From positions 24,376-88,375 of the forward strand of contig JAEUMG010000084.1 in NCBI GenBank assembly GCA_016793355.1: 64,000 bases of DNA, read 5' to 3'. The position numbers and the translations under genes were made by a program. Within the stretch, counting starts at the first letter, position 1; the number at the start of each line of letters is the position of its first letter. Shown piece by piece: positions 1-64,000 of the stretch. The notes under the pieces were generated by a model. It saw nothing but the letters and a program-made list of their open reading frames with translations, was not told the DNA's origin and did no database searches. This DNA comes from Hyphomicrobiales bacterium. Lineage in GTDB: Bacteria > Pseudomonadota > Alphaproteobacteria > Rhizobiales > Aestuariivirgaceae.

Positions 1-37
1 AGCGTGATGACCGAAATCTGCTGTTGCATCGGCACTG

Positions 38-1066
38 CTAGGCTTCCTTGTCGCTGACGCCGGCGCTTTCGAAAGTCGCCATGCCAGAATGGAGTTCGGC
101 AGCCGCCTTTACGAGTCCAGCGGCCAATGCAGCGCCAGAGGCTTCCCCGAGCCGCATGCCGAGATCGAGCAAGGGCTGCTTGTCGATACGCCTCAGAAGC
201 GCGCGGTGGGCCGGTTCGGCCGAACAATGTGCGGCGAGGCAATGATCGATCGCGGCTGGATTGGCGGCGTGCAGGATCGCCGCCGCCGCGGTTGCGACAT
301 AGCCATCGAGCAGGACCGGCACGCGGTTGTGGCGGGCCGCAAGAATTGCGCCCGTCATTGCCGCCTGTTCGCGGCCACCGACCCGGCGCAGGACTTCCAA
401 CGGATCGGCGAGACATGCCTTGTGGAACGCGATAGCCCGAGAGACCGCGTCGGCCTTGCGCTTCAAGCCTTCCGCGTCGACGCCGGTACCGGGTCCGACC
501 CAGTCTTCGGCCTTGCCACCATAAAGTGCATGACACATGGCCGCAGCGATCGTGGTATTGCCGATACCCATTTCGCCGATGCAGAGAAGATCGGCACCTT
601 CGGCGATCGCCTCCATGCCATAGGCCATGGTCGCCGCGCAGTCGGTCTCGCTCAAGGCCGCGTCCTGCGTGATGTCGGCTGTCGGCTTCTCCAGAGCGAG
701 TTCGAATACTTTGAGACCAAGCCCGAAGGTCCGGCAAATCTGGTTTATCGCAGCACCGCCTGCCTGGAAATTCGCAACCATCTGGGCGGTGACTTCCGGC
801 GGATAGGCGGCGACGCCCTGCTTCACGACACCATGATTGCCGGCGAAGACCGCAACCACGGGGCGCTCGATGCGTGGCGGATGGCGGCCCTGCCAGAGCG
901 CCAGCCATTCGGCTATCATTTCGAGCTGGCCGAGCGAGCCCGGCGGCTTGGTAAGCCGCGCGTCGCGAGCGCGAACGGCAGCGCCGGCCTCGCGATCGGG
1001 CTCCGGCAGGTCGCGCAGGAGCGCGCGGATATCGTCGAAGGGCTGTCCGGCAAGAGGCTTTTGCAT
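38..1066 (-). CDS. cobT: nicotinate-nucleotide--dimethylbenzimidazole phosphoribosyltransferase
   Basis: 342-aa ORF with LTKPPGSLGQLE and GEMGIGNTT motifs typical of CobT; divergent from cobS. Confidence 0.9.
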   Translation of the reverse strand: MQKPLAGQPFDDIRALLRDLPEPDREAGAAVRARDARLTKPPGSLGQLEMIAEWLALWQGRHPPRIERPVVAVFAGNHGVVKQGVAAYPPEVTAQMVANFQAGGAAINQICRTFGLGLKVFELALEKPTADITQDAALSETDCAATMAYGMEAIAEGADLLCIGEMGIGNTTIAAAMCHALYGGKAEDWVGPGTGVDAEGLKRKADAVSRAIAFHKACLADPLEVLRRVGGREQAAMTGAILAARHNRVPVLLDGYVATAAAAILHAANPAAIDHCLAAHCSAEPAHRALLRRIDKQPLLDLGMRLGEASGAALAAGLVKAAAELHSGMATFESAGVSDKEA

Positions 1067-1126
1067 GTACTATTCCGGCGATTGTCCGGGTGAGTTCTAA
1101 GCCGCCGACAGGGACAGGGAAGCGAC

Positions 1127-1933
1127 ATGAGCGACGAAGCATGGAAGCGAAGCGAACCGCAACCATGGCGGGAGCCGGGAGCGAAACTGGCTGCGAGCCT
1201 CGCTTTTCTGACGCGGCTGCCGATCTCGGCACCGCAGCGGCCGATGGCCCTGGTCGCCGCCATGCCGCTGTTTCCGGTCGCCGGCGCGCTGATCGGTGCA
1301 TTCACCGGCGTACTTGCGGCTTTCCTGGCCGATGGCGGCGTTGCTCCCCTTCTCGCAGCCTGCCTCGCCTTTGCAGCCACCCTGTGCCTGACCGGGGCCC
1401 TGCATGAGGACGGGCTTGCCGACACTGCCGACGGCTTCGGCGGCGGTACCACGCGGGAGCGCCGGCTTGAGCTCATGCGGGACAGCCATATTGGCACCTA
1501 CGGCACGTTGGCGCTGGTGGCGGCAGCGATTGCCAAGGTGACAGCGATCGGCGCGATCGTTCCGGCCCTCGGCTGGTGTGCGGTTCTCGTATTGGCGGCG
1601 ACCGGCGCGGGATCGCGGGCTGCCATGGTGTGGCTGATGGCCAAAACACCGCCAGCGCGGTCCGACGGCCTTTCGGCCTCGACGGGGCAGCCGGACGGGG
1701 AGACGCTCAAGTGGACAGCCGTCACGGGCTTGATGATCGCCCTGCTCCTGCTTTGGTGGACGGTTGGCTTCCTTGACGCGGCCTTCGCGCTGCTCGCCGG
1801 GGCCGCCGCGACGCTTGCGATGCAGAGGCTCGCGCTTCGCCAGATCGGCGGGCAGACCGGAGACGTCTGCGGCGCCACCCAGGTGGCGAGCGAGATCGCC
1901 ATTCTGGCGGCGGTGACTGCAAGCCTTCCTTAA
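1127..1933 (+). CDS. cobS: adenosylcobinamide-GDP ribazoletransferase (cobalamin synthase)
   Basis: 268-aa polytopic membrane ORF with LAFLTRLPI and HEDGLADTADGFGGG motifs; GGGACAGGGA Shine-Dalgarno-like run upstream of ATG at 1127. Confidence 0.85.
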   Translation: MSDEAWKRSEPQPWREPGAKLAASLAFLTRLPISAPQRPMALVAAMPLFPVAGALIGAFTGVLAAFLADGGVAPLLAACLAFAATLCLTGALHEDGLADTADGFGGGTTRERRLELMRDSHIGTYGTLALVAAAIAKVTAIGAIVPALGWCAVLVLAATGAGSRAAMVWLMAKTPPARSDGLSASTGQPDGETLKWTAVTGLMIALLLLWWTVGFLDAAFALLAGAAATLAMQRLALRQIGGQTGDVCGATQVASEIAILAAVTASLP

Positions 1934-1977
1934 GTTTTGCTGGCGATTGCTAGGGCTTTCGCCATGCGGAGGGGCCG

Positions 1978-2406
1978 ATGAAAATCAGCGCAACGCTCAC
2001 TTTCCTGTTCGCAATCCTTCCGCAGACGGCGTTTGCCGCCATGACCGAGATCAAAGCGGATGATCGCGGGCACTTCATCACCAGGGCCGAGATCGACGGT
2101 TCCGGCATTACAGTCATGGTGGATACGGGCGCTTCGGTCGTGGCGCTTTCCTATGAGGATGCAGACGATATCGGGCTGAGGCCCGCCTCGCTTACCTATG
2201 ACACGCCGGTGATGACCGCCAATGGCCAAATCAAAGCCGCGCGCGTGACGCTCCGGCGAGTCGAGATTGACGGGGTCCGGGTGCGGGACGTCGCCGGCAT
2301 GGTCTTGCCGGCCGGCAGCATGGACGGCTCGCTCCTGGGCATGAGCTTTCTATCGCATTTGCGCAGCTTTCGAATTGAAAACGGCATCTTGCGGCTGGAA
2401 GATTAA
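1978..2406 (+). CDS. retropepsin-like clan AA aspartic protease (TIGR02281-type), secreted/membrane anchored
   Basis: 142 aa; N-terminal signal/anchor; GHF...VDTGAS...TANG...LLGMSFL pattern typical of this family. Confidence 0.75.
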   Translation: MKISATLTFLFAILPQTAFAAMTEIKADDRGHFITRAEIDGSGITVMVDTGASVVALSYEDADDIGLRPASLTYDTPVMTANGQIKAARVTLRRVEIDGVRVRDVAGMVLPAGSMDGSLLGMSFLSHLRSFRIENGILRLED

Positions 2407-2476
2407 TGCCGCTTTGCGACCCAGGCATGCCGCTTGACGCCTGCAAACGGGCCGGGAGGATTTCTATCTTCAGGCC

Positions 2477-2710
2477 ATGAATGCCGTAATCCCGCTCGAA
2501 ATCGAAACACCGTGCATTAAGGTTTGCGTGGTCGACCCGGAAACCGGATTCTGCATCGGCTGCGGACGGACCCGCGACGAGATCGCTGGCTGGCTCGACT
2601 ATCGCCCGAGCGAACGACATCAGATCATGCAGACGTTGCCCGAGCGGGTGGCAACCCTCACCCTGCGCAAACGGCGCAAAGGCGGCCGACGCGGCAGGCT
2701 CGGCGAGTGA
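2477..2710 (+). CDS. DUF1289 domain protein (Cys-rich small protein)
   Basis: 77 aa; [28 protein letters not shown] matches the DUF1289 CxxC...CxGCxRT pattern. Confidence 0.75.
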
Positions 2711-2734
2711 CCGAGCGGGAAGCGGGTTCGCAGC

Positions 2735-2850
2735 ATGGGGCAAACGCTCGAACTCAAACACTATCTCAAGCGGATCGGCTATGACGGCTCGCCGGGCATC
2801 GATTACGACACCCTGCGCGCTGTGCATCATCTTCAAAGTGACGCGATCGC
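2735..2850 (+). pseudogene. arylamine N-acetyltransferase N-terminal remnant
   Basis: The first ~38 codons (LELKHYLKRIGYDGSPGIDYDTLRAVHHLQSDAI) resemble the conserved NAT N-terminus. The rest of the 321-aa ORF is antisense to the 2966-4048 gene and looks non-coding. Confidence 0.4.
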
Positions 2851-2965
2851 CTGGAGCGTTTCTCGGCGAAGCGGAATCGTTTCGCCGATAAGGAAACGCG
2901 CCAAAACCAAATCGACTGGCGCATATCGTTATCGCCAAAGTGCGCACAGTTTGGCGGGCTACGCG

Positions 2966-4048
2966 CTAGAACCCGTCGGCGCAGCGCGACGTCGCGATCC
3001 ATCCCGAAAGCCGGGCGGGCGCTACTATCGCGGCACTGACATCGTAACAGGCAGCCTCGGCGCTAAGCGGCGTTGCCAGCAGGTCGTCGGGAGCGCGCGT
3101 GCCGGCGACTGGAACGAAGATGGCATCGCCCGCCCCGGCACGGCCGTCCTTGATCGAAGCCGGCTCGATGCTACTCACCGTCTCGCCGATCGCCGCGCAA
3201 TCATAGCCGCCGCGCGAGCCGAGAATGCGGATGCTCCGCTCGCCCTCTTCGCGCTGGCGGATATCGATCACACGCAGTTCGACATCATGATCGCGCAGCC
3301 GGTCGAGACAGGCGCGGATGGAAGGTGCATGTTCGCGGAGATTCTCGGACCAATGAGGATCACGGCCCGTAAGCGCAATCAGATCGGTCGTCTCGCGCAG
3401 GGTGAGCGCCGCCTCGCAAGCGACGATGCTACCCTTTGCCGCCCCGACCATCGGCGACAGCGCGCGCACCGCGCAGGCCGCGGTGCGATAGTCACGAAAG
3501 GCTTCGGCGGCCTTGTTCGCCGAAGCACCGCCATCGGGGCCAGTCGCCTGGATGTTGACGGTCGCGAGCGAAAGCTCGAACGCCTCGGCAAACAGCGAAT
3601 AGCCGACATCGGCGGCAGCGAGGAAGGAATCAAGACAGGCTTCCTTACGCTTCGCCCTTTCTCCCGATGTGCAGGTCCGGGCGGGATCCGGCGGCAGTGA
3701 CGGCCCCGCCATCAGCCGCCACAGCAGGGTCAAGGCATCGAGGCGGCGCTCAATGCGGCGGGTGAGACAGGGCTTGGGATCGGCGGCACCGCGGCAGGTG
3801 TCGAGCGTTGCGATCCAATCTTCCTGTGCGGTCTGGATCAGGCCGCCCAGAGTTTTCTTCCGGGTCGCCCCGATGACCTGGGCAAGTCGCGAAGCGAGAC
3901 GCTGGTCCAGGTCGCGCAGATCGGGATCGGCGCAGATGCGGTCGCCGGCCCAGTCATCCGCGACGCAATCGACGGTTTGCGCCATACCGGGAACCGCGAA
4001 CAGGCACAAGGAAACGATCAGTATACAGAGGACTCTGTCTGCTTTCAT
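2966..4048 (-). CDS. secreted protein with DUF1311/LprI-like Cys-containing repeats
   Basis: Start taken at internal ATG (MKADRVLCILIVSLCLFAVPGMAQ signal peptide). Contains ICADPDLRDLDQRL...QEDWI...CL pattern. ATGA overlap with the dusA stop at 4045-4048. Confidence 0.65.
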   Translation of the reverse strand: MKADRVLCILIVSLCLFAVPGMAQTVDCVADDWAGDRICADPDLRDLDQRLASRLAQVIGATRKKTLGGLIQTAQEDWIATLDTCRGAADPKPCLTRRIERRLDALTLLWRLMAGPSLPPDPARTCTSGERAKRKEACLDSFLAAADVGYSLFAEAFELSLATVNIQATGPDGGASANKAAEAFRDYRTAACAVRALSPMVGAAKGSIVACEAALTLRETTDLIALTGRDPHWSENLREHAPSIRACLDRLRDHDVELRVIDIRQREEGERSIRILGSRGGYDCAAIGETVSSIEPASIKDGRAGAGDAIFVPVAGTRAPDDLLATPLSAEAACYDVSAAIVAPARLSGWIATSRCADGF

Positions 4049-5052
4049 TCTGCGGCAAGCGCCCATGCCGGGCGCTCGACGCAGGCAAGCGCCCGGTCGA
4101 GGACTTCCAGACCGGCACCCTTCCGCGTCGATCCCTCCGAAAGCACGCGCCGCCACAGGCGGCCGCCGGGTTCGCCGTGATAGAGTCCGAGCATGTGGCG
4201 GGTAATCCGCGACAGCCAGGTTCCGCGCGCCAGTTCTTCGGCGATGTAGGGCCGCATGCGAGAAACGGCCTCGGCGCGGGTCGCGACTCGGGGTTGCTCG
4301 CCGAAAACGTCGCGATCGACGGCGGCGAGGAGCCAAGGCTGCTGGTAGGCGGTGCGGCCAAGCATGACGCCGTCCACAATTTCTAGGTGTTTTTTCACGG
4401 AATTGTGATTTGAAATCCCACCATTGATGATTATATTCAACTCACGATGAATAGACTTAAGGCGATATACGCGGTCATAGTCCAAGGGTGGAATCTCGCG
4501 GTTCTCCTTTGGCGACAAGCCTTTAAGCCAGGCCTTTCGGGCATGGACGATGAAGGTACGGCAGCCCGTCGCCGCCACGGCCGAGACGAAACGCTCAAGC
4601 GCCGCTTCGCTGTCCTGGTCGTCAATGCCGATCCGGCACTTGACGGTGACGGGGATGCGCACCGCCGCCTGCATGACGGCGATGCAGTCGGCGACGAGCT
4701 CCGGCTCGGCCATCAGGCAGGCGCCAAACCTGCCCTCCTGAACCCGATCGGAAGGGCAGCCGACATTGAGATTGACCTCAGCATAGCCGAAATCCTCGCC
4801 CCAGCGCGCCGCATCGGCCAGCAGGCGGGGATCGGAGCCGCCGAGCTGCAGGGCCACCGGCGCCTCGCGAGGATCGAAGCCCAGAAGTCGGTTGCGATCG
4901 CCATGGCGCACCGCCTGGGCCGTCACCATCTCGGTGTAGAGCAGCGCGCGCGCCGTCAACTGGCGATGGAAGAAGCGGCAATGCCGATCCGTCCAGTCCA
5001 TCATGGGTGCGACACAAAACCTGTGCGCGGAAGTTTGCGCTGCCGCGGTCAT
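4045..5052 (-). CDS. dusA: tRNA dihydrouridine(20/20a) synthase
   Basis: 335 aa; FCVAPMMDWTDRHCRFF and VNLNVGCP motifs typical of DusA. Confidence 0.9.
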   Translation of the reverse strand: MTAAAQTSAHRFCVAPMMDWTDRHCRFFHRQLTARALLYTEMVTAQAVRHGDRNRLLGFDPREAPVALQLGGSDPRLLADAARWGEDFGYAEVNLNVGCPSDRVQEGRFGACLMAEPELVADCIAVMQAAVRIPVTVKCRIGIDDQDSEAALERFVSAVAATGCRTFIVHARKAWLKGLSPKENREIPPLDYDRVYRLKSIHRELNIIINGGISNHNSVKKHLEIVDGVMLGRTAYQQPWLLAAVDRDVFGEQPRVATRAEAVSRMRPYIAEELARGTWLSRITRHMLGLYHGEPGGRLWRRVLSEGSTRKGAGLEVLDRALACVERPAWALAAE

Positions 5053-5217
5053 CCTGCCTTTTACTCTCGATCTGACGCACCTGCGCGCGCAGACCTTTCT
5101 GAATTCGGGTCTTATAGGCCGTTGACCGTCGCAGGCTCAATTGGAAAAGGTATGAAAAGCAAGAGGTTTCGGTTCCAGTGAATGGTCTCAAAATCGCACA
5201 TCGACGGAATCGCTCAA

Positions 5218-6084
5218 TCAAAAGCCATAGAGCCGCGCCGGATTATCAACGAGCACACGCCTGCGCATATCCTCATCCGGAATCCAGTCGAGCAGGTGAT
5301 CCATGAGATCGCCGTCATTCGGCATGGGCACCCTTATCTGCGGATGCGGCCAGTCTGATCCCCAGACACACTGATCCGGAGCGGCGCCGACAAGTGCCTT
5401 GGCCAATGGCGCAACATCGGAGTATGGCGGATGGCTCATTCGCGTCAGGCGATAGGGTGCCGAAAGCTTGACCCAGCAACGCCGCTCGCGAAGCAAGGCC
5501 AGCAGCGTTTGGAAGCCAGCATTCCCGGCGCCCAGATCGGCAGGCACATGCCCCATATGGTCGATCACAACCGGAGCGGGCAAATCTCCGACCAATGCTG
5601 AAAAGCCGTCAAACGCCGACACGTCAAGCAAGAGCTGGATATGCCAGCCGAGCCGCCGGATACGCCGGCCAAGCTCCCATGCCTCATTCAACGCAGCGCC
5701 GCCGCCAAACAGAACATTGAAGCGTAGGCCTCGGACGCCGAGCGCATGCAAGCGGTCCAATTCGTCATCGCCGCATTGCGGATGCACAACCGCGACACCG
5801 CGAAAATCCGGGCCGGCCCGGCCAAGCGCATCGATAAGACAATCTGTGCCAAAGCCATAGACACTCGGCTGAACCAGGACACCGCGCTTGACGCCTAGTA
5901 TGCCAAGAACGCGCCGATAGTCGGGCAGGCTTGCGTCGGGGGGCGTGTAGTTGCGGCCTGGTGCGTAAGGGTATTTCTGAGCGGGGCCGAAAATATGAGC
6001 ATGGCAATCGACCGCGTTGTCGGGAACGCGAAAGCGCGGAGCGCGCGGGTTCGGATCTGCTGAAGCGCACAAGGGCAAGAGCAA
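5218..6084 (-). CDS. Amidohydrolase_2 family hydrolase (LigI/sugar-lactonase-like)
   Basis: 288 aa; CHAHIFGP...YPY...YTPPDA N-terminal pattern and C-terminal WGSDWPHP typical of this lactonase-type amidohydrolase clade; start uncertain. Confidence 0.75.
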   Translation of the reverse strand: MLLPLCASADPNPRAPRFRVPDNAVDCHAHIFGPAQKYPYAPGRNYTPPDASLPDYRRVLGILGVKRGVLVQPSVYGFGTDCLIDALGRAGPDFRGVAVVHPQCGDDELDRLHALGVRGLRFNVLFGGGAALNEAWELGRRIRRLGWHIQLLLDVSAFDGFSALVGDLPAPVVIDHMGHVPADLGAGNAGFQTLLALLRERRCWVKLSAPYRLTRMSHPPYSDVAPLAKALVGAAPDQCVWGSDWPHPQIRVPMPNDGDLMDHLLDWIPDEDMRRRVLVDNPARLYGF

Positions 6085-6096
6085 ACTATCCGTGGC

Positions 6097-7035
6097 TCAT
6101 ATCTCGTAGTTCAGGCGAAAGCCCGGCGCGTCCCATTTCATGGAGACCAGCTTTCCGGTCCCGGACAGCGTGATGTAGGCGGTCTGGTAATCAGGACCAC
6201 CAAAGCAAATGTTCGTTGGTATGGCCTCCGGCATTGGGACTTCCCTGACAACCTCGCCTTCCGGCGAAATGACGGTGATCTGCGGCTTGTCCCAGATCGT
6301 GCCAATGCAGATGCGGCCGGCGGAATCGACGGCGAGGCTGTCAAATCCCTGGAAGCCCGGAAGCCCGCACAGCAAGCGCCCGCCATTCAAAGAGTGGGGA
6401 AACTTGATTTTCTTCACCACGCCGGGACTCAGTGTCTCGTAGGCCCACAATCGTGACGGCTCCAACTCGACCGCGTAAAACGTCTTGCCGTCCGGCGACA
6501 AGCCGCAGCCATTCGGACCCGACACGGGGTAAGCAACCTCGACGATCCTGGAGCCGTCGGCCTTGGCATAATAGAGCCCGCCATTGTCGCGATCGCGCTT
6601 TCGGATTTTCCCGAGATCGGTGAAGTAAAAGCCACCATGGCGATCGAAGACGAGATCGTTCGGTCCGCACAGGGGATTGCCGTCACAGGAATCGTAGAGA
6701 GCCGTTATCTTGCCGGTCGCCGGATCGACGCGCTCGATACGGCCGCCGGAATAGTCCTTCGCCTGGCTCACCGGAACCAGGAGGCCGCCGATTTCCTCCC
6801 AGTCGAACCCGCCGCTGTTGCACACGTAAAATGCCCCGTCGGGGCCGACGGCCAGCCCATTGGGACCGCCGGTGTGCTGTGAAATCACCTCGACTTTCCC
6901 GTCGGGACTTACCAGGCTGACGGTCTTTCGTTCGATTTCGACGAGTGCGACAGATCCGTTTTTCAACCAGACGGGTCCCTCGGGAAATCGCAATCCATCC
7001 GCGACCAGCGTCAGTTCCGGAAGCTTCATGTCCAT
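6097..7035 (-). CDS. SMP-30/gluconolactonase/LRE family protein
   Basis: 312 aa; FPEGPVW motif and repeated GPNG/PDG propeller blades. Confidence 0.8.
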   Translation of the reverse strand: MDMKLPELTLVADGLRFPEGPVWLKNGSVALVEIERKTVSLVSPDGKVEVISQHTGGPNGLAVGPDGAFYVCNSGGFDWEEIGGLLVPVSQAKDYSGGRIERVDPATGKITALYDSCDGNPLCGPNDLVFDRHGGFYFTDLGKIRKRDRDNGGLYYAKADGSRIVEVAYPVSGPNGCGLSPDGKTFYAVELEPSRLWAYETLSPGVVKKIKFPHSLNGGRLLCGLPGFQGFDSLAVDSAGRICIGTIWDKPQITVISPEGEVVREVPMPEAIPTNICFGGPDYQTAYITLSGTGKLVSMKWDAPGFRLNYEI

Positions 7036-7041
7036 CTCGAT

Positions 7042-7722
7042 CTAATTGCTGTGGATGACCTGGGCGACCTTCGCCTCATTGCCGGGAGCGTGCCCGTATC
7101 GTGCATGGCTCATCTGCTCCAAAACCTTCGCCATCTCCTGATCGGACAGCAGGATCGGCTCCCCCATGCTGCGAGCCTGGATATAATTGCGCGCCAGGAT
7201 CTCCACCTCCACGGCAAGCCTGAACGCCTGTTCCATGTCGCGACCGATCGCTATCTGACCATGATTGGCCAGAAGGCAGGCATCGCGCCCTTCCAGAGCC
7301 TTCAGCGCGTTTTCAGAAAGCTCCTGCGTGCCATAGGCTGCATATTTCGCACATCGGATGGTCGTTCCGCCCGCCAAGGCGACGAGGTAGTGATAGGGCA
7401 GGATATCGCGACGGTGACACGAATAGGATGTCGCATAAGTCGAATGGCAATGAAGTACGGAATGCCGATCGGGACGCGCCTTCAGAATGTCGAGATGAAA
7501 ACGCCACTCGGTAGACGGCTTTCGCCTTCCCGAATGGGTTCCGTCGAAGTTCATTTCGACAATGTCGTCGGGCTCCATAAGCTCATATCGAAGGCTCGTG
7601 GGCGTGATCAGGAAGCCGTCGCCGTTGCGGACTGACAAGTTTCCGGACGTTCCCTGATTGATGCCAGACGCGTTCATTCGCCTGCAAACTTCGATCATGT
7701 GTTTGCGAAGCTCCGACGTCAC
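7042..7722 (-). CDS. class II aldolase/adducin family protein (OtnC/FucA-like)
   Basis: 226 aa; GTSGNLSVR phosphate-binding motif and HCHSTYAT metal-His motif. Confidence 0.8.
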   Translation of the reverse strand: MTSELRKHMIEVCRRMNASGINQGTSGNLSVRNGDGFLITPTSLRYELMEPDDIVEMNFDGTHSGRRKPSTEWRFHLDILKARPDRHSVLHCHSTYATSYSCHRRDILPYHYLVALAGGTTIRCAKYAAYGTQELSENALKALEGRDACLLANHGQIAIGRDMEQAFRLAVEVEILARNYIQARSMGEPILLSDQEMAKVLEQMSHARYGHAPGNEAKVAQVIHSN

Positions 7723-7741
7723 GGCAACAGGTTCCTTTGTT

Positions 7742-8491
7742 TCAGTGGCTCGCTCGATTCATGGATGAGGCATCGCCCTCGCCTTCCAGGCTCGCTATGC
7801 GCATCGAAAGCATCGTCCGGTTCGAGACGTCCAGTTTGCGAAATACGCTCAACAGATGCGTTTTGACCGTGCCCAATCCTATCCCCAAATCTTCGGCGAT
7901 ATCCTGATTGGTCAAGCCCACGCCTATCAGATTGGCGATCTCAACTTCCCTGTGAGTCAGTCCGTAAACCCTTCGCAGCCGCTTCTGACGCTGATACTCG
8001 CGCTGCTGCGGATGGCGCGAGAGATTGTACTCCAGATAGGGCTGCATCGCCCAACCGACCCGCAGATCTTCGCTGGTGATCGGCGGATCGTCGAGGGATT
8101 TCATGATGCCCAAGCCGGCAAACGCCTCGTCGCCATTCCAGAAGACGAAGTCCATGACATCGCAAAAGCCGCTGTGCTGCATGAACACGCTGTAGCGCTC
8201 GAATTCATTGTCCGGCGCGAGGTCGCGATCGTTGCCGATGGTCGCGACGCGTTTGCGGGACGAGACAAGCCGCTCCACATTGAGCGGGTCATAGGGTTTC
8301 ATATCGCGCAAATAGTGATTGACGCTTTGCGCGCAGGGGCCAAAGGCATCGATGACGCGCATTCTGGTGCCGTCTTCGATCCAATAGAGAATTGTCGACT
8401 TGGCCTGGAAAGTGCCGAGCGCGACCGTGCGTATCTGCTCGCATTGATGGTCTGTGGCCGTTGCCTGCCGCCGTTGCACCGTGGGAGTCAT
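7742..8491 (-). CDS. LuxR/GerE-family transcriptional regulator with uncharacterised N-terminal domain
   Basis: C-terminal LTHREVEIANLIGVGLTNQDIAEDLGIGLGTVKTHL HTH; start placed at ATG 8491, which has GGAG 8 nt upstream (ORF extends to 8587). Confidence 0.7.
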   Translation of the reverse strand: MTPTVQRRQATATDHQCEQIRTVALGTFQAKSTILYWIEDGTRMRVIDAFGPCAQSVNHYLRDMKPYDPLNVERLVSSRKRVATIGNDRDLAPDNEFERYSVFMQHSGFCDVMDFVFWNGDEAFAGLGIMKSLDDPPITSEDLRVGWAMQPYLEYNLSRHPQQREYQRQKRLRRVYGLTHREVEIANLIGVGLTNQDIAEDLGIGLGTVKTHLLSVFRKLDVSNRTMLSMRIASLEGEGDASSMNRASH

Positions 8492-8601
8492 GGTCCATCT
8501 CCACTGCCGCCGCGGGCCTTGTTCCGACCCGATCATCCAGCTTGACTCCGGAGGACCACCCTCACAAGAGGAAACGCGCGGAAACAAAGCGAGGGCGTCA
8601 C

Positions 8602-9864
8602 CTACGGCCTCATGACTTCGAGTGCGCGAAGGAGAACATCCGCCGAACCCATCTTGCCGGGCTTGAGATAGAGAGACAAAGCTTCGCCACCCTCCGCAAC
8701 GCAGAAACCGGTTCCATCCTTACCCCTTGGAATTGATCGCACACGCGTGATCTTGAGCGCGGCAACGATCGCTCCGGAGGTTTCACCACCCGAAACGATG
8801 AAGCGACGGACGCCGGACTCACGCAATCCAGCCGCCACCGCGGCCAGCATGCGTTCGGCACGTCTCGCCGCCCCGATGGGTCCCAGGGCAGCTTGCGCTC
8901 GTTGGACTCCCTCGGAACAGGTGGTTGTGGCAACCGCAAACGGATGGCCGCCAGTCATGTTGCGCGCCCAGGCCAGCGCCTCGACCACGGCTGCCTCTTC
9001 GCCTCGCGGATCGAGAAGGTCCAGCACATGGACGCGATGGACCTCTCCAAAACGTTTGAGATGGGACTCAGCGATCGGTCCAACGCTTCCAACAAAAACC
9101 GCCGCCGGACCGTCCACATGCCTGGGAGCCGGCGGTGGTGATCGACGCGAATTTTCGACCAGCCGATCGGCGAGCCCGATGATCAGCGAGTCGCCTGCCG
9201 CGACAGTGCACTGTCGTGCGGCCGCCACCTCGGCCGAAACATCGACGTCTCCGTCGTCCGTGACATCCATCAGGACATGCCCGGCGCCCTCACGGGCTAG
9301 GTCGTCCAACAGCGCATTCACATGCGCCGCTCCTTGCTGCAAGGCGCGGTGATTGATCAGGCGAACCGAATGCGGCGTCTGATGGCCCAGGAACCGGACG
9401 AGATCGGGATCGGGCATCGGGGTCAGCGGATCGAAGCGCTTGTGCGAGTCGGTCACGAGTCGACCGGCGACAAAGAGATATCCCTGGTGAACGGTAATAT
9501 CGAAGGCGGGAAAGCCCGCACTCATGATGACCGGCCGCGCGCCCAGCCGATCCGCAAGCAGGTCGGCGATCTGACCGATGTTTCCTTCCTCGGTCGAATC
9601 AAATGTTGCGCACGCCTTGTAGGCGATCCTCTCGCAGCTGATCGCTTCGAGAGCATCCGCGGCTCGCGCCGCCGCTTCGAGGGCTTCATCAAGCGGTATC
9701 GTTCTGGTTCGGCCGGCCGCAACGACAACCGGGGCATCCTGCAATTCCGCAATGGCGGCAGGATCGTAAGCCACCGGGCAATGGATGCCCAGTTCCTCGA
9801 TGTAACCCGCGACCATCAATCCCCCGGTAAAGTCGTCGGCTATGATCCCGAGCGCCGTCGCCAT
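8602..9864 (-). CDS. four-carbon acid sugar kinase family protein (DUF1537; OtnK/DtnK-like)
   Basis: 420 aa; N-terminal GIIADDFTGG motif and two-domain length typical of DUF1537 kinases. Confidence 0.8.
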   Translation of the reverse strand: MATALGIIADDFTGGLMVAGYIEELGIHCPVAYDPAAIAELQDAPVVVAAGRTRTIPLDEALEAAARAADALEAISCERIAYKACATFDSTEEGNIGQIADLLADRLGARPVIMSAGFPAFDITVHQGYLFVAGRLVTDSHKRFDPLTPMPDPDLVRFLGHQTPHSVRLINHRALQQGAAHVNALLDDLAREGAGHVLMDVTDDGDVDVSAEVAAARQCTVAAGDSLIIGLADRLVENSRRSPPPAPRHVDGPAAVFVGSVGPIAESHLKRFGEVHRVHVLDLLDPRGEEAAVVEALAWARNMTGGHPFAVATTTCSEGVQRAQAALGPIGAARRAERMLAAVAAGLRESGVRRFIVSGGETSGAIVAALKITRVRSIPRGKDGTGFCVAEGGEALSLYLKPGKMGSADVLLRALEVMRP

Positions 9865-9960
9865 TTCAATTCCTCACCGTGATCTTTTCTTGCGATCATG
9901 AATCAATTTCGGCCATGGCGCTATCTGCCGAACGGATGACCCATCGCGAATCCAGAAGCG

Positions 9961-10944
9961 CTAGGCATTGGCGAAGTGGCAATTCACCACGTGTCCCTGG
10001 GCAAGTGTCACAGGCGGGGGATCGATCTGCGCACAGATCGCAGCGGCTTTGGGGCAGCGGGTCCGAAAGCAACAGCCCGTTGGCCGGTTTGCCGGGCTTG
10101 GAATCTCGCCGCGCAGAACGATGCGCTGCCGCTTGCGCTCTCGTATCGGGTCCGGCATCGGTGCAGCCGAGAGCAATGCTTCCGTATAGGGATGAGCCGG
10201 ACGCTTGAAGAGGCGGTCGCGCGGCGCGGTTTCGACGATCTTGCCGAGATACATGACCGCGACGCGATCCGAGAAGTGGCGCACCACCGCAAGATTATGC
10301 GCGATGAACAGATAGGCGATCCCCAGATCCGCCTGCAGGTCTTTCAGCAGGTTGAGCACGTCGGCCTGGACCGAGACGTCCAATGCCGAAACCGGCTCGT
10401 CGAGCACGACCATCTCCGGGTTCACCGAAAGCGCACGCGCGATGCCGATGCGCTGCCGCTGGCCTCCCGAAAACGCGAAAGGATAGCGATCCCCGAATTC
10501 GGGGCGGAGCTGAACCCGTTGCATGGCCTGTTTCGCCCGCTCCACCTGTTCGCGGCGATCCATGCCAAGCATGCGCAGCGGCTCGGCGATAATTTCGCGC
10601 GCCGTCATACGCGGATGCAGGCTCGCATACGGGTTCTGAAACACCAGTTGGACATGACGGCGGAATGGCCGCATCTTGGCAGGCGAGAGTTTTGTGAGAT
10701 CCACGCCCTTGAAGAGAACCTGCCCCGCACTGGCTGTGACCAGCCGCAGGATGGCGCGGGCCAAGGTCGACTTCCCGCAGCCGGACTCACCGACTAGGCT
10801 CAATGTCTCGCCCGGAGCGACCTCGATCGATACGCCGGCTACCGCGCTGATGCTGCCCACCCGGCGAGGAAAGACAAGGCCTTTCAGGATCGGGAACTCG
10901 ACATGCACCCCCTCGACCTTGAGCAACGCGTCCTCAGCGGGCAT
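9961..10944 (-). CDS. peptide-type ABC transporter ATP-binding protein (DppF/OppF-like)
   Basis: Walker A GESGCGKST, signature FSGGQRQR, C-terminal Cys-rich oligopeptide-ABC extension. Confidence 0.85.
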   Translation of the reverse strand: MPAEDALLKVEGVHVEFPILKGLVFPRRVGSISAVAGVSIEVAPGETLSLVGESGCGKSTLARAILRLVTASAGQVLFKGVDLTKLSPAKMRPFRRHVQLVFQNPYASLHPRMTAREIIAEPLRMLGMDRREQVERAKQAMQRVQLRPEFGDRYPFAFSGGQRQRIGIARALSVNPEMVVLDEPVSALDVSVQADVLNLLKDLQADLGIAYLFIAHNLAVVRHFSDRVAVMYLGKIVETAPRDRLFKRPAHPYTEALLSAAPMPDPIRERKRQRIVLRGEIPSPANRPTGCCFRTRCPKAAAICAQIDPPPVTLAQGHVVNCHFANA

Positions 10945-11974
10945 CGGCAGTATCCGACGCGAGATTCAGTTCTTCCGCACGATGGCAGGCAACCACGGTC
11001 TCCCCGAAGCGCCGGAACTCGGGGTTATACTCAGCGCAGCGCGGCAGCGCGAAAGGGCAGCGCGGGTTGAACTGGCAACCGGGCGGGCGATCGGCGAGCG
11101 ACGGCGGCGTGCCGCGAATGGCGTATAGCCGCGCGACGTCGGCATCGATCGATGGCACGGCTGCCAGCAATCCGGCCGTGTAAGGATGGCGCGGCCGCTG
11201 AAAGACGGCACCGATCTCACCACATTCGGCGATACGGCCGGCATAGAGAATGGCGATGCGGTCGGCCAGGCCGGCGACCAGACCGAGATCATGGGTAATC
11301 AGCGCGATCGCCACGCCCTTCTCGCGCCGCAACCTGTTGAGGATATCGACGATCTGCGCCTGGATGGTCACGTCGAGTGCGGTGGTCGGCTCGTCGGCGA
11401 TCAGCAGGTCGGGGTCGTTGGCGACGGCGATGGCGATGACGATGCGCTGGCGCATGCCGCCGGAAAATTCATGCGGGTACTGATCGAAGCGTTTGTCCGG
11501 TGCCGGGATTGCCACCAATTCCATGAGCTCGATGGCGCGGTTGCGGAGCTCGCGGCTGGATAGAGAAGGATTGTGAAGCTCGATCGTCTCGACGATCTGC
11601 GCCCCGAGAGTCAGCACCGGATTGAGTGCCGTCATCGGATCCTGAAAGATCATCGCGATGCGGCCGCCGCGCAGTCGGCGCATCTGGCGTTCCGGCAAGC
11701 CGAGTATCTCCTGACCCTTGAACCGGATGGAGCCGGAGGCGCGCATGCCGGCCGGCAAAAGGCCCATGACGGCGAGCATGGACAGGCTCTTGCCGGAGCC
11801 CGACTCGCCGACCAGGCCTAGGATCTCTCCGCTCGCCACGGTGAAGCCGATATTCGCGACCGCAAGGTGCTCACCCTGGCGACCCGGGATGGCGATGCGC
11901 AGGTCGCGGACCTCCAATAGCGGCTCGGGGATCGCGGTCATGTCACCGATCTTCATGGCAGCGTGAGAGTTCAC
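10934..11974 (-). CDS. peptide-type ABC transporter ATP-binding protein (DppD/OppD-like)
   Basis: Walker A GESGSGKS, signature FSGGMRQR; overlaps neighbouring genes. Confidence 0.85.
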
Positions 11975-12834
11975 GCCGGTAGCTTCACTTGAGGATCTAG
12001 GACGTCACGCAGCGCATCGCCAAGAAAATTCGAACTGATCGAGATTAGGAAAATGGCCATGCCGGGAGCGAGAGCGATCCACCACGAATAGAAGTTGGAG
12101 GCACCCTCGGCGACCATCTGTCCCCATTCCGGCGCCGGCGGCTGGGCGCCAAGGCCAATGAAGCTGAGGCCGCTGGCCAGCAGGATGACGAGGCCGACAT
12201 CCATCGTCGTATTGACCAGGATGGGGCTCCAGCACAGCGGCATGATGTGCTTGAAGAGGATGCGAAAGCGCCCGGCGCCGGCGATCACGGCCGCGTCGAC
12301 ATGATCGAGTTTCTTCACATTCAAAACCTGCGCGCGCATCAGGCGGGCATAGATCGGCCACCACACGATGATGAGCGCGACCGCCGTATTGACGAGTCCG
12401 GGGCCGAGCGAGGCGGCGATCGCCATCGCAAGCAGCACCGGCGGGAAGGCAAGCGTAACGTCGGCCAATCGCATCACCGCATTATCGATGATGCCACCGA
12501 AGAAGCCGGCTGCCGTACCCAGGAGAACGCCAACGGGAACCGCAACCCCAAGTACGAAGACCGCAATCGGCAATGAATACCGGGTGCCCCAGAGCGCGCG
12601 GGTCAGAACATCCCGGCCGAGCGCATCGGTGCCGCACCAGTGCAGCGCACTTGGCGGCTGCAACCGCCTCCCGGCCATTCCGACTGGATCATAGGGCGAC
12701 CAAAGCGGTATGGTCACCGCGATGACGATGAAGCTGATTATAACGAAGAGGGCGAAGATGAGCGTCGCCGAGCTCCAGCGCAGCGTGATCCCGGGCCATA
12801 TCGACTTGCTCTTCAACGATGCCGCAACCGTCAT
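11971..12834 (-). CDS. peptide-type ABC transporter permease (DppC-like)
   Basis: 287-aa polytopic membrane protein with BPD-transport EAA-like loop; 4-nt overlaps with both neighbours. Confidence 0.85.
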   Translation of the reverse strand: MTVAASLKSKSIWPGITLRWSSATLIFALFVIISFIVIAVTIPLWSPYDPVGMAGRRLQPPSALHWCGTDALGRDVLTRALWGTRYSLPIAVFVLGVAVPVGVLLGTAAGFFGGIIDNAVMRLADVTLAFPPVLLAMAIAASLGPGLVNTAVALIIVWWPIYARLMRAQVLNVKKLDHVDAAVIAGAGRFRILFKHIMPLCWSPILVNTTMDVGLVILLASGLSFIGLGAQPPAPEWGQMVAEGASNFYSWWIALAPGMAIFLISISSNFLGDALRDVLDPQVKLPA

Positions 12835-13850
12835 GCTGCCGCGCCGCGCATCCTGGGATCGGCGGCCGCGTAGGCGATATCAGTGAGCAGGTTTGCGATC
12901 AGAAATCCCAGACCACCGATAATGGTCACACCCGTAATGGCCGGATAGTCGAGCGCGCGTGCAGCCTCGACGGCGTAGGAGCCGATGCCCGGCCATGAGA
13001 AGATCGCCTCCACCAGCACCGAACCGGTAATGAGATAGGCGAAGGTGAAGCCGAGGATGGTCAGCGCCGGAATGAGAGCATTGCGCAGCGCGTGATGGAC
13101 GAGCACACGCGTGGCGCTCGCCCCTTTGGCACGGGCCATGGTTATGAAGTCCTGCTTCATCACGTCGAGGAGGCTGGCGCGGACCATGCGCGACACGATC
13201 CCGGTGACCGACCATCCGAGCACCAGCGCGGGCAAAACCAGGTGAAGGGCGGCATCGACGAAAGCATTCCAGCTATCGACCAGCAGCGTATCGACGAGCA
13301 TGAATCCTGTGACGGGCTCGATCTGTTCGGCGCGCAAGTCCAGCCGCCCCGGACCCGGCAACCATGGCAGTTGCACGGTGAACAGGAACAAGACCAGCAA
13401 GCCCAGCCAGTAAATCGGAAGGCAGGACCCAAGCAGCGCGATGAATCGTGCCGCGTGGTCGGCGGCCCTGTCGTGAAACTGCGCCGAGATCACCCCGAGC
13501 AGAAGTCCCGATGCCGCGCCCACAATCATGGCGCAGATCACAAGCTCGAGCGTCGCCGGCAGTCGCTGCGCCAGATCGGCGAGGACCGGCTGCTTGGTGC
13601 GAAACGATACGCCGAGATCGCCACGAGCCAGGTTCTTGACGTAGATCACATAGCGCTCGGGGATCGAGCGATCCAGTCCCCAGCGCTTCTTCGCGGCGGC
13701 CACGACCTCGGGATTGGTCAGGGCCTTGGCGCCGATGATCGACACCAGCGGATTGCCCTTGGTGAACTGCGCCAGGATGAAGGTCGCGGTGACGATGCCC
13801 AGGAGCAAGAAGGGCATCACGAACAGCCGCCTCAGCACGACCTCCAGCAC
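12831..13850 (-). CDS. peptide-type ABC transporter permease (DppB-like)
   Basis: 339-aa polytopic membrane protein with typical DppB N-terminus (RRL..MPFLLLGI.TATF). Confidence 0.85.
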   Translation of the reverse strand: MLEVVLRRLFVMPFLLLGIVTATFILAQFTKGNPLVSIIGAKALTNPEVVAAAKKRWGLDRSIPERYVIYVKNLARGDLGVSFRTKQPVLADLAQRLPATLELVICAMIVGAASGLLLGVISAQFHDRAADHAARFIALLGSCLPIYWLGLLVLFLFTVQLPWLPGPGRLDLRAEQIEPVTGFMLVDTLLVDSWNAFVDAALHLVLPALVLGWSVTGIVSRMVRASLLDVMKQDFITMARAKGASATRVLVHHALRNALIPALTILGFTFAYLITGSVLVEAIFSWPGIGSYAVEAARALDYPAITGVTIIGGLGFLIANLLTDIAYAAADPRMRGAAA

Positions 13851-13862
13851 TGGCCTTCCACC

Positions 13863-15479
13863 TCAGTTCTTTACGATCTCCGCGAGAGGCAGGTTACAGC
13901 AGGCGCTGTAGCGCACGCCACCAATATCCTTGCGATGGGCGAGTACGAGGTTGGGACTCACGAGCGGAAGAATGATCTTGTCGTCGATCATCTTCATGGC
14001 AAGCGCGCGATAGGCCTCCTCCTGCTGCTCGATCGCGGCGGCAAGCGCCTTGTTGAACAATTCAAGCTCTTCCTTGCCATCGAGCCCTTCTGCCTTGCCG
14101 ACCCCTGCCCGCGTGCCCCACGGCATATTGGGAATCATGCCGAAATACTGGACATACTGGGCACTGCCGAAATAGTCCGGGGCGAAGAAGCCGATCGTAA
14201 AAGGCACCGGCTTGTCGATGTCGGTGACCCAGACGTTGAAGGTTGCAGGCTTGAGCGCAAGCTTCACGTTGATCTTCGCCAAATCCTGCTCGAGCTTCTG
14301 CGCCAGCAACGAGAGATCGATGCCGTAGACGTTCATCGCGGCGAAGGTGAGATCCAGCGTGAAGCCGTCGGCAAGACCGGCCTTTGCCAGAAGCTCCTTG
14401 GCCTTCTCTATGTTTGTCTCCGGATCTGGCAGGTTGGAGGTTCCGGGGAATCCGTTGGGAATGGCCGCCGGCTGCAGTTTTCCCTCGCCGCCCACCGTGA
14501 AGTCGATGGCGCCCTTGTAGTCGATCGCCAACGCAATGGCTTCGCGGACATCGCGCGTCAGGGGAACGGGCGAGCCTTCCGCAACCGGGCTAAAGGCCAC
14601 ATAGACGAAGTTGAAGGACGGGATGGTCTGAAAGACGATATTCGGATCCTGTATGCTTTTGGCAGTATCTGGATCGATCTGCATCGCAATATCGGCCGTG
14701 CCTGATCCCAGCATCTGTGCTTGGGTCACGGCATCGGCCGTCTGCTTCATGATGACGACTGCGGCCGCCGGTTTCGTGCCCCAATAGTTATCATTGCGCT
14801 TGAAGCGCAGATTGTCGTCCGCCTTGTAGCTTTCAAGCGTAAAGGGGCCGCTTCCCGCGGAATTCGACAGGAACCAGGTATCGGAAGTGTCGCTGGTTGC
14901 CGCGTCTTCCGCTGCATTCGCGCCGTTTGCTGAGGCGAGCTTGCTGTTGATGATGCCGGTATAGGGCGCGGAAAGAATGCCGAGGAGTTCCGAATTGGGC
15001 GTCTTGGTGGTGATGACGACAGTATGCGGATCCTTGACCTCGATCGACTTCACGCTGTCCATCAAATAGGAAGCGCTGCCCTTGACGTTCTTCAGCCGCT
15101 CGAGCGTCCACTTGACGTCGTCACCGGTCACAGGACTTCCGTCGGAAAACTTTGCCGCCGGATTGAGGTTGAATGTGAATGTGGTGACATCGGGCGATAC
15201 CTCCCACTTCTCCGCGAGGCTTGGGATGATCGTCTTGTTGTCGGCCGCGAGCGTGAGCAGCGGCTGATAGACCGCCGAAAGATAGATCTGGCAGGTGTCG
15301 CAGTAAGCGCGCGCCGGATCGAGCGAGTTGATGTCCATCGCACGCGCGACGACGATCGTATCGTCCGCGGCTTTGGCTTCTGCACTTATGCCGAGGGTGC
15401 CGACCAGGGCAGCGGCGAGCAGGACGCGAGTAAATTTAGGCTTCAGGCGGAGGAAAACCGAAGGGAGCACGTCAACCAT
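13863..15479 (-). CDS. ABC transporter substrate-binding protein, family 5 (peptide/nickel/opine type)
   Basis: Signal peptide ending AEAKA and family-5 SBP size; start set at ATG 15479 with GGAG 8 nt upstream (ORF reaches 15500 via TTG). Confidence 0.85.
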   Translation of the reverse strand: MVDVLPSVFLRLKPKFTRVLLAAALVGTLGISAEAKAADDTIVVARAMDINSLDPARAYCDTCQIYLSAVYQPLLTLAADNKTIIPSLAEKWEVSPDVTTFTFNLNPAAKFSDGSPVTGDDVKWTLERLKNVKGSASYLMDSVKSIEVKDPHTVVITTKTPNSELLGILSAPYTGIINSKLASANGANAAEDAATSDTSDTWFLSNSAGSGPFTLESYKADDNLRFKRNDNYWGTKPAAAVVIMKQTADAVTQAQMLGSGTADIAMQIDPDTAKSIQDPNIVFQTIPSFNFVYVAFSPVAEGSPVPLTRDVREAIALAIDYKGAIDFTVGGEGKLQPAAIPNGFPGTSNLPDPETNIEKAKELLAKAGLADGFTLDLTFAAMNVYGIDLSLLAQKLEQDLAKINVKLALKPATFNVWVTDIDKPVPFTIGFFAPDYFGSAQYVQYFGMIPNMPWGTRAGVGKAEGLDGKEELELFNKALAAAIEQQEEAYRALAMKMIDDKIILPLVSPNLVLAHRKDIGGVRYSACCNLPLAEIVKN

Positions 15480-15496
15480 CAGAGCATCTCCATGGA

Positions 15497-16753
15497 TCAA
15501 TTGCGGGAAACACCGGCGCTGTTAGTTAGTGAGTCACGAACTGCCCGGAAGCCGTGTTCAGCAGCGTCGAGCGCGCGTTCGATGTCGTTCGTCGTATGGG
15601 CTGCTGACAGAAACATATTGTGCAACGGGTGGAAGTAGATTCCGCGCTTCACGGTTGCCGAGCAGAAGGCGAAGCCCTTGCGGTTGTCGGGGTCGTCCTC
15701 GAAAAGCACCATCGGCATCTGGACAGGTCCGGTCTGGCGTATCGGCAAGCCGTGAGTTTTGCTCAGGGATCCGAGCCCGTCACGTAGCATGCCGCCAAGG
15801 CGCTCCATATGCTCGATCGCATTGTCGCGCCGCAGCGCCGTCAGTGTCGCTACCGCCGCCGCCATCGAGACAGCAGAACACCAGAAAGACCCGGTGGTGA
15901 AGAGCTTGCTCGTCGCATCGCGGAAGCGCTCGTTGCCGGTCACCGCCGCCAGCGCAAAGCCGTTGGCGATCGATTTGCTCCAGGCCGAGAGGTCGGGCCG
16001 AACACCCACAGCTTCCCAGGAGCCGCCAAGGTTGAGCCGGAATCCGGCCCGGACGTCGTCGACGATCAACGCGGCATCCGCGGCGTCGGCCGCCGCACGC
16101 GCAGCCTTCGCAAACTCGCGGGTCGGCAAGCACTGGTCGCGGCCGTAATCGTGCTTGAAGGCGCTGGCAATGATCCCGGCGAGGTCGCCGCGGGCTTGAT
16201 CCGCAGCCCGGTTGAGACTTTCGACGTCGTTATATTCGTACTGGACGATATGCGCCCGATCCTCGGCGGTCACGCCGAGCAGCGATGGCGAGCACCACGG
16301 CACCGCCCCGTGATAGGCACCGCTCGCAACGAGGATTTTGCGCCGGCCCGTACCGGCGCGCGAGATCGTCGCGGCAGTGGTCATAGCGTCGCTGCCGTTC
16401 TTCTGGAACTGCGCCCATGTGGCATGCGGCAGCATCTCGACGAGCAGCTCCGCGAGCTCGACCATGGATTCGCTCGGGCCGTTCAGGCAGTCGCCGCGCG
16501 CGAGCTGCTTCTGCGCTGCTTCGTCAACTTCGGGATGATGATGCCCAAGGATGATCGGGCCCCAGCTGCACATGAAGTCGACGAACTCGTTGCCGTCGAC
16601 ATCCCACAACCGGCTGCCTGAGCCGCGGGCGAAAAACTGCGGATAGCCTTCCGGAAGCGCGGCCGCGTTCATGTGGCCCCACATGCCGCCTGGGACGACT
16701 TTCTTGGCGCGATTGCGCAACTCCGAGTCGAGCGAGTTTACCTGTTTGTCCAT
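15497..16753 (-). CDS. class III (omega/GSA-type) aminotransferase
   Basis: 418 aa resembling glutamate-1-semialdehyde aminomutase-like aminotransferases (GPIILGHHHPEV, GAYHG); first gene of the Dpp-like operon. Confidence 0.85.
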   Translation of the reverse strand: MDKQVNSLDSELRNRAKKVVPGGMWGHMNAAALPEGYPQFFARGSGSRLWDVDGNEFVDFMCSWGPIILGHHHPEVDEAAQKQLARGDCLNGPSESMVELAELLVEMLPHATWAQFQKNGSDAMTTAATISRAGTGRRKILVASGAYHGAVPWCSPSLLGVTAEDRAHIVQYEYNDVESLNRAADQARGDLAGIIASAFKHDYGRDQCLPTREFAKAARAAADAADAALIVDDVRAGFRLNLGGSWEAVGVRPDLSAWSKSIANGFALAAVTGNERFRDATSKLFTTGSFWCSAVSMAAAVATLTALRRDNAIEHMERLGGMLRDGLGSLSKTHGLPIRQTGPVQMPMVLFEDDPDNRKGFAFCSATVKRGIYFHPLHNMFLSAAHTTNDIERALDAAEHGFRAVRDSLTNSAGVSRN

Positions 16754-17176
16754 TTCCGCCTGTCGCGGGTGAATTTCAGGTCAGAATGCTAGGTCACGCA
16801 CTGGCGGCTGCCAATCGACCGAAAGTAATACGGGTGTCGGCTCTACGACTTGACGTGGGTATCCTGGCAAGCAGGCCAAGGCGCCGACCTCGCCTCTGTT
16901 CCTCGTCCACATCGGTTCAATTCTTGGGCAAGGACGGTTCCATCACCCGACTTCACTCAATGCGCTATCGCCTACTGCACACGGATCGCACACGTCGACT
17001 TCTAAGAGATTGATTTCTTTGCCTTGTCGCTCCCATCCGTCATGGGTGCAACGGCGAATATTTTTCCCTTACAATTCAATATCTTGCCTTTACTATCCGA
17101 GAAAACAAACGTGTTCGTGCGCACACGATTTCGGAGAGGAGTGCACACGGATACCGGGCGTCGTCAAGCTAGCCTT

Positions 17177-17739
17177 TTACCTGGCCGGCTTGAGACTCGA
17201 CAGCCCTTCGATATTTGTGTCGGGCCTATTGCCCTCGTCTCCCGACAGCGTAACGATTTCGCGCGTTGTTTCCCCGGTCTCCCGATTCACGACCGATTTA
17301 GTGGCTGTTACAGCCACGATCTCATCGCTAAAGCGTCCGGCGGTCTGCGCGGCCGCGGTGCGCTGCTGCGACTGCAGCGCGTAGGCGTCCTGTCTTTCGC
17401 GCGAAATGCCATACCGGCCGGCTACCACTTCCGCGGTATCGATCATGGTCATATAGGCATCGTCACGCACGGCCACGAGTTCGGGATCGACATGCCCGAG
17501 ACTTCGACCGGCTAGCCGGCGCGCAATGCCGCCGTCCGGCCGATCGTGTGCTGCAATCCTTGGGATAGAGCGCAGCCGATGATGCAGTCGTCGATCTCTC
17601 CCGGCTCAACTCCCGAGCGTTCCACTGCGGCGCGAATCGCGTGTGCCGCAAGGGTCGGCGCCGATGTCGCGTTAAAGATGCCGCGATAGGCCCGGCCTAT
17701 CGGAGTCCTCGCCCTAGAAAGGATCAACACATCGCGCAT
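17177..17739 (-). pseudogene. acetyl-CoA acetyltransferase (thiolase) pseudogene: internal ~142-bp deletion plus 3' truncation
   Basis: Two ORF fragments (17512-17829 and 17177-17476) in different frames. They match residues ~1-75 and ~150-250 of the intact thiolase at 29852-31024. The active-site Cys region and the C-terminal third are missing. Confidence 0.8.
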
Positions 17740-17911
17740 CTCAGGCTGCTCCATTGACGGCATTCTCAATTTCGAGCCTACTCTGGCATTTGCCATTTTC
17801 CGGAACGAACTCTCCGGCTCGGTCGACAATCTTCGACCAGGAGGCCGCTATCAATTCAGGCGCGTCGGGTCCATCACCGACGAATAGGCCCGGCGTCAGC
17901 GTCACATGGAC
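17188..17911 (-). repeat. copy A of a duplicated SDR-3'end/thiolase-5' segment (partner 30322-31203)
   Basis: Direct nucleotide alignment by eye; best-conserved ~180 nt roughly 90-95% identical; boundaries approximate. Confidence 0.8.
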
Positions 17912-18619
17912 TGCTTCAAAGGACCCCGCACCGGCGCAAAGAATAGCGCGCGTCGGTGCGTTCTCGCTAACCAGAACCAGCACACCAGGACTCACGCAGC
18001 TGGGCTTCAGCAAGTCGAGTTCCTCCGGTGGCAGGAGGCCCTGTAGCATCTGCGTTGCCGCGGTCGGCGCGATGCAGTTGACGCGGATATTGTTGCGCGC
18101 CCCCTCCAGCGCAAGCGTCTGCATCAAGCCCACCAGCGCCATCTTGGCGGCGCCGTAATTTGACTGGCCGAAATTTCCATAGAGGCCGGACGATGACGTC
18201 GTCATCACGACGCGGCCGTAGTTCTGCGCGCGCATGCAATCCCACACGGCCTTGGTGCAGTTCACGGAACCCATCAGATGCACCTCAACCACCAGCCGGA
18301 AATCGGCAGTATCCATCTTGGCAAATGTCTTGTCGCGGAGAATGCCGGCATTGTTGACCAGGATGTCCACTCTACCCCAGCGCGAAATTGTGTCATCGAC
18401 CATCGCCTGTACGGCATCGAAATCCATAACCGATGCTGCGACCGCAACCGCCCCGCCGCCGACCGCCACGATCTCGGCAGCGACCGCCTCGGCCGCCGCT
18501 TGATCGAGATCATTGGCGACAACGCGCGCGCCGCGCTTCGCAAGCAGCAAGGCGTGCTCGCGGCCAAGACCATTTCCGGCGCCCGTGACGATGGCAACAC
18601 GTCCTGAGAGATCGATCAT
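17741..18619 (-). CDS. SDR family oxidoreductase, HSD17B4/MFE-2-type 3-hydroxyacyl-CoA dehydrogenase-like
   Basis: TGAGNGLG cofactor motif and YGAAK catalytic motif; start at ATG 18619 with AGGAAG upstream. Confidence 0.85.
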   Translation of the reverse strand: MIDLSGRVAIVTGAGNGLGREHALLLAKRGARVVANDLDQAAAEAVAAEIVAVGGGAVAVAASVMDFDAVQAMVDDTISRWGRVDILVNNAGILRDKTFAKMDTADFRLVVEVHLMGSVNCTKAVWDCMRAQNYGRVVMTTSSSGLYGNFGQSNYGAAKMALVGLMQTLALEGARNNIRVNCIAPTAATQMLQGLLPPEELDLLKPSCVSPGVLVLVSENAPTRAILCAGAGSFEAVHVTLTPGLFVGDGPDAPELIAASWSKIVDRAGEFVPENGKCQSRLEIENAVNGAA

Positions 18620-18694
18620 CAAGTTTCTTCCTTCTGGACGTGGGATCGCCAAGCTTGCGGAGACGACCCGAGGCCAAATGCGTGCTGTGGGTTT

Positions 18695-21361
18695 CTAGAA
18701 AACTGGATCGCGCTTGGCGCGGAACGCTGCAAGTCCCTTGGCGAGATCGCTACCCCTGATATGCTCCGCGAAGCTCTCCAGTTCGGCACGGATGCGTGCC
18801 GCGCGTGCGGTGCTTTGATTGGCTGGACGGGTCAACGCCTTGATCTGTCGAATGGCTTCCGGGCTTCGCCGGCAAATATCGTGGGCTATCTGCATTACTC
18901 TTTCCGTGAGACGTTCCCTTGGCACAACCTCGTTGACCAGGCCCCACTCCATAAGTGTCTCCGCTTCGACGAGAGTTCCAGTGTAGAAAAGCTGGGCGGC
19001 ATGCGATGGTTTTATTCGCTCGGCGAGCCTCACGGTCGCCCCGCCGGCAGGGACGATACCGTATTTGGCATGCCCATCGCCGATCTTCACACCTTCCACG
19101 GCGATGATCAGGTCACAGGCGAGGAGGAGTTCCAGGCCGCCGGCAACCGCTACGCCGTTTACAGCGCCGATGACCGGCACCGGCATGTCCTCGACCATCT
19201 GGATGACGTCCTGGTTGTGGCGCAGTGTGTCGATCAGCTTCGTCCCGCCGGCCTTCAGCATCATCTCGAATTCGATTAGGTCGCCACCCGCGCAGAAGGC
19301 ACGCCCGGCACCGGACAGGATCACGACGCGCAATCCCGGTAGATCCGCGACAGCACGGAGCCGGCGTTCGAGCGAATGCATCATCGCCTCGGAAGCCGCG
19401 TTCAGACTTTCGGGCCGGTCGAGCGTCAGGATGGCGACGCCGTTCTCAAATTCGAGCCGAACGGACTCTGCAGCCTGCTCGACGCTGCCCCGCACGAGAT
19501 AGGTCTGCGGCAGCGGCTTCAGGGTCTCTTCCAGTTCTGCGATCTGGCTATCCGCTGCACCTAAGAGCACGACCTCGACAAGCGTCCGCTTGCGCCCGTC
19601 CGTCGCGATATCGATCGTTGCCGATACGCTCCTACCGCAGATCCGTTCCGCCTCGAGCCGGACTTTCTCCTTGATCGCCAGGTCGCGGAGAGCCGGCTTG
19701 AAAATCTTGCCAACGGCGGTCACCGGAAGAGCGTCGATGATCAGAACACTCCTCGGTCGCGCGGGCGGTTCATGGACATTGGCTTCCAGATGGGCCTTCA
19801 GCGCCTCGAGATTTATCTGCGAGCCTGGCGCCGGCACGACGAAGAGCGTCGGGACTTCGCCGGCATATTGGTCCGGCATGCCGACGGCTGCACTGATTTG
19901 CACGCCGGGAAAATGGTTCGCCACGTCCTCGATCGCGGCCGGATCGATATTGTGGCCGCTCCTGATAATCAGGTCCTTCTCGCGCCCTGTGAGCGCGAGC
20001 CTTTCGTCATCGGTCAGGTATCCGACGTCGCCGGTCGTCAGCCAGCCATCATCGGCGAGCGTGCCGATATTGTGAACGGGATCGACATAGCCGGGAAAGA
20101 CCTGCGGCCCGCGCACCTGCACAAGACCGGTTTCGCCCGGCGCGCAGGGCGCATTGTTGTCGACGCCAAGCCGGACGATCCGCGTTTGCGAGAATGGTGC
20201 GCGAAAGCCGACGCTTCCCGCAAGCGGGGTGCCCCGGCCGGGATTGAAGGCGATGGCCGCCGCCGTCTCGGTCATCCCGTAGGTCTCGAACAGGCGTATT
20301 CCGGTCGCCGTTTCAAATCTTTCGCCGACCGCCTTTGGCAACACCGCGCCGCCGGTTACGGCCATCCTCACTGTGGACACGTCGGCCCCTGGCCTCCAGC
20401 TGTTTGTGAGCGCCGCAATCGAAGTAGGCACACCGCCGACGACCGTGGCGCCAAAATGCTCGACCAATTGCCAATAGGCATCGAGGACGGCCGGCGGCCG
20501 CAAGCCCCAGGGAGACGGCACGAGAACGTGACCGCCCGCCGCGAGCACGGATAGCCCGACCGTCATCGTCCCGCCGACATGGAAGAAAGGGAAACCGTTG
20601 ATAACGATGTCGTGCTCGTCGTATCCGAACACCTGCGCGAAGCCGAAGGCGGCATGGATCTGGTTGCCGTGGGTGAGCTGCACGAGCTTCGGCTGACCCG
20701 TCGTGCCGCCGGTGTGGAACAGCGCACATACCGTATCGCGATCCGCCGACGGTTCGAAGTCGAGCCCATCGGTCCGGCTTTGAGCCAGTGCCTCCTCGAG
20801 GTTCCGATATCCTCGGCGTCCCTCGCCGTCTCCGCCGATGACAAATACGTCGGTCAGCGTCGGCACCTGCGCGAGCACGCTCTCCGCCTTCGCCCAGCAG
20901 GTCTCATCCAGCGACCGTGCCGGGACAACGAGTATTGTCGCCTTTTCGGCGTTCAGAAGATCAATGATCGCGTCGCGGCTCAACAGGTAGTTCAGCGAAC
21001 TCGCAACGCCCGCCACCTGTGCTCCAAGCAGCAATGCCGGAACTGCCGGCAGCGTCGGCGACAGGAAAGCGACCATGCCATTTCCCGGCGAAGCGCCGAG
21101 CTTGCGGAACATGTTTGCGGCACAGGTGATCTGGGCGAGAAGCTGGCGATGGGTGAGTGCGACACCGATATCCACTGGGTCTGGCGAGCGCAGCACCGTC
21201 AGGGCCTTGCGGTCGCCGCCGTACCGCGCAGTCGCCAGGAACAAATCATAGAGATTGCGCGCGGTGACCAACTCGTCATAGGGCAGGCTCTCGATTGCGA
21301 CGATATCTTCGATCGTTCGCACGTCGATGACCGGACGCGTGGTCTTGAGCACGCGCTCCAT
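18695..21361 (-). CDS. acyl-CoA synthetase (AMP-binding) fused to a crotonase/enoyl-CoA hydratase-isomerase family domain
   Basis: Start at MERVLKTT (ATG 21361, 1-nt overlap with the upstream stop). Contains AMP motif LFHTGGTTGQPK and TGDVGY. The C-terminal ~265 aa carry FCAGGDL and AGGLELLLACD crotonase motifs. Confidence 0.8.
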   Translation of the reverse strand: MERVLKTTRPVIDVRTIEDIVAIESLPYDELVTARNLYDLFLATARYGGDRKALTVLRSPDPVDIGVALTHRQLLAQITCAANMFRKLGASPGNGMVAFLSPTLPAVPALLLGAQVAGVASSLNYLLSRDAIIDLLNAEKATILVVPARSLDETCWAKAESVLAQVPTLTDVFVIGGDGEGRRGYRNLEEALAQSRTDGLDFEPSADRDTVCALFHTGGTTGQPKLVQLTHGNQIHAAFGFAQVFGYDEHDIVINGFPFFHVGGTMTVGLSVLAAGGHVLVPSPWGLRPPAVLDAYWQLVEHFGATVVGGVPTSIAALTNSWRPGADVSTVRMAVTGGAVLPKAVGERFETATGIRLFETYGMTETAAAIAFNPGRGTPLAGSVGFRAPFSQTRIVRLGVDNNAPCAPGETGLVQVRGPQVFPGYVDPVHNIGTLADDGWLTTGDVGYLTDDERLALTGREKDLIIRSGHNIDPAAIEDVANHFPGVQISAAVGMPDQYAGEVPTLFVVPAPGSQINLEALKAHLEANVHEPPARPRSVLIIDALPVTAVGKIFKPALRDLAIKEKVRLEAERICGRSVSATIDIATDGRKRTLVEVVLLGAADSQIAELEETLKPLPQTYLVRGSVEQAAESVRLEFENGVAILTLDRPESLNAASEAMMHSLERRLRAVADLPGLRVVILSGAGRAFCAGGDLIEFEMMLKAGGTKLIDTLRHNQDVIQMVEDMPVPVIGAVNGVAVAGGLELLLACDLIIAVEGVKIGDGHAKYGIVPAGGATVRLAERIKPSHAAQLFYTGTLVEAETLMEWGLVNEVVPRERLTERVMQIAHDICRRSPEAIRQIKALTRPANQSTARAARIRAELESFAEHIRGSDLAKGLAAFRAKRDPVF

Positions 21362-22857
21362 CAGTGGACCGCGGCGTACATGATGGTTTCCTCGTCGGCC
21401 TTGTGGCCTTCGAACTCTTCGACGATCCGGCCCTGCCGGCATACCAGAATGCGATCGGAGAGTTGCAGAACCTCCGGCAAATAGGACGAGATCACCATCA
21501 CCGCGATGCCCTGGTCCGCGAGATGGTTGATAAGCTGGTGGATTTCGGCGATTGCGCCAACGTCGACTCCGCGGGTCGGCTCGTCGAAGATGATCAGCTT
21601 CGGCTTCTGCACCAGCGCCTTGGCGACCACAACCTTCTGCTGATTGCCGCCGGACAATTCGATAACGCGCGCATCGGCGTTGATGGTCTTGACGTTCAAT
21701 CGCGCGACCCATTCGTTCGCCATCGCTCGCATCTCGCGCATGCTGACGATGGCAGACTTCGCCTGCCCGCCGGCCATGGCCGCGAGATAGATATTCTCGG
21801 CGATCGACATAGTCTCGAAGAAGCCTTCGATCTTGCGGTCCTCGGTCACATAGATGATGCCGTCGCGAACCGCCGAGCGGGGTACCCGATAGCGCACTGG
21901 TCGGCCATTGAGGCGTATCTGGCCGCCATGGAAGAGATCGCGCTTCAAAACGCCGGCGACGACCTTTGCCGCCTCGGTGCGACCTGAGCCGATAAGACCG
22001 AAGATGCAGGTGATCTGCGCCGCAAAGACCGAGAAGGATGTGTTGCGCACCATATTGCCCATGGAGAGATTCTGCACGCTCAGAACCTTTTCACCGGCCG
22101 GGCGCACGCTGCGGTCCTTGTTCGATCCGTATAGTTCGCCGGTGAGCGTGCGGCCCACCATGGCGCGCACGATCTTCTCGCGGTCGAAGGCCGCCGTAAC
22201 CTCGGTCACCACATGCTCGCCGTCGCGCATCACGGTGATGCGGTCGGCGATGGCGAGCGCCTCCTCCAGGGCGTGGCTGATGAAGATGATCGAGACGCCG
22301 CGCTGTTTCAGGCGTTTGACGAGCGAGAAGAACTGGTGCTTTTCCTCGGGCGTGAGTGTCGCCGTCGGCTCGTCGAAAATGATCACCTGGGCATTGTGGT
22401 GCACCGCGCGTGCGATCTCGACCATCTGCTTCTGGCCGGCGCCAAGGCTCGACACCATCGCGGTCGGATCGACGGGAAAGTTGAGCGACTGGAGGAACTG
22501 CTGGCCGGCTATGTAGATGCCGCGCAATCTGTGGAAGCGCTTGTTGTCGGTGAGATAGATGTTCTGCGCGACGGTAAGCGAAGGCACGAGACTGGTCTCC
22601 TGGTAGACCATAGCAATGCCGCGCTTCAGCGCTTCAGACGGCGAGCGAAATTCGGCCCTTGCCCCGTTTATCCAAATCTCGCCGGTGGTGGGCTGGACGA
22701 CTCCGGCGATCATCTTGGTCAATGTCGACTTGCCAGCGCCGTTCTCGCCGAGCAATGCATGTACCTCGCCGCGATGAAGCGTGAAGGACACGTCCTTTAC
22801 CGCCGCGACACCGCGATATTCTTTCGTCGCTTTGCGGATATCGACGATCGGCGTCAC
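21361..22857 (-). CDS. sugar (CUT2, RbsA-like) ABC transporter ATP-binding protein, tandem NBD
   Basis: 498 aa; Walker [10 protein letters not shown] plus degenerate second GLIGSGRTE; GTG start overlapping the upstream stop (GTGA). Confidence 0.9.
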
Positions 22858-23933
22858 GCTTCGGCTCCTCCGAGAGGCGTGACGGGAAGCGACACGACGA
22901 CGCCGTCGCCACAGGCCGCAATGAAAACCTGTCCATCATGCTCGGCAACACTAGTCACGCCATGCGTCCGGCCGTCCGCGCGGCTGTGCAGGCTGGCACG
23001 CGGCTGAAACGCCCGGTCGAGCTTCACGCAAAGGCCGGCCGACATTGTCGGCGCCCACGGCTTGAGCAAGCCCAGATGCTTCACGCCGCCGCCCTGCAGC
23101 GACTCGCAAAAGCTGCGGCCGGATCGGAGTTTCGGCGCCACCCAAAATGCTTGCGGCACCTCGGCCATCATGCGCCTGCGGTAGGCGGACTCGCGCAAGA
23201 CGAATTCGACGAGTTGGCTGCGCGGCGCAAAAAGCGCCAGCCAATAACCATCCGTGGCGGGAGCGATCCGGCCCGGATAGGCCGGGAGGTCGGCGTAGAG
23301 CACCTTGAATCCTCTTTGATCGATCCTGACAAGCTGGTGCTTCCAAGCCTCGGAGAAGACCGGTCCTTCGGCGTCCGGGGCAAGGCCGGCCGGCCAGGCG
23401 AGACCATCGGCGAGCCGGGTGAATGTCCCGCTTTCGAGGTCGAGGCGCCAGACACTGCCGGAAGCATTGCGCTCAAGAAGATCGCGCTGCCAGTCAGCAG
23501 GGCCATTCTTCGCCGAACCATTGGCGATGTAGAGTTCGGAGTCTGTGCCGGCCATCGCGGTCATGCACGCAAGCGGTTGGGCGGGCTTGTAGCGGCGCCC
23601 GCCAAAGCAGCCACCTTCGATGACGATCTCGCCAGTGGCGAGTGCTATGGCGAGACATTCTTTGCCGATCGCGGCCAGACACAGGATTTCCGCATCGTAT
23701 TCGCTACGTTTATGCCATCGGCCTTGATCGAAGCGATGGATCGCTCTTCCCGAAGACGCCAGGACTTCGCTCGAAACCATTGCAAGACTGTCGACGCCGG
23801 CAAGCGGGAAGCGCGCCGCAGCCTCATCGAGCGCACGGTTCGGCCTGAATGCTCCGTCGAGCGGCGGCACGGTGACCGCAGCTTCTCCGCGGCCGAACAG
23901 ATTGTCGAAGGCGCGGGAGAATTCGACGATCAT
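22854..23933 (-). CDS. strictosidine synthase-like / SMP-30-like beta-propeller protein (free paralogue)
   Basis: 359 aa from [27 protein letters not shown] and [12 protein letters not shown] parallel LPGYPDNINRASDGSYWLAL and FAETWACRVSRY of the fused domain upstream. ATGA overlap at 23930-23933. Confidence 0.7.
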
Positions 23934-26044
23934 GCCCGGCCCCAGTAGGACCGCTGTCCTGTCCAACCGGCATCGACGCCCGCGAGTTTCAGCCGGCCGA
24001 CGCGGTTGTTCAGGATGCCACCGATATAGAGATACCCCTTGTGCTCCCGCATGGAGGTGATCATCGGATGATTTTCGCCACCAAGATCCCACAGCGTTTC
24101 AATGATGCGGCCGGTCTCGTCAAAGCGCAGCACGCAACCTGTATTGATGTTAGGATACATCCACTCGTCCGGCGCAATTCGTCGTGCCATGCGCTTGCGA
24201 AAGCCCGGCATCTTTAGCGCCAAATCGAGGGCCGGCGTCCGCATGCCGACCAGTGCCAGCCAGTAGCTACCGTCAGAAGCGCGGTTGATGTTGTCGGGAT
24301 AGCCCGGCAAGTCGGCGATCACCGTTTCGACCTGCCTCTGCTTCGGCCCATCGAACCAATAGCGGCTGACGCGGCAGGCCCAGGTCTCTGCGAACAGGAA
24401 CGATTGGCCATCGAGAGTCATGCAGATGCCATTCGGGAAGAGGAGATTCTTCAATACCGTGCGCGTCACACCGGTGCTCGGGTTGAAGCAGATGATGCGG
24501 CCATTGCCACGCGATTCCAGGCAGTCGACCGGCCATTCGTGCATCTCATAGCGGATAGTCGCCTCGCTGAAGAAGACGCGCCCATCGGGCGCGATGTCGA
24601 GATCGTCGGCAAGCCGCAATCGCGAATCGTCGATAACCGAAAACCAGGAGCGATTCGTCTCATCGGTGAGCTTCTCAATCTTGCGGTCGCGCGTGATGCG
24701 ATAGAGACCCATGCCACCGATGCAGCAGAGCAGCGAGCCATCGCGAGCGAACGCCATGCCGAGCGGCCGGCCACCCACATGGGCGAAGACCTCCTGCCGC
24801 GAATAGTCGGGTGCATGGAAGCGCACGATGTCGCCGGTGCGGTTGCCGGCATAGATGTTGTCGTCCTCGTCGAGAATGACGTCTTCCGGCCCGTCGATGC
24901 GGTTAAGTCCGATCGCCTCGACCGGCCGCAATCGGTCATTCAGTGCATATGGCGATTCTCCCTCCGTTGCCGGTGCGGGCGGCAGTTCTGCATAGGTTGG
25001 CGACACGTAGACCTTCGAGAGAAGCTTGTGCCGGTTCTTCAGCCAGCGCACGTCAATTGCGACCGCCGCCAGAAGAATAATGCCGAGCAGTAGCGAACTG
25101 CCTCCTCTAGTGATGCCCAGACGCACCAGACCGTTGACCATGATCATGACGATGATTGAGCCCATGATCGCCTTGGCCGCGGAGCCGCGACCGCCGCCGA
25201 GGCTGTTTCCGCCCAGCACTGCGGCGGTCAGGGCAGCGATTTCAAGCCCAACCCCGGTATCGGCGCCCGCGCCGCCCAGTCGCGATGCGAAGAGCAGGCC
25301 TGCAAGTGCACTCAGCGTTCCCGACACGACATAGGTTGCACAGATGACGCGGCGCACCGAAATGCCGACATTATGCGCCGAGCGCCGCGAGCCGCCAGTT
25401 GCGAGCACATGCCAGCCGGCGCGCGACCGCGTCAATACGAGGTGAGCAACAATGGCGACGATCGCGGCGACGACGACGCTAAACGGAAGTCCCAGGACAT
25501 ATCCCTCGCCGAGATAGTACCAGAAATCGGAATCAACGAATGCGGCGGCGATCGCGACGGAATATTTCAAGAGCAGCATGTCGACCACTGCCCTGACGAT
25601 AATCAGTGTGACCAGCGTGGTGAGGAAAGCGCGCAGGCGCAGATAGCCGACGAGCAGTCCGTTCACCAGGCCGACCGCCGCGCCGCAGGCCAGCGTGCCC
25701 ACGATGACCGCCGCCACGGGCCACTCGGCCACATTGAGCAGAGCGAGCGCGACGATGTTGCCGAGTGCGAAGGTGGACCCGACGCTCAAATCGATGCCGC
25801 CCGCCACCATCACGATCATCAGCGCCAGGACGATCAAGGCGAACTCGCCCCATTGCCGCATCAGGCTGGAGATGCTTGCTGGGCCGAAGAAATCGGGAAT
25901 CAGCGACCCGAATACGAGGGCGACCGCGAGAAGGATGAGCAGCGGGATCGCGTTGTCGACCCAGCGCTTGGTCAGGATCTCGCCAAGGAGGTGATCGGGC
26001 ACGTAGCGGTAGCGCCAGCGTGTAATCCTGTCTGATACAGCCAT
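23930..26044 (-). CDS. CUT2 ABC permease (RbsC-like) fused to a C-terminal strictosidine synthase-like beta-propeller
   Basis: Residues ~1-348 are a polytopic RbsC-type permease ending in RWLKNRHK. Residues ~376-711 carry GRPLGMAF, NGRIICFNPSTG, LLFPNGICMTLDGQSFLFAETW and LPGYPDNI motifs of the SSL/APMAP family. Start uncertain (ATG 26044 or TTG 26065). Confidence 0.8.
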   Translation of the reverse strand: MAVSDRITRWRYRYVPDHLLGEILTKRWVDNAIPLLILLAVALVFGSLIPDFFGPASISSLMRQWGEFALIVLALMIVMVAGGIDLSVGSTFALGNIVALALLNVAEWPVAAVIVGTLACGAAVGLVNGLLVGYLRLRAFLTTLVTLIIVRAVVDMLLLKYSVAIAAAFVDSDFWYYLGEGYVLGLPFSVVVAAIVAIVAHLVLTRSRAGWHVLATGGSRRSAHNVGISVRRVICATYVVSGTLSALAGLLFASRLGGAGADTGVGLEIAALTAAVLGGNSLGGGRGSAAKAIMGSIIVMIMVNGLVRLGITRGGSSLLLGIILLAAVAIDVRWLKNRHKLLSKVYVSPTYAELPPAPATEGESPYALNDRLRPVEAIGLNRIDGPEDVILDEDDNIYAGNRTGDIVRFHAPDYSRQEVFAHVGGRPLGMAFARDGSLLCCIGGMGLYRITRDRKIEKLTDETNRSWFSVIDDSRLRLADDLDIAPDGRVFFSEATIRYEMHEWPVDCLESRGNGRIICFNPSTGVTRTVLKNLLFPNGICMTLDGQSFLFAETWACRVSRYWFDGPKQRQVETVIADLPGYPDNINRASDGSYWLALVGMRTPALDLALKMPGFRKRMARRIAPDEWMYPNINTGCVLRFDETGRIIETLWDLGGENHPMITSMREHKGYLYIGGILNNRVGRLKLAGVDAGWTGQRSYWGRA

Positions 26045-26071
26045 TTCTTTCTGCTCGGATCGCAAATGCGG

Positions 26072-26095
26072 CGCGGGCGGCTTTCGCCGCCCGCG
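26072..26095 (-). promoter_or_regulatory. intercistronic GC-rich stem-loop (9-bp perfect stem, 6-nt loop)
   Basis: CGCGGGCGG-CTTTCG-CCGCCCGCG located between the SBP stop (26109) and the next permease start; no U-tract. Confidence 0.35.
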
Positions 26096-26108
26096 TCCTG
26101 GCGGAGGA

Positions 26109-27107
26109 CTACTTCTTCGCCGGCAGATCCCAACACGACGCTGGCGTCATGTTGTCCTTCGTCAGGAAGGTCAGCGGCGTGAACAATGTTGTCTTGGTCG
26201 TGCCCGCCGGCTGCTTCAATTGCAGCAATTGTTTGATCATGGTCGCCATGTCGCGGGCCTGGCCCGGAACGAAGTAGACAACCACTTCGGAATAAGTGCC
26301 ATTGGCGAGACCGTCACAGGCCATTCGGTTGCCGCCGCCCTGGGTGAGCAGGTAGACGTTCTTGCCGGACTCCTTGATCGCCGCCGCCGTGCCGACGTCC
26401 ATGACGTCCCAGAAGCCGGTAATGGCGCAGAGGTCCGGGTTCTGCTGGATAACGGTCGCCGCGATGTTCTTGGCCTTGGTCGCATCCCAGTCCGCTGCCT
26501 GGTTCGAGACAAGCTGAATTTCGGGGTGCTTCGACAGGACATTGCTGATGCCCTGCATCTGGTAGATGCTCGCCGCTGCCGTCAGCACGCCCTGGGTGAT
26601 CGCCACCTTGCCGCTGCCGCCATTGGCGGGTGAGCATACGTCGACTAGCCGTTGTCCGATCTTTTCGCCCATGCCGACATAATCAGCGCCGACGAAGACA
26701 TCGGTCGAGTAACTGGAGCGCATGTTGACTTGCACGACATAGATGCCCGCTTCCTCGGCCTTCTTAAGCAATCGCGCGTAGGACTGGACGTCTGGATTGT
26801 GCACGACGATCACATCGGGTTTTTCGGAGATGAGCGACGTGATCGCCTGAGCGCCGGCATCGGTGCTCCAATTGGGATCGCGGATATCGAAGGTGACGCC
26901 AAGCGGTTCCAGCGCCTCCTTGAGGCCGGCGGCCCAGCCCTCGGTCAGATCGAATCCCATGGCCACAGGTACATAGGCCACCTTTTTGCCGATGAACGAT
27001 TCGTAGTACGGCGCACGCGTCGGGTCGTCGATACCTTCCTGCGCCACCGCGACGCCAGTCGATAGAGTAAGAGCCGCGGCGATTATACTTGTCTTGATCA
27101 GCTTCAT
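26109..27107 (-). CDS. periplasmic sugar-binding protein, ribose/CUT2 type
   Basis: 332 aa; signal peptide MKLIKTSIIAAALTLSTGVAVAQ; strong GGAGGAG Shine-Dalgarno sequence; Peripla_BP_1/4-like sequence. Confidence 0.9.
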   Translation of the reverse strand: MKLIKTSIIAAALTLSTGVAVAQEGIDDPTRAPYYESFIGKKVAYVPVAMGFDLTEGWAAGLKEALEPLGVTFDIRDPNWSTDAGAQAITSLISEKPDVIVVHNPDVQSYARLLKKAEEAGIYVVQVNMRSSYSTDVFVGADYVGMGEKIGQRLVDVCSPANGGSGKVAITQGVLTAAASIYQMQGISNVLSKHPEIQLVSNQAADWDATKAKNIAATVIQQNPDLCAITGFWDVMDVGTAAAIKESGKNVYLLTQGGGNRMACDGLANGTYSEVVVYFVPGQARDMATMIKQLLQLKQPAGTTKTTLFTPLTFLTKDNMTPASCWDLPAKK

Positions 27108-27132
27108 GTTTCTCCTCCCATTGAGAACAAGT

Positions 27133-28107
27133 CTAGATGTCCCCCTGTTGAGCGGTCTGCTCGTCGCGGGGGTTAAGGATCGTGTCGATCATGATCGCGG
27201 TTAGTAGGATGATGCCCTTGATGACATTCTGGACGGTGTACTGGATGTCCATGATCGTCATTCCGTTGAGCAGAACGCCGATGAGCAGTGTGCCGACGAT
27301 AACGTTGCGGATATTGCCTTTGCCGCCGGAAAGACCGATGCCGCCCAGCACGACGACCAGGATCACGTCATAGACGTAGGTCGAGATGGCGAGGCGTGTA
27401 TTCATGCTCGCCACCGAACCGGCAGTGACGATGCCGGCAATGTAGCCGATGAGCGACGAAAGGACATATTGCAGGACGATGATCGGGCGCGCGGGCACGC
27501 CGGCTACCCGCGCAGCGAGGAGATTATCCCCGATTGCGCGCAAGTAACGGCCTGAGCGCGCATAGCGCAGAAATAGGTACCCGACCAGGCAGACGACTGC
27601 GAAGACGAAGATCGGCACCGGAATGCCGAAGAGCTTTCCCTGGCCGAGCCACAGGATCTGCAGCGCCGAGTCGGGCATGTAGACGACGTCGAGATCAAAG
27701 AGGAAGTAGCGGCCAAAGCCATAGACCAGCGTGCCCATGGCGAGCGTCGCAAAAATCGCAGGCACCTCGACATAGCCGACCAGCCATCCGTTTACCGCGC
27801 CGATGAACAGGCTGAAGACGAGTCCGATGGCAAGAGCTTCTGCCAACGGCATGTCACGCCCGATCAAGGACAGCGTCCAGGCCACAGACACGGCCATCAG
27901 CGAGACCAGCGAAAGGTCGATGCCACGGCCGATCACCACCAGGCCCATCGCTACGCCGAGGATTCCCAGGATGGAAACGCTGCGCACGAGGTTCAGGATG
28001 TTGTCGGCGGTCAGGAATCCAGGCAGCGCAACCGCAAATAGAATGCACAACAACAACGCCAGACCGAAGACGATCCGCTCCTGGCTCAGACCGGCGAAGA
28101 CCTGCAT
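27133..28107 (-). CDS. CUT2 ABC permease (RbsC-like)
   Basis: Polytopic membrane ORF; ATG 28107 preceded by GGGAGGGGG. Confidence 0.85.
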   Translation of the reverse strand: MQVFAGLSQERIVFGLALLLCILFAVALPGFLTADNILNLVRSVSILGILGVAMGLVVIGRGIDLSLVSLMAVSVAWTLSLIGRDMPLAEALAIGLVFSLFIGAVNGWLVGYVEVPAIFATLAMGTLVYGFGRYFLFDLDVVYMPDSALQILWLGQGKLFGIPVPIFVFAVVCLVGYLFLRYARSGRYLRAIGDNLLAARVAGVPARPIIVLQYVLSSLIGYIAGIVTAGSVASMNTRLAISTYVYDVILVVVLGGIGLSGGKGNIRNVIVGTLLIGVLLNGMTIMDIQYTVQNVIKGIILLTAIMIDTILNPRDEQTAQQGDI

Positions 28108-28356
28108 CCTGCCCCCTCCCATGGGCCAAGCACATCAACCTCGAGGTCGATGGCGGGAGAGGGAGACTATCCGGGCTGCCCGCGAAACTCTTTTCCGATG
28201 GCGCAGTAGTCTTGCCTGAGCGTGCAGTACTTGCTCCGCAGCAGGTATATGGGCTAGTAATTGCGGGTCCCAGAGGTTGAAGCCGTGAGCGAGACGATCG
28301 AGTTTCGCCTGAAAAATGGCCGGCTCGGGACCTGTGACCACGGGTGGGAGGAGCCC

Positions 28357-29301
28357 ATGGATCTCGTCTTCTCAACGGACGACTATGTTCAGTCCGAACG
28401 CTACAACGCTTGGCGTGACGCCATCTGCGACGTCTATGTGCATGTCGACGTCGCGGCGGTCGATCCGGAGCGGTATCGCGGCTTTATCCGGGAGGCCAAG
28501 TTCGGCGAAGTGGTGCTCACCGACATCCTCCTGTCGGAGCAACGCATCAGGCGCAACAACCAGCACATCTCCAAACTGGATAAGGACTGTTACTATCTGC
28601 AGCTTCTGCACAAGGGCAGCGTAAGCGTCCTTCAGCGCGGCGAGACACACCGGTCGAACCCGGCGCGCGGCGCGATCTTCTCTGCAACCGAGGAGTATGA
28701 GCTCTATCCCCAAGGTGAAGTGCGCTCGTTTTATCTCGAGCTCCCGCGCGATGAGTTCGCGCATCGCTTTCCTCGCGAGCGGATTCCGGTGTCGGCATCG
28801 CTCAACACCGCACAAGGGCTCGGGCGCATTGCCACCGAATTCTGCGCTTCGCTCGCCACAGAAGGCTCGAAGCTTGACGCCCCCTTGCGCGCCGGCCTCG
28901 GTAACCAGTTGATGGATATGCTTGCCTTCGCGCTGCTGACGTCGGAAGGCGATATGCCTGCGGCCGAAGGTTCGGTGAAGAAGGCGCGTCTCATGCACGT
29001 GCAGCAATGGATCGAGGCGCATATCAGGGACGCCGATCTCACACTCGAGAAGGTCGCCAGCGCCAATGGCATGTCGCTTCGCTATCTGCACGCCCTGTTC
29101 GAGGGCTGCGAGATGTCGGTTTCCGAGTGGATCTGGAACCGCCGCTTGCAACTCGCCTATGACAGCCTCGCAAGAGGCGGTGGGCGTTCAATCACTTCGA
29201 TCGCGTTCGATCATGGCTTCAACAGTTCGGCGCATTTCAGCACGATGTTCAAACGCAAATATGGGCTGTCGCCCAGAGATGTGGCCCGGCATATGCCGTA
29301 A
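28357..29301 (+). CDS. AraC family transcriptional regulator (AraC_binding_2-type N-terminal domain)
   Basis: C-terminal double HTH (LEKVASANGMSLRYLHALF; IAFDHGFNSSAHFSTMFKRKYGLSPRD); start at ATG 28357 (MDLVFSTDDY). Confidence 0.85.
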   Translation: MDLVFSTDDYVQSERYNAWRDAICDVYVHVDVAAVDPERYRGFIREAKFGEVVLTDILLSEQRIRRNNQHISKLDKDCYYLQLLHKGSVSVLQRGETHRSNPARGAIFSATEEYELYPQGEVRSFYLELPRDEFAHRFPRERIPVSASLNTAQGLGRIATEFCASLATEGSKLDAPLRAGLGNQLMDMLAFALLTSEGDMPAAEGSVKKARLMHVQQWIEAHIRDADLTLEKVASANGMSLRYLHALFEGCEMSVSEWIWNRRLQLAYDSLARGGGRSITSIAFDHGFNSSAHFSTMFKRKYGLSPRDVARHMP

Positions 29302-29384
29302 TGATCGTCCGCCACAAAGTCTTATGGCAGTGAACTGAGCCCTGCAAGCTTCTCCAGATTCGGGCAAAGTCCGGCTCCCAGTGA

Positions 29385-29850
29385 CGCTTGTTTGGAGTGC
29401 GCCCCTGGGGGTGGACAATTATCAGGCCGCTGATTTGTCAGTCTGCCGGATATATCGATCCTCGAACTGCTGCGGGCTGAGACAGCCGAGCGCCGAATGG
29501 AGCCTGAATTTATCGTAGACCTCCCTGACTACGTGGGGAAGATGCTCGACGGCTTTATCGAAGATCTCGAAGGCCATCGGGTAGCCCGCCTCGACCTTCG
29601 GCGTTTTCATGAAACTTTCAACCTTGGCATTATCGTAAGGATTGCCTCTGCGGCCCATCGAAACTGTCAAGCCTTTTGTTCCCAAAGCTTCGCGGTAAAT
29701 CTGCGAAGCGTATCGGGAGCCTCGATTGGAATGATGAGTTCAACCGGACGGCGGCTGGCGCCGTCCGATGGCCGCCTTCAAGGCCGCCTTCGCCAGCGGC
29801 GCATCTGTCGAACGGCCAATGGCGCACCCGACGATCACGTGATCCGCCGG
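29385..29850 (-). mobile_element. IS3-family transposase (rve/DDE domain) 3' relic with an in-frame stop, plus probable terminal inverted repeat
   Basis: Translation ...AIGRSTDAPLAKAALKAAIGRRQPPSG*THHSNRGSRYASQIYREALGTKGLTVSMGRRGNPYDNAKVESFMKT...HSALGCLSPQQFE. Stop codon at 29740-29742 where Leu is expected. TGACGC...GTGGACA end-like sequence near 29385-29421. The N-terminal two-thirds of the IS are absent. Confidence 0.75.
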
Positions 29851-29851
29851 A

Positions 29852-31024
29852 TCAGAGCACCTCGAACAGGCCGGCTGCGCCCATGCCGCCCCCGACGCAC
29901 ATCGTGATCACCACATGCCGGACGCCGCGCCGCCTGCCTTCGATAAGAGCGTGGCCGACCATGCGTGCGCCCGACATCCCGTAGGGATGGCCTATCGATA
30001 TCGCGCCGCCATTGACGTTAAGCAGCTCATTGGGAATGCCAAGCCTGTCCCGGCAGTAGATTACCTGGACGGCGAATGCCTCGTTGAGTTCCCAAAGTCC
30101 AATATCGTCCATTGCCAGACCGAAGCGCTGCAAAAGCTTGGGCACGGCAAAGACCGGGCCGATTCCCATTTCATCCGGCCTGGTGCCGGCGACCGCCATG
30201 CCCACATAGCGGCCGAGCGGTCGAAGCCCCTTCCTTTCGGCGATGCCTGCCTCCATCAGGATGCAAGCGGCCGCGCCGTCCGAAAGCTGGCTGGCATTGC
30301 CCGCCGTGATATTTCCCCTCTCCCTGACCGGTTTAAGGTTCGATAGCCCTGCAAGGCTGGTGTCGGGCCTGTTGCCTTCATCGGCCGACAGCGTGACGGT
30401 CTCGCGCGTTGATTCCCCGGTTTGCCGATTCACGACCGATTTTGTGGCTGTCACAGCCACGATCTCATCGCGAAAGCGCCCCGCGGTCTGCGCGGCCGCG
30501 GTGCGCTGCTGCGACTGCAGCGCATAGGCGTCCTGTCTTTCGCGCGAAATGCCATACCGGCCGGCGACCACTTCCGCGGTATCGATCATGGCCATATAGG
30601 CATCGTCATGCATGTCCACGAGTTCGGGATCGGCATGGGTGCGCAATTCAGGCGTCTGCACGTGCGAGATCGACTCGACCCCACCCGCCAGAACGATGTC
30701 CATGCGGTCCACGATAATCTGCTTTGCAGCCGTTGCGATGGCCATCATGCCCGAGGAGCATTGGCGATCGATCGTCATGCCCGAGACTTCGACCGGCAAG
30801 CCGGCGCGCAATGCCGCCGTCCGGCCGATGGTGTGCTGCGATCCTTGGGGTAGAGCGCAGCCGATGATGCAGTCGTCGATCTCTCCCGGCTCAACTCCCG
30901 CGCGTTCCACCGCGGCGCGAATCGCGTAGGCCGCAAGGGTCGGCGCCGATGTCGCGTTAAAGGCGCCGCGATAGGCCCGGCCGATCGGGGTCCTCGCCGT
31001 AGAAACGATCACAGCATCACGCAT
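29852..31024 (-). CDS. acetyl-CoA C-acetyltransferase / 3-ketoacyl-CoA thiolase
   Basis: 390 aa from [20 protein letters not shown]; active-site [38 protein letters not shown]. Confidence 0.9.
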
Positions 31025-31203
31025 CTCAACCTGCTCCCTTCTCGGCATTCCCGACTTCGGGTCTGCCCTCTCTCTTGCCACCGTGCGGGACGGGCAATCC
31101 GGCCCGGTCGACAATCTCCGACCATGAGGCCAAGATCAACTCGGGCAGGTCGATTCCGTCGCCCGAGGGTCTGCCCGGTATCGGCAATTAGCGTCACATG
31201 GAC
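30322..31203 (-). repeat. copy B of the duplicated SDR-3'end/thiolase-5' segment (partner 17188-17911)
   Basis: Nucleotide alignment by eye; same CATCTCA stop/start junction as copy A. Confidence 0.8.
31026..31203 (-). pseudogene. degenerate remnant of the SDR 3' end
   Basis: Aligns at nucleotide level (more diverged than the thiolase part) with 17741-17911, the C-terminal ~57 codons of the intact SDR; no upstream SDR body present. Confidence 0.55.
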
Positions 31204-31255
31204 CCGCTGAAGGTATTTGTGCTTATGGCTTTATCCGGAACATGGCGATGCGGAT

Positions 31256-31956
31256 ATGCCTGAGTTTGCTCTTGATACAAGGGAATCGTGCGCCCCAATG
31301 CCAGCGTCCGACGTGTTGCGCCTCTCGGCCTTTGGCGCCGTCATGGAGATTGCCTGCAACAGCCCCGAGGTGCTGGATGCATGCTCAAGCGCTTTGCCCT
31401 CCTACTGGAAGGGGGTGGAGGGCACGCCGCCTGACATGCGGTTCGCCATTGAGAAACTGACCGGCATACCTGACGAGGACGCACGCTTCCTGTTCCTGGA
31501 GAACGGCGCCCGGCTGACCGCCGGCATTACCGGTGCGCAGGCAAGCCGGCTTCTCGCCAGCCGGATGGACTATCACATGGGTGCCTATGCGCGCCACTGC
31601 GCCTTCATCCACGCTGGTCTTGTCCTTCATGAAGGGCGCGCGATTCTGCTTCCGGGTCTCAGTCGCGCCGGCAAGAGCACGTTGACGGCCGCGCTGGTGC
31701 GCGCCGGCGCCAAATATGTTTCAGACGATGTGGCGGTGATCGGCGGCGATGGCCGCGTCCACCTGCTCACGCATCGCATGACTCTGCGCCAGGATATGGC
31801 CGGTACCCTCAGCCCACCGGCAGGCGAGCACCAAGCGGCCCTCCGCGAAGGATCGGCACCTGTCGGTGCAATCCTGGTTCTCACCTATCAGGAAAGCGCG
31901 GGACCGCTTGCGTGGTATCCGCTCAGTGCGGGTGAGACCGTGCTCCGGCCGCACAA
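31256..31956 (+). CDS. HprK-related serine kinase-like protein; reading frame appears disrupted near 31.94-31.96 kb
   Basis: FIHAGLVLHEGRAILLPGLSRAGKSTLTAALVRAGAKYVSDDV resembles the HPr kinase C-terminal P-loop core. The frame runs on to 32278, but that tail is Arg/Ser-rich and overlaps a frame with much better codon usage. Confidence 0.6.
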
Positions 31957-32382
31957 ATGCGGGCCTATGTTCCCGGAAGCCCGGCGGATGCGGCGGCCTT
32001 TGCGGGCGAGCCGCTCGTCCTGCCGGCAGAAGACGGCGAGCCAGTCCTGCGCTGCGAGCGGATCATCCAGTGGTATAATCTCAACGGCGCGTTCCAGACC
32101 GCCAGCTACTGGAAAAGCGGCGAAGGCAGCTGTTTGGTACTTGAGCAAGTCCACCGGCCGTCTTCGATACCGGAGGTCGACGGCTTCGCCGGCGAGCGCG
32201 TCGATCTGGACGATCGCCGGTCGGCGCAACTCCACGCCATGCCGGCGTCAGATCGCTCCGTCGGGACAGTTGTACTGATCGAGCCGCTAAGCAACAGGCG
32301 CTGGCTGGCGTACCGAGCCAGCGGCATGGACAGGGACGCGGTCCTGGCCATCGCACGGAACTGCATACCCCGTGCGGGCTGA
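31957..32382 (+). CDS. unknown protein or frameshifted C-terminal part of the HprK-like gene
   Basis: 141 codons with about 78% G/C at third positions by hand count, versus poorer usage in the competing frame; no family recognised. Confidence 0.45.
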   Translation: MRAYVPGSPADAAAFAGEPLVLPAEDGEPVLRCERIIQWYNLNGAFQTASYWKSGEGSCLVLEQVHRPSSIPEVDGFAGERVDLDDRRSAQLHAMPASDRSVGTVVLIEPLSNRRWLAYRASGMDRDAVLAIARNCIPRAG

Positions 32383-32386
32383 AGAC

Positions 32387-33571
32387 ATGATGTCATCGTC
32401 CGACAATGATCCGGTCCGCGCTTGCCTGCGCTGGGATGACGCCGGCGACCGCGCGTTGCGCGGCCTCGATGCGTCGGGCTGGCTGGCGGTGATGGAGGTT
32501 GTCCGGCGACGGCACGGGCAAGCCCTGCTGGCCCGACGCCTGTCGCGCGCGCCGGACCTGACCGTGCCGGAGGATGTAGTGGAGGAGCTGCAGCGCTACA
32601 AACTCGCTGTGGCTGCGCGGGCGCTGGCGGGGCTCGCCCGGCTCGCGCCCGCGGTTGAGGCGTCGGGTGTGCCGGTAATGGCGCTGAAGGGCCTTGATCT
32701 CGCAAGCCGCATCTATGGCGATTTCGGAAGCCGGCCGATGGGCGACATGGACATCCTGGTCCGGCCGGAGCATGTGGGAAAGATGGCGGCGGCCCTGCAG
32801 GCCCAGGGCTTCCGGGCGTGTTCAGCCCTGCGGCAATCCTCCCATCACCAGGTGTTTTACTCACCCCTGCCGGGCGGCCTGCCGGTCGAGCTGCATTGGG
32901 CGCTCGGCTGCAATGCCGGTCAAACCGACCCGGCGGAGCTGCTCGAAGCAGCGTGGCGGGAAGCGGAGCAGATCGACATCGCCGGTTCTCAGTTTCTTGT
33001 GATGAACCGGCAGCATCTGCTGCTCTATCTCTGCCACCATCTAGAGCGGCATCTGTTCAATACGCCGCTCACCCAAGTCTGGGATCTGGGCGAGATCCTG
33101 CAACAGGCGGGTACCGGTTTCGACTGGCAGCGTTTCTGGGAGCATTGCGACCGGTACGGTCAGCGCAAGGGTGCGCAAGCCGCAATGCATCTCGCTGCAG
33201 CCTGTCTCGGCATCCGGGTTGGCACCCCGCCCTTACCCCCCGAAGTGCAGGACCTGCTTCCCGACATTGCCGCCAATCTCGGGCGGTATCCCCAGAGTGA
33301 GGCAAGAGAGCCAAGTGTGGACCTTGTGCTGCTCTTCGGCGCGCGAACGCCGCTCTCGATCCGCTGGCGAATCCTGCGCCGGACACTGTTTCCTTCGCGC
33401 CGCCTGCTGGCCGAGGCGGGTGGCGGCGGGGCCGGGCCGGCTTCCTACGCGGCGCTTTGGTGGAAAGTGCTGACCAATTTCGCGCGCAAGCGGATATTTG
33501 CGCGGATCGTTGCTCCGCCCCTGCGAACTCGCTCCAGCCGCGCCGCCAGGCTGAGCGAATGGTTGCGATAG
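32387..33571 (+). CDS. nucleotidyltransferase family protein (NTP_transf_5-like, Pol-beta fold)
   Basis: 394 aa from ATG 32387; GSRPMGDMDILV = hG[GS]x(n)DxD NTase motif; overall resemblance to the 'uncharacterised nucleotidyltransferase' family that accompanies HprK-related kinases. Confidence 0.75.
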   Translation: MMSSSDNDPVRACLRWDDAGDRALRGLDASGWLAVMEVVRRRHGQALLARRLSRAPDLTVPEDVVEELQRYKLAVAARALAGLARLAPAVEASGVPVMALKGLDLASRIYGDFGSRPMGDMDILVRPEHVGKMAAALQAQGFRACSALRQSSHHQVFYSPLPGGLPVELHWALGCNAGQTDPAELLEAAWREAEQIDIAGSQFLVMNRQHLLLYLCHHLERHLFNTPLTQVWDLGEILQQAGTGFDWQRFWEHCDRYGQRKGAQAAMHLAAACLGIRVGTPPLPPEVQDLLPDIAANLGRYPQSEAREPSVDLVLLFGARTPLSIRWRILRRTLFPSRRLLAEAGGGGAGPASYAALWWKVLTNFARKRIFARIVAPPLRTRSSRAARLSEWLR

Positions 33572-33605
33572 CCCTATTCCGCGAGGCGTCGCTTTGCCGG
33601 CAATC

Positions 33606-33968
33606 CTACTTGTGCTTGCCCAAATGCTCCTTCAGGTCGAGACGAACGGCAACGGCGGCCGTCGCGATCACCGACGCGCCGCCGCGCTCCCTGTCGACCA
33701 CATCCAGGCCGCCCAACACCACGTTCACTTTCACTTGGCCATGCGGGAGGGATGCGCCCACGGCCGCCGCGTCGACACGGTCCGGCTGCTGCACGCCGAT
33801 CGTCACTTCGATCTGCATGGTCTTCGGATCGACGTCGAGGCTCCTGAGAAAAGGAAGCGCGCTGTGATGGATGCAGTCCTGGACCGCGCGCAGCGCGGCC
33901 TTGGTGTAGTCGCCGCCATGCATGTCATTGCCATGACCCATTTCAAGGATAATGCGTTCAAGCGCCAT
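33606..33968 (-). CDS. Lin0512 family protein
   Basis: 120 aa; canonical GxGxDxHG motif (GHGNDMHG) followed by GDYTKAA. Confidence 0.75.
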   Translation of the reverse strand: MALERIILEMGHGNDMHGGDYTKAALRAVQDCIHHSALPFLRSLDVDPKTMQIEVTIGVQQPDRVDAAAVGASLPHGQVKVNVVLGGLDVVDRERGGASVIATAAVAVRLDLKEHLGKHK

Positions 33969-33971
33969 GAC

Positions 33972-34319
33972 TCACGTCTCCGGAATGTCGAGATAGACGG
34001 TGGCCGCGGCATTGGCCATGACGGTGAGATTGGTGCCCGCGTCGTTCATGATCTCCAGACCGCCCTTGACGACTTCAATCTTGCCCCTGCCGTGAGGCAG
34101 CACGGCAAGAACGGCGTCCTTGTCAACAAGCTCCGGTTTGGGGACGCCTATGCTGACCTCCACGACCATGTCATCGGCGGTCCGTCCGACCGCTGCGGCG
34201 ATGGTCAGGGAATTGTGCCAGAGGGCGTCGCGCAGGGCACGCACCGCCGCCTTTGTATAGTCGGCGCCGGTCAGGTCGGTGCCCATCCCGATCTCTACGA
34301 TCATGCGTCTGAGTGTCAT
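33972..34319 (-). CDS. Lin0512 family protein (diverged motif)
   Basis: 115 aa from MTLRRMIVEIGMGTDLTGADYTKAA; paralogue of the downstream gene with His replaced by Thr in the motif; 3-nt spacer to the next gene. Confidence 0.7.
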   Translation of the reverse strand: MTLRRMIVEIGMGTDLTGADYTKAAVRALRDALWHNSLTIAAAVGRTADDMVVEVSIGVPKPELVDKDAVLAVLPHGRGKIEVVKGGLEIMNDAGTNLTVMANAAATVYLDIPET

Positions 34320-34490
34320 GCGTTCTCCCTGCACATGCTCCGCACGACTCGGCGGGCCGGAGCAAGATAGCGTCAATCCGGCTCAGTCTCACCCCCGCTT
34401 CGACAGACAGCATTGACCGGCACGCAGCCGCTATTGCCCGGCCGGGAATGGCAGGGATGCCGAATTCCGATGGGGATGGAGCGGCGGCCG

Positions 34491-35240
34491 TCACGACGTG
34501 TCGAGCTCCGGGTGCAGATGGTGGGCCAGCCAGTGGCACTCTTTCAGGATCTCATGAACCTCATGGGTGGGCCGCTGACGCCAGCCCGGCGGCCGGCCGG
34601 TACGCAGGGGCGATTCGCGTCGCGGGCGGCGCTGTTCGACGGGCTTGGCCCGCCACCGCGCCAAGCGCATCGCATGGCCCGGCAGGTCTTCCAGCGCGTT
34701 CTTGATGGCAAAGAGACGGCGGCAGAGATGGACGGCATTGACGGTATCGTCTTCGATCGCCTGATCCTCTCCGGCTGCCGGGCCCGGCCTTGCGGGCGCA
34801 GGCCGCGGCCGGAGGAACGGGGGAATCCGCGGATCGATGCCAAGATCGAGGACGCGGATACGGGGCTCGACGCGTACGTGTTCGCGCCGCCCGCCGAGGA
34901 GCCGGATAACATTGCGGGGCGGATCGAACAGCCGGAAGGCCATGCCGCGCCGGCTTTTGTTTCCGCCCGGGCCGCCGCACTTGTCCTTGCCGGAGACTCC
35001 GGACTTCGCCCGCGCCGCGCCTTGCGGCGAAGGCTCCAGCACGATGTCGCGCGCCGCCGCGAAAATCAATCGCCTGACCGCCGATTCCGCCACCCGCAAA
35101 ATGCCCAGCACCTTCCGGTAGAGCGGCTTGGGCAATCTTTCGATCATCCCGCCTTCGGTAAGTCCGATCTCGGCGAACAGCGCCATGATGAGACCCAAGA
35201 GCGGTCCGCGATGACGTTCGATTGCAGAATGCATGTCCAT
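34491..35240 (-). CDS. conserved hypothetical protein (Arg/Pro-rich centre, FRLFDPP and RPPGWR motifs)
   Basis: 249-aa ORF with structured N- and C-terminal parts; no family name recalled; the antisense 659-aa ORF is rejected. Confidence 0.6.
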   Translation of the reverse strand: MDMHSAIERHRGPLLGLIMALFAEIGLTEGGMIERLPKPLYRKVLGILRVAESAVRRLIFAAARDIVLEPSPQGAARAKSGVSGKDKCGGPGGNKSRRGMAFRLFDPPRNVIRLLGGRREHVRVEPRIRVLDLGIDPRIPPFLRPRPAPARPGPAAGEDQAIEDDTVNAVHLCRRLFAIKNALEDLPGHAMRLARWRAKPVEQRRPRRESPLRTGRPPGWRQRPTHEVHEILKECHWLAHHLHPELDTS

Positions 35241-35252
35241 GCAGCCTGCTTA

Positions 35253-35267
35253 GAACACAAAACGAAC
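35253..35267 (-). promoter_or_regulatory. candidate alphaproteobacterial LexA (SOS) box GAAC-N7-GAAC
   Basis: GAACACAAAACGAAC on the + strand (GTTCGTTTTGTGTTC on the gene strand), 13 nt upstream of the ATG at 35240 in a 126-bp intergenic region. Confidence 0.35.
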
Positions 35268-35366
35268 TTAGTCAAGTTAAAAATAACCCTCGCCTGCTCG
35301 AAGTCATACGAAGCCGGCCGGACCGGCGTGCCCGACGTGACCGGTTCAAGCCTTTTGCATCTCGCT

Positions 35367-36209
35367 TCAGGACGCCAGAAAGGCCGCTACTTCGGCGTTA
35401 AAGCGCCGCGGATTTTCGAAGAACATGAAATGCGCTCCGCCCTCGTCTTCCTCGAAGATGGAGACGCGCGCATCGGGATTGTGCGATGCGATCCATTCCT
35501 GCGATTCGGCGGAAAATATGCTCTTGCGTCCGCCGATCACCAAAGACGGAAGGCGAGTCGTTTCAATGACATCGCGCCAGTCGCTGAGACAATGGTCGAA
35601 GAGGAGATCGGCCGCGGCGGCACGCGGCATCTTCAGATTCTCTTCGGCGATCCAGCGAAGATCGGCTTCCGGCAGCTTCGAGGTGAACATGCCGCGGAGG
35701 ATGCCCATCGTACCCTCCACAGTGGAGGTCGAGCGAACCGTGTCGCAAAAGCCGGCGACGGCCTGGATGTCCGGCAGCAAGCATCCATACTGCTTTCTGT
35801 GCGCGTCAGACCAGTCAGGCAGGGCGGCAACCATCGGCGCCTGGTCGACAATCACGAGTTTTCTCAGCTTTCGAGGGCCGAACAAGTCGAGATAGCTCCA
35901 GATAATCGAGCTTCCCATCGAGTGCCCGAGGAGATCGACGTCATCGAGTTCGAGCGCCTCCATGACTTCGAACAGGTCCATCGCCAGCCTCTGGATACGG
36001 TAGCCCCCCTTCGGCTTCATGCTTTCGCCGTGGCCGCGCATGTCCAGGGCGATGACCCGGCGATCCCTGGCCAGCTCGTCAACATTGCGGCCGAACTCGG
36101 CCGCCGATTGCGACCAGCCGGGAATCATGAGGAGCGGCCGACCCCTGCCCGCCTCGAGGGCACTCAGCGTCAAGCCGCTCGAAGTCCCGACATCTCTTCT
36201 TGTCGCCAT
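35367..36209 (-). CDS. alpha/beta hydrolase
   Basis: 280 aa; HG oxyanion region (MIPGWSQS) and nucleophile elbow GHSMGS. Confidence 0.8.
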   Translation of the reverse strand: MATRRDVGTSSGLTLSALEAGRGRPLLMIPGWSQSAAEFGRNVDELARDRRVIALDMRGHGESMKPKGGYRIQRLAMDLFEVMEALELDDVDLLGHSMGSSIIWSYLDLFGPRKLRKLVIVDQAPMVAALPDWSDAHRKQYGCLLPDIQAVAGFCDTVRSTSTVEGTMGILRGMFTSKLPEADLRWIAEENLKMPRAAAADLLFDHCLSDWRDVIETTRLPSLVIGGRKSIFSAESQEWIASHNPDARVSIFEEDEGGAHFMFFENPRRFNAEVAAFLAS

Positions 36210-36219
36210 TGCGGAACTC

Positions 36220-37284
36220 TCAGTTCAGGCGACGTCCGCTGCTTTCATCGAACAGATGCACCGCGTCGAGATTGGGCGCGATCGGCAGCATCTCACCGGG
36301 TCTGGCGGTCACGCGCTCACGAAACGCGCCAACCAGCTTCTGGCTCCCAAGCCGGGCAAAGACCTGTGTCTCCGACCCGGTCGGCTCGATGACCGTTACA
36401 TTTGCGTTGACCGCCTCGCCGCCCAAGGAGAGATGCTCGGGCCTGATTCCGTAGAGGGCCGGCTTGCCATCGCTGCCCGCCGGTGCGGTGCTCAGCGGCA
36501 AGACGATACCATCCGCCGTCACGAAGCTTGGCTTGCCGTTGATGCGGATCTTGCCCGTCAGAAGATTCATCGCCGGCGAGCCGATAAACCCCGCAACGAA
36601 GACATTCTCCGGCCGGTCGTAAAGGTCAAGCGGGGATCCCGATTGCTCGACCACGCCGTTATTCATGACCACGATGCGATCGGCCATGGTCATGGCCTCG
36701 ACCTGATCGTGCGTCACATAGACCGTGGTGGTCTTGAGGCGCTGGTGCAACTCCTTGATCTCGGCGCGCATCTGCACTCTCAGCTTCGCGTCAAGGTTGG
36801 ACAGGGGCTCGTCGAAAAGAAACACCGCCGGATCGCGTACGATAGCGCGACCCATGGCGACGCGCTGTCGCTGCCCGCCGGAGAGCTGGCGCGGATAACG
36901 GGCGAGGTAAGGGACGAGATCAAGTATCTCGGCAGCTCGCTTCACGCGGCTTTCAATCTCAGCCTTGGGCGCGCGGCGCAACTTGAGCGCGAAGCCCATA
37001 TTCTCCGCAACCGTCTTGTGCGGATAGAGGGCATAGTTCTGGAACACCATGGCGATGTCGCGGTCCTTGGGCGCCAAGTCATTCACCACCTTGTCGCCGA
37101 TGCGGATCTCGCCCCCGGTGATTGTTTCGAGGCCGGCAATCATGCGCAGCAAGGTTGATTTTCCGCAGCCCGACGGCCCGACCAGTATTACGAACTCGCC
37201 ATCGCGAATATCGATCGAAACACCATGGATCACTTCTACAGCGCCATAGGACTTGCGCACATCCACAACGCCAACCGATGCCAT
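36220..37284 (-). CDS. CUT1 ABC transporter ATP-binding protein (MalK/UgpC-like)
   Basis: Start at [14 protein letters not shown]; Walker [25 protein letters not shown]-terminal TOBE-like domain. Confidence 0.9.
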
Positions 37285-37547
37285 ACGGGCCTCCCCAAGC
37301 GCTCCACGTCTTCCTGCAACACGTATTGCAGCATCCAATTTTGGTCGAGTCGACAAGAATCTGAATCAGCGAACTCCGATCGCTGATCAAATTTGAGGCA
37401 GGTTGAAATTTCGCTGCAGTGCATGATCGATTCATCACACAAAAATCGAGACGCACGGTTGTGTTTTCTCCTCCAGAATGTATCTTCGACCCGTAAGTTC
37501 AAACCAGAGTGCTCCCTGCACAACTGGCAAAATGGGAGGAGTATGAG

Positions 37548-39194
37548 ATGCATCCACTGAAGTGGTCGCTATTTGCCTTGCCTGCGTTGGCGCTGCTCGC
37601 AGCACCGGCTTCCGCCGGTGAGAATGTCGAGTGGAAAGACGATGGAACGGTCGTCCTGAAGCTCGGCGAGGCCTACAACAACCAGACGATCACCGTTAAG
37701 CAGGAAGATCTCGGCTCGGAGTTCGGTCCTGACAAGCAGCCTTTCAAGGACGTGACCATCACGCTGACGGTGAATGGCGCCGGCCCCAAGGGTGGCATCA
37801 GCGGCCCGCTCTACCAGTTCCGTCCGATCTGGGAGGAATTGACCGGCGGCAAGGTGAATATCGTCGAACTGCCTTTCGCCGAGCACTATACCAAGATGAT
37901 GCTCGATCTGCGGAACGGCACCGGGCAGTATGATGCCTTCATGGTGGGCGCGTTCTGGTATGGCGACATCGTTCCGGCCGGCTATGCCTACGCAATTGAC
38001 GAAATGCAGGCGTCGGGCAAGTATCCGAAGTGGACCTATGACGACATGCCGCCGTCGCTGAAGGCGCTGCACCAGTGGAAGGGCGTGGGCTATGGCGTGC
38101 TCAACGACGGTGACGGCCAGGTTCTCTATTACCGCTCGGACGTTCTGAGCAATCCGGAGCACCAGGCAGCGTTCAAGGCCGAATACGGCTATGATCTGCC
38201 CAATCCGCCCCAGACCTGGCAGCAGCTTCTCGATATCGCCAAATTCTTTAACGGCAAGAACTGGGATTCGACGGATGCCGATCCCGACAGCGGCATGGTT
38301 CTCCACCTCAAGGTCGGCGAACAGGGACACTACCACTTCCAGTCGCTCTCCTCGTCCTTCGTGATCAACCCCGGCGACAAGGTCACGCGGACGCAAAATG
38401 TCTACTGGTTCGATCCGGAAGACATGAAGCCGCTCATCAACAGCCCCGGGCATGTGAAGGCGCTTGAATTCCTGCAGGAGCTTCACAAGACGGGTCCCGG
38501 AGCGCAGGTCGGCTGGTCGCTCGGCGAAGCATGGGACTACTTCCTGCGCGGCAAGTCGGTGTTCGTGTTCTCGTGGGGCGACGTCGGCGCGCTGTGCCAG
38601 GACGAAAGCCGTTCAAAGATCAAGGGCAAGTGCGCCGCGACGGTCATTCCGTCCTCGAACGAATATTACGACTTCGAGAAAAAGGAGTTCGTCAAGCTCG
38701 ATACGCCGCGGGTCATCGGGAACACCGTCGGCGGCTCCTGGCACGGCGTGATCTCCAACTTCTCGGCCAACCCGGAAGCGACCTACTCATTCCTATCGCT
38801 AATGGCCATGCAGCCTGTATCCAAGCTAATGGCAACGGTCGGCTGGGACGGCGTCGACCCGGGCTTCTCCTACCAGTTCCTTGAGGAGGACGGCGGCACC
38901 GCGAAGATCGAGGACTATGTGGCGGCGGGCTGGGCGGAGAACGATGCCAAGACCTATACCAAGGCCTATCACGACACGTTCTACGCGCCGACAAGCCTGA
39001 CCTACCTCCGTATCCCCGGTACTTTCGAGTATTGGGACATTCTCGACAAGAATCTGTCGGCGGCGATGAGCGGCTCGAAAACCGCGCAGCAGGCGCTCGA
39101 CGACACGGCGGCCGCTTGGGAAGGCGTGACCGACCGGATCGGGCGCGACAAGCAGAAGGCCGACTATCAGGCGGCCATCGGCTACGCGCCGTAA
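37548..39194 (+). CDS. extracellular solute-binding protein (family 1, large sugar/polyol SBP)
   Basis: ATG 37548 preceded by GGGAGGA; signal peptide LFALPALALLAAPASA. Confidence 0.85.
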   Translation: MHPLKWSLFALPALALLAAPASAGENVEWKDDGTVVLKLGEAYNNQTITVKQEDLGSEFGPDKQPFKDVTITLTVNGAGPKGGISGPLYQFRPIWEELTGGKVNIVELPFAEHYTKMMLDLRNGTGQYDAFMVGAFWYGDIVPAGYAYAIDEMQASGKYPKWTYDDMPPSLKALHQWKGVGYGVLNDGDGQVLYYRSDVLSNPEHQAAFKAEYGYDLPNPPQTWQQLLDIAKFFNGKNWDSTDADPDSGMVLHLKVGEQGHYHFQSLSSSFVINPGDKVTRTQNVYWFDPEDMKPLINSPGHVKALEFLQELHKTGPGAQVGWSLGEAWDYFLRGKSVFVFSWGDVGALCQDESRSKIKGKCAATVIPSSNEYYDFEKKEFVKLDTPRVIGNTVGGSWHGVISNFSANPEATYSFLSLMAMQPVSKLMATVGWDGVDPGFSYQFLEEDGGTAKIEDYVAAGWAENDAKTYTKAYHDTFYAPTSLTYLRIPGTFEYWDILDKNLSAAMSGSKTAQQALDDTAAAWEGVTDRIGRDKQKADYQAAIGYAP

Positions 39195-39251
39195 CGACCG
39201 GACTCATGGCGGAAGCGGCTTGCCGCTTCCGCCTGTTGCGTAAGAAGCACG

Positions 39252-40199
39252 ATGCGCTGGACCGGCAAGATCCGTTTCCTGCTGCTTGCCCCGGCGGTGA
39301 TCTGGGTGCTGGCCTTTACCGTATTCCCGCTGGGCTATTCGCTCTACCTCGCCTTCTACAAGATCGAGCAGAAGGTCGAGATCAAGCGCGAGAAGGAAGT
39401 CATCCTCGACGCGGACGGCAAACCGGTGCTCGACGACAACGGCCAGCCTCGCACCAAGAATGTGGTGATCAAGGAACAGGTCAACATCGCGACCTTCATC
39501 GGTCTCGACAATTTCAAGCGCCTCTTCAGCGATCCGCAAGTAGCGGAGGCGATCCGCGTCACCCTGCTCTTCGTGCTCATCGCAGTGCCGGTCGAACTCG
39601 CCTTGGGATTTCTGCTCGCGGTTCTATTCAACCAGCACATATTCGGACGCCCGGTGCTGCGCACCGTGATGATTCTGCCGATCTTTGCCACGCCGCTGGC
39701 GGTCGGCTACACCTTCTTCACCATCTTCTATGAAGTCGGCGGGCCTCTCGCCTGGACCGGCATTCCGTTCCTTTCCAATCCGAACTGGGCGCTGATCTCG
39801 GTCATCCTGGTGGATGTCTGGCAATGGACGCCGTTCTGCTTCCTGGTTTTCCTCGCCGCGCTCCAGGGTGTTCCCGACGAGTTGTATGAGGCTGCCCGCG
39901 TCGATGGCGCCAGCGCCATGGATATGCTGCGCGAAGTCATGCTCCCGCTGCTTGTGCCCACCATCATCATCGTGCTGCTGCTGCGCATGGCGGAAGCGCT
40001 CAAGCTGTTCGATATCCCCTTCGCGCTGACGGGCGGAGGTCCCGGCGTGGCCACCCAGCCCTTCTCGCTCCTTGCCTTCCGTACCGGCCTGCGCTTCTTC
40101 GATCTGGGCTATGCCAGCGCCATGGCTTACGCGCTGCTCATCGTCGTCATGATCGTCGTGACGCTGTTCTTCCGCCGCCTGAGAATGAACTATGACTGA
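39252..40199 (+). CDS. CUT1 sugar ABC permease
   Basis: 315-aa polytopic membrane protein with EAA-type loop (YEAARVDGAS). Confidence 0.85.
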   Translation: MRWTGKIRFLLLAPAVIWVLAFTVFPLGYSLYLAFYKIEQKVEIKREKEVILDADGKPVLDDNGQPRTKNVVIKEQVNIATFIGLDNFKRLFSDPQVAEAIRVTLLFVLIAVPVELALGFLLAVLFNQHIFGRPVLRTVMILPIFATPLAVGYTFFTIFYEVGGPLAWTGIPFLSNPNWALISVILVDVWQWTPFCFLVFLAALQGVPDELYEAARVDGASAMDMLREVMLPLLVPTIIIVLLLRMAEALKLFDIPFALTGGGPGVATQPFSLLAFRTGLRFFDLGYASAMAYALLIVVMIVVTLFFRRLRMNYD

Positions 40200-41052
40200 T
40201 CGCGGTCCGGGCTCAAAGTCGGGATGGGGTGAGGTCATCGCCTCGCTCATCGCCGTCACCGTGGCGCTGATATTCGCCTTCCCGATCTACTGGGCTTTCT
40301 CGCAATCGCTGCGCAATCCGCTTGACACCTATACGGTCGCCGGCCTCGGCGTGCCGTGGATCAACTTCACTCCCACTCTCGACAACTGGATCGATCAGCT
40401 CGGCACGCCGGAAACCGGTATGGCGCTTTACAACAGCACCGTGATCTCGATTTCGGCGGCAATTCTGGCACTGGTGCTTGGGACTCCCGCGGCCTATGCG
40501 ATCGCCCGCTTCCGCTTCGCGCGCTGGAGCAATCGCGACATCACCATCTGGTTCCTGTCACAACGTGTCCTGCCCCCGGTTGCCACGGTCATCCCTTTCT
40601 ATCTCACCATGCGCTATCTGGGCCTGCTCGACACGAAGTTCGCGCTCATTCTCATTAACGCGACCTTCGTGCTGCCCTATGTGGTGGTAATCCTGCGCCA
40701 GACGTTCCTCGATCTTCCGGTGGAACTCGAGGAAGCCGCGATGATCGACGGAGCCGGCCATTGGGGCGCCTTCTGGCGCATCGCCGTTCCGCTTGCGGCC
40801 CCATCCATGGCTGCCGCCGGCCTCATCATCTTCGCCTTTACCTGGAATGAGTTTCTGTTCGCCGTTTCAATCGGCAGCAGCAAGGCGATCACCGTGCCGG
40901 TTCACATAGCAGGCGCCATCGATACGCGCGGCGTGCAATTCTGGTTCATGGGGGTCAGGGCCATGACCGCGATCATCCCGCCGGTCATCATCGCGCTCAT
41001 CGCCCAGCGCTATATTGTGCGCGGCCTGACTCTCGGCGCCGTAAGGGGCTAA
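40192..41052 (+). CDS. CUT1 sugar ABC permease
   Basis: 286-aa polytopic membrane protein with EAA loop (EEAAMIDGAGHW); overlaps the upstream gene. Confidence 0.85.
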   Translation: MTDRGPGSKSGWGEVIASLIAVTVALIFAFPIYWAFSQSLRNPLDTYTVAGLGVPWINFTPTLDNWIDQLGTPETGMALYNSTVISISAAILALVLGTPAAYAIARFRFARWSNRDITIWFLSQRVLPPVATVIPFYLTMRYLGLLDTKFALILINATFVLPYVVVILRQTFLDLPVELEEAAMIDGAGHWGAFWRIAVPLAAPSMAAAGLIIFAFTWNEFLFAVSIGSSKAITVPVHIAGAIDTRGVQFWFMGVRAMTAIIPPVIIALIAQRYIVRGLTLGAVRG

Positions 41053-41055
41053 CGC

Positions 41056-42594
41056 TTGGGCAGCGCGCCGTTGCTCGCCAGCCTCGATCTCGGCACGGGC
41101 CGGATCCGGGCGGTCGCCGTCGATCTCAAAGGCCGGATCCTTGCCGAGGCCGCCGAACCGACGCCCACGCATGTGCCGCAAGCCGGCTATGCCGAGTATC
41201 ACCCGCAAGAACTCTGGAAGACGGTCGCGAAAGTACTCTCGCGGCTTACTCAAGCGGCCAAATCTCTGGGCACGATCCAAGGCTTCGCCACAGGCAGCAT
41301 GGGCGAGGCCGGCGTTCTCATTGATGCTCATGGCAAGGAACTCGGTCCCATCATTGCATGGTATTGCGGCCGCACCGTCCCGGACGGCCAAGCGCTGCGC
41401 GCCAAGCTCGGCGATGATTATGTTTTCAATACCAGCGGAGTCACCAGCACACCCAGCTTCGGCCTCAGCAAAATCCTGTGGTGGCGGCGCAATCATCCGA
41501 AAGTATTCGGCAGAGCCCGGTATTGGCTGAACATGGCCGATTGGACGGCCTTCCGCCTGACCGGCGAGGCCCGAACCGATTTCACCCTCGCCTCCCGCAC
41601 CAATGCGCTCGATGTGGTGCGCCTGGACTGGGCGGGCGAGCTTCTCGACAAGCTCGACATCGATCGCCGCCTCTTCGCACCACTCATCGCGAATGGCGCG
41701 GTGGTCGGACGGGTCCACGAGACCGGCGCCGCCGAGACCGGGCTGCCCGAAGGGCTTCCCGTATCAGCCGGAGGGCACGACCACATCGTCAGCACCATCG
41801 CTGCCGGCATTGACCAGCCGGGCATCCTCCTCGACAGCATGGGCACAGCGGAGGCTCTGGTACTCGCCAATGAGCGCCCGATCTTCGACGACCGCCTACG
41901 CGCCGGCGGCTATCAACAAAGCGTGCTCAATCTCGGCGTGCCGCATTATGAACTCATGTGCGGGCTTACGACATCGGGCGGCGCCATCGAGTGGTTTCGC
42001 AAGCAGGCCGGCGGCATCGGCTATGATACTCTGATCGCCGAAGCGCAAGCTGTTCCGCCCGGAAGCTACGGCACATGCTTCCTGCCGCAACTGCGCGGCG
42101 GCGACCAGCCCTACCCCAACCCGAATGCGCGCGGCGCCTTTATCGGCATTACCGGCGACAGTATGCGCGGCGCCCTGTTCCGCAGCGTTCTCGAAGGCCT
42201 CTGCCTCCAGACCCGCCTGGAACTCGATCACCTGAGCGCCATACCGGGCGTCAATCCGGTCACCCGCGTCCGCGCCATCGGCGGCGGCACACGCAACGAT
42301 CTCATGATGAAAATCAAGGCGAGCGTTTACGGCCGGCCGCTCGAAGTCACCGCACTCAGCGAAGCGACCTGCCTCAGCGCCGCGATATTGGGGGGACTCG
42401 GCGCGGGCGTCTTCTCGTCGGTGCAGGAGGCGTCGGCCCAGATGGCGGAAGGCCTGGGCGAAGTGCGCATCGTCGAGCCCGAGCCTTTCTGGATGGAGCG
42501 ATATGAAGAACTCTATCGCGCGGTCTATGCACTGCTTCCGCCGGCGCTCGGTCCCGCCTATGACGCGCTGGCCGCTATTCGCGATCGCGCATAA
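41056..42594 (+). CDS. FGGY family carbohydrate kinase
   Basis: 512 aa; N-terminal LDLGTGRIRAV actin-fold phosphate-1 motif; FGGY N and C domains; TTG start directly after the permease stop. Confidence 0.85.
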   Translation: MGSAPLLASLDLGTGRIRAVAVDLKGRILAEAAEPTPTHVPQAGYAEYHPQELWKTVAKVLSRLTQAAKSLGTIQGFATGSMGEAGVLIDAHGKELGPIIAWYCGRTVPDGQALRAKLGDDYVFNTSGVTSTPSFGLSKILWWRRNHPKVFGRARYWLNMADWTAFRLTGEARTDFTLASRTNALDVVRLDWAGELLDKLDIDRRLFAPLIANGAVVGRVHETGAAETGLPEGLPVSAGGHDHIVSTIAAGIDQPGILLDSMGTAEALVLANERPIFDDRLRAGGYQQSVLNLGVPHYELMCGLTTSGGAIEWFRKQAGGIGYDTLIAEAQAVPPGSYGTCFLPQLRGGDQPYPNPNARGAFIGITGDSMRGALFRSVLEGLCLQTRLELDHLSAIPGVNPVTRVRAIGGGTRNDLMMKIKASVYGRPLEVTALSEATCLSAAILGGLGAGVFSSVQEASAQMAEGLGEVRIVEPEPFWMERYEELYRAVYALLPPALGPAYDALAAIRDRA

Positions 42595-42599
42595 GAAAA

Positions 42600-42622
42600 C
42601 GCCGGACCTTTCGGGCCCGGCG
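42600..42622. terminator. GC-rich hairpin between convergent genes (possible bidirectional terminator)
   Basis: CGCCGGACC-TTTC-GGGCCCGGCG between the FGGY kinase stop (42594) and the convergent gene stop (42653). Confidence 0.4.
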
Positions 42623-42652
42623 CAGTTCAGGGAGTAACTGGTCGGCTGCCGA

Positions 42653-43696
42653 TCAGGCCGCCTTGAGCATCGCCTTCTTCAGCGGCTCTTCGGTGACAAT
42701 GCGGTCTTCCTCGAGCGAACGAAGCGGCTTCAGCTTGAGCTTCTGCAATTCGCCATGATAGGCGCGAACCGCCTCGTCGGGACCGATCGCGCCATCGGTG
42801 ACCTGGCGCATGAGGGCGAGAAGCGCCAGCGGCGCTTCAGCCTGGTTGATCTTGCGGCCGAACAGGGCCACCCGGCCGCCATAGCGCTCGGCCTGCTCAA
42901 GCAATTCGAACGTGTCGCGCGTGGTGCCGGTGCCGCCGCCCAGAATCCCGATGACGAGACTCGGATCGTAGCTCGCCAGTTCTTCGAGGGCCTTGGGGCC
43001 GTTATATACGATTTTCAGAAACTGCGGACGGTCGGCCTTCATGACGCCGGCGAGGCAGCGCAGGATGCAGTCATTGATAAACTCGCCGATCTGCTCGCGG
43101 TCCATGCCGGTCGCGACATTTGGGTTGAAAACCTCGAGGAAATACTTGAAGCCGATGGTAGCCGCTTCCTCGCGAAAGGCGCGAAAGGCTTCCAGCGTGC
43201 GCAAATCCGCATCGACATCGTTCATCATGGTGATTGAATAGAGGCCGAGGTCGGTTCCGTAGATCTTGCGCGCGCCTTTCACCGGGCCTGTCGCATTATA
43301 CATCACGCGCGGGAGCGAGGCGGTGCGGAACGGGCGCGACGGCTGTTTGTGATAGGTGCCGTTGCGGATGAGACCCCAGCAATCCGTCGTGTCGTTGGCG
43401 CGGATCACCGGCTTGACCTTGCTTCGCTTGAACACGCCGCGTTCGTGCAACAACTCCAGATTTGAGGCCGAAACCAGCATGACATCGACGATGCCCTGCT
43501 TCACGACCGCTTCGATATCGTCGAGAAACTCGGCGCGGGTCTTGCCGCGCAGGCGGCTGCCGTCCGCGGCACGCTTGGGGGCTGCGCCAAGGACGCCAGC
43601 GCCCATATCGCCGTCCTTCGCATCGGCGATGATGAAATCCGACCGCTTGTATTTCCCAGCCCGTATCCGCGCCAGTTTTTCGTCCAGTTTCGTCAT
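42653..43696 (-). CDS. uncharacterised TIM-barrel, class I aldolase-like protein
   Basis: 347 aa from MTKLDEKLARIRAG; IIADAKDGDMG, FLEVFNPN and ILGGGTG segments suggest a (beta/alpha)8 aldolase-like fold; family name not certain. Confidence 0.5.
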   Translation of the reverse strand: MTKLDEKLARIRAGKYKRSDFIIADAKDGDMGAGVLGAAPKRAADGSRLRGKTRAEFLDDIEAVVKQGIVDVMLVSASNLELLHERGVFKRSKVKPVIRANDTTDCWGLIRNGTYHKQPSRPFRTASLPRVMYNATGPVKGARKIYGTDLGLYSITMMNDVDADLRTLEAFRAFREEAATIGFKYFLEVFNPNVATGMDREQIGEFINDCILRCLAGVMKADRPQFLKIVYNGPKALEELASYDPSLVIGILGGGTGTTRDTFELLEQAERYGGRVALFGRKINQAEAPLALLALMRQVTDGAIGPDEAVRAYHGELQKLKLKPLRSLEEDRIVTEEPLKKAMLKAA

Positions 43697-43936
43697 TTCC
43701 AATATCTCCGGGGCTAAGCTGATGCCTGATAGCATTTGCTGCGGAAATGATCAATACAGGTCATAAACTTCCAATTCCGGTCATCCCAAATCGCGGATCG
43801 GACCAGATTCAACCGCTTTCGAGGCCTTTTTGCCCGTTTCTTACGGGTAACTCCTAATATTCCAAAATCATCCAGGTTTGTTGACAGATGAGAGAATTTG
43901 CTCCTTTATCTTCTTCAATCCCGGGCGCGTTGAAGG

Positions 43937-45178
43937 TTGAAGGCTGTGGACTGGGCGGACCGGTATCGCGATCTCATTGCAGAGGTGCCCAAGATCGCCG
44001 CTGAGGCGCGTCTCATGCTGTGCGGCCTCGGTGCCTGTATCGATGCCCGGATTGCCGCGCATACGCTTGCGCCTCTTTTCTCGTCGAGCGCCCCCGAAGC
44101 CGCCCGAAATTTCGGAGAAACGATCAAGCGCCGCGCGGAAAAGGGGATCGGCGGGGAGATCAGGATCGACTGGCCCGACGGGCCGTCCTGGCTTGCCCAG
44201 AACCTGCCCATCAGCTACGCGCTGGGCGGCACCGGCCCGCAGGCGGCGTGGACCCTGGCCATGATCGGCGCACCGGCCCTCGTGGCGCTTGAGGACCGCA
44301 GCGCGCACATGCTGCGCCATCTCCATCCGGATATTCTGATAGCGGAGAACGGGAAGCCCACCGCGGCACGCAACATTGCACCGCGCGGCACCCGTCGGCC
44401 CGAGATATTCATCATTGAATATGCGGCGGGGCGCGCGATCGGCAATGTCACGCCAAGAAGGTCGTCGCGCATCATTGTCCGCTTCCACGATCCCGGGCTT
44501 GAACATGATCGGCAGTTCGAAGAACTGAGTGTTGCACTGGCCGGCGAGGCCGGCGCCGGGCTGATCTCCGGCTTCAACAGCATCCCCTATGAGCGCATCG
44601 ATTCCGAGGTTGCGGCGGTCACGCATATGACGGCACAATGGCTTGCCGCGGGGCTTGGCGTCCTCCACCTCGAACTGGCCGGGTACGACACGCCAGCGCA
44701 CCGCGACCGGGTCATCTCCGGACTGCAGGGGACGATCACATCGACCGGTATGAGTTACTCGGAATTCGCCGCACTTGCGCCAGGCAGTTCGGATATCGCT
44801 CAGGACATGTGCGAATTGGGCGAAAGGTTCGGGCTCGATCGGGTCTGCGTTCATGCCGATCAATGGGCGGCTTCCGCGACACGCGGCGATGCGGATAAGG
44901 AACAGCGTGCGCTGATGATGGGCTGCCTGCTCGCCGGCACGCGCGCCGCCAAAGGTGCTCCGACCTATCCGGGCGAGATCGATACTCGCGCGACTTTCAC
45001 AGCGCCACCGCTCCCGTTCCTCTCGAGACGGGGGAAATGGTCGATCGTGTCGTGTGCATCGCCGCATCTTGAGCATCTGGAGGCCGCGGTCGGCCTTGGC
45101 GACAGTTTCACCGGAGGGTGCCTTCTCATGCTTGGTCGACGCGTCGCCACCCACGGACGCGCTCTCAGCCGGGCTTAA
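43937..45178 (+). CDS. ADP-dependent glucokinase/phosphofructokinase family (ribokinase-superfamily) protein
   Basis: GLGACIDA (N-terminal small-domain motif), ALGGTGPQAA, and C-terminal AVGLGDSFTGG (GxGD catalytic motif); TTG/GTG start uncertain. Confidence 0.7.
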   Translation: MKAVDWADRYRDLIAEVPKIAAEARLMLCGLGACIDARIAAHTLAPLFSSSAPEAARNFGETIKRRAEKGIGGEIRIDWPDGPSWLAQNLPISYALGGTGPQAAWTLAMIGAPALVALEDRSAHMLRHLHPDILIAENGKPTAARNIAPRGTRRPEIFIIEYAAGRAIGNVTPRRSSRIIVRFHDPGLEHDRQFEELSVALAGEAGAGLISGFNSIPYERIDSEVAAVTHMTAQWLAAGLGVLHLELAGYDTPAHRDRVISGLQGTITSTGMSYSEFAALAPGSSDIAQDMCELGERFGLDRVCVHADQWAASATRGDADKEQRALMMGCLLAGTRAAKGAPTYPGEIDTRATFTAPPLPFLSRRGKWSIVSCASPHLEHLEAAVGLGDSFTGGCLLMLGRRVATHGRALSRA

Positions 45179-45193
45179 CGGGAGCAGAGATCC

Positions 45194-46003
45194 ATGGAAA
45201 GTCCGTCGAAGCGCGTCGAAATCATGCCAGCCAAGCGATGGGCCATGATTCTGGACAGGCTGCGCCGCGACGGGGCGGCGTCGATCCTCGAACTCGCCGA
45301 AGAGATCGGGGCTTCGGCCTCGACGATCCGTCGCGATCTGGAGCATCTTACCGAGGGCGGCTACCTAGAACGTACGCATGGCGGCGCGCTTTTCGTGCCG
45401 CCGCTACAGGCAACATTCGAGCGCGACGCCTCCCTCAATGCGCAGCTTCAGAATCCGCAAAAGCGGGCCATCGGTGCGATTGCGGCACTCCGCCTCGCCC
45501 CGCGTGAGAGCGTCATTTTTGACAGCAGTTCGACGGTCATCGAGGCCGTACGCGCGGCGGCAGACCGGCAGATACCACTGACCACGGTGACCAACAGTCT
45601 TGAAATCGCGACGGTCTGCGCCGGGTGTCCCTCATGGCGGGTTATCGTGCTTGGCGGCACGGTGCGCCAGGGATCACAGATGATGGTCGGCGAACCAGGC
45701 TCAGACTTTCTGAAGACCATCCATGCCGATGTCTGCCTCATCGGTACCTATGCCGTTACCGGTCGCATCCTGAGCGACGCCTCACTTGAGGTCGCCTCGC
45801 TGAAGCGCGCGATGATCGAGTCGGCGCGCCGGACCATACTCCTGGTCGACAGCTCGAAGTTTCAGGCTCCTGCCTTCTGCACGTTCTGCGACATTTCAGC
45901 GATATCGGAAGTCATCACCGACGACGGCATCAGCGCCGAACATCTGGCGATGATGCGTTCATTCAACGTCAAGGTCACCGTCGCGAATGTGGGCACGTCA
46001 TAG
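45194..46003 (+). CDS. DeoR/GlpR family transcriptional regulator
   Basis: HTH ILELAEEIGASASTIRRDLEHL plus DeoR C-terminal sensor domain; start may be 45224. Confidence 0.85.
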   Translation: MESPSKRVEIMPAKRWAMILDRLRRDGAASILELAEEIGASASTIRRDLEHLTEGGYLERTHGGALFVPPLQATFERDASLNAQLQNPQKRAIGAIAALRLAPRESVIFDSSSTVIEAVRAAADRQIPLTTVTNSLEIATVCAGCPSWRVIVLGGTVRQGSQMMVGEPGSDFLKTIHADVCLIGTYAVTGRILSDASLEVASLKRAMIESARRTILLVDSSKFQAPAFCTFCDISAISEVITDDGISAEHLAMMRSFNVKVTVANVGTS

Positions 46004-47521
46004 ACCGGGCTGTTCCAGCCACCGCCCCGCTTCCTGCCCCGGCCAGTAGTGCGCCGCGAAAGCCTCCCTTTGCGACTGTGACATGTGAAGGCCGCACTTG
46101 GTGCGCCTGAAGAGAATGTCATCCGCGGTCTCAGCCCATTCCGAACGACGCAGGTAATCGACCTCGGCCGCGTAGCAGTTACCCCCGAAGTGGCGACCCA
46201 AGTCGGAGATACTGCGAGCTCCGTCAAGCACTTGCGGACTGAGAGTGCCATAGAGCCGAGCGTAGTGGAGTGCCAGATCCTCAGGCAGCCAGCCATAGCT
46301 GCTGCGAAACTCATTGAAGAATGCACCAAAATCCGCTCCTGCCATATCGCCGCCGGGAAGCGGCGCGCCAGCCGTCCAGCCGGCGCCCATTTGCGGAAAG
46401 AATGGCGTAAGCTTCCGCAAGGCATGCTCGGCAAGCTTGCGATAGGTGGTTATCTTGCCGCCAAAAACCGACAGAAGGGGGGGATTTCCCTCCAAATCGA
46501 AGACGTAGTCGCGAGTCACGGCGGACGGATTGGCGGCGTTGTCATCGTAGAGCGGCCGGACACCAGCAAAGCTTGAGACAACATCGCTCCGCATCAGCGG
46601 TCTGCGAATATAGCGGTTGACGGCAGCGAGGAGATATTCGACCTCGCCCTCAACCACGGCCGCGTCCTCGGCTCTGCCATCATACGGGATGTCGGTTGTC
46701 CCGATCAATGCCATGTCGCCTTCGTAGGGATTGACGAAGATCACCCGCTTGTCGTGGTTCTGCAAGAGATAGGCCTGCGGGCCATTCCAGAATTTCTTCA
46801 CGATGATGTGGCTGCCCTTGATGAGCCGCACGCGCCGTGCCGAATTCGACCCGACAACGGTATTAACTACGGTCTCGACCCACGGGCCAGCCGCATTGAC
46901 GAGCGCTTTTGCCGTAGCCCTCATTCTTTCGCCCTTGCCGTCGCGAAACTCCACTTGCCACGATCCCTCCATCCGGCGCGCCGATGTCGCGGCGGTTCGA
47001 ACCATTACGCGAGCGCCGCGCTTCGCGGCATCCAGGGCATTCAGTACCACCAGCCGCGCATCATCGACCCAGCAATCGGAGTACTCGAAAGCAAGTCTCA
47101 ACTCATCTTTCAGCGGCTCGCCTTCGGGGGCATTGCGCAGATCGATACGACGGCATCCAGGGAGCTGCTTTCGACCGCCGAGATGGTCATAGAGAAAGAG
47201 GCCGAGACGGACGAGCCAGGCAGGCCGTTGCTCGGGGGAATGCGGCAGCACAAACCGCATCGGCCACACGATGTGGGGAGCCGCGCGCAACAAGACCTCG
47301 CGCTCAATAAGCGCCTCGCGGACCAAGCGGAACTCGTAATACTCAAGATAGCGCAGACCGCCGTGGATCAGCTTGCCCGAGCGCGACGACGTACCCTCGG
47401 CAAGATCGCCCTTCTCGCATAAGATCACGGACAGGCCGCGCCCTGCGGCATCCCGCGCGATGCCTACGCCGTTAATCCCGCCGCCGATAACGACAAGATC
47501 GACCTCGCCCAAGTCTTTCAT
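45998..47521 (-). CDS. FAD-dependent glycerol-3-phosphate dehydrogenase family protein (GlpD/EryB-like)
   Basis: Start at MKDLGEVDLVVIGGGINGVGIARDAAGRG; GlpD-type length and C-terminal domain. Confidence 0.9.
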   Translation of the reverse strand: MKDLGEVDLVVIGGGINGVGIARDAAGRGLSVILCEKGDLAEGTSSRSGKLIHGGLRYLEYYEFRLVREALIEREVLLRAAPHIVWPMRFVLPHSPEQRPAWLVRLGLFLYDHLGGRKQLPGCRRIDLRNAPEGEPLKDELRLAFEYSDCWVDDARLVVLNALDAAKRGARVMVRTAATSARRMEGSWQVEFRDGKGERMRATAKALVNAAGPWVETVVNTVVGSNSARRVRLIKGSHIIVKKFWNGPQAYLLQNHDKRVIFVNPYEGDMALIGTTDIPYDGRAEDAAVVEGEVEYLLAAVNRYIRRPLMRSDVVSSFAGVRPLYDDNAANPSAVTRDYVFDLEGNPPLLSVFGGKITTYRKLAEHALRKLTPFFPQMGAGWTAGAPLPGGDMAGADFGAFFNEFRSSYGWLPEDLALHYARLYGTLSPQVLDGARSISDLGRHFGGNCYAAEVDYLRRSEWAETADDILFRRTKCGLHMSQSQREAFAAHYWPGQEAGRWLEQPGL

Positions 47522-47531
47522 TGGCAGCCTG

Positions 47532-48575
47532 TCAGCACTTGTTGATCGGTGCCTCGCCGGCGAGATACCGGCGAACTTCGTCTGCCGCGAGACCCGCAGC
47601 ATGGCGCACGGTCTTGACGGAGGCCCCCGCTATGTGTGGCGTGAGAGTGACGTTCGGAAGCTTCAATAGCGGCCAGTCGGGCGGCACAGGTTCGACCGCA
47701 AATGTTTCCAGCATCGCACCGCGCAGGTGGCCGTCCCGCATCACGTCAAAGAGCGCGTCATAGTCCACAAGCGGACCACGCGCGGTGTTCACCAGCGTCG
47801 CGTCCTTTTTCATCTTGCGGAGGGTTTCGGCATTTATCATCCATGTAGTCTCCGGCGTCACACGCGGATGCAGCGAAATTACATCGGACTCAGCCAGCAA
47901 TCGTTCGAGCGAGCAGTGAATGACACCGTCATTCAAGTCGTCAGCCGAAAGCTGGACATAAGGATCGCAGACCAGAATGCGGCAACCAAACGCCTTGAGA
48001 TATTTCACGACGCGACGGCCGACTTCACCATAGCCTATCAGCCCCACCGTCATCTCGGAGAGTTCCCGACCCGCGATGTCGGCGCGGTAAAGATCGCCGC
48101 GATACTCTCCGCGGCGCAGCGCATCGTGACCGCGAGTGATGTTGCGCGTCTCAGCCAAAATGGCACCGATCGTGAACTCGGCGACGGCGCTGGCATTCCG
48201 GCCCGGCGTGTTCACGACAGTGATACCTCTTTCGCGGGCGGCACTCATGTCGACATTGACCGGACCACCGCGCGATACCGCCACGAACCTGAGTTTTGGC
48301 AGCCTGTCCATGATTCCGGCCGAGAGCGGCGCCAGATGGGTAACCAGAATTTCGGCATCTCCGGTCAAGTTTACTACGTCGTCCGCAGAGCCCATGTATT
48401 CCTTGAGTCCGTCCATACCCTCCACGGCATAGCCATGTTCCATCGGAATGTCGGGCCAGTTGAAGTCATGACGCGATATCGCAAGGTCATACAGCCGACA
48501 GCGATCGCGAATGGCCTCCTCGAAGACCGAAGAGAGCATGAACCTGTCCCCGATTATCGCGAGCTTACGAGGCAT
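47532..48575 (-). CDS. D-isomer-specific 2-hydroxyacid dehydrogenase family protein
   Basis: GLIGYGEVGRRV NAD motif, RGPLVD, TPHIAGAS; start at MPRKLAIIGD. Confidence 0.85.
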   Translation of the reverse strand: MPRKLAIIGDRFMLSSVFEEAIRDRCRLYDLAISRHDFNWPDIPMEHGYAVEGMDGLKEYMGSADDVVNLTGDAEILVTHLAPLSAGIMDRLPKLRFVAVSRGGPVNVDMSAARERGITVVNTPGRNASAVAEFTIGAILAETRNITRGHDALRRGEYRGDLYRADIAGRELSEMTVGLIGYGEVGRRVVKYLKAFGCRILVCDPYVQLSADDLNDGVIHCSLERLLAESDVISLHPRVTPETTWMINAETLRKMKKDATLVNTARGPLVDYDALFDVMRDGHLRGAMLETFAVEPVPPDWPLLKLPNVTLTPHIAGASVKTVRHAAGLAADEVRRYLAGEAPINKC

Positions 48576-50136
48576 TGACGGAATCCTCGCGCATTGCCGC
48601 CATCGACCTCCAAATCTGACGCATGGCCTTTCGCGCATCCTGGTAGTTTCGAAACGCCGCGTCATAGGTGGCGACGAGCTTGGGATCCGGCTCGGTCGCG
48701 CTTCCCAGCAGGGGATCGACCCAGTGCGCGACGCAATCCTGCATCGCGGGGAAGACCTTCTGTTGGACGGCCGCCATCATCGCCGCGCCGGCGGCGCCGG
48801 CTTCGTCCCGCATGACACTTCGAACCCTGGCATTCAGCGCGCTGGCCAGCATGGTTCGAAGTGCATGCGATCGCGCAGCTCCGCCTGTGACGCGCACTTC
48901 GGTTGGAATGTCGCCCATCGCGGAATAGCAATCGCGCGCCGCAAAGCACAAACCCTCGAACACACTACGCATCAGACGGTCGAAGCCGGTGGTTACGTCC
49001 AGCCCGGTGAACATCGCGCGCGCGGAAGGTTCGAGGAATGGGCCGCGCTCGCCGGCGAGCGAAATATAGGGGTGGTAAAGCACGCTTGCCGGGGGAATGG
49101 CGAGGATACGATCATCGAGACCTTTCAGGAGATCGCCGCGGCTTCTTTCCACGCCTTCCCGTTTCAGGATGTCGCGCGCCATGTCGAGCAGCCAGTCGAT
49201 ATTGAGCGTCGAAGCCATGTTCGACTGCATCTGCGCATACATGCCAGGCACGGGGAAAGCCATGGTGTAGCCCGACATTTCGCTGTTCAGGCGCACGGCT
49301 TCAGCGTTCGGCGCCACGCGCATGTGCATCCCCGTTGATCCGACGATCGTGCAGCCCGTCTTGCCTTCCGGATCGAAGAGACCACCGCCGAGCCCGGTGC
49401 AGACCACATCCACATAGCCGAGCGAAACAGGTGTACCCGCCTTGAGGCCCGACATGGACGCCGCCTCCTTACTGAGGCCCGCCGCCTCTATGGTGCCATC
49501 CACAATCGGGGGGAGGAGGCGCCTGGCGTCGCCTGCGCCCAATTCATCAAGAATATGCGGGGCGTAGTTGCGCGTTCGATACTCGCCGAAGGTGAAGTTG
49601 GCTTCCGAAGGATCAGTCGCTTTTGTTCCGGTAAGCTTGAAGTAAAGCCAGTCCTTGCAGTGGAACGAAGTACCGGCGCGGTCGAGGACTTCCGGCCGAT
49701 ACCGCTTCATCCATGCCAACTGCGTGCTCATCTGGCATGAATTCACGCCGGTGCCTGTGCGCCGGTAATGTTCCGCATGGGCGGGAGACTCGGCAAACTT
49801 CTGCGCGATCGCAGCGGAGCGTGCGTCGAGCCACAGCCAGGCGGGCGCTACCGGCTCCCCCGCCTTGTCGATCAGCCACATGCCGTCGCCCTGCCCAGTT
49901 ACCGACAACGCGAGAACACGGCTGGCAAGGCCCGGTACCTTCTGGCCGAGCAGGCGCAGTGTTTCGGCGGCATCGACCCAAGTCTTCTCCATATCCTGCT
50001 CGGCGCCACCATCGGGAAGCGAGACATAGGCGTTCGGCAGGGCGGCCGATGCGATCTGCCTGCCATCGAGAGTGAAGGCGACGGACTTGACGACGGACGT
50101 TCCGGAATCGAGGCCGACTATGAGCGGTCCGCTCAT
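48565..50136 (-). CDS. FGGY family carbohydrate kinase (EryA/xylulokinase-like, not canonical GlpK)
   Basis: 523 aa; GLDSGTSVVKSV phosphate-1 motif; FGGY C-terminal domain. Confidence 0.85.
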   Translation of the reverse strand: MSGPLIVGLDSGTSVVKSVAFTLDGRQIASAALPNAYVSLPDGGAEQDMEKTWVDAAETLRLLGQKVPGLASRVLALSVTGQGDGMWLIDKAGEPVAPAWLWLDARSAAIAQKFAESPAHAEHYRRTGTGVNSCQMSTQLAWMKRYRPEVLDRAGTSFHCKDWLYFKLTGTKATDPSEANFTFGEYRTRNYAPHILDELGAGDARRLLPPIVDGTIEAAGLSKEAASMSGLKAGTPVSLGYVDVVCTGLGGGLFDPEGKTGCTIVGSTGMHMRVAPNAEAVRLNSEMSGYTMAFPVPGMYAQMQSNMASTLNIDWLLDMARDILKREGVERSRGDLLKGLDDRILAIPPASVLYHPYISLAGERGPFLEPSARAMFTGLDVTTGFDRLMRSVFEGLCFAARDCYSAMGDIPTEVRVTGGAARSHALRTMLASALNARVRSVMRDEAGAAGAAMMAAVQQKVFPAMQDCVAHWVDPLLGSATEPDPKLVATYDAAFRNYQDARKAMRQIWRSMAAMREDSVNAS

Positions 50137-51251
50137 GCGGGCGACCCTCCATGCGCAACCGCGCGGCCGGTCTCCGCATCGAATATATGGAGATCCGCCG
50201 CGAGGGCGCTCAGGCCGATCTCATTTCCCGGCTGTTTGTCGACACGCGCGTGAGAGACAGAGACTACGGTGCGACCGCCAATATCGACCGCAACATGCGT
50301 CTGGTCTCCCAACCATTGACAGGAGATCACCTTTCCGCGGAGTGCGCCATTTCCAATGTGAAATGCATGGGGCCGTATGCCGAGCGCCACCTCCCTGCGG
50401 CCGGCAATAAGCCGCTGCACATCAGGCGAAAAGTCCGACACCGGATAGGCGAGTGACACACCGCCTTCGATATCGAACCTGATCTCGCGCGCAGCAGCCG
50501 TGATCTTGGCGTCGAATATATTCATCGGCGGCTCGCCGATGAATGCCCCGGTAAACAGGTTCGCCGGCCGCGCCTTGAGTTCGGCCGGGGTTGCATATTG
50601 CTGCAATACACCACCTTCCATGACGGCAATCCGGTCGGCGAGCGCGTTTGCCTCCGTCTGATCATGGGTAACAAGGATGGTGGTACAGTTGTTTTCTCGC
50701 AGGAAGTGCTTGATCCGACCGCGCAAGACGGCCCTAAGCTGCGGTTCAAGCTGGCCCATCGGCTCATCGAGGAGATATAGACTAGCTTTACGCACAAGTG
50801 CCCGGCCGAGACTCGCGCGCTGCTGTTGGCCGCCGGAGACGGAACTCGGATATCGGTTCAGGATGCCCGCGATTTCCAGCATCTCGGCGATGTTCTTTAC
50901 AAGAATCTGCTGCTGCGCTGCGGGCAGCCTGGCTGCCTTCAGTGCAAAGGCAATGTTCTCGCCGATCGTAAGCGGCGGATAGAGCGAATAAGCTTCGAAT
51001 GCCATGGCGACGCCACGCTGCGATGGCGACAGCGTGTGAATTACGCGCCCGTCGAGCGAGATCGAACCGCTTGTGACCTCCTCGAATCCTGCGATCATCC
51101 GCAAAGTCGATGTTTTGCCGCAGCCGGAGGAACCCAGCAGCGCTACGATCTCGCCCGGCTTGACGGTCAGGTCGAATGACTTGACCGCATGAACACTTGT
51201 CCTTTTCGATCGATAGACCTTGTCCAACTTGCTGAGAACGAGTTCACCCAT
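50133..51251 (-). CDS. CUT1 ABC transporter ATP-binding protein
   Basis: Walker A GSSGCGKTS, VSGGQQQR signature, TOBE-like C-terminus. Confidence 0.9.
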   Translation of the reverse strand: MGELVLSKLDKVYRSKRTSVHAVKSFDLTVKPGEIVALLGSSGCGKTSTLRMIAGFEEVTSGSISLDGRVIHTLSPSQRGVAMAFEAYSLYPPLTIGENIAFALKAARLPAAQQQILVKNIAEMLEIAGILNRYPSSVSGGQQQRASLGRALVRKASLYLLDEPMGQLEPQLRAVLRGRIKHFLRENNCTTILVTHDQTEANALADRIAVMEGGVLQQYATPAELKARPANLFTGAFIGEPPMNIFDAKITAAAREIRFDIEGGVSLAYPVSDFSPDVQRLIAGRREVALGIRPHAFHIGNGALRGKVISCQWLGDQTHVAVDIGGRTVVSVSHARVDKQPGNEIGLSALAADLHIFDAETGRAVAHGGSPA

Positions 51252-52317
51252 GGAGCCGTTCTCCCGTCGTCGGGTCGAACAGATGCACGCCCTCGGCGGC
51301 GAACGTCACGGATAGTCTCGTGTTCGGCTCGGGAATGTCGGCGGCTGCCGATGGCAGCGAGGCAAGAAACTCCCAGCCGCCATCCGATTCGAGAAGCAGC
51401 ACGACGCGCTCATTGAGCGGCGTGACCGCCATCACCGTTGCCGGCAGCCCGACCTGGCTCTGCGTCAGCGCTACTGCCTCCGGCCTGACGCCAAGGATGA
51501 CCTCGCGCCCGCCGAGCTTCGCTGCCTTGTCGATCCGTATGTCCTTGCCGCGGATGGCCACCCACATGCCGTCGGCTGAGAGTCTCGTCTCGAGCGTGTT
51601 GATCGAGGGATCTCCGAAGAGCTTCGCCACGCCGAGCGTCGAGGGTGCCATGTAAATCTCTTCGGGCGTTCCCACCTGCACGAAGCGTCCCCCGGCCAGC
51701 ACCGCTATCCGGTCGGCTAGAGCCATCGCCTCCTTATAGTCCTGGGTCACGTAGAGGACCGTCGCTCCGGACTGGCGCAGAAGGCGAGGCAATTCCAGAC
51801 GCATCTCGAAGCGCAGTTTGGCGTCGACATTGCGCAACGGATCATCGAGGAGAAGTATGCGCGGCTCGGCTGCCAGGGCGCGCGCAAGCGCTGTACGCTG
51901 CTTCTGACCGTTTGACAGTTCACGCGGCGCGTGTCCAAGCACATGGTCGATCTTGAGCAGCTTTGCTACTCGCGAAACACCGGATTCGACCGTCGCCTCG
52001 TCGGCGTGAGCGGCCCGCAGCGGGCTTGCGATATTCTCGCGCGCCGACATATGCGGAAAGAGCGCAAAATTCTGGAACGCCATGCCGACATTGCGCTGCT
52101 CCGGCGGAATCTCGGTCACGTCACGGCCCCCGATCTCGATCGTTCCCGTCGTCGGCTCTTCGACGCCGGCAATCAGGCGGAGCAGGAAGGTCTTACCGGT
52201 GCCCGAGCTGCCGAAAATGACGACGATCTCGCCTGCCTCGGCCGCAAGGGACAAGCCGTCGAAGACCTTGAACGAACCAAAAGCCTTTGAGAGGTTGCTG
52301 AATGCGAGCTGGCTCAT
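51244..52317 (-). CDS. CUT1 ABC transporter ATP-binding protein (second NBD gene)
   Basis: Walker A GSSGTGKTF, LSNGQKQR signature. Confidence 0.9.
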   Translation of the reverse strand: MSQLAFSNLSKAFGSFKVFDGLSLAAEAGEIVVIFGSSGTGKTFLLRLIAGVEEPTTGTIEIGGRDVTEIPPEQRNVGMAFQNFALFPHMSARENIASPLRAAHADEATVESGVSRVAKLLKIDHVLGHAPRELSNGQKQRTALARALAAEPRILLLDDPLRNVDAKLRFEMRLELPRLLRQSGATVLYVTQDYKEAMALADRIAVLAGGRFVQVGTPEEIYMAPSTLGVAKLFGDPSINTLETRLSADGMWVAIRGKDIRIDKAAKLGGREVILGVRPEAVALTQSQVGLPATVMAVTPLNERVVLLLESDGGWEFLASLPSAAADIPEPNTRLSVTFAAEGVHLFDPTTGERLHG

Positions 52318-53171
52318 CCTTTCACCGCTCCGAGCGACAAGCCCTCGACGAGGTAACGCTGCGCAAACATGGCAAGGACAAAAGTCGGGATCACCGACAT
52401 CACGATCGCGGCGGCAATCTGCCCGTATTGGATGCCGGAGGCAGTGACGAAAGCGAGGGCGCCAACGGTCACCGGCTGCTTGTCGGCGGACGCCAGGACA
52501 AGCGCAAATACAAAGTTGTTCCAGGAGAAGATAAAGGCAAGAAGTCCGGCCGCGGCGATCCCGGGCAGGGCCAGGGGAACGGCAATCTTGCGGAATGTCT
52601 GGAACCAGCTGTAGCCGGCGATACGGTGAGCATGCTCGATGTCGGGGCTTAAATCCTCAAAATAGCCTCGCACGATCCACAAGATCAGCGGCAGGCAGAT
52701 CAACTGATAAACCCAGATGAGTCCGATATAGGTGTTGGTAAGACCGAGCGACTTGAAATAAAGGCTCAGAGGAAGCAATACGAGCAGCGGCGGTGCAAAG
52801 CGGAAGGACAACAGCGTGAACGCGATGTCTTCGCCCAATCTGAATTTGAAGCGGGCGAAGGCGTAGGCCGCCGGTACGCCCAGCACGAGAGCCACCGCAA
52901 CAGACGTCGTAGATAGAAGCACCGAGTTCCACAAATTCTGCATGAAATTGAGCTGCAGGCTGCCCGCCGCCGTTCGCATCTCGCCAGTCACGAGCGCGAT
53001 GTAGTTGTCGAAAGTCGGCGTGAAGAAGACAGACGGCGGCATGCGAAGGATCGACTCATTTGTCTGGAACGACATAAGCAGGATCCAGAAGATCGGGAAC
53101 ATGAAGAACAGGACGACGAGGGCCAGGAGGATGCCGCGCAAGATCCGTTCGAACGTCGATGTGTGATCCAT
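52314..53171 (-). CDS. CUT1 sugar ABC permease
   Basis: 285-aa polytopic membrane protein; overlaps its neighbours. Confidence 0.85.
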   Translation of the reverse strand: MDHTSTFERILRGILLALVVLFFMFPIFWILLMSFQTNESILRMPPSVFFTPTFDNYIALVTGEMRTAAGSLQLNFMQNLWNSVLLSTTSVAVALVLGVPAAYAFARFKFRLGEDIAFTLLSFRFAPPLLVLLPLSLYFKSLGLTNTYIGLIWVYQLICLPLILWIVRGYFEDLSPDIEHAHRIAGYSWFQTFRKIAVPLALPGIAAAGLLAFIFSWNNFVFALVLASADKQPVTVGALAFVTASGIQYGQIAAAIVMSVIPTFVLAMFAQRYLVEGLSLGAVKG

Positions 53172-54112
53172 CAGGCGGCTCCGTGGGCTCTCTCACGCAA
53201 CTTCAGCCACTGCTTGATAAAGATGTTGGACAGGAAATAGGTGATCGCCCAGAGAATGATCATCAGTGCCGCTGAACGGCCCACATTCGTTGCCTGGAAG
53301 AAGTCGAGATAGGCCTGCACCTGAAAGACCAACAATTTATCGCCCGGGCCGCCTTGCGTCATTGCGTAGATGATGTCGAACTGCTGGATTGAGTCGAGCA
53401 ATCGGAAGAGCGTCGCCGTCAGAAGATAGGGCATCAGCATTGGTAAAGTGATACGGAAGAAGACGAATGATCGGGGTACTCCATCGAGCGCGGCGGCTTC
53501 GAAGGGTGCCGTCGGCAGGGAGCGCAAGCCCGCCAGCAGCAGGATCATCATGAACGGCGTATACACCCACATGTCGACCAGCACGACCGTGAACAGCGCG
53601 GTCGACGGGTCCGAGCCCCACTTCATGTCCGGAAAGCCGATGAGCGACACCAGATAGCTGAGGATTCCGAAATTCGGATTGGTCATCAGCTTCCACATCA
53701 GCGCGGCCAGGGCCGGCGCCGTCATCAGCGGGAGAAGGAGCAGGATCGAGACGAAATTGTTCACCCGTGAGCGCTTTTGAAGAAGCAGCGCAATGACAAG
53801 ACCCAGGATGAGCTCGAGAACGACAGTCAATCCCGCATAGATCAGCGAGATCTTTAGCGTGTTCCAGAATTTCGGATCGGTGAAGAAGTTGATGTAGTTG
53901 TCGAACCAGATGAAGCCCTTCATGGCGGGCAGGTTCAACCGATAGCGCAGCATCGAATAGTAGACTGCCGTGAAGAACGGGATGAGAATCCCGATGCACA
54001 TGAGCAGGGCCGGCAAGCTCAACAGATAGGGAAGGGCCTTCCGCATGAAGCGGCCCTGTTTTGCGGGCGCATGCGCCTGAGCGGTTCCAGCAGTCATGGA
54101 GCCACTTTTCAC
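53171..54112 (-). CDS. CUT1 sugar ABC permease
   Basis: Polytopic membrane protein with EAA loop (FEAAALDGVP); start uncertain (54112 or 54046). Confidence 0.85.
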   Translation of the reverse strand: MKSGSMTAGTAQAHAPAKQGRFMRKALPYLLSLPALLMCIGILIPFFTAVYYSMLRYRLNLPAMKGFIWFDNYINFFTDPKFWNTLKISLIYAGLTVVLELILGLVIALLLQKRSRVNNFVSILLLLPLMTAPALAALMWKLMTNPNFGILSYLVSLIGFPDMKWGSDPSTALFTVVLVDMWVYTPFMMILLLAGLRSLPTAPFEAAALDGVPRSFVFFRITLPMLMPYLLTATLFRLLDSIQQFDIIYAMTQGGPGDKLLVFQVQAYLDFFQATNVGRSAALMIILWAITYFLSNIFIKQWLKLRERAHGAA

Positions 54113-54186
54113 CTTCGGTGTTTCGAGTTCAACTGTAAGCTGCGGGGCCTCCGGAGGAGGAGAGGCCCCGCCCCTACCCTGCGGGC

Positions 54187-55626
54187 TTATCCGAGGCCGG
54201 CCTCAACGAGCTTCTGGTCCATCTCGGTTGCCATCTTGTCCAGTCCCTCGTCGACCGGGATTTCCTTGGCCACCATCTTCTGCAGGTTTTCCGCCCACAA
54301 TGTTGTGAGGTCGAAGAACAGCGGCTGGGCGGTGAAGTAGATCTTCGCGCCGGGAGCCGACACCTCGTACTGGTTGAGATAGCCCGGATAGGACTTGTCG
54401 ATGCGAGCGCGGAACTCGTCGTCGTTCCACACCGAGGCGCGGACCGGGTTGACGAAATCCATCTTGCGGGCGCCGAACAGATCGTGTTCGACCGATGAGG
54501 CCCACTGCATGAAATACCAGGCGGCGTCCTTCTGGGCGCCGGCGTTGTTCATGGCAAGCGACCAGATCCAGACGTTCGGCGTCGGCGCGGCGGCGGCCGG
54601 GTTTGCCGCAAACGGCGCATAGCCAAGATTGCCCTTCTCCTTGTTGTCGCCGCCATTCATAAAGTAGCCGAGAATATCGGCGTCGAAGATCATGGCGGAG
54701 GCGCCGGCGCCGAGATCGGTCCCGACCTGATACCAGGTGTAGTTAGCCCAGTCCTTCGGACCCGATTCCTGGATCATCTTCACCCAATCGCGATGGAAAG
54801 CTTTCGAGCCAGCGGTGTTCATGGCCGCCTTGAGCTTGCCATCGTTGACGGTGAAGTCACGCTCGCCGAAATTGGCATAGCCCGACAGGAAGCCCGGATG
54901 GATGGTCGCCCAGGAGCGCGAGCCGCGCACGCCGACACCATAGGGCCCGCCCAAGTCCTTGGTGAGCTTCGCCGAGACCTCAAGAAGTTCGGCAAGGTTC
55001 TTCGGCGGCTGCACGCCAACCTTGTCGAACATCGGCTTGTTGTAGGAGAGATTGTTGAGTTCAAAGCCCCATGGGATGCACCACTGCTTGGCATCGGCCG
55101 ATCCAAGCTCGCCGCCCGGAACGCCGTTCCACGAGGTCGAAGCTCGAAGCCCCGGAAGCACGTCGTCCCAGTTATAGTTGGGATTCGTTTTCGCCGGGTC
55201 CTTGATGTACTCATTGAGATCGGTGATCCAGCCGGCCGGGCCATAGGTCCAGGTCATATAGGCGCCAGTCATGAAGGCATCATACTCGGACGATCCCGAT
55301 GACAGAGCCGCGGTCACCTTGTCGAAGTAGACATCCTCCGGGAAGATATCCCAGGAGGCATCCATGCCGGTCAGTGTTTTGAAGGCTTCGATGTTGGCGA
55401 TCATCGCATCCGCATAGGGATGCTTGTTCAGCAGAAGCTTGACCTTCGAGCCCTTGTACTTCATCCAGTCGAAATCCGAAGCCATGGCATTGGTCTGCGC
55501 CTGGGTGAGGAGGATGCCTGCGGCTCCCGCCGAAAGGCCAAGTTTTCCTGTCGTCCTGAGCAACTCGCGGCGGCTCAGTTTATTTTTCACGAATGCTTCA
55601 AACAGGCCCTTTTCCTTGTCGTACAT
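54187..55626 (-). CDS. extracellular solute-binding protein with Tat-type signal
   Basis: 479 aa; SRRELLRTTGKLGLSAGAAG...AMA twin-arginine-like leader. Confidence 0.85.
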   Translation of the reverse strand: MYDKEKGLFEAFVKNKLSRRELLRTTGKLGLSAGAAGILLTQAQTNAMASDFDWMKYKGSKVKLLLNKHPYADAMIANIEAFKTLTGMDASWDIFPEDVYFDKVTAALSSGSSEYDAFMTGAYMTWTYGPAGWITDLNEYIKDPAKTNPNYNWDDVLPGLRASTSWNGVPGGELGSADAKQWCIPWGFELNNLSYNKPMFDKVGVQPPKNLAELLEVSAKLTKDLGGPYGVGVRGSRSWATIHPGFLSGYANFGERDFTVNDGKLKAAMNTAGSKAFHRDWVKMIQESGPKDWANYTWYQVGTDLGAGASAMIFDADILGYFMNGGDNKEKGNLGYAPFAANPAAAAPTPNVWIWSLAMNNAGAQKDAAWYFMQWASSVEHDLFGARKMDFVNPVRASVWNDDEFRARIDKSYPGYLNQYEVSAPGAKIYFTAQPLFFDLTTLWAENLQKMVAKEIPVDEGLDKMATEMDQKLVEAGLG

Positions 55627-55668
55627 GTCCCATTTCTCCGTTTACATCTGTGGTTACAAACGTCGTGA

Positions 55669-56721
55669 CTAGCCCGGTGCGGATCTTCCGTTCTTCTTCC
55701 CGGGCTCACGTCCCGGTTTGAAATTGACGAGGCGCCGAGCGGTTGCCTCGTCGGTTATCAGGCCGAAAAGCAGTCCGCTCGAGAGAATTGCGCGGATGGC
55801 CCGAGTCTTGGCCGTGCCGCCCGCCACGGCGACAATACGGTGCGATTCCAGATCTACGATGCGCGGCGCTAGGGCGCGATCCGAGAGGTTGTTTGGCAAA
55901 TACGTGCCGTCATCAGCGAAGAACTGCCCGAGTATCTCGGCAACGGCTCCGGTCTTGACTACCGCATCGACATCCGCATCATCGACCATTCCGGCGGACG
56001 CGATGAAGCTCTTGCGATCGACTTCGCCGATGCCGGCAATGTAGATTTGCGCCTTGCGCGCCATGGCAATGACGTCCGAGACGCCGAACTGCGCCTCTAG
56101 AACCGCCCGGTCCTTGGCGCTGTTCGCAAAAAACGGGACGGGCATCACGTATGACTCCGCTCCGGTGCGTTCTGCAAGCCGGTGAATCACATCAAAGGGG
56201 CTTGCCGCGAAACGGCGCGTCAAGCCGCCAAGCAACGAGACGAAGCGTGTCCTGCCGGCGTCGACACTCGCCATAAGGTCTACGGCAGCCGCCAGCGTGC
56301 GCCCATGCCCGATTCCTATCAAATCGTAGCGCTCGCTCTCGATCAGATTGCGAAGATAACGCGCACCAGCCGTACCCAGCGTGCGAAGGGGCAAAGGAAC
56401 ATCATCGATATTGGGAACGACTTCGCAGTGCCGCAGTCCGTAAGCGTCACGCAGCCGCTCCTCAAGTTCAATGCATCCGGCGATCGGGCCTTCGACGAAG
56501 ACTCGGATCAGGCCCTCATTGCGCGCCCGCGCAATGAGCCTGTGCGCCTTGGTGCTTTGCACGCCAAGAAGCTCAGCAACCTCGCCCTGCGTCTTACCGC
56601 CGGCAAAATGCAGCCACGCGGCGCGCGCGGCGATCGCGGCTTCCTCGTCCAATTGCATAGCGGGCGGGTGCAATTTCAACGCCTTCCCATTTCCTTCTGC
56701 ATTTTTTTTCTTGTCATGCAA
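55669..56721 (-). CDS. SorC/EryD-like sugar-binding transcriptional regulator
   Basis: N-terminal HTH (TQGEVAELLGVQSTKAHRLIARARNEGLIRV) plus sugar-phosphate-binding domain; start uncertain. Confidence 0.8.
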   Translation of the reverse strand: MHDKKKNAEGNGKALKLHPPAMQLDEEAAIAARAAWLHFAGGKTQGEVAELLGVQSTKAHRLIARARNEGLIRVFVEGPIAGCIELEERLRDAYGLRHCEVVPNIDDVPLPLRTLGTAGARYLRNLIESERYDLIGIGHGRTLAAAVDLMASVDAGRTRFVSLLGGLTRRFAASPFDVIHRLAERTGAESYVMPVPFFANSAKDRAVLEAQFGVSDVIAMARKAQIYIAGIGEVDRKSFIASAGMVDDADVDAVVKTGAVAEILGQFFADDGTYLPNNLSDRALAPRIVDLESHRIVAVAGGTAKTRAIRAILSSGLLFGLITDEATARRLVNFKPGREPGKKNGRSAPG

Positions 56722-56789
56722 TATTTTTCAAATTAGCGTTTAGGTCAACAAGAATCGATGCTGCACTGCAAAGCAGGCGATCAGACGCA

Positions 56790-57710
56790 ATGGGATTTTC
56801 TCTTTCGCTGAATGCCAATCCCTTGGTGAACCGCTTCGCGGAACCCGAGGATCTGATCTCTGTCCTCGCGGACGAGATCGGCATCGGCCACCTCCAGCTG
56901 GTGCACGAGTTCATCAATCCCGCTTGGGATGCGAAAACCGTCGTCCGCCTTACCGATCGGATGGCAAAGGCATGCGCGTCGAAGCGCGTGAAGGTCACAT
57001 CCCTCATGACCGGTCCCTATGGAAGGCTTAACCACTTCGCGCATCCTGACGCCGAGGTCCGCGCCTATTATGTCGGCTGGTTCAAAGGCATGGCGGATAT
57101 TGCGGGTGACCTCGGGGCGCCGACGCTTGGCACGCAATACGGCATCTTCACATACAAGGATTTCGATGATCCATTACGACGCGGCGAACTCATGCAGATC
57201 GCGCTCGATTGCTGGCGCGAGGTGGCGGTGCATGCGAAGTCGCGCGGGCTCACCTGGCTCTTCTGGGAATCGATGTCGGTTGGCCGCGAGGTCGGCCACA
57301 CCATTAGTTCCGCAAATGAGCTGCAGAGCTGGATCGACGCGGCAGGCCTGCCCGTTCCGCTCAGGCCGCTCATCGACGTCGATCATGGAGACGTTACCTC
57401 GCCCAATCCCAGCGACATCGACCCTTTCGCTTGGGCGAGGGAATTCGCGACGCGCTCGCCCATCATCCACATTAAGCAGTCGAGCATGAACAAGGGCGGT
57501 CACTGGCCCTTCACCGCGCAGTACAACAAGGATGGCCGCATCACGCCGGAGAAGCTGCTTGCGGCAATCCGTGAAGGCGGGGGCTCCGACAACGAACTCT
57601 GCCTGGAACTCGCCTTCCGCGAGCGCGAGCCGACCGACCGCAATGTAGTAGCTGCCCTCCGTGAGTCGGTCGCCTACTGGGCTCCGTTCACCGATACTGG
57701 CTATAGCTAG
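56790..57710 (+). CDS. xylose isomerase-like TIM-barrel sugar phosphate isomerase/epimerase (EryC-like)
   Basis: 306 aa of the AP_endonuc_2/xylose-isomerase-like barrel type; divergent from the SorC regulator. Confidence 0.7.
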   Translation: MGFSLSLNANPLVNRFAEPEDLISVLADEIGIGHLQLVHEFINPAWDAKTVVRLTDRMAKACASKRVKVTSLMTGPYGRLNHFAHPDAEVRAYYVGWFKGMADIAGDLGAPTLGTQYGIFTYKDFDDPLRRGELMQIALDCWREVAVHAKSRGLTWLFWESMSVGREVGHTISSANELQSWIDAAGLPVPLRPLIDVDHGDVTSPNPSDIDPFAWAREFATRSPIIHIKQSSMNKGGHWPFTAQYNKDGRITPEKLLAAIREGGGSDNELCLELAFREREPTDRNVVAALRESVAYWAPFTDTGYS

Positions 57711-58393
57711 CCGCTGAGCAGCCTACCAACCTGGATCTGGAGTTCGGCAAAACTGTCGACTATCACGTCCGGCTTGAGATCGGCGATAGGTACTTTCGCA
57801 TAGCCGTAGCTTACGGCTATGACCGGTAGAGCCGCAGCCTTGGCCATGGTAATATCGACTTCCGAGTCCCCAATCATCAAGGCCGGCTTGCCCTTGCCTT
57901 TGACGGACTCGATCGTGAGCAGTAGATGGCGCGGATCCGGTTTGGAAATCCCGAATGTGTCTGGCCCAGCGACCAGATCGAAATGCTCCGCAAGCTGAAG
58001 ATCGATGAGAATCTGTCGTGAGTATCGTTCCAGCTTGTTGGTACAGACTGCGAGGCGGAAGCCGCGCTCGCGAAACTCGCCCAATACCCTCTCCACTCCA
58101 GGGTAGGCTCTGGTCTTGCGTGACAGGTTGCCCGCGTAGATCTCATGAAAACGCCTAATGATTCGCTCCAGATCCGGGTCCTCAAGTTTGGGTCCAGACC
58201 GGTCCAATCCCCTGGCCACCAGGTTACTGATCCCGTGGCCAATCAGACCGCGCCCGACATCGAGGCCAAGCGGCTGCCTGCCCTGCTCCACAAGAATTAG
58301 GTCAAGCGAATCGGCAAGATCTGGTGCACTGTCGACGAGGGTTCCATCGAGATCGAAGACCAACGTGCCTCGGTGTGATGATTGTGCAGGCAT
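57707..58393 (-). CDS. HAD-family phosphatase (phosphoglycolate phosphatase-like)
   Basis: LVFDLDGTLVDS motif I, CTNK motif II region, GDSEVD motif III/IV. Confidence 0.8.
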   Translation of the reverse strand: MPAQSSHRGTLVFDLDGTLVDSAPDLADSLDLILVEQGRQPLGLDVGRGLIGHGISNLVARGLDRSGPKLEDPDLERIIRRFHEIYAGNLSRKTRAYPGVERVLGEFRERGFRLAVCTNKLERYSRQILIDLQLAEHFDLVAGPDTFGISKPDPRHLLLTIESVKGKGKPALMIGDSEVDITMAKAAALPVIAVSYGYAKVPIADLKPDVIVDSFAELQIQVGRLLSG

Positions 58394-58423
58394 TCAAATC
58401 AGGTTCCGCGGTTCGGGTACTGG

Positions 58424-59680
58424 TCAGCCGGCAGCCCTGACAGTCTCCGAGACTAGCCGTGCCACCAGTGCGGCCGATTCGAGCTGCGGGAGATGTCCAA
58501 CACCGGAGAGCCTGTGAACAGCAATGCAATCGGGCACGGCATCGGCATATTCGGGCGGGATTATTGCATCCTGGCGCCCTACTATGATCCTGCATGGGCC
58601 CTGATATTTATCGAGTGCATCGCGGATGGAAAATAATTGCGTAGATCCGGAGAATACCGCCGCCGCTATGCGCCCGTGAGCCGCGGCGATTCCAATTTCC
58701 TGCCGCGCGACCAGGGTTGCCCTGACCATGGCCTGAGGCAAGTCCGAGCTACGATGAACCAGGATTCGCATCCAAGCTTTCAAGGCAGCCTCAGTTTCGG
58801 CGCTCAGGAAGCCAGCGATGAAATCTCCATTGATCTTGGGGCCCAGCCCGGCCGGCGCGATCAAGGACAGAGACTGCACGCGGAATCCGTCACGAACCGC
58901 CAGCGCGGCAGCGATAGCCGCACCAAGCGAGTGACCGACGAGATGGAGGTTCGTATGGCCAGCCATGATGAGCGCCGCAGCGACAGTCTCGACCAGATCG
59001 TCGAAGTCCTCGACGCCGCTGTCTGGTGAGGCGCCATGGCCGGGCAGGTCGACACCCGTCTTCTGGTTTGCAATGCCTAGATGCTCCACAAACGGGCGCC
59101 AGGCCACAAGTTCGGCACCAAAGCCATGCATGAAGATGACAGGCGTACCAGTGCCGTCGCGTAGGCTGCGGAACGCGAGAGACGTCTGTCCCTTTGCCTT
59201 GTTCGCTGCGCCGGACGATGTCAGGAGCGCTTCAATATCCTTAAGGACGACTGCGCCGTGAGGACCGCTGCCGTTCATCCGGGAAATATCAAGACCGTTG
59301 GAGGAAGCGAGCCGCCGCGCCAGTGGCGATGAACGATGTCGCTCGAACGAACCGAGGCTGGCCTGCCTCTCTGACGGAGCGACGGGGCTGACAGGCGTGC
59401 CACTCCCAGTCGAAGCCGCGCTTTGCGCTCCGGCTATCTCGCCTGCTTCACCAACGAAGAGCAGGGGCTGCAAGACGGTCGCCATGTCGCCGAGCTTATA
59501 GGCGACATGGGTCACTGTTCCGGCCGAGAATGCCTCGACCTCAAAGCTCGCCTTCTCGGATTCGACCTCGGCGACAACGTCGCCCTTCTTGACCTGATCA
59601 CCCACTTTCACGTGGAGCGCAACGACCTTCGCCTCCGTCAGATCCTGACCCACCTGGGGCACGAGTATCGCCTCAGCCAC
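58424..59680 (-). CDS. acoC: AcoC-type E2: lipoyl domain fused to an alpha/beta-hydrolase fold (acetoin dehydrogenase dihydrolipoyl acetyltransferase-like)
   Basis: N-terminal lipoyl motif EVESEKASFEVEA; C-terminal HGFG...GHSLGAA hydrolase-fold domain as in AcoC proteins. Confidence 0.75.
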   Translation of the reverse strand: MAEAILVPQVGQDLTEAKVVALHVKVGDQVKKGDVVAEVESEKASFEVEAFSAGTVTHVAYKLGDMATVLQPLLFVGEAGEIAGAQSAASTGSGTPVSPVAPSERQASLGSFERHRSSPLARRLASSNGLDISRMNGSGPHGAVVLKDIEALLTSSGAANKAKGQTSLAFRSLRDGTGTPVIFMHGFGAELVAWRPFVEHLGIANQKTGVDLPGHGASPDSGVEDFDDLVETVAAALIMAGHTNLHLVGHSLGAAIAAALAVRDGFRVQSLSLIAPAGLGPKINGDFIAGFLSAETEAALKAWMRILVHRSSDLPQAMVRATLVARQEIGIAAAHGRIAAAVFSGSTQLFSIRDALDKYQGPCRIIVGRQDAIIPPEYADAVPDCIAVHRLSGVGHLPQLESAALVARLVSETVRAAG

Positions 59681-59701
59681 TGAAACTCCTCCCCTCGCCC
59701 G

Positions 59702-60922
59702 TCAGGCGGCCCTTAGCTTGGTTGACTCCAAGGCACGCGCAACGAAGTCCACAGTCTTGCGCGTGGCGCCTGCAAATTCCGAGGCTGTCGCGGCGAAGGC
59801 GCCGAAATGGCTGAACTCCTCCGGCCTCATGCCGTCGACCTCATAGGCCTGGCGAAAGTATGGAATGCGCCTGAGCTTGTCGATCACTGCTTTCGGCGGG
59901 TCCTCATGGATTGCGCCAGGATCGAACTCTGGCAACCGGTCTTCGACTTGCATCAACTGCGTGATGTAGCCAGGTGGACAGGTATAGACGAGGTCGCCGC
60001 CGGCAAGTTTCTCGATATGCCAGCTCGAGGCTGGTTTATCCGGCCCTTGATCGACGACGCGCATCGAACATTGCAGCATCTTGCTGGGATGACCCGCCGC
60101 CTTGCCCAAGCGATAGGCGCGCTTGATGACAGCCAGTTCGCCATGGAGGATATCTTCGGGCGAGAGCACAATGTTGCGCGCTTCAGCCTGTGACTTGAGG
60201 TCGCCGATATTGCCCAGCCTTGCCGACATGTGGGTGATGACTGAGCGCCAGCGCGAGAGATCGACATTTGCGGCCTTGGCCCGCTCAAGGCCGCTTGTCA
60301 CCGCGTTCATGCAGGCGACGTACTGCGGCACGGTGAAGGACGTCGTGTTGTTAGTCGGAATGCCTCGTGCAGTCAGCTCCTCTATAACCTCGTAGCCTTC
60401 GCGGGACCCCGGAATCTTCACCATCACATTGCGGCCGATCGCAGCGAGCTGTTCGCCCTGCTGCAGCATGCGCGCTCTGTCATTGACAAAGCGCGGATCG
60501 ACCTGTCCGGAGATAAATCCGAACTTTCCGCCGGATTTCTCGTGGAAGGGCAGGATCATTTCCGCCCCGCGACGAACGATGTCGAGATATAGTGTCCAAT
60601 AGACGGTCTCGACATCGTCGCCGGGCAATATGGCGGCAATCTCCTGAATCCTTCTGATCCAATAACTCGGATTGTTCTGAATCGCCTGAAGCGACAAGGG
60701 TGGATTGGTGGTCACGCCATGGAAGCCCATGTGAGACTCGACCTGCAGCCGATCGGCATCGAAGAGCCGCGTCAGCTGTGCCGTCCAGTCGGCTTTCTTT
60801 TCCTCCGGCGCCCGATCCAGCGTCTCCCGCTTCCACTTCGCGTAGACGAGCGGCGATGAATCCCACCAGATCTCACAGTCAGGATTGGTCGCGGCAAGCT
60901 TCTCGAGCACATGAAGCTTCAT
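59702..60922 (-). CDS. transaldolase family protein (long form)
   Basis: 406 aa; GVTTNP motif and Schiff-base Lys context VMVKIPGS. Confidence 0.75.
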   Translation of the reverse strand: MKLHVLEKLAATNPDCEIWWDSSPLVYAKWKRETLDRAPEEKKADWTAQLTRLFDADRLQVESHMGFHGVTTNPPLSLQAIQNNPSYWIRRIQEIAAILPGDDVETVYWTLYLDIVRRGAEMILPFHEKSGGKFGFISGQVDPRFVNDRARMLQQGEQLAAIGRNVMVKIPGSREGYEVIEELTARGIPTNNTTSFTVPQYVACMNAVTSGLERAKAANVDLSRWRSVITHMSARLGNIGDLKSQAEARNIVLSPEDILHGELAVIKRAYRLGKAAGHPSKMLQCSMRVVDQGPDKPASSWHIEKLAGGDLVYTCPPGYITQLMQVEDRLPEFDPGAIHEDPPKAVIDKLRRIPYFRQAYEVDGMRPEEFSHFGAFAATASEFAGATRKTVDFVARALESTKLRAA

Positions 60923-60928
60923 GGCCGG

Positions 60929-61942
60929 TCACTCCGCCGCCATGGCATAGCTCGGCACATAGAGACTGCGCTTCACGGCGGCGATGATGTCCGATTTTTG
61001 CGGAACGCTCGCCTTCTCCAGTTCAAGATTGAAGGGAATCGGGACATTGAGCCCGGCAACGATTTCGATCGGCGCATCCAATTCGTAGAATGCCTTCTCC
61101 TGGATGATGGATGCAATGTCCGATGCGACGCCGCCGCGGCGAACTGCTTCCTGCACGATGACGACGCGATGCGTCTTGGCGACTGATGTCAGAATCGTCT
61201 CCTCGTCGAGCGGCACCAGCGTGCGCGGATCGACGACTTCAGCCTCGATGCCTTCGGCTGCGAGGGATTCCGCGGCTTCGAGGGAACGGGGAATCATGTT
61301 TGACCATGCAATGATGGTGACATCCTTGCCGGCCCGCTTGATATCAGCCTTTCCGAACTCGACAATGTGCTCGCCGCCGGGCACGGGGCCCTTCGTCATG
61401 TAGAGGTGCTTGTGCTCCAGGAACATGACCGGATCGTCCTGGCGCAAGGCGTATTTCAATAGGCCCTTGGCGTCGGCAGGAACCGAAGGCATCACCACCT
61501 TCAGACCGGGAATGTGATAAAAAAGCGCCTCAAGGCTTTGCGAATGCTGCGCGGCAACGCCGCCGCCGGCGCCGCCCTGGGTGCGCAAGACGAAGGGCAC
61601 GCGACCCTCGCCACCGGTCATCAAACGGAATTTCGCCGCCTGATTGACGATCATGTCCATCCCCAACATGGCGAAATCGACATAGAGGATTTCAACGATC
61701 GGCCGCGCACCGGCGATCGCTGCACCGACGCCGACGCCGATCATCCCGGCTTCTGCAATCGGGGTATCACGGATGCGCTTCGGCCCGTATTTGGCCAGCA
61801 GACCTTCGGTCACCTTGTAGGAGCCGCCACGCTCGGCAATCCCTTCGCCGATTACAAAGACATTCGGGTCGCGCTGCATTTCCTCATCGAGGGCTTCGCG
61901 CAAAGCTTCGCGATACATGATCTCGCGCATTGTCTCGATCAA
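60929..61942 (-). CDS. acoB: TPP-dependent 2-oxoacid/acetoin dehydrogenase E1 beta subunit
   Basis: 337 aa; transketolase pyrimidine-binding and C-terminal domains (IRDTPIAEAG). Confidence 0.85.
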   Translation of the reverse strand: MIETMREIMYREALREALDEEMQRDPNVFVIGEGIAERGGSYKVTEGLLAKYGPKRIRDTPIAEAGMIGVGVGAAIAGARPIVEILYVDFAMLGMDMIVNQAAKFRLMTGGEGRVPFVLRTQGGAGGGVAAQHSQSLEALFYHIPGLKVVMPSVPADAKGLLKYALRQDDPVMFLEHKHLYMTKGPVPGGEHIVEFGKADIKRAGKDVTIIAWSNMIPRSLEAAESLAAEGIEAEVVDPRTLVPLDEETILTSVAKTHRVVIVQEAVRRGGVASDIASIIQEKAFYELDAPIEIVAGLNVPIPFNLELEKASVPQKSDIIAAVKRSLYVPSYAMAAE

Positions 61943-61952
61943 TCCTCCCGCC

Positions 61953-62957
61953 TCAGTATGCCGCTGCGAATTGCCGGAATTCCTCGGCTGTTACTTCGCG
62001 ACTGTTCTTGGCAAACCCGACTGCTTCTTCGAACTCGGCGGCAATTTCCGACTCGATCGCATCGATTTCGGACTTCTCGGCTCCCGAGATCTCGACGAGC
62101 GCATTGCGGGCACGGTCGATCGGATCCCGGGCTTTGTAATAGGCAAGCCGATCCTCGGGCATGTACTTGCCGGGATCGTTCACGTGGTGGCCCATATGCC
62201 TGAAGGTCTTGGCCTCGATGAGAATCGGCCCCTTGCCCGCCCGGCATTTGTCAGCCGCTTCGATGGTGAGATGATAGACCGCAAGCGGATCATTGCCGTC
62301 GATCTGGTGACTTTCGACGCCAATGCTCAAACCGCGCTTGTAGAGGTCGGTTTCGCGGGTCGACTCTTCAATGCGCGTGGAAACAGCGTACTGGTTGTTT
62401 TCAATGACCAGGATGAAGTTGAGATTCCAGATCGCGGCAAGGTTTAGCGATTCAAGGAAGGTTCCGTTGTTGGACGCACCGTCGGTTGTAAATGTCACCG
62501 TTACCGCATCGGAGCCGCGGATCTGGGCAGCGAGCGCCGCTCCGACTCCGAGCGGCGTACCCGCGCCGACGATGCCGTTGGCGCCGAGATTGCCGGCCCG
62601 GATATCCGCAATATGCATGGAGCCGCCATAACCCCGGCAATAGCCAGTCTCTTTCTGAAGAAGCTCGGCAACCATACGTTTAACGTCGGCGCCCCAGGCG
62701 ATACAGTGTCCGTGCCCGCGATGCGTCGAAGCTATGTAATCGCCTTCCTTCAGGGCGGCGCAAACTCCGGTCGCGATGCCCTCCTGCCCCAGATAGGGGT
62801 GGAAATAGCCCCGGATCAGGCCCTGGCGGTAAAGCTTGATCCCTTCCGTTTCAAAGACCCGAATGCGATAGGCTGTGCGGAAAATTTTCTCCAAAAGCTC
62901 GCGCGATGGCGCGTTCTTCTTTGCATGCACAGCTGCCACAAAAGCCTCCCGAGACAC
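61953..62957 (-). CDS. acoA: TPP-dependent 2-oxoacid/acetoin dehydrogenase E1 alpha subunit
   Basis: 334 aa; TPP-binding motif TTDGASNNGTFLESLNLAAIWNL. Confidence 0.85.
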   Translation of the reverse strand: MSREAFVAAVHAKKNAPSRELLEKIFRTAYRIRVFETEGIKLYRQGLIRGYFHPYLGQEGIATGVCAALKEGDYIASTHRGHGHCIAWGADVKRMVAELLQKETGYCRGYGGSMHIADIRAGNLGANGIVGAGTPLGVGAALAAQIRGSDAVTVTFTTDGASNNGTFLESLNLAAIWNLNFILVIENNQYAVSTRIEESTRETDLYKRGLSIGVESHQIDGNDPLAVYHLTIEAADKCRAGKGPILIEAKTFRHMGHHVNDPGKYMPEDRLAYYKARDPIDRARNALVEISGAEKSEIDAIESEIAAEFEEAVGFAKNSREVTAEEFRQFAAAY

Positions 62958-63229
62958 GTCGTTTCTTTGTTAAAAACAGGCGCTTGTCTTGAGGCTTTTC
63001 TATAGTCAAATACCTCGTTCTGTCGAGAAAATTTCTTGCAAGAATGATCAAAAGCTTTCTGGAGTTTATGTGAATGGGATTGGCCAAAATGGCAACAACA
63101 GCCTAAGTCATTGAATTAAAAACGGTATCCCCCTCACCTTTGCACAAAGCCGGGAAACCGACGAGGAAAATTGCCTTCCCACGGCCCAAGCGTTAGATTA
63201 GCTGGAACGGCAGCCATCGCAGTAGCAGC

Positions 63230-64000
63230 ATGACGGACATAAACTCGACCCAGGCGACGCCAAACGGGGACCTGCTGCACCGGATCCAGGAGCGATACGG
63301 TAATCTGCGGAAATCGGAGCGGATCGTTGCCGACTTCCTGCGCGATCACGCTGACAGCCGGTTGAATGCCTCGATTACTGAACTCGGGCAGTTGTTAAGC
63401 GTCAGCGAGGCGACGATCAGCCGTGTCAGCCGCGCTCTCGGCTATGAAGGGTACCCCGACCTAAAGCTGTCGCTTGCCGAGGGCGCACGCCAGCGCACCG
63501 CCTTCGCAAACATACCGATCGAAATCGACCAGAACGATTCTCTTGTCACGACAAGCGGCAATCTCGCCTCCCTCCTCGCCGCCAGCATCCAGGGGACCCA
63601 GCGCAAGCTCGATGCGGCGCGGCTTGAGCGCGCGGTCGATGCGCTTCGCGCCGCCAAGAAGATACTCTTCGTTGGCGTCGGCGGCGCCGCTTCAATCTGC
63701 GATGAAGCCGTGCATCTCTTCATCAAGGCGGGAATCGATGCCGTGGCTTATCGCGACGGCTATACGCAAACCATATGTGCGGCGAATCTGACCCCGGCGG
63801 ATGTTATGGTCGGCGTTTCGCATACCGGCACGACCGATACGGTCGCGGCCGCCCTGCAGATAGCGCGGGGCAATGGCGCTACGACGATCGCCATTACCAG
63901 CGATGCGACATCGCCGGTCGCCAAGGCTGCCGACGTCACACTGGTCACCTGGAATTCCTCGACACCGCCAATCCCGCTCTATGGCGATTTTCTCGAAGGG
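63230..64000 (+). CDS. MurR/RpiR family transcriptional regulator (3' partial, runs off the window)
   Basis: My own translation from ATG 63230: MTDINSTQ...RKSERIVADFLRDH...ITELGQLLSVSEATISRVSRALGYEGYPDLK (HTH_6), then a SIS domain (ILFVGVGGAASICDEA). Absent from the ORF track because there is no stop in the window. Confidence 0.8.
   Translation, partial: MTDINSTQATPNGDLLHRIQERYGNLRKSERIVADFLRDHADSRLNASITELGQLLSVSEATISRVSRALGYEGYPDLKLSLAEGARQRTAFANIPIEIDQNDSLVTTSGNLASLLAASIQGTQRKLDAARLERAVDALRAAKKILFVGVGGAASICDEAVHLFIKAGIDAVAYRDGYTQTICAANLTPADVMVGVSHTGTTDTVAAALQIARGNGATTIAITSDATSPVAKAADVTLVTWNSSTPPIPLYGDFLEG

Follow-up and report, generated by a model that had tools for sequence, protein, structure and literature searches.

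Introduction

CUT2 importers such as RbsABC, AraFGH, XylFGH and LsrACDB of E. coli combine one tandem-NBD ATPase with a pair of BPD_transp_2 permeases and a Peripla_BP_4 binding protein, a composition shared by the cassette described here. Six-bladed propeller hydrolases include rice TGW6, an ester hydrolase that acts on IAA-glucose (PMC10958001). In CoA-dependent catabolism, 4-hydroxyacyl-CoA is the substrate of a kinase/eliminase pair, an APH kinase and an ACAD10/11-type enzyme (PMC11342911); crotonases form (R)-3-hydroxyacyl-CoA from cis-2-enoyl-CoA (PMC13126070).

We analysed a locus at which relatives of these proteins are encoded together, within a 64-kb window (the whole stretch of DNA studied). 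Its core is a five-gene cassette for a permease, a binding protein, a permease::strictosidine-synthase-like (SSL) propeller fusion, a free propeller and a tandem ATPase. This cassette is a real, widely conserved and so far uncharacterised bacterial uptake system, in which a transporter-borne enzyme domain most likely opens an imported lactone or ester inside the cell and linked enzymes attach the product to CoA.

Organization of the Locus and Its Regulator

An ORF scan with Pfam and NCBIfam profile searches identified eight minus-strand genes and a divergent AraC gene. The gene order given in the original prediction, with its decayed thiolase, intact thiolase copy and divergent AraC gene, was reproduced, and the four junction strings (ATGA, GTGA, TGATG and TGAGATG) are exact on the minus strand. 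As that prediction had also stated, genes for a sugar kinase, isomerase or dehydrogenase are absent from the operon. Terminator-like sites inside the operon did not rise above chance; the gap between the binding-protein and fusion genes holds a GC-rich stem-loop (26066..26108, minus strand; -33 kcal/mol, z = -3.8).

The AraC/XylS-type regulator (28357..29301, plus strand; 314 aa; AraC_binding_2 and HTH_18 by Pfam/NCBIfam) has a longest reading frame of 28261-29301, and its ribosome-binding site and orthologue lengths point to ATG 28357 as the likely start. It is FeaR-like, scoring 133 bits with the FeaR model, below the cut-off of 199, and a divergent orthologue with 53-95% identity occurs in about 35 loci. 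Conservation of the AraC/permease intergenic region across 36 sequences revealed a candidate AraC operator, TGCRC-N6-RMAA-N6-TGCR-N9-AAG (28190..28226, minus strand), which takes the form of two direct repeats spaced by about 21 bp, lies just upstream of a -10-like TAnnnT and is the sole match to this motif within the window.

Conservation of the Cassette and Its Linkage to CoA Genes

The cassette occurs in at least 191 species of Alpha- and Betaproteobacteria, Syntrophobacteraceae and acidobacterial/eremiobacterial MAGs, and it proved intact at every one of roughly 80 retrieved loci with a contig that spans it. The hybrid operon is thus a widespread module and not a local one-off, and its gene order is not due to chance, since it recurs in dozens of species. 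One alphaproteobacterial clade, with about 35 species, invariably places the same acyl-CoA synthetase (ACS) and atypical crotonase (ECH), fused or adjacent, directly after the cassette, in the order AraC, then permease-SBP-fusion-propeller-ATPase-ACS-ECH; the 1-nt ATPase/ACS overlap, TGATG, is kept in 21 of the 35. The predicted linkage of transporter, propellers and CoA genes is therefore borne out in related genomes, mostly together with that overlap.

AMP-binding ORFs account for 46/494 ORFs within 4 kb of the cassette, as against 2/363 farther off. Outside this clade, Ramlibacter carries the same ACS-ECH pair upstream of the cassette, Syntrophobacteraceae have an ECH and a family-I CoA-transferase instead of ACS-ECH, several lineages have family-III CoA-transferases, and Burkholderiales have a different AMP-binding gene beside the cassette; CoA-activating enzymes have been recruited repeatedly and independently. 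Because about 35 species share the operon order and other lineages link other CoA-activating enzymes, linkage is not missing from related genomes. The transporter, two propellers and CoA genes are a genuine conserved functional unit, of which the gene order, domains, conservation and linkage are directly observed. The original prediction could match this combination to no characterised pathway, and indeed we found neither a characterised orthologue nor, in the literature, a publication describing the cassette system.

An APH-family kinase gene adjoins the cassette at 3 of about 85 loci. In Sulfitobacter alexandrii it is accompanied by an ACAD11-like enzyme (8v3u, 425 bits), in Chelatococcus reniformis by an adjacent acyl-CoA dehydrogenase, and by DUF7064/7065 and DUF6285 genes, with no ACAD, on the contig of a Sulfotelmatobacter MAG. 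In the former two lineages these neighbours resemble the 4-hydroxyacyl-CoA kinase/eliminase pair; the window itself contains no APH or ACAD11-like gene. Flanking genes are housekeeping or unrelated in many lineages.

Importer Subunits

Permease 1 (27133..28107, minus strand; 324 aa) is an RbsC-like BPD_transp_2 protein according to Pfam/NCBIfam; its ORF spans 27133-28122, and alignment and a ribosome-binding site place the true ATG at 28107. It belongs to the cassette at every locus with a covering contig. The tandem-NBD ATPase (21361..22857, minus strand; Pfam/NCBIfam) is RbsA/AraG-like, with Walker A in NBD1 and LSGG in NBD2. The periplasmic binding protein (26109..27107, minus strand), a Peripla_BP_4 member by Pfam, has a signal peptide.

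At the sugar-ligand positions of ribose-binding protein (RBP), the binding protein carries F52, L54, H103, N128, M129, W207 and W233. RBP residues D89, R90, R141, N190 and D215 correspond to N, M, Q/T, W and S/Q, with the flanking F, L, H, W and W conserved, in a comparison for which the RBP sequence was checked against 1urp and whose alignment has only about 25% identity. The sugar-ligand residues are replaced across 67 orthologues. The pocket would be hydrophobic and aromatic and devoid of ribose-type sugar ligands, and the cassette is probably not a sugar importer. In NCBIfam, the permeases, ATPase and binding protein match ribose, arabinose, xylose and allose systems best, with all scores far below curated cut-offs. 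The CUT2 architecture of the ribose-type importer that had been proposed stands.

Fused and Free Propellers

The second permease (23930..26044, minus strand) continues into a C-terminal SSL six-bladed propeller at residues ~343-704. Its ORF spans 23930-26065, and orthologues begin at M8, which leaves 704 aa; Pfam assigns BPD_transp_2, SSL_N, Str_synth and SGL, and the propeller exceeds the cut-offs for Str_synth and SGL. The closest solved relative is TGW6 (8kg3, E = 3e-21). Without exception (85/85), fused-propeller sequences keep the putative metal ligands E387, D480/D481, N538 and D584-N585, and E387, D480, N538 and N585 align with the metal site of TGW6, DFPase and Drp35. Because these residues and the pocket are kept in every sequence over large phylogenetic distances, the fused propeller has the pattern expected of an active enzyme. 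A Pictet-Spenglerase was ruled out, since Thr663 stands at the aligned position of Glu309, the catalytic residue of strictosidine synthase.

The free propeller (22854..23933, minus strand; 359 aa) lacks a Pfam match above cut-off (Str_synth E = 0.0055) and was recognised from its AlphaFold model (pLDDT 82.7, pTM 0.84), Foldseek and BLASTP against the fused domain. The model resembles strictosidine synthases and TGW6 (Foldseek, E ~1e-13, TM 0.70), and the label of free propeller is therefore correct; by BLASTP it is paralogous to the fused domain (E = 2e-17). The metal ligands are lost in 78/78 sequences, elsewhere strongly constrained, and the protein carries an invariant loop of its own (residues 277-300) with predicted disorder. 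Hydrolysis by two SSL/PON-like propellers had been proposed: both folds are confirmed, but only the fused propeller looks catalytic and the free one does not.

Neither propeller has a transmembrane segment or signal peptide that would direct it out of the cytoplasm. In the fusion, transmembrane segments are absent beyond residue 332 and the last of them is followed by basic residues, so that hydropathy and the positive-inside rule suggest a cytoplasmic fused propeller; for the full-length fusion, the quality of the AlphaFold model was insufficient to draw on.

CoA Enzymes

The 888-aa protein encoded at 18695..21361 (minus strand; AMP-binding and ECH_1) joins a PRK07529-like acyl-CoA synthetase (residues 1-~625), whose best solved relative is feruloyl-CoA synthetase (8wev), to a crotonase-fold domain (~626-888). 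Besides E744, this crotonase-fold domain has the invariant D762-G-H764, in which His takes the place of the second catalytic Glu; simple hydration is therefore not assured, and the domain may not be a hydratase.

The next gene (17741..18619, minus strand; ORF 17741-18652, likely ATG at 18619) encodes a (3R)-hydroxyacyl-CoA dehydrogenase-like SDR with TGxxxGxG and YxxxK motifs. Its best solved relatives are MFE-2 (3R)-hydroxyacyl-CoA dehydrogenases, namely, 2et6 (1.5e-112), 3oml and 1gz6, which agrees with the earlier MFE-2 assignment. The operon thiolase (17177..17739, minus strand) is a pseudogene with two thiolase_N fragments (ORFs 17512-17829 and 17177-17476; Pfam), an in-frame stop codon, an internal deletion of residues ~86-129 that removes the catalytic Cys region, and a 3' truncation after residue ~236. 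An intact paralogue (29852..31024, minus strand), which shares 82-87% protein and 89% DNA identity with the pseudogene, is located about 11 kb away beyond the AraC gene, and may supply thiolase activity in trans. The 56 nt 5' of its ATG correspond to the SDR gene's 3' end, which indicates that the SDR-thiolase junction was duplicated; the paralogue lacks the AraC operator.

SDR orthologues lie near the operon in about 5 clade-A loci, including L003, L004, L013 and L041, and only L041 has an intact operon thiolase. In the clade of about 35 species, only the synthetase and crotonase are thus conserved CoA partners, with the SDR and thiolase as lineage-specific extras. Accordingly, of the predicted beta-oxidation arm the first two genes are conserved, but the full round is a lineage-specific add-on.

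Possible Function of the System

We give an even chance to lactone or ester import, hydrolysis at the transporter and then CoA trapping. In the periplasm, the binding protein would bind a lactone or another ester, small and largely hydrophobic, and the importer would pass it to the cytoplasm. At the transporter exit, the permease-tethered, metal-dependent PON/SMP30/TGW6-type propeller would cleave the ester bond, with the non-catalytic propeller as its structural or regulatory partner. The translationally coupled synthetase would at once convert the released (hydroxy)acid to a CoA thioester, on which the crotonase-fold domain would next act; in the source genome, the MFE-2-type, R-specific dehydrogenase and a thiolase could finish one beta-oxidation-like round. 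The hydrolysis, CoA-activation and hydration steps are inferred. In a specific version, an alpha,beta-unsaturated lactone would yield a (Z)-hydroxy-2-enoic acid, and its cis-2-enoyl-CoA would be hydrated to a (3R)-alcohol oxidisable by the MFE-2-type enzyme, a route that would make an acyl-CoA dehydrogenase unnecessary; the (R)-product reported for crotonases fits the R-specific SDR. The APH/ACAD linkage bears on lactones because gamma-lactones yield 4-hydroxy acids. Against this reading, TGW6 has no bound metal and hydrolyses an indole-acetyl sugar ester rather than a lactone, the crotonase is a His variant, APH genes are as rare as described above, and neither the SDR nor the thiolase, whose operon copy is dead, is a conserved partner.

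A substrate that is an aromatic acyl ester or conjugate (e.g., an indole-3-acetyl or hydroxycinnamoyl ester), from which the TGW6-like domain would free an aromatic acid for CoA ligation and beta-oxidative or retro-aldol side-chain shortening, is unlikely, although several features point to it. These are the TGW6 match (PMC10958001), conserved L478, W504 and F536 that align with the indole subpocket of TGW6, the aromatic binding-protein pocket, the FeaR-like regulator, the feruloyl-CoA synthetase relative, and a set of ACS, hydratase, dehydrogenase and thiolase without acyl-CoA dehydrogenase that would suit cinnamate-type acids; Variovorax paradoxus also has a row of binding protein, ACS (39% identical), ECH and tannase/feruloyl-esterase. 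However, the loss of sugar-hydroxyl ligands makes a glycosyl ester unlikely, the Variovorax ECH is canonical, unlike the operon crotonase, and the latter is not of the hydroxycinnamoyl-CoA hydratase-lyase type, which ranks low and has the opposite Glu pattern. The APH-kinase linkage (ACAD11-like in one lineage) points instead to aliphatic 4-hydroxy acids, and ring-cleavage or benzoyl-CoA genes are not conserved nearby. An ordinary sugar or aldonolactone importer with a gluconolactonase-type domain and CoA genes as mere neighbours is quite improbable. The NCBIfam matches, the SGL match and Pantoea and Paracoccus plasmid cassettes near sugar genes and D-arabinono-1,4-lactone oxidase would fit it, but the NCBIfam matches fall far below the curated cut-offs, the sugar ligands are replaced, the cassette has no conserved sugar kinase, isomerase or dehydratase companion, and the ATPase/ACS overlap and the repeated recruitment of CoA-activating genes speak for more than proximity.

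Some ABC importers have C-terminal domains with a regulatory role, and the propellers might be non-enzymatic cytoplasmic domains for regulation or scaffolding (substrate sensing, trans-inhibition or synthetase docking). The free propeller, without metal ligands and with a loop typical of an interaction surface, would suit such a role, but the ligands and pocket retained by the fused domain leave us giving it little credence. PON-type propellers are lactonases of acyl-homoserine lactones, and an amidase gene adjoins the cassette or ACS-ECH in four loci; with the hydrophobic binding-protein pocket, this raises a scheme in which the propeller opens the homoserine-lactone ring and the acyl chain enters beta-oxidation. 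We regard that scheme as highly improbable, as no fatty acid would reach the synthetase without amide cleavage, the main clade has no conserved amidase or acylase and the window contains none, and these lactones are generally held to enter cells without a transporter.

Comparison with Known Systems

In contrast to CUT2 importers, the cassette has a permease that bears a 360-residue propeller, an obligatory fifth gene for a propeller-only subunit, a binding protein with replaced sugar ligands, and CoA enzymes rather than sugar enzymes downstream of the ATPase; its subunits miss all curated equivalog cut-offs. The fused propeller shares its fold, Pfam families and four-residue metal-site pattern with TGW6, PON1, SMP30/gluconolactonase, Drp35 and DFPase (PMC10958001), with Asp in place of TGW6 N167; unlike these hydrolases, it is covalently attached to an ABC permease, probably cytoplasmic and paired with a degenerate paralogue. 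The Pseudomonas putida Lva operon and mammalian ACAD10/ACAD11 likewise turn an acid into a CoA thioester and then a beta-oxidation intermediate (PMC11342911). However, the window and its clade have the PRK07529-like synthetase and His-variant crotonase instead of a kinase or ACAD11-like gene, and the Lva system lacks a dedicated lactone importer or lactonase. CoA-dependent beta-oxidative shortening of hydroxycinnamates uses the same types of ligase, hydratase, dehydrogenase and thiolase without an acyl-CoA dehydrogenase, but here the hydratase active site is atypical, the dehydrogenase is of the R-specific MFE-2 type, it and the thiolase are not conserved with the cassette, and aromatic downstream genes are absent. 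If import, hydrolysis and CoA trapping are indeed joined, uptake would be coupled to a prompt chemical conversion by which the substrate is retained in the cell, in principle as in vectorial acylation (FadL/FadD) and PTS group translocation; the proteins and chemistry differ, and coupling in the cassette would be achieved by a permease-tethered hydrolase and a translationally coupled ligase.

Organization of the operon

An open reading frame (ORF) scan of the window, together with Pfam and NCBIfam searches, reproduced the gene list of the original prediction, and the four junctions ATGA, GTGA, TGATG and TGAGATG (coding strand) read exactly as it had quoted them. On the minus strand, an RbsC-like permease 1 ORF (27133-28122) is followed by a Peripla_BP_4 binding protein with a signal peptide (26109-27107), a 711-aa ORF matching BPD_transp_2, SSL_N, Str_synth and SGL (23930-26065), a 359-aa ORF encoding a free propeller (22854-23933; ORF scan), a tandem-NBD ATPase (21361-22857), an 888-aa fusion of AMP-binding and ECH_1 domains (18695-21361), an SDR ORF (17741-18652) and, at the end of the gene row, two thiolase fragments. 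The first five genes are referred to here as the cassette. Alignment with orthologues refined the start of permease 1 to an ATG at 28107, with GGGAGG in front of it, that of the SDR to an ATG at 18619, and that of the divergent AraC-type gene to an ATG at 28357, giving a product of 314 aa.

No terminator-like sites above chance were found inside the operon; one such site (17127-17110) lies immediately past the thiolase remnant. Directly 3' of the binding-protein stop codon, a GC-rich stem-loop at 26066-26108 (minus strand), GCGGGCGGC-GAAA-GCCGCCCGC, has a folding energy of -33 kcal/mol (z = -3.8 versus shuffles) and may raise the output of the binding protein by serving as a stabiliser or attenuator between the cistrons. 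Scans for Rfam families and tRNA genes found none in the window. Besides segments of 50-59 nt, megablast of the window against a plasmid collection returned only partial matches of ~70-75% identity, so none of the sequenced plasmids collected there is the source of the window.

Several other genes in the window were recorded. Positions 5218-9864 (minus strand) encode an Amidohydro_2 protein, a stand-alone SMP-30/gluconolactonase (6097-7035), a LuxR/GerE regulator and an SBD_N/NBD_C acid-sugar-kinase-like protein, and are followed at 9961-16753 by a dipeptide-type ABC system with a class-III aminotransferase. Of four co-directional ORFs at 31217-36392 (plus strand), one weakly resembles HPr-kinase-C (E = 0.0014), one belongs to PF14907 ("uncharacterised nucleotidyltransferase"), and the remaining two, 258 and 659 aa long, lack a Pfam match.

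A catalytic-looking propeller and its degenerate paralogue

Two SSL/PON-like propellers had been predicted, one joined to permease 2 and one free. The fold was borne out for both, and the metal-site residues are kept in the fused domain but have been lost from the free protein. The fused domain scored 76.2 bits against Str_synth (cut-off, 25), 54.2 against SGL and 47.5 against SSL_N, and the only PDB entries related to it in sequence were plant strictosidine synthases and rice TGW6 (8kg3, E = 3e-21). The latter hydrolyses the IAA-glucose ester, and its residues E59, N167, N226 and N272 sit where DFPase, gluconolactonase and Drp35 have their calcium site (PMC10958001; PMC7084539). In a HMMER alignment, the fusion (numbered on its 704-aa form) has D480 where TGW6 has N167, N538 at N226 and N585 at N272, and E387, which comes from a GPED motif, occupies the position of E59. 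E387, D480, D481, N538, D584 and N585 were unchanged in 85/85 fusion proteins. The fused domain has the residues of a putative metal site, and metal binding is predicted. A Pictet-Spenglerase function was rejected because the catalytic Glu309 of strictosidine synthase is not conserved: in a second, more weakly aligned stretch, it falls on the invariant Thr663. The cassette contains a sharply delimited protein family, which forms 256 clusters when grouped at 50% identity and over 3000 at 90%, and whose members carry no annotation beyond "hypothetical" or "strictosidine synthase."

The free propeller had no significant Pfam match, scoring 17.3 bits against Str_synth, below the cut-off of 25. Its AlphaFold model was confident (pLDDT 82.7, pTM 0.84), and the top Foldseek matches of this model were strictosidine synthases and TGW6 (E ~1e-13, TM 0.70). 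BLASTP aligned it to the fused domain with 27% identity over 150 residues (E = 2e-17), and a helical insertion is common to both; this similarity makes the two propellers paralogues. In all 78 free propellers, A, F or Y stands at the position of N538 and G/S-R/H at that of D584-N585, replacements that indicate loss of the metal site. The most conserved stretch of the protein lies elsewhere, at residues 267-296, and a loop at residues 277-300 (E..Q-G-G..K..G..K-P-W-A-P..S.G) is constant across classes; E277, Q280, G288, K291-P-W-A-P295, S298 and G300 are invariant or nearly so in the same 78 sequences. The stretch is also the sole internal region with an AlphaFold pLDDT below 50, and the loop is predicted to be disordered in the monomer. 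Conservation combined with predicted disorder suggests that the loop is an interaction surface.

Hydropathy indicated no membrane segments past fusion residue 332, basic residues run on after the last helix, and no signal peptide was found on the free propeller. From these features, a cytoplasmic location is inferred for the two propellers. AlphaFold modelling of the entire 704-aa fusion on a shallow alignment gave a result of low quality (pLDDT 50.6, pTM 0.41; ~10 helices by a rough count), which was left out of considerations of topology and domain packing.

Importer and binding protein

All parts of a CUT2 importer scored above the Pfam cut-offs, namely the two BPD_transp_2 permeases, the Peripla_BP_4 binding protein and the tandem-NBD ATPase, which carries Walker A and LSGG motifs. 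In NCBIfam, the curated equivalog cut-off for any named sugar transporter was not reached by the permease, the binding protein or the ATPase (best scores versus cut-off, 166/398, 73/335 and 473/689 bits, respectively). We aligned 67 binding-protein orthologues to the Escherichia coli ribose-binding protein (RBP; sequence verified against 1urp), an alignment of moderate confidence at ~25% identity, and the monosaccharide-binding residues of RBP were not retained across it: D89 is replaced by N128, R90 by M129, R141 by Q/T183, N190 by W233, D215 by S/Q256 and Q235 by D/F279. Likewise, N13, F15, N64 and F164 of RBP are replaced by F, L, H and W. On this alignment, the binding protein is unlike sugar receptors, and its pocket, with moderate confidence, is predicted to be aromatic and hydrophobic, the charged hydroxyl-binding residues being gone.

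Distribution and linkage to CoA-activating enzymes

Relatives were sought in one genome per species, which yielded at least 191 species, and 80 loci were fetched. The fusion protein is 79-100% identical across 120 database clusters from Hyphomicrobiales, Rhodobacterales and Acetobacteraceae, and its exact match carries a Rhizobiales MAG annotation; at 60-64% identity, the cassette reaches Burkholderiales, Syntrophobacteraceae and acidobacterial/eremiobacterial MAGs. By tblastn and ORF clustering, the five genes were present in unchanged order in every locus whose contig spans them. The cassette is therefore widespread and conserved, and pairs a catalytic-looking propeller on a permease with an obligatory degenerate paralogue. 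Second, diverged copies of the whole cassette occur in tandem or nearby in five loci (L021, L025, L027, L042 and L052), which suggests paralogous systems for related substrates.

A check of gene neighbourhoods confirmed the proposal that transporter, propeller and CoA genes are linked in other genomes, both in a clade of ~35 alphaproteobacterial species and through separate recruitments. In this clade (fusion at least 72% identical), a divergent AraC-type gene, a PRK07529-like synthetase and a crotonase always accompany the cassette. The synthetase (58-84% identical) lies immediately 3' of the ATPase, with a TGATG overlap in 21/35 loci and a distance of a few nt in the others; the crotonase (47-82% identical), seen in ~30 loci, is either fused or a stand-alone gene of ~260 aa. 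Outside the clade, the cassette has repeatedly recruited CoA-activating enzymes: Ramlibacter has the same synthetase-crotonase pair upstream of the cassette, Burkholderiales loci have an unrelated upstream AMP-binding ORF with a TetR N-terminus, Syntrophobacteraceae have a crotonase and a family-I CoA-transferase downstream, and several lineages, as well as a Paraburkholderia plasmid, carry family-III CoA-transferases singly or in pairs. AMP-binding ORFs numbered 46/494 within 4 kb of the cassette versus 2/363 farther out, and a ligase or CoA-transferase lay within 4 kb in at least 52/81 loci, an underestimate given that some loci are mis-called or incomplete. The linkage of the cassette to CoA-activating enzymes and crotonases is tight and recurrent; in some lineages, the cassette stands amid housekeeping genes.

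Two further arrangements were seen in these loci. In Burkholderiales, TetR_N, TetR_C_24 and AMP-binding domains share one uninterrupted ORF of 758-783 aa upstream of the cassette (L071:577-2886, with equivalents in L047, L058, L063, L068, L069, L076 and L081), which represents one fused regulator-ligase or else a pair of genes that no in-frame stop separates. An amidase-signature gene (PF01425) adjoins the cassette or the synthetase-crotonase pair in four loci (L012:17494-18906, L047, L048 and L058).

Regulation

The AraC-type protein has HTH_18 and AraC_binding_2 domains (Pfam) and scored 133 bits against the FeaR model, whose cut-off is 199. The intergenic region between its gene and permease 1 contains a block common to 36 loci, TGCRC-N6-RMAA-N6-TGCR-N9-AAG, followed by TAnnnT. 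This block resembles a pair of direct repeats of the XylS/AraC type that overlap a -35 region, and is a candidate operator. The system has a dedicated AraC-type regulator gene together with this conserved block, which matches the window once, at 28190-28226.

CoA-dependent enzymes

The synthetase has AMP-binding and AMP-binding_C domains (Pfam) and scored 547.8 bits against PRK07529, with a cut-off of 632; its best solved relatives, feruloyl-CoA synthetase and fatty-acyl-CoA synthase, are not close (~1e-48). The crotonase domain matched the ECH_1 fold at 172.7 bits. Its first catalytic Glu is retained (E744, numbered on the 888-aa protein). At the place of the second, 30/30 sequences have His764, part of an invariant D762-G-H764, which leaves the reaction uncertain. 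Membership in the hydroxycinnamoyl-CoA hydratase-lyase (HCHL) family was rejected because HCHL ranked low and the pattern of Glu residues is reversed.

The SDR retains both the TGxxxGxG and YxxxK motifs, and its best PDB matches were the MFE-2 dehydrogenase domains 2et6, 3oml, 1gz6 and 1zbq. By these features, it is clearly of the MFE-2 (3R)-hydroxyacyl-CoA dehydrogenase type, its stereospecificity being predicted. An SDR close to the operon was found only in the window, L003, L004, L013 and L041, and an intact thiolase within the operon only in L041. The operon thiolase of the window, noted originally as decayed, is a pseudogene: tblastn, and blastn against the intact copy, revealed an in-frame stop, an internal deletion and a 3' truncation. 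The deletion takes away residues ~86-129, the region of the catalytic cysteine (30638-30769 in the intact copy), and the truncation takes away all that follows ~residue 236, the 3' ~470 nt. The remaining DNA is 89% identical to the intact thiolase gene at 29852-31024 (blastn), and homology extends 56 nt beyond the ATG of that gene (31025-31080), matching the 3' end of the SDR (17741-17795) at 89% identity. This match indicates that the SDR-thiolase junction was duplicated first, and one copy decayed afterwards. Because the operator matches the window only once, the intact thiolase cannot be placed in the regulon.

Proposed mechanism and alternatives

Lactones and esters are common products of plants, algae and microbes. 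In the general mechanism that we propose, and regard as evenly poised between right and wrong, a hydrophobic lactone or ester would be imported, its ring opened or its ester hydrolysed in the cytoplasm at the transporter, and the product trapped as a CoA thioester and then processed by the crotonase. In the genome of the window, an R-specific dehydrogenase, and a thiolase from the neighbouring paralogue, would follow. A more specific and tentative version is an ABC importer performing chemistry during transport, opening gamma- or alpha,beta-unsaturated lactones in a new CoA-dependent lactone route. Substrates of butenolide, pyranone or coumarin type would be opened at the cytoplasmic exit by the permease-joined catalytic propeller, paired with its pseudo-enzyme paralogue. 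The translationally coupled CoA ligase would trap the (Z)-hydroxy-enoic acid, which is otherwise prone to re-lactonising, and the His-variant crotonase and R-specific dehydrogenase would complete a catabolic route widespread in Proteobacteria of soil, freshwater and sea. Acting on cis-2-enoyl-CoA, crotonases add water to form (R)-3-hydroxyacyl-CoA (PMC13126070). An alpha,beta-unsaturated lactone, once opened and ligated, would yield such a cis-enoyl-CoA, which would explain an R-specific dehydrogenase beside the crotonase and no acyl-CoA dehydrogenase.

Other readings were weighed against the same evidence. Aromatic acyl esters as the substrate, a reading that we consider unlikely, can be set beside the ester hydrolase activity of TGW6 and the predicted aromatic pocket on one side, and beside the rejected HCHL assignment on the other. 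A plain sugar or aldonolactone system would suit the CUT2 parts and is improbable: no sugar-catabolic genes are conserved alongside the cassette, and the replaced pocket residues argue that the importer is not a sugar system. That the propellers are non-enzymatic would accord with the free paralogue, and is quite improbable in view of the invariant putative metal site of the fused domain. Turnover of AHLs, which are themselves lactones, is very improbable. If the lactone or ester mechanism is right, the family annotated as "hypothetical" or "strictosidine synthase" would gain a function, and an unrecognised route for lactones or esters would be revealed. The binding protein, operator and AraC-type regulator may also provide a ready-made biosensor once the ligand is identified.

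Comparison with known systems

In some relatives, the genes beside the cassette hint at the product. In Sulfitobacter alexandrii (L002), it is distal in one co-directional string of overlapping genes for an APH-family kinase, a small ORF, an AMP-binding ligase, an acyl-CoA dehydrogenase (ACAD; 425 bits against ACAD11 versus ~135 bits against ordinary ACADs) and DUF7064/7065. In a Sulfotelmatobacter MAG (L051), DUF7064/7065, an APH kinase and DUF6285 lie immediately 3' of the ATPase, with no ACAD on the contig. In Chelatococcus reniformis (L066), an ACAD and an APH kinase are divergent from the first permease; this ACAD is ambiguous, and no clear assignment to the ACAD11 subfamily was possible. 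On a Paracoccaceae plasmid, alcohol and aldehyde dehydrogenases follow the cassette and fadA/fadB/ACAD genes flank it, an arrangement that fits hydroxy-acid oxidation. Hydrolysis of gamma-lactones yields 4-hydroxy acids. An APH kinase and an ACAD10/11-type enzyme (LvaA/LvaC, Pseudomonas) are an established pair acting on 4-hydroxyacyl-CoA, which is phosphorylated and then loses the phosphate by elimination to give 2-enoyl-CoA (PMC11342911). The window lacks both the kinase and the eliminase of this module, no APH or ACAD11-like genes having been found in it, whereas S. alexandrii has both beside the cassette.

Distant plasmid homologues of the synthetase (31-40% identity) were rejected as a basis for functional transfer, since their contexts are unrelated except for an esterase cluster in Variovorax paradoxus VAI-C (L087; CP063167.1, 517-522 kb). 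There, genes for a tripartite-tricarboxylate binding protein, a synthetase 39% identical to that of the window, a canonical crotonase and a tannase/feruloyl-esterase-family hydrolase are consecutive, with a penicillin-acylase-family gene nearby. Because its crotonase is canonical, function was not transferred from its synthetase either; the cluster shows an analogous esterase-ligase-crotonase logic built from different parts.

A full-text literature search found no publications on the cassette or its gene combination, and no ABC importer whose membrane subunit contains a catalytic domain was found in the searchable literature. The parts are known (ABC importer, propeller hydrolase and beta-oxidation-type enzymes), and the architecture combining them is unusual. 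If the proposed mechanism is right, the cassette would encode an ABC importer in which a membrane subunit itself houses a catalytic domain, and transport-coupled hydrolysis would join group translocation and vectorial acylation as a mode of uptake.

Follow-up and report, generated by a model that had tools for sequence, protein, structure and literature searches.

An ABC Importer Permease Fused to a Strictosidine-Synthase-Like Propeller: A Candidate for Import-Coupled Lactone or Ester Hydrolysis

In textbooks, ABC importers figure as "transport only" machines, and the accessory domains known to us are either binding proteins on the outside or regulatory domains on the ATPase. The stretch of DNA analysed here, a 64,000-nucleotide part of contig JAEUMG010000084.1 from a Hyphomicrobiales bacterium (hereafter the window), contains an open reading frame (ORF) in which a sugar-type permease continues into an enzyme-like β-propeller. 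This raises the question of whether such a fusion is real, on which side of the membrane the propeller lies, and what it does there.

One gene for permease and propeller

The fusion ORF lies on the minus strand (23930..26065) and encodes 704 amino acids from a conserved ATG at 26044 to a stop codon at 23930–23932. The sequence-only reading had correctly placed the gene at 23930–26044; it has to be read on the minus strand, as the plus-strand translation of this interval is riddled with stops. All motifs quoted there (RWLKNRHK, GRPLGMAF, NGRIICFNPSTG, LLFPNGICMTLDGQSFLFAETW, and LPGYPDNI) are found in the translated fusion, which comprises a predicted 10-helix RbsC-type (CUT2) ABC permease, a positively charged conserved junction, and a six-bladed propeller of the SSL/N6P type. 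Four Pfam models matched above their gathering cut-offs: BPD_transp_2 (residues 58–327, 5.6e-34, 117.9 bits vs. a cut-off of 26.8, profile positions 2–268 of 269), SSL_N (365–409, 1.5e-12, 47.6 bits vs. 18.9), SGL (415–600, 2e-14), and Str_synth (480–566, 2.2e-21, 76.2 bits vs. 25). The same four domains are shared by more than 120 clusters (90% identity clusters, all with 79% or more identity to the query) with a length of 690–712 aa, mostly 704 aa.

The fusion could be an artefact, with a mistake in sequencing or assembly having merged two neighbouring genes, and the sequence-only reading of a single permease::propeller ORF depended on the absence of a frameshift or missed stop. Neither was found. 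An uninterrupted ORF of 696–733 aa is present in 28/29 complete genome loci and in 21/21 complete metagenome loci, independent gene callers predict one continuous protein of 706–724 aa, and hundreds of database proteins are near-identical in length. The sole exception among the genome loci, L026, comes from an assembly that is frameshift-ridden across the whole contig, and nothing else was found in favour of an artefact. Because 49 complete, independent loci from five bacterial classes keep the same uninterrupted ORF, and with the permease/propeller junction conserved as well, we regard a joining error as extremely improbable and rejected it. The permease::SSL fusion is genuine and old, occurring in Alpha-, Beta-, and Gammaproteobacteria, Desulfatiglandales, and Amycolatopsis.

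The permease half (residues 1–333; 25046..26044, minus strand) is a complete CUT2 domain with ten predicted helices according to Pfam, NCBIfam, and AlphaFold2, and the NCBIfam RbsC and AraH models align end to end with residues 23–331. The best score for a named system was that of the RbsC equivalog (153.9 bits vs. a cut-off of 398). As no NCBIfam equivalog cut-off was reached, with ribose RbsC, arabinose AraH, allose AlsC, AI-2 LsrC/D, and others falling far below, the fusion permease has no orthologue among the named sugar systems.

The five-gene module and its neighbours

The fusion belongs to a strictly collinear module, i.e., permease, binding protein, permease::SSL, translationally coupled SSL2, and ATPase. 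The first gene encodes a plain RbsC-type CUT2 subunit (permease 1; 329 aa; 27133..28122, minus strand; BPD_transp_2 2.1e-25), which aligns end to end with the NCBIfam RbsC and AraH models, is expected to form a heterodimer with the fusion, and lies upstream of the binding-protein gene wherever the contig reaches that far. The periplasmic substrate-binding protein (332 aa; 26109..27107, minus strand; Peripla_BP_4 1.9e-42) starts with a Sec-type signal (MKLIKTSIIAAALTLSTGVAVAQEG) and has only remote relatives among the solved CUT2 binding proteins (best match 1e-15), a comparison that gave no clue to the ligand. The tandem-NBD ABC ATPase of the RbsA/AraG/XylG type (498 aa; 21361..22857, minus strand; two ABC_tran matches in Pfam) scored 1e-140 against the NCBIfam AraG and XylG models, which is below the equivalog cut-offs. 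A Peripla_BP_4 binding protein and a tandem-NBD ATPase accompany the fusion in the window and in every sufficiently long locus, and SSL2 directly follows the fusion in every locus reaching far enough. For comparison, no SSL gene lies within 10 kb in any of 47 loci with an ordinary CUT2 permease; the SSL pairing is specific to this module.

Directly after the ATPase, the window encodes an acyl-CoA ligase fused to an enoyl-CoA hydratase-family domain (18695..21364, start approximate, minus strand; AMP-binding, AMP-binding_C, ECH_1, and ECH_2 in Pfam). The same position is occupied by this gene in loci L001, L026, L118, and L119 (called as 885 aa in the latter two), and the ligase::hydratase fusion is the catabolic partner of the module in the window's clade. 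A short-chain dehydrogenase (SDR) follows downstream in the same direction (17741..18652, minus strand; adh_short 8e-52 in Pfam). In L026 the gene order is ligase::hydratase, SDR, thiolase, and the intact thiolase of the window (29852..31114, minus strand; Thiolase_N and Thiolase_C in Pfam) probably belongs to the same catabolic set. A second, degraded thiolase copy is located at 17162–17829. A divergently transcribed AraC-family regulator (28261..29301, plus strand; AraC_binding_2 and HTH_18 in Pfam) is kept upstream of the module in L001, L026, L028, L030, L118, and L119.

The flanking genes vary strongly between clades. In the L011/L031 (Shinella/Mesorhizobium) clade, a degradative HMG-CoA reductase and/or HMG-CoA lyase lies beside the module in 13/13 informative loci and in two different gene orders; the two reductases scored with TIGR00532, the model for the degradative enzyme, reached 446–447 bits vs. 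a cut-off of 260. These neighbours point to mevalonolactone as the probable substrate in this clade, for which we propose a mevalonolactone-utilisation module in which the lactone would be converted to mevalonate. No homologue of HMG-CoA reductase or lyase is present in the window. In other clades, the neighbours are acid- or ester-handling proteins, including CoA ligases, ACAD, ECH, a carboxylesterase, a tannase-like protein, ALDH, and an aldehyde oxidoreductase.

Fold, metal site, and sidedness of the fused propeller

Residues 376–704 (23933..24919, minus strand) form a six-bladed SSL/N6P β-propeller, as supported by Foldseek, PDB sequence matches, and ligand columns. Target-normalised Foldseek TM-scores were 0.75–0.79 for strictosidine synthases and TGW6, and 0.68–0.78 for SMP30, LRE, DFPase, and Drp35; RPA3624 was also among the matches. 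Together with the Str_synth, SSL_N, and SGL hits, these HMM and fold searches back the SSL/SMP-30-type propeller that had been proposed from hallmark motifs. The closest solved sequence relative is TGW6 (rice Os06g0623700, PDB 8kg3; 1.3e-20), followed by strictosidine synthases at about 1e-13. TGW6 is reported to be an IAA-glucose ester hydrolase, and its locus ID is mentioned in publications that deal with auxin and the grain size of rice. It falls into the same SSL subgroup but is a plant protein without a transporter fusion and with ~23% identity over the propeller.

Hydrolases of the N6P superfamily are marked by a conserved quartet of metal ligands, namely Glu, Asn/Asp, Asn, and Asp (PMC4215206). 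The predicted ligands in the fusion are E387 (GPED), D480, N538 (FPNG), and D584 (PDNI), an assignment made by motif correspondence with SMP30/SGL. The columns E387, D/N480, N538, and D584 are kept in 29/29 genome fusions, and the three of the four motifs scored in metagenome fusions are intact in 21/21. Given that the four ligands are found in every locus-derived fusion scored, the fused propeller is probably an active hydrolase splitting lactones or esters. Within the module it also shows the strongest conservation, with 56–89% identity across loci compared to 41–86% for the permease half and 34–70% for SSL2.

SSL2 (359 aa; 22854..23933, minus strand) is a soluble, diverged SSL-type propeller by homology, AlphaFold2, and Foldseek. 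Its ATG overlaps the TGA of the fusion (ATGA) and, as read from the coordinates, its stop overlaps the GTG start of the ATPase. It shares 27% identity over 150 aa with the fused domain (E 2e-17; hhalign probability 99.3%), and its model (pTM 0.80) matches strictosidine synthase with a Foldseek TM-score of 0.70. Ligand column 1 retains a conserved Asp; columns 2–4 hold Thr, a variable residue, and Gly, Ala, or Ser, so that three of the four ligands are lost. No signal peptide is found in its sequence, and a strictly conserved 30-residue loop (266–297) is modelled at low confidence. SSL2 is probably a structural partner that heterodimerises with the fused propeller or docks on the transporter. 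Loss of ligands is also seen in the distant metagenomic fusions P0122, P0137, P0139, P0140, and P0142 (two to four residues each), and together these cases indicate that the fold can persist in this system without a canonical metal site. Nor can the fold alone establish activity, since another member of the superfamily, the Ca-lactonase RPA3624, fails to hydrolyse mevalonolactone.

Regarding sidedness, the sequence-only reading had argued from the positive-inside rule and from the lack of a further transmembrane (TM) segment that the propeller faces the cytoplasm, and every topology test that was run predicted the C-terminus to be inside, none in the periplasm. AlphaFold2 models ten helices (26–48, 55–80, 88–105, 110–134, 139–166, 188–206, 230–256, 267–277, 289–308, and 313–345), the hydropathy profile shows ten hydrophobic cores, and no hydrophobic segment lies beyond residue 340. 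Averaged over 29 sequences, the predicted inside loops carry 17.7 Lys+Arg vs. 2.9 on the outside loops; the basic segments include the N-terminus (5.1), the coupling loop (5.8), and the C-terminal junction (4.7), compared to 0–1.1 in the alternate loops. Exactly four helices come after the arginine-rich loop 206–231, presumably the one that couples to the ATPase. In the junction (residues 334–375, WLKNRHKLLSKVYVSPTY; 24920..25045, minus strand; 29-sequence alignment and AlphaFold2), the TM10 helix is predicted to run on to residue 345 and to give way to a Pro-rich coil (346–375) that overlaps the beginning of the SSL_N match. The motif D[VI][RK]W.KN[RK].K...VY[VI].P is conserved across the alignment, and the 18 residues after TM10 hold on average 4.7 Lys+Arg and 0.4 Asp+Glu. 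The model of the full fusion has a pTM of 0.58 with only moderate inter-domain confidence. A cytoplasmic location is supported computationally.

A periplasmic propeller, anchored by the last permease helix and handling or capturing the substrate before import, would resemble what is found in the closest free-standing homologues, i.e., signal-anchored bacterial SSL proteins (35–39% identity), and in eukaryotic APMAP/hemomucin, where SSL_N and propeller likewise directly follow a membrane helix. All of these closest bacterial relatives are led by an N-terminal signal or anchor, with the propeller outside, and the segment behind their anchor (PSPID..W.PP..P.L.G...N..L) is homologous to the fusion junction. 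Moreover, while 10 TM segments is the usual prediction for a CUT2 permease, predictors disagree on some of them (7–12 segments; PMC3654945). The even helix number and the alternation of basic and poor loops described above speak against this arrangement, as does the cluster RWLKNRHKLLSK behind TM10, which has no counterpart after the anchor of the free-standing proteins. The fused propeller contains 4–8 Cys residues, mostly in odd numbers, whereas the exported relatives contain 0–2, and SSL2 is soluble and lacks a signal peptide. We therefore consider a periplasmic propeller very unlikely. The predicted cytoplasmic location is unusual, as the sequence-only reading had stated, in comparison with these relatives; Drp35 and SMP30 are examples of N6P enzymes in the cytoplasm, and a cytosolic propeller is therefore not unusual in itself.

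With the propeller predicted to lie inside, its role has to be weighed against two other readings. Both propellers could be regulatory or ligand-binding modules that bind the imported compound or a metabolite further down the pathway in the cytoplasm and gate the transporter by trans-inhibition, as known for the C-terminal domains of MalK, MetN, and ModC, or that pass the ligand on in a chaperone-like manner. The constant presence and conservation of an SSL2 devoid of three ligands, the degenerate ligand sets in several distant fusion lineages, and the conserved loops modelled at low confidence (in addition to that of SSL2, residues 463–476, 498–512, and 603–629 of the fusion), as expected of interaction surfaces, would all fit such a role. 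However, retention of four ligand positions in all genome fusions across five classes, with the scored motifs intact in the metagenome loci, is hard to explain by pure binding, the fused propeller evolves slowest within the module, the mevalonate operons offer a concrete step that requires an enzyme (lactone opening), and the trans-inhibition domains known to us belong to the ATPase rather than to the permease. A regulatory or ligand-binding role is thus unlikely. An active but non-hydrolytic enzyme (a lyase, cyclase, isomerase, or Pictet–Spengler-type enzyme), perhaps with the remodelled site of SSL2 as a second active site, appears less probable still. Strictosidine synthases are the top structural matches, some enzymes of the SSL subgroup have given up the metal site and taken on new chemistry (PMC4215206), and SSL2 keeps many invariant residues besides the Asp of ligand column 1. 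Strictosidine synthase itself evolved from metal-dependent ancestors, which provides the parallel for a remodelled SSL2 site; its hallmarks are the catalytic Glu309 (His307-Phe308-Glu309) and the lost metal site. In the HMMER alignment, Glu309 corresponds to Thr663 of the fusion, beside a 3-residue gap, while the fused domain retains all ligands of the hydrolase type and has an ester hydrolase, TGW6, as its nearest solved sequence relative. On these grounds, a strictosidine synthase proper (Pictet–Spenglerase) was rejected.

A candidate transform-on-arrival importer

Our preferred reading, whose chances we judge to be about even, is that the fusion serves as the second membrane subunit of a CUT2 importer and carries a tethered SSL/N6P hydrolase for import-coupled lactone or ester hydrolysis. 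The periplasmic binding protein would capture a neutral, sugar-like cyclic ester, which the permease heterodimer and the tandem ATPase would translocate. TM10 would continue into the cytoplasm bearing the metal-dependent propeller, a putative lactonase or esterase, which would open the ester bond at the cytoplasmic exit and convert the neutral lactone into a trapped hydroxy-acid anion; this rationale assumes that the neutral lactone can cross the membrane passively. The anion would enter a dedicated catabolic route, via the acyl-CoA ligase::hydratase, dehydrogenase, and thiolase in the window's clade, and via the degradative HMG-CoA reductase and HMG-CoA lyase in the Shinella/Mesorhizobium clade, where mevalonolactone would yield mevalonate. 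SSL2, translationally coupled and with most metal ligands lost, would be an obligatory, probably structural partner.

The module shares the BPD_transp_2 permease (here with ten predicted TM helices), the tandem-NBD ATPase, and the Peripla_BP_4 protein with RbsABC/AraFGH CUT2 importers (TC 3.A.1.2), and its expected permease heterodimer resembles the LsrCD or YtfT/YjfF pairs. It differs from RbsABC/AraFGH in the 370-residue C-terminal enzyme-like domain of one permease and in the fifth gene (SSL2) inserted ahead of the ATPase. We know of no characterised CUT2 system with either feature; a literature search for CUT2 systems with a permease-fused enzyme or an SSL2-like gene found none, and no publication on a pairing of importer and catabolic enzyme of this kind was found in the searchable literature. 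To our knowledge, the only well-known substrate-processing enzyme that is covalently attached to an ABC membrane subunit, and whose processing is coupled to transport, is the C39 peptidase of exporters such as PCAT1/CvaB. These are exporters with an N-terminal peptidase of another fold that acts before translocation, whereas the fusion belongs to an importer and has a C-terminal enzyme that would act after it. A functional parallel to the mevalonate context of the L011-clade operons is Drp35 of Staphylococcus aureus (PDB 2dg0/2dso), which is reported to be cytoplasmic and is a member of the same metal-dependent six-bladed superfamily (Foldseek E about 1e-9). Drp35 is a mevalonolactonase with mevalonolactone as its best substrate (478 µmol/min/mg) and is tied genomically and biochemically to mevalonate metabolism (PMC6052127). 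It differs from the fused domain in being SGL-like rather than of the SSL subgroup (~15% identity), in being a soluble stand-alone protein, and in feeding a biosynthetic pathway, while the context of the fusion modules is catabolic.

More tentatively, the module may represent a hitherto unrecognised "transform-on-arrival" class of ABC importers, in which a permease-attached catabolic hydrolase and an obligatory pseudo-enzyme paralogue at the cytoplasmic exit couple lactone ring-opening physically, and perhaps mechanistically, to transport. Such importers would be an analogue of group translocation that depends on a binding protein, and would provide soil and marine bacteria with dedicated uptake of mevalonolactone and other lactones. 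Bacterial lactone-degrading enzymes are generally described as under-studied (PMC9843451), and our search found no literature on mevalonolactone uptake by this route. If the model is true, a catabolic enzyme on the membrane subunit, conserved in five classes and always accompanied by a degenerate paralogue, would constitute a new design principle, i.e., chemical trapping at the exit. It would also correct the annotation of thousands of entries currently labelled "ribose transport system permease", "SMP-30/gluconolactonase/LRE family protein", "strictosidine synthase", or "hypothetical protein". Furthermore, it would offer a concrete, genetically tractable candidate route for bacterial lactone uptake, with the mevalonolactone prediction applying to a sequenced Mesorhizobium strain and a Shinella genome.

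Architecture and spread of the permease–propeller fusion

The sequence-only reading had proposed that one ORF joins an RbsC-type ABC permease to a strictosidine-synthase-like (SSL) β-propeller, and we could confirm such an ORF at 23930–26044 on the minus strand; the plus strand of the interval is broken by stops and holds no gene. Read mechanically from a TTG, the ORF spans 23930–26065. We chose the ATG at 26044 as the start, as the resulting 704 aa correspond to the length of almost all homologues. Every motif quoted in the earlier reading was found in the minus-strand translation. Above the Pfam gathering cut-offs, the protein matches BPD_transp_2 (residues 58–327), SSL_N (365–409), SGL (415–600), and Str_synth (480–566), the last three of which support the proposed SSL/SMP-30-type fold. 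Residues 23–331 align end to end with the NCBIfam models for RbsC, AraH, AlsC, and MglC at scores far under their equivalog cut-offs, which identifies a complete CUT2 permease that is not an orthologue of these named sugar systems. Assignment of the fusion to any named sugar transporter was rejected on the same scores. The C-terminal half belongs to the SSL subgroup of the six-bladed β-propeller (N6P) superfamily. The permease half matched no PDB sequence, even at E 10.

The fusion is genuine, ancient, and broadly distributed. Among 5.8 billion proteins searched, over 120 clusters (90% identity) match the window fusion at 79% identity or more and have its four domains and a length of 690–712 aa (mostly 704); further members, with identities as low as 55%, came from a profile search. 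The propeller alone, used as query against 1.84 billion cluster representatives, retrieved about 15 more 50%-identity clusters in which it forms the C-terminal half of a ~700-aa protein; the N-terminal permease half was confirmed in all eleven that were aligned. Among species-representative genomes, the fusion was found in Rhizobiaceae, Mesorhizobium, Shinella, Azospirillum, Acetobacteraceae, Roseiarcus, and Rhodobacteraceae/Paracoccaceae, and also in Variovorax and a Burkholderiaceae MAG, in Arenicellales and Desulfatiglandales, and in the actinomycete Amycolatopsis deserti. The genome scan that recovered the loci was built on a 5-sequence alignment. A missed stop or frameshift as the source of the fusion is refuted, and we give an artefact practically no credence, because a single uninterrupted ORF of 696–733 aa is present in 28 of 29 complete genome loci and in all 21 complete metagenome loci; the lone exception (L026) is frameshifted throughout.

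Other arrangements of the propeller were also encountered. P0121 (347 aa) is a stand-alone homologue sharing 60% identity with the fused propeller; its sequence begins precisely at the linker (MVAGSQSPYAQNDKL...), contains five Cys, and lacks both a signal peptide and a TM segment. It represents either a soluble version that is split in nature or what remains of a disrupted fusion gene. P0217 and P0239 (685 and 636 aa) carry an SSL propeller after another N-terminal stretch, without any TM segment; judged by eye only, this stretch resembles fumarylacetoacetate hydrolases. P0225, P0228, and P0266 consist of a large N-terminal domain followed by TM helices and a propeller of the same family.

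The account of the region in the sequence-only reading was correct for the fusion, but it had missed a second propeller gene and the conserved five-gene module to which both belong. In every locus extending far enough, the order is strictly collinear: permease 1, binding protein, permease2::SSL, SSL2, and tandem ATPase. SSL2 (22854–23933, minus strand, 359 aa) begins with an ATG that overlaps the TGA of the fusion (ATGA), an overlap that recurs as ATGA or GTGA in most loci, and its coordinates place its stop over the GTG start of the ATPase. Its Pfam match is sub-threshold (Str_synth, E 0.0055), but it shares 27% identity over 150 aa with the fused propeller (E 2e-17; profile–profile probability 99.3%), and its model (pTM 0.80) is a six-bladed propeller that, among PDB structures, most resembles strictosidine synthases and TGW6. 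The SSL2 family comprises 3059 clusters at E ≤ 1e-3, labelled "hypothetical protein" or "strictosidine synthase". No SSL1 or SSL2 homologues occurred within 10 kb of the 47 ordinary CUT2 permease loci from the same genome scan that served as a control. The best PDB match of the binding protein (1e-15) was too distant to suggest a ligand. Two tandem module copies occur in L028 (6–4383 and 7961–14258) and in L032 (7858–14726 and 18034–22448), and Mesorhizobium qingshengii has two copies on separate contigs (L016 and L033); these doubled modules suggest paralogues with different substrates in one genome.

Chemistry and sidedness of the propellers

Four metal ligands mark hydrolases in the N6P superfamily; most SSL proteins retain them, and true strictosidine synthases alone have lost them (PMC4215206). 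By motif correspondence, the predicted ligands of the fused propeller are E387 (GPED), D480 (ADDLD; Asn in one clade), N538 (FPNG), and D584 (PDNI). All four are kept in 29 of 29 genome fusions, and the three motifs scored in metagenome fusions were intact in 21 of 21. Compared part by part with the window sequences, the fused propeller (56–89% identity) is the most conserved part of the module, followed by the permease half (41–86%) and SSL2 (34–70%). A Pictet–Spenglerase of the strictosidine synthase type, and with it a strictosidine synthase proper, was ruled out, since the catalytic Glu309 of that enzyme aligns with Thr663 of the fusion. The nearest solved relative by sequence is rice TGW6, reportedly an IAA-glucose ester hydrolase. 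As a counter-observation, the metagenomic cluster representatives P0122, P0137, P0139, P0140, and P0142, which align to the full-length window fusion at 38–50% identity, lack two to four of the predicted ligands (e.g., GPRD, FPSG, PGSIG). These lineages may be non-catalytic or re-purposed, and they suggest a regulatory or ligand-binding role for the propellers, which we consider unlikely. Somewhat less likely still is a non-hydrolytic chemistry, for which strictosidine synthase itself demonstrates that the fold can switch reactions.

SSL2 keeps an Asp at the first ligand column only, the second to fourth columns reading Thr, variable, and Gly/Ala/Ser, respectively, and with these columns lost, the protein is best seen as a putative degenerate partner. 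Two of its segments have a pLDDT below 50 in the AlphaFold model, i.e., an almost invariant insert of ~30 residues (loop 266–297) and the conserved N-terminal peptide (residues 1–24). Conserved segments of low model confidence are typical of parts that fold on a partner, and both are candidate docking elements.

The propeller had further been proposed to face the cytoplasm, and several indicators support this as a prediction. The family-averaged hydropathy profile contains ten hydrophobic cores and nothing membrane-like beyond residue 340. A single-chain AlphaFold2 model of the fusion (pLDDT 78) likewise has ten TM helices, the number most often predicted for CUT2 permeases (PMC3654945); TM10 (313–345) continues through RWLKNRHKLLSKV and is followed by a coil (346–375) and the propeller (376–686). 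Averaged over 29 fusion sequences, Lys+Arg counts are 5.1 for the N-terminus, 5.8 for the arginine-rich loop 206–231, interpreted as the ATPase-coupling loop, and 4.7 for the 18 residues after TM10 (Asp+Glu 0.4), and each alternate loop has 0–1.1, which amounts to 17.7 for "in" loops versus 2.9 for "out" loops. The eight closest free-standing relatives inspected (35–39% identity) all start with a hydrophobic signal or anchor that is not followed by a basic cluster, and they have 0–2 Cys; the fused propeller contains 4–8 Cys, and SSL2 has neither signal peptide nor TM segment. These Cys contents and anchors, together with the anchor-less P0121 and the leaderless SSL2, are hints toward the cytoplasm. 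The propeller very probably faces this side, although this remains a prediction, and a periplasmic location is highly improbable, as all topology indicators speak against it. The fusion linker (VSPTYAELPPAPATEGESPYALNDRL) is homologous to the post-anchor segment of free-standing SSL proteins (PSPID..W.PP..P.L.G...N..L), and TM10 of the permease would in effect have taken the place of the signal-anchor, in opposite orientation.

Gene neighbourhoods and putative substrates

The window's clade comprises L001, L026, L028, and L030, plus L118 and L119 at 72% identity; all six loci have a divergent AraC regulator upstream of the module, and HMG-CoA genes were not found in this clade. Directly after the ATPase lies a second gene fusion of the operon, an acyl-CoA ligase (AMP-binding and AMP-binding_C) joined to an enoyl-CoA hydratase-family domain (18695–21364, minus strand, ~885–889 aa). 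It is present in L001, L026, L118, and L119, while L028 and L030 end before this point, and a short-chain dehydrogenase (SDR) and a thiolase then follow in the window and L026. The gene set fits a route from lactone or ester via acid and CoA thioester to a beta-oxidation-like breakdown, without pointing to a particular compound.

A degraded thiolase fragment (17162–17829, minus strand) lies just downstream of the SDR gene, with 76–82% amino acid identity to residues 1–115 and 160–270 of an intact thiolase (29852–31114), and an SDR 3'-end relic (31029–31178, minus strand; 60% over 50 aa) immediately precedes the latter. Both look like traces of a local segmental duplication that moved the SDR–thiolase junction across the transporter. 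An ORF with a weak match to the HPr-kinase C-terminal domain (31217–33571, plus strand), an "uncharacterised nucleotidyltransferase" (NTP_transf_5; 33606–34376, minus strand), and the two tandem Lin0512-family genes that follow appear unrelated to the transporter.

As the flanks are clade-specific, no single catabolic gene was found to adjoin the module in all clades; its neighbours are consistently enzymes of carboxylic-acid or ester metabolism. These include a CoA ligase with ACAD and ECH genes (L020, L022, and L003), a carboxylesterase (L032), a tannase-like gene (L025), aldehyde oxidoreductase or ALDH genes (L027, L008, and L033), a class-IV aminotransferase with CMD-family and Zn-ADH genes (L009, L010, and L029), and CMD with or without Zn-ADH (L013–L017). 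In one locus only, from a Roseiarcus MAG (L006, 7281–9532), an APH-family phosphotransferase (kinase) and an ACAD-family gene directly follow the ATPase, a pair that recalls LvaA/LvaC-type machinery for the catabolism of 4-hydroxy acids derived from gamma-lactones.

The neighbourhood is clearest in the clade that contains L011 (Shinella) and L031 (Mesorhizobium sp. ASY16-5R). In both loci, the module sits between a degradative NAD-dependent HMG-CoA reductase (TIGR00532; 447 and 446 bits, cut-off 260) and an HMG-CoA lyase (394 and 400 bits, cut-off 246), on one strand with intergenic gaps of 0–66 bp and a divergent MocR-type regulator alongside. Module and HMG-CoA genes occur together in 13 of 13 informative loci of this clade (two genomes and the metagenome scan), with the module either embedded between the two genes or followed by both of them downstream. 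HMG-CoA reductase and HMG-CoA lyase are the two enzymes that make up the mevalonate-degradation pair of Pseudomonas mevalonii. A lactonase-type domain amid such genes points to mevalonolactone as the putative transported species of this clade, and as a neutral, pyranose-like delta-lactone, it could plausibly be bound by a sugar-type binding protein. Drp35, a Foldseek match of the fused propeller from the same superfamily, hydrolyses mevalonolactone at 478 µmol/min/mg, at least 100-fold faster than the other lactones tested (PMC6052127), and is a chemical precedent for this reaction. Specificity cannot be assumed from the fold, however, as the related Ca-lactonase RPA3624 does not accept mevalonolactone (PMC9843451).

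Precedents and proposed mechanism

Both halves of the fusion are well-known families, and the sequences are already in public databases under generic or misleading names. A literature search found no description of a permease::SSL or permease::lactonase fusion or of an enzyme-fused ABC importer, and no paper describing mevalonolactone uptake, the SSL paralogue pair, or the mevalonate-operon link. The nearest conceptual precedent known to us comes from bacteriocin ABC exporters, which carry a fused C39 peptidase, and we know of no importers with a comparable enzyme fusion.

The overall picture we propose, and which we regard as evenly balanced between right and wrong, is import-coupled ring opening. 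SSL2, made in a fixed ratio via translational coupling, would be the non-catalytic partner. The CUT2 binding-protein-dependent importer would bring in a neutral cyclic ester, and the TM10-tethered propeller of permease 2 would open the ring on the cytoplasmic side. A neutral lactone, assumed to be membrane-permeant, would in this way become an anion that is trapped and can be passed to the catabolic enzymes encoded nearby.
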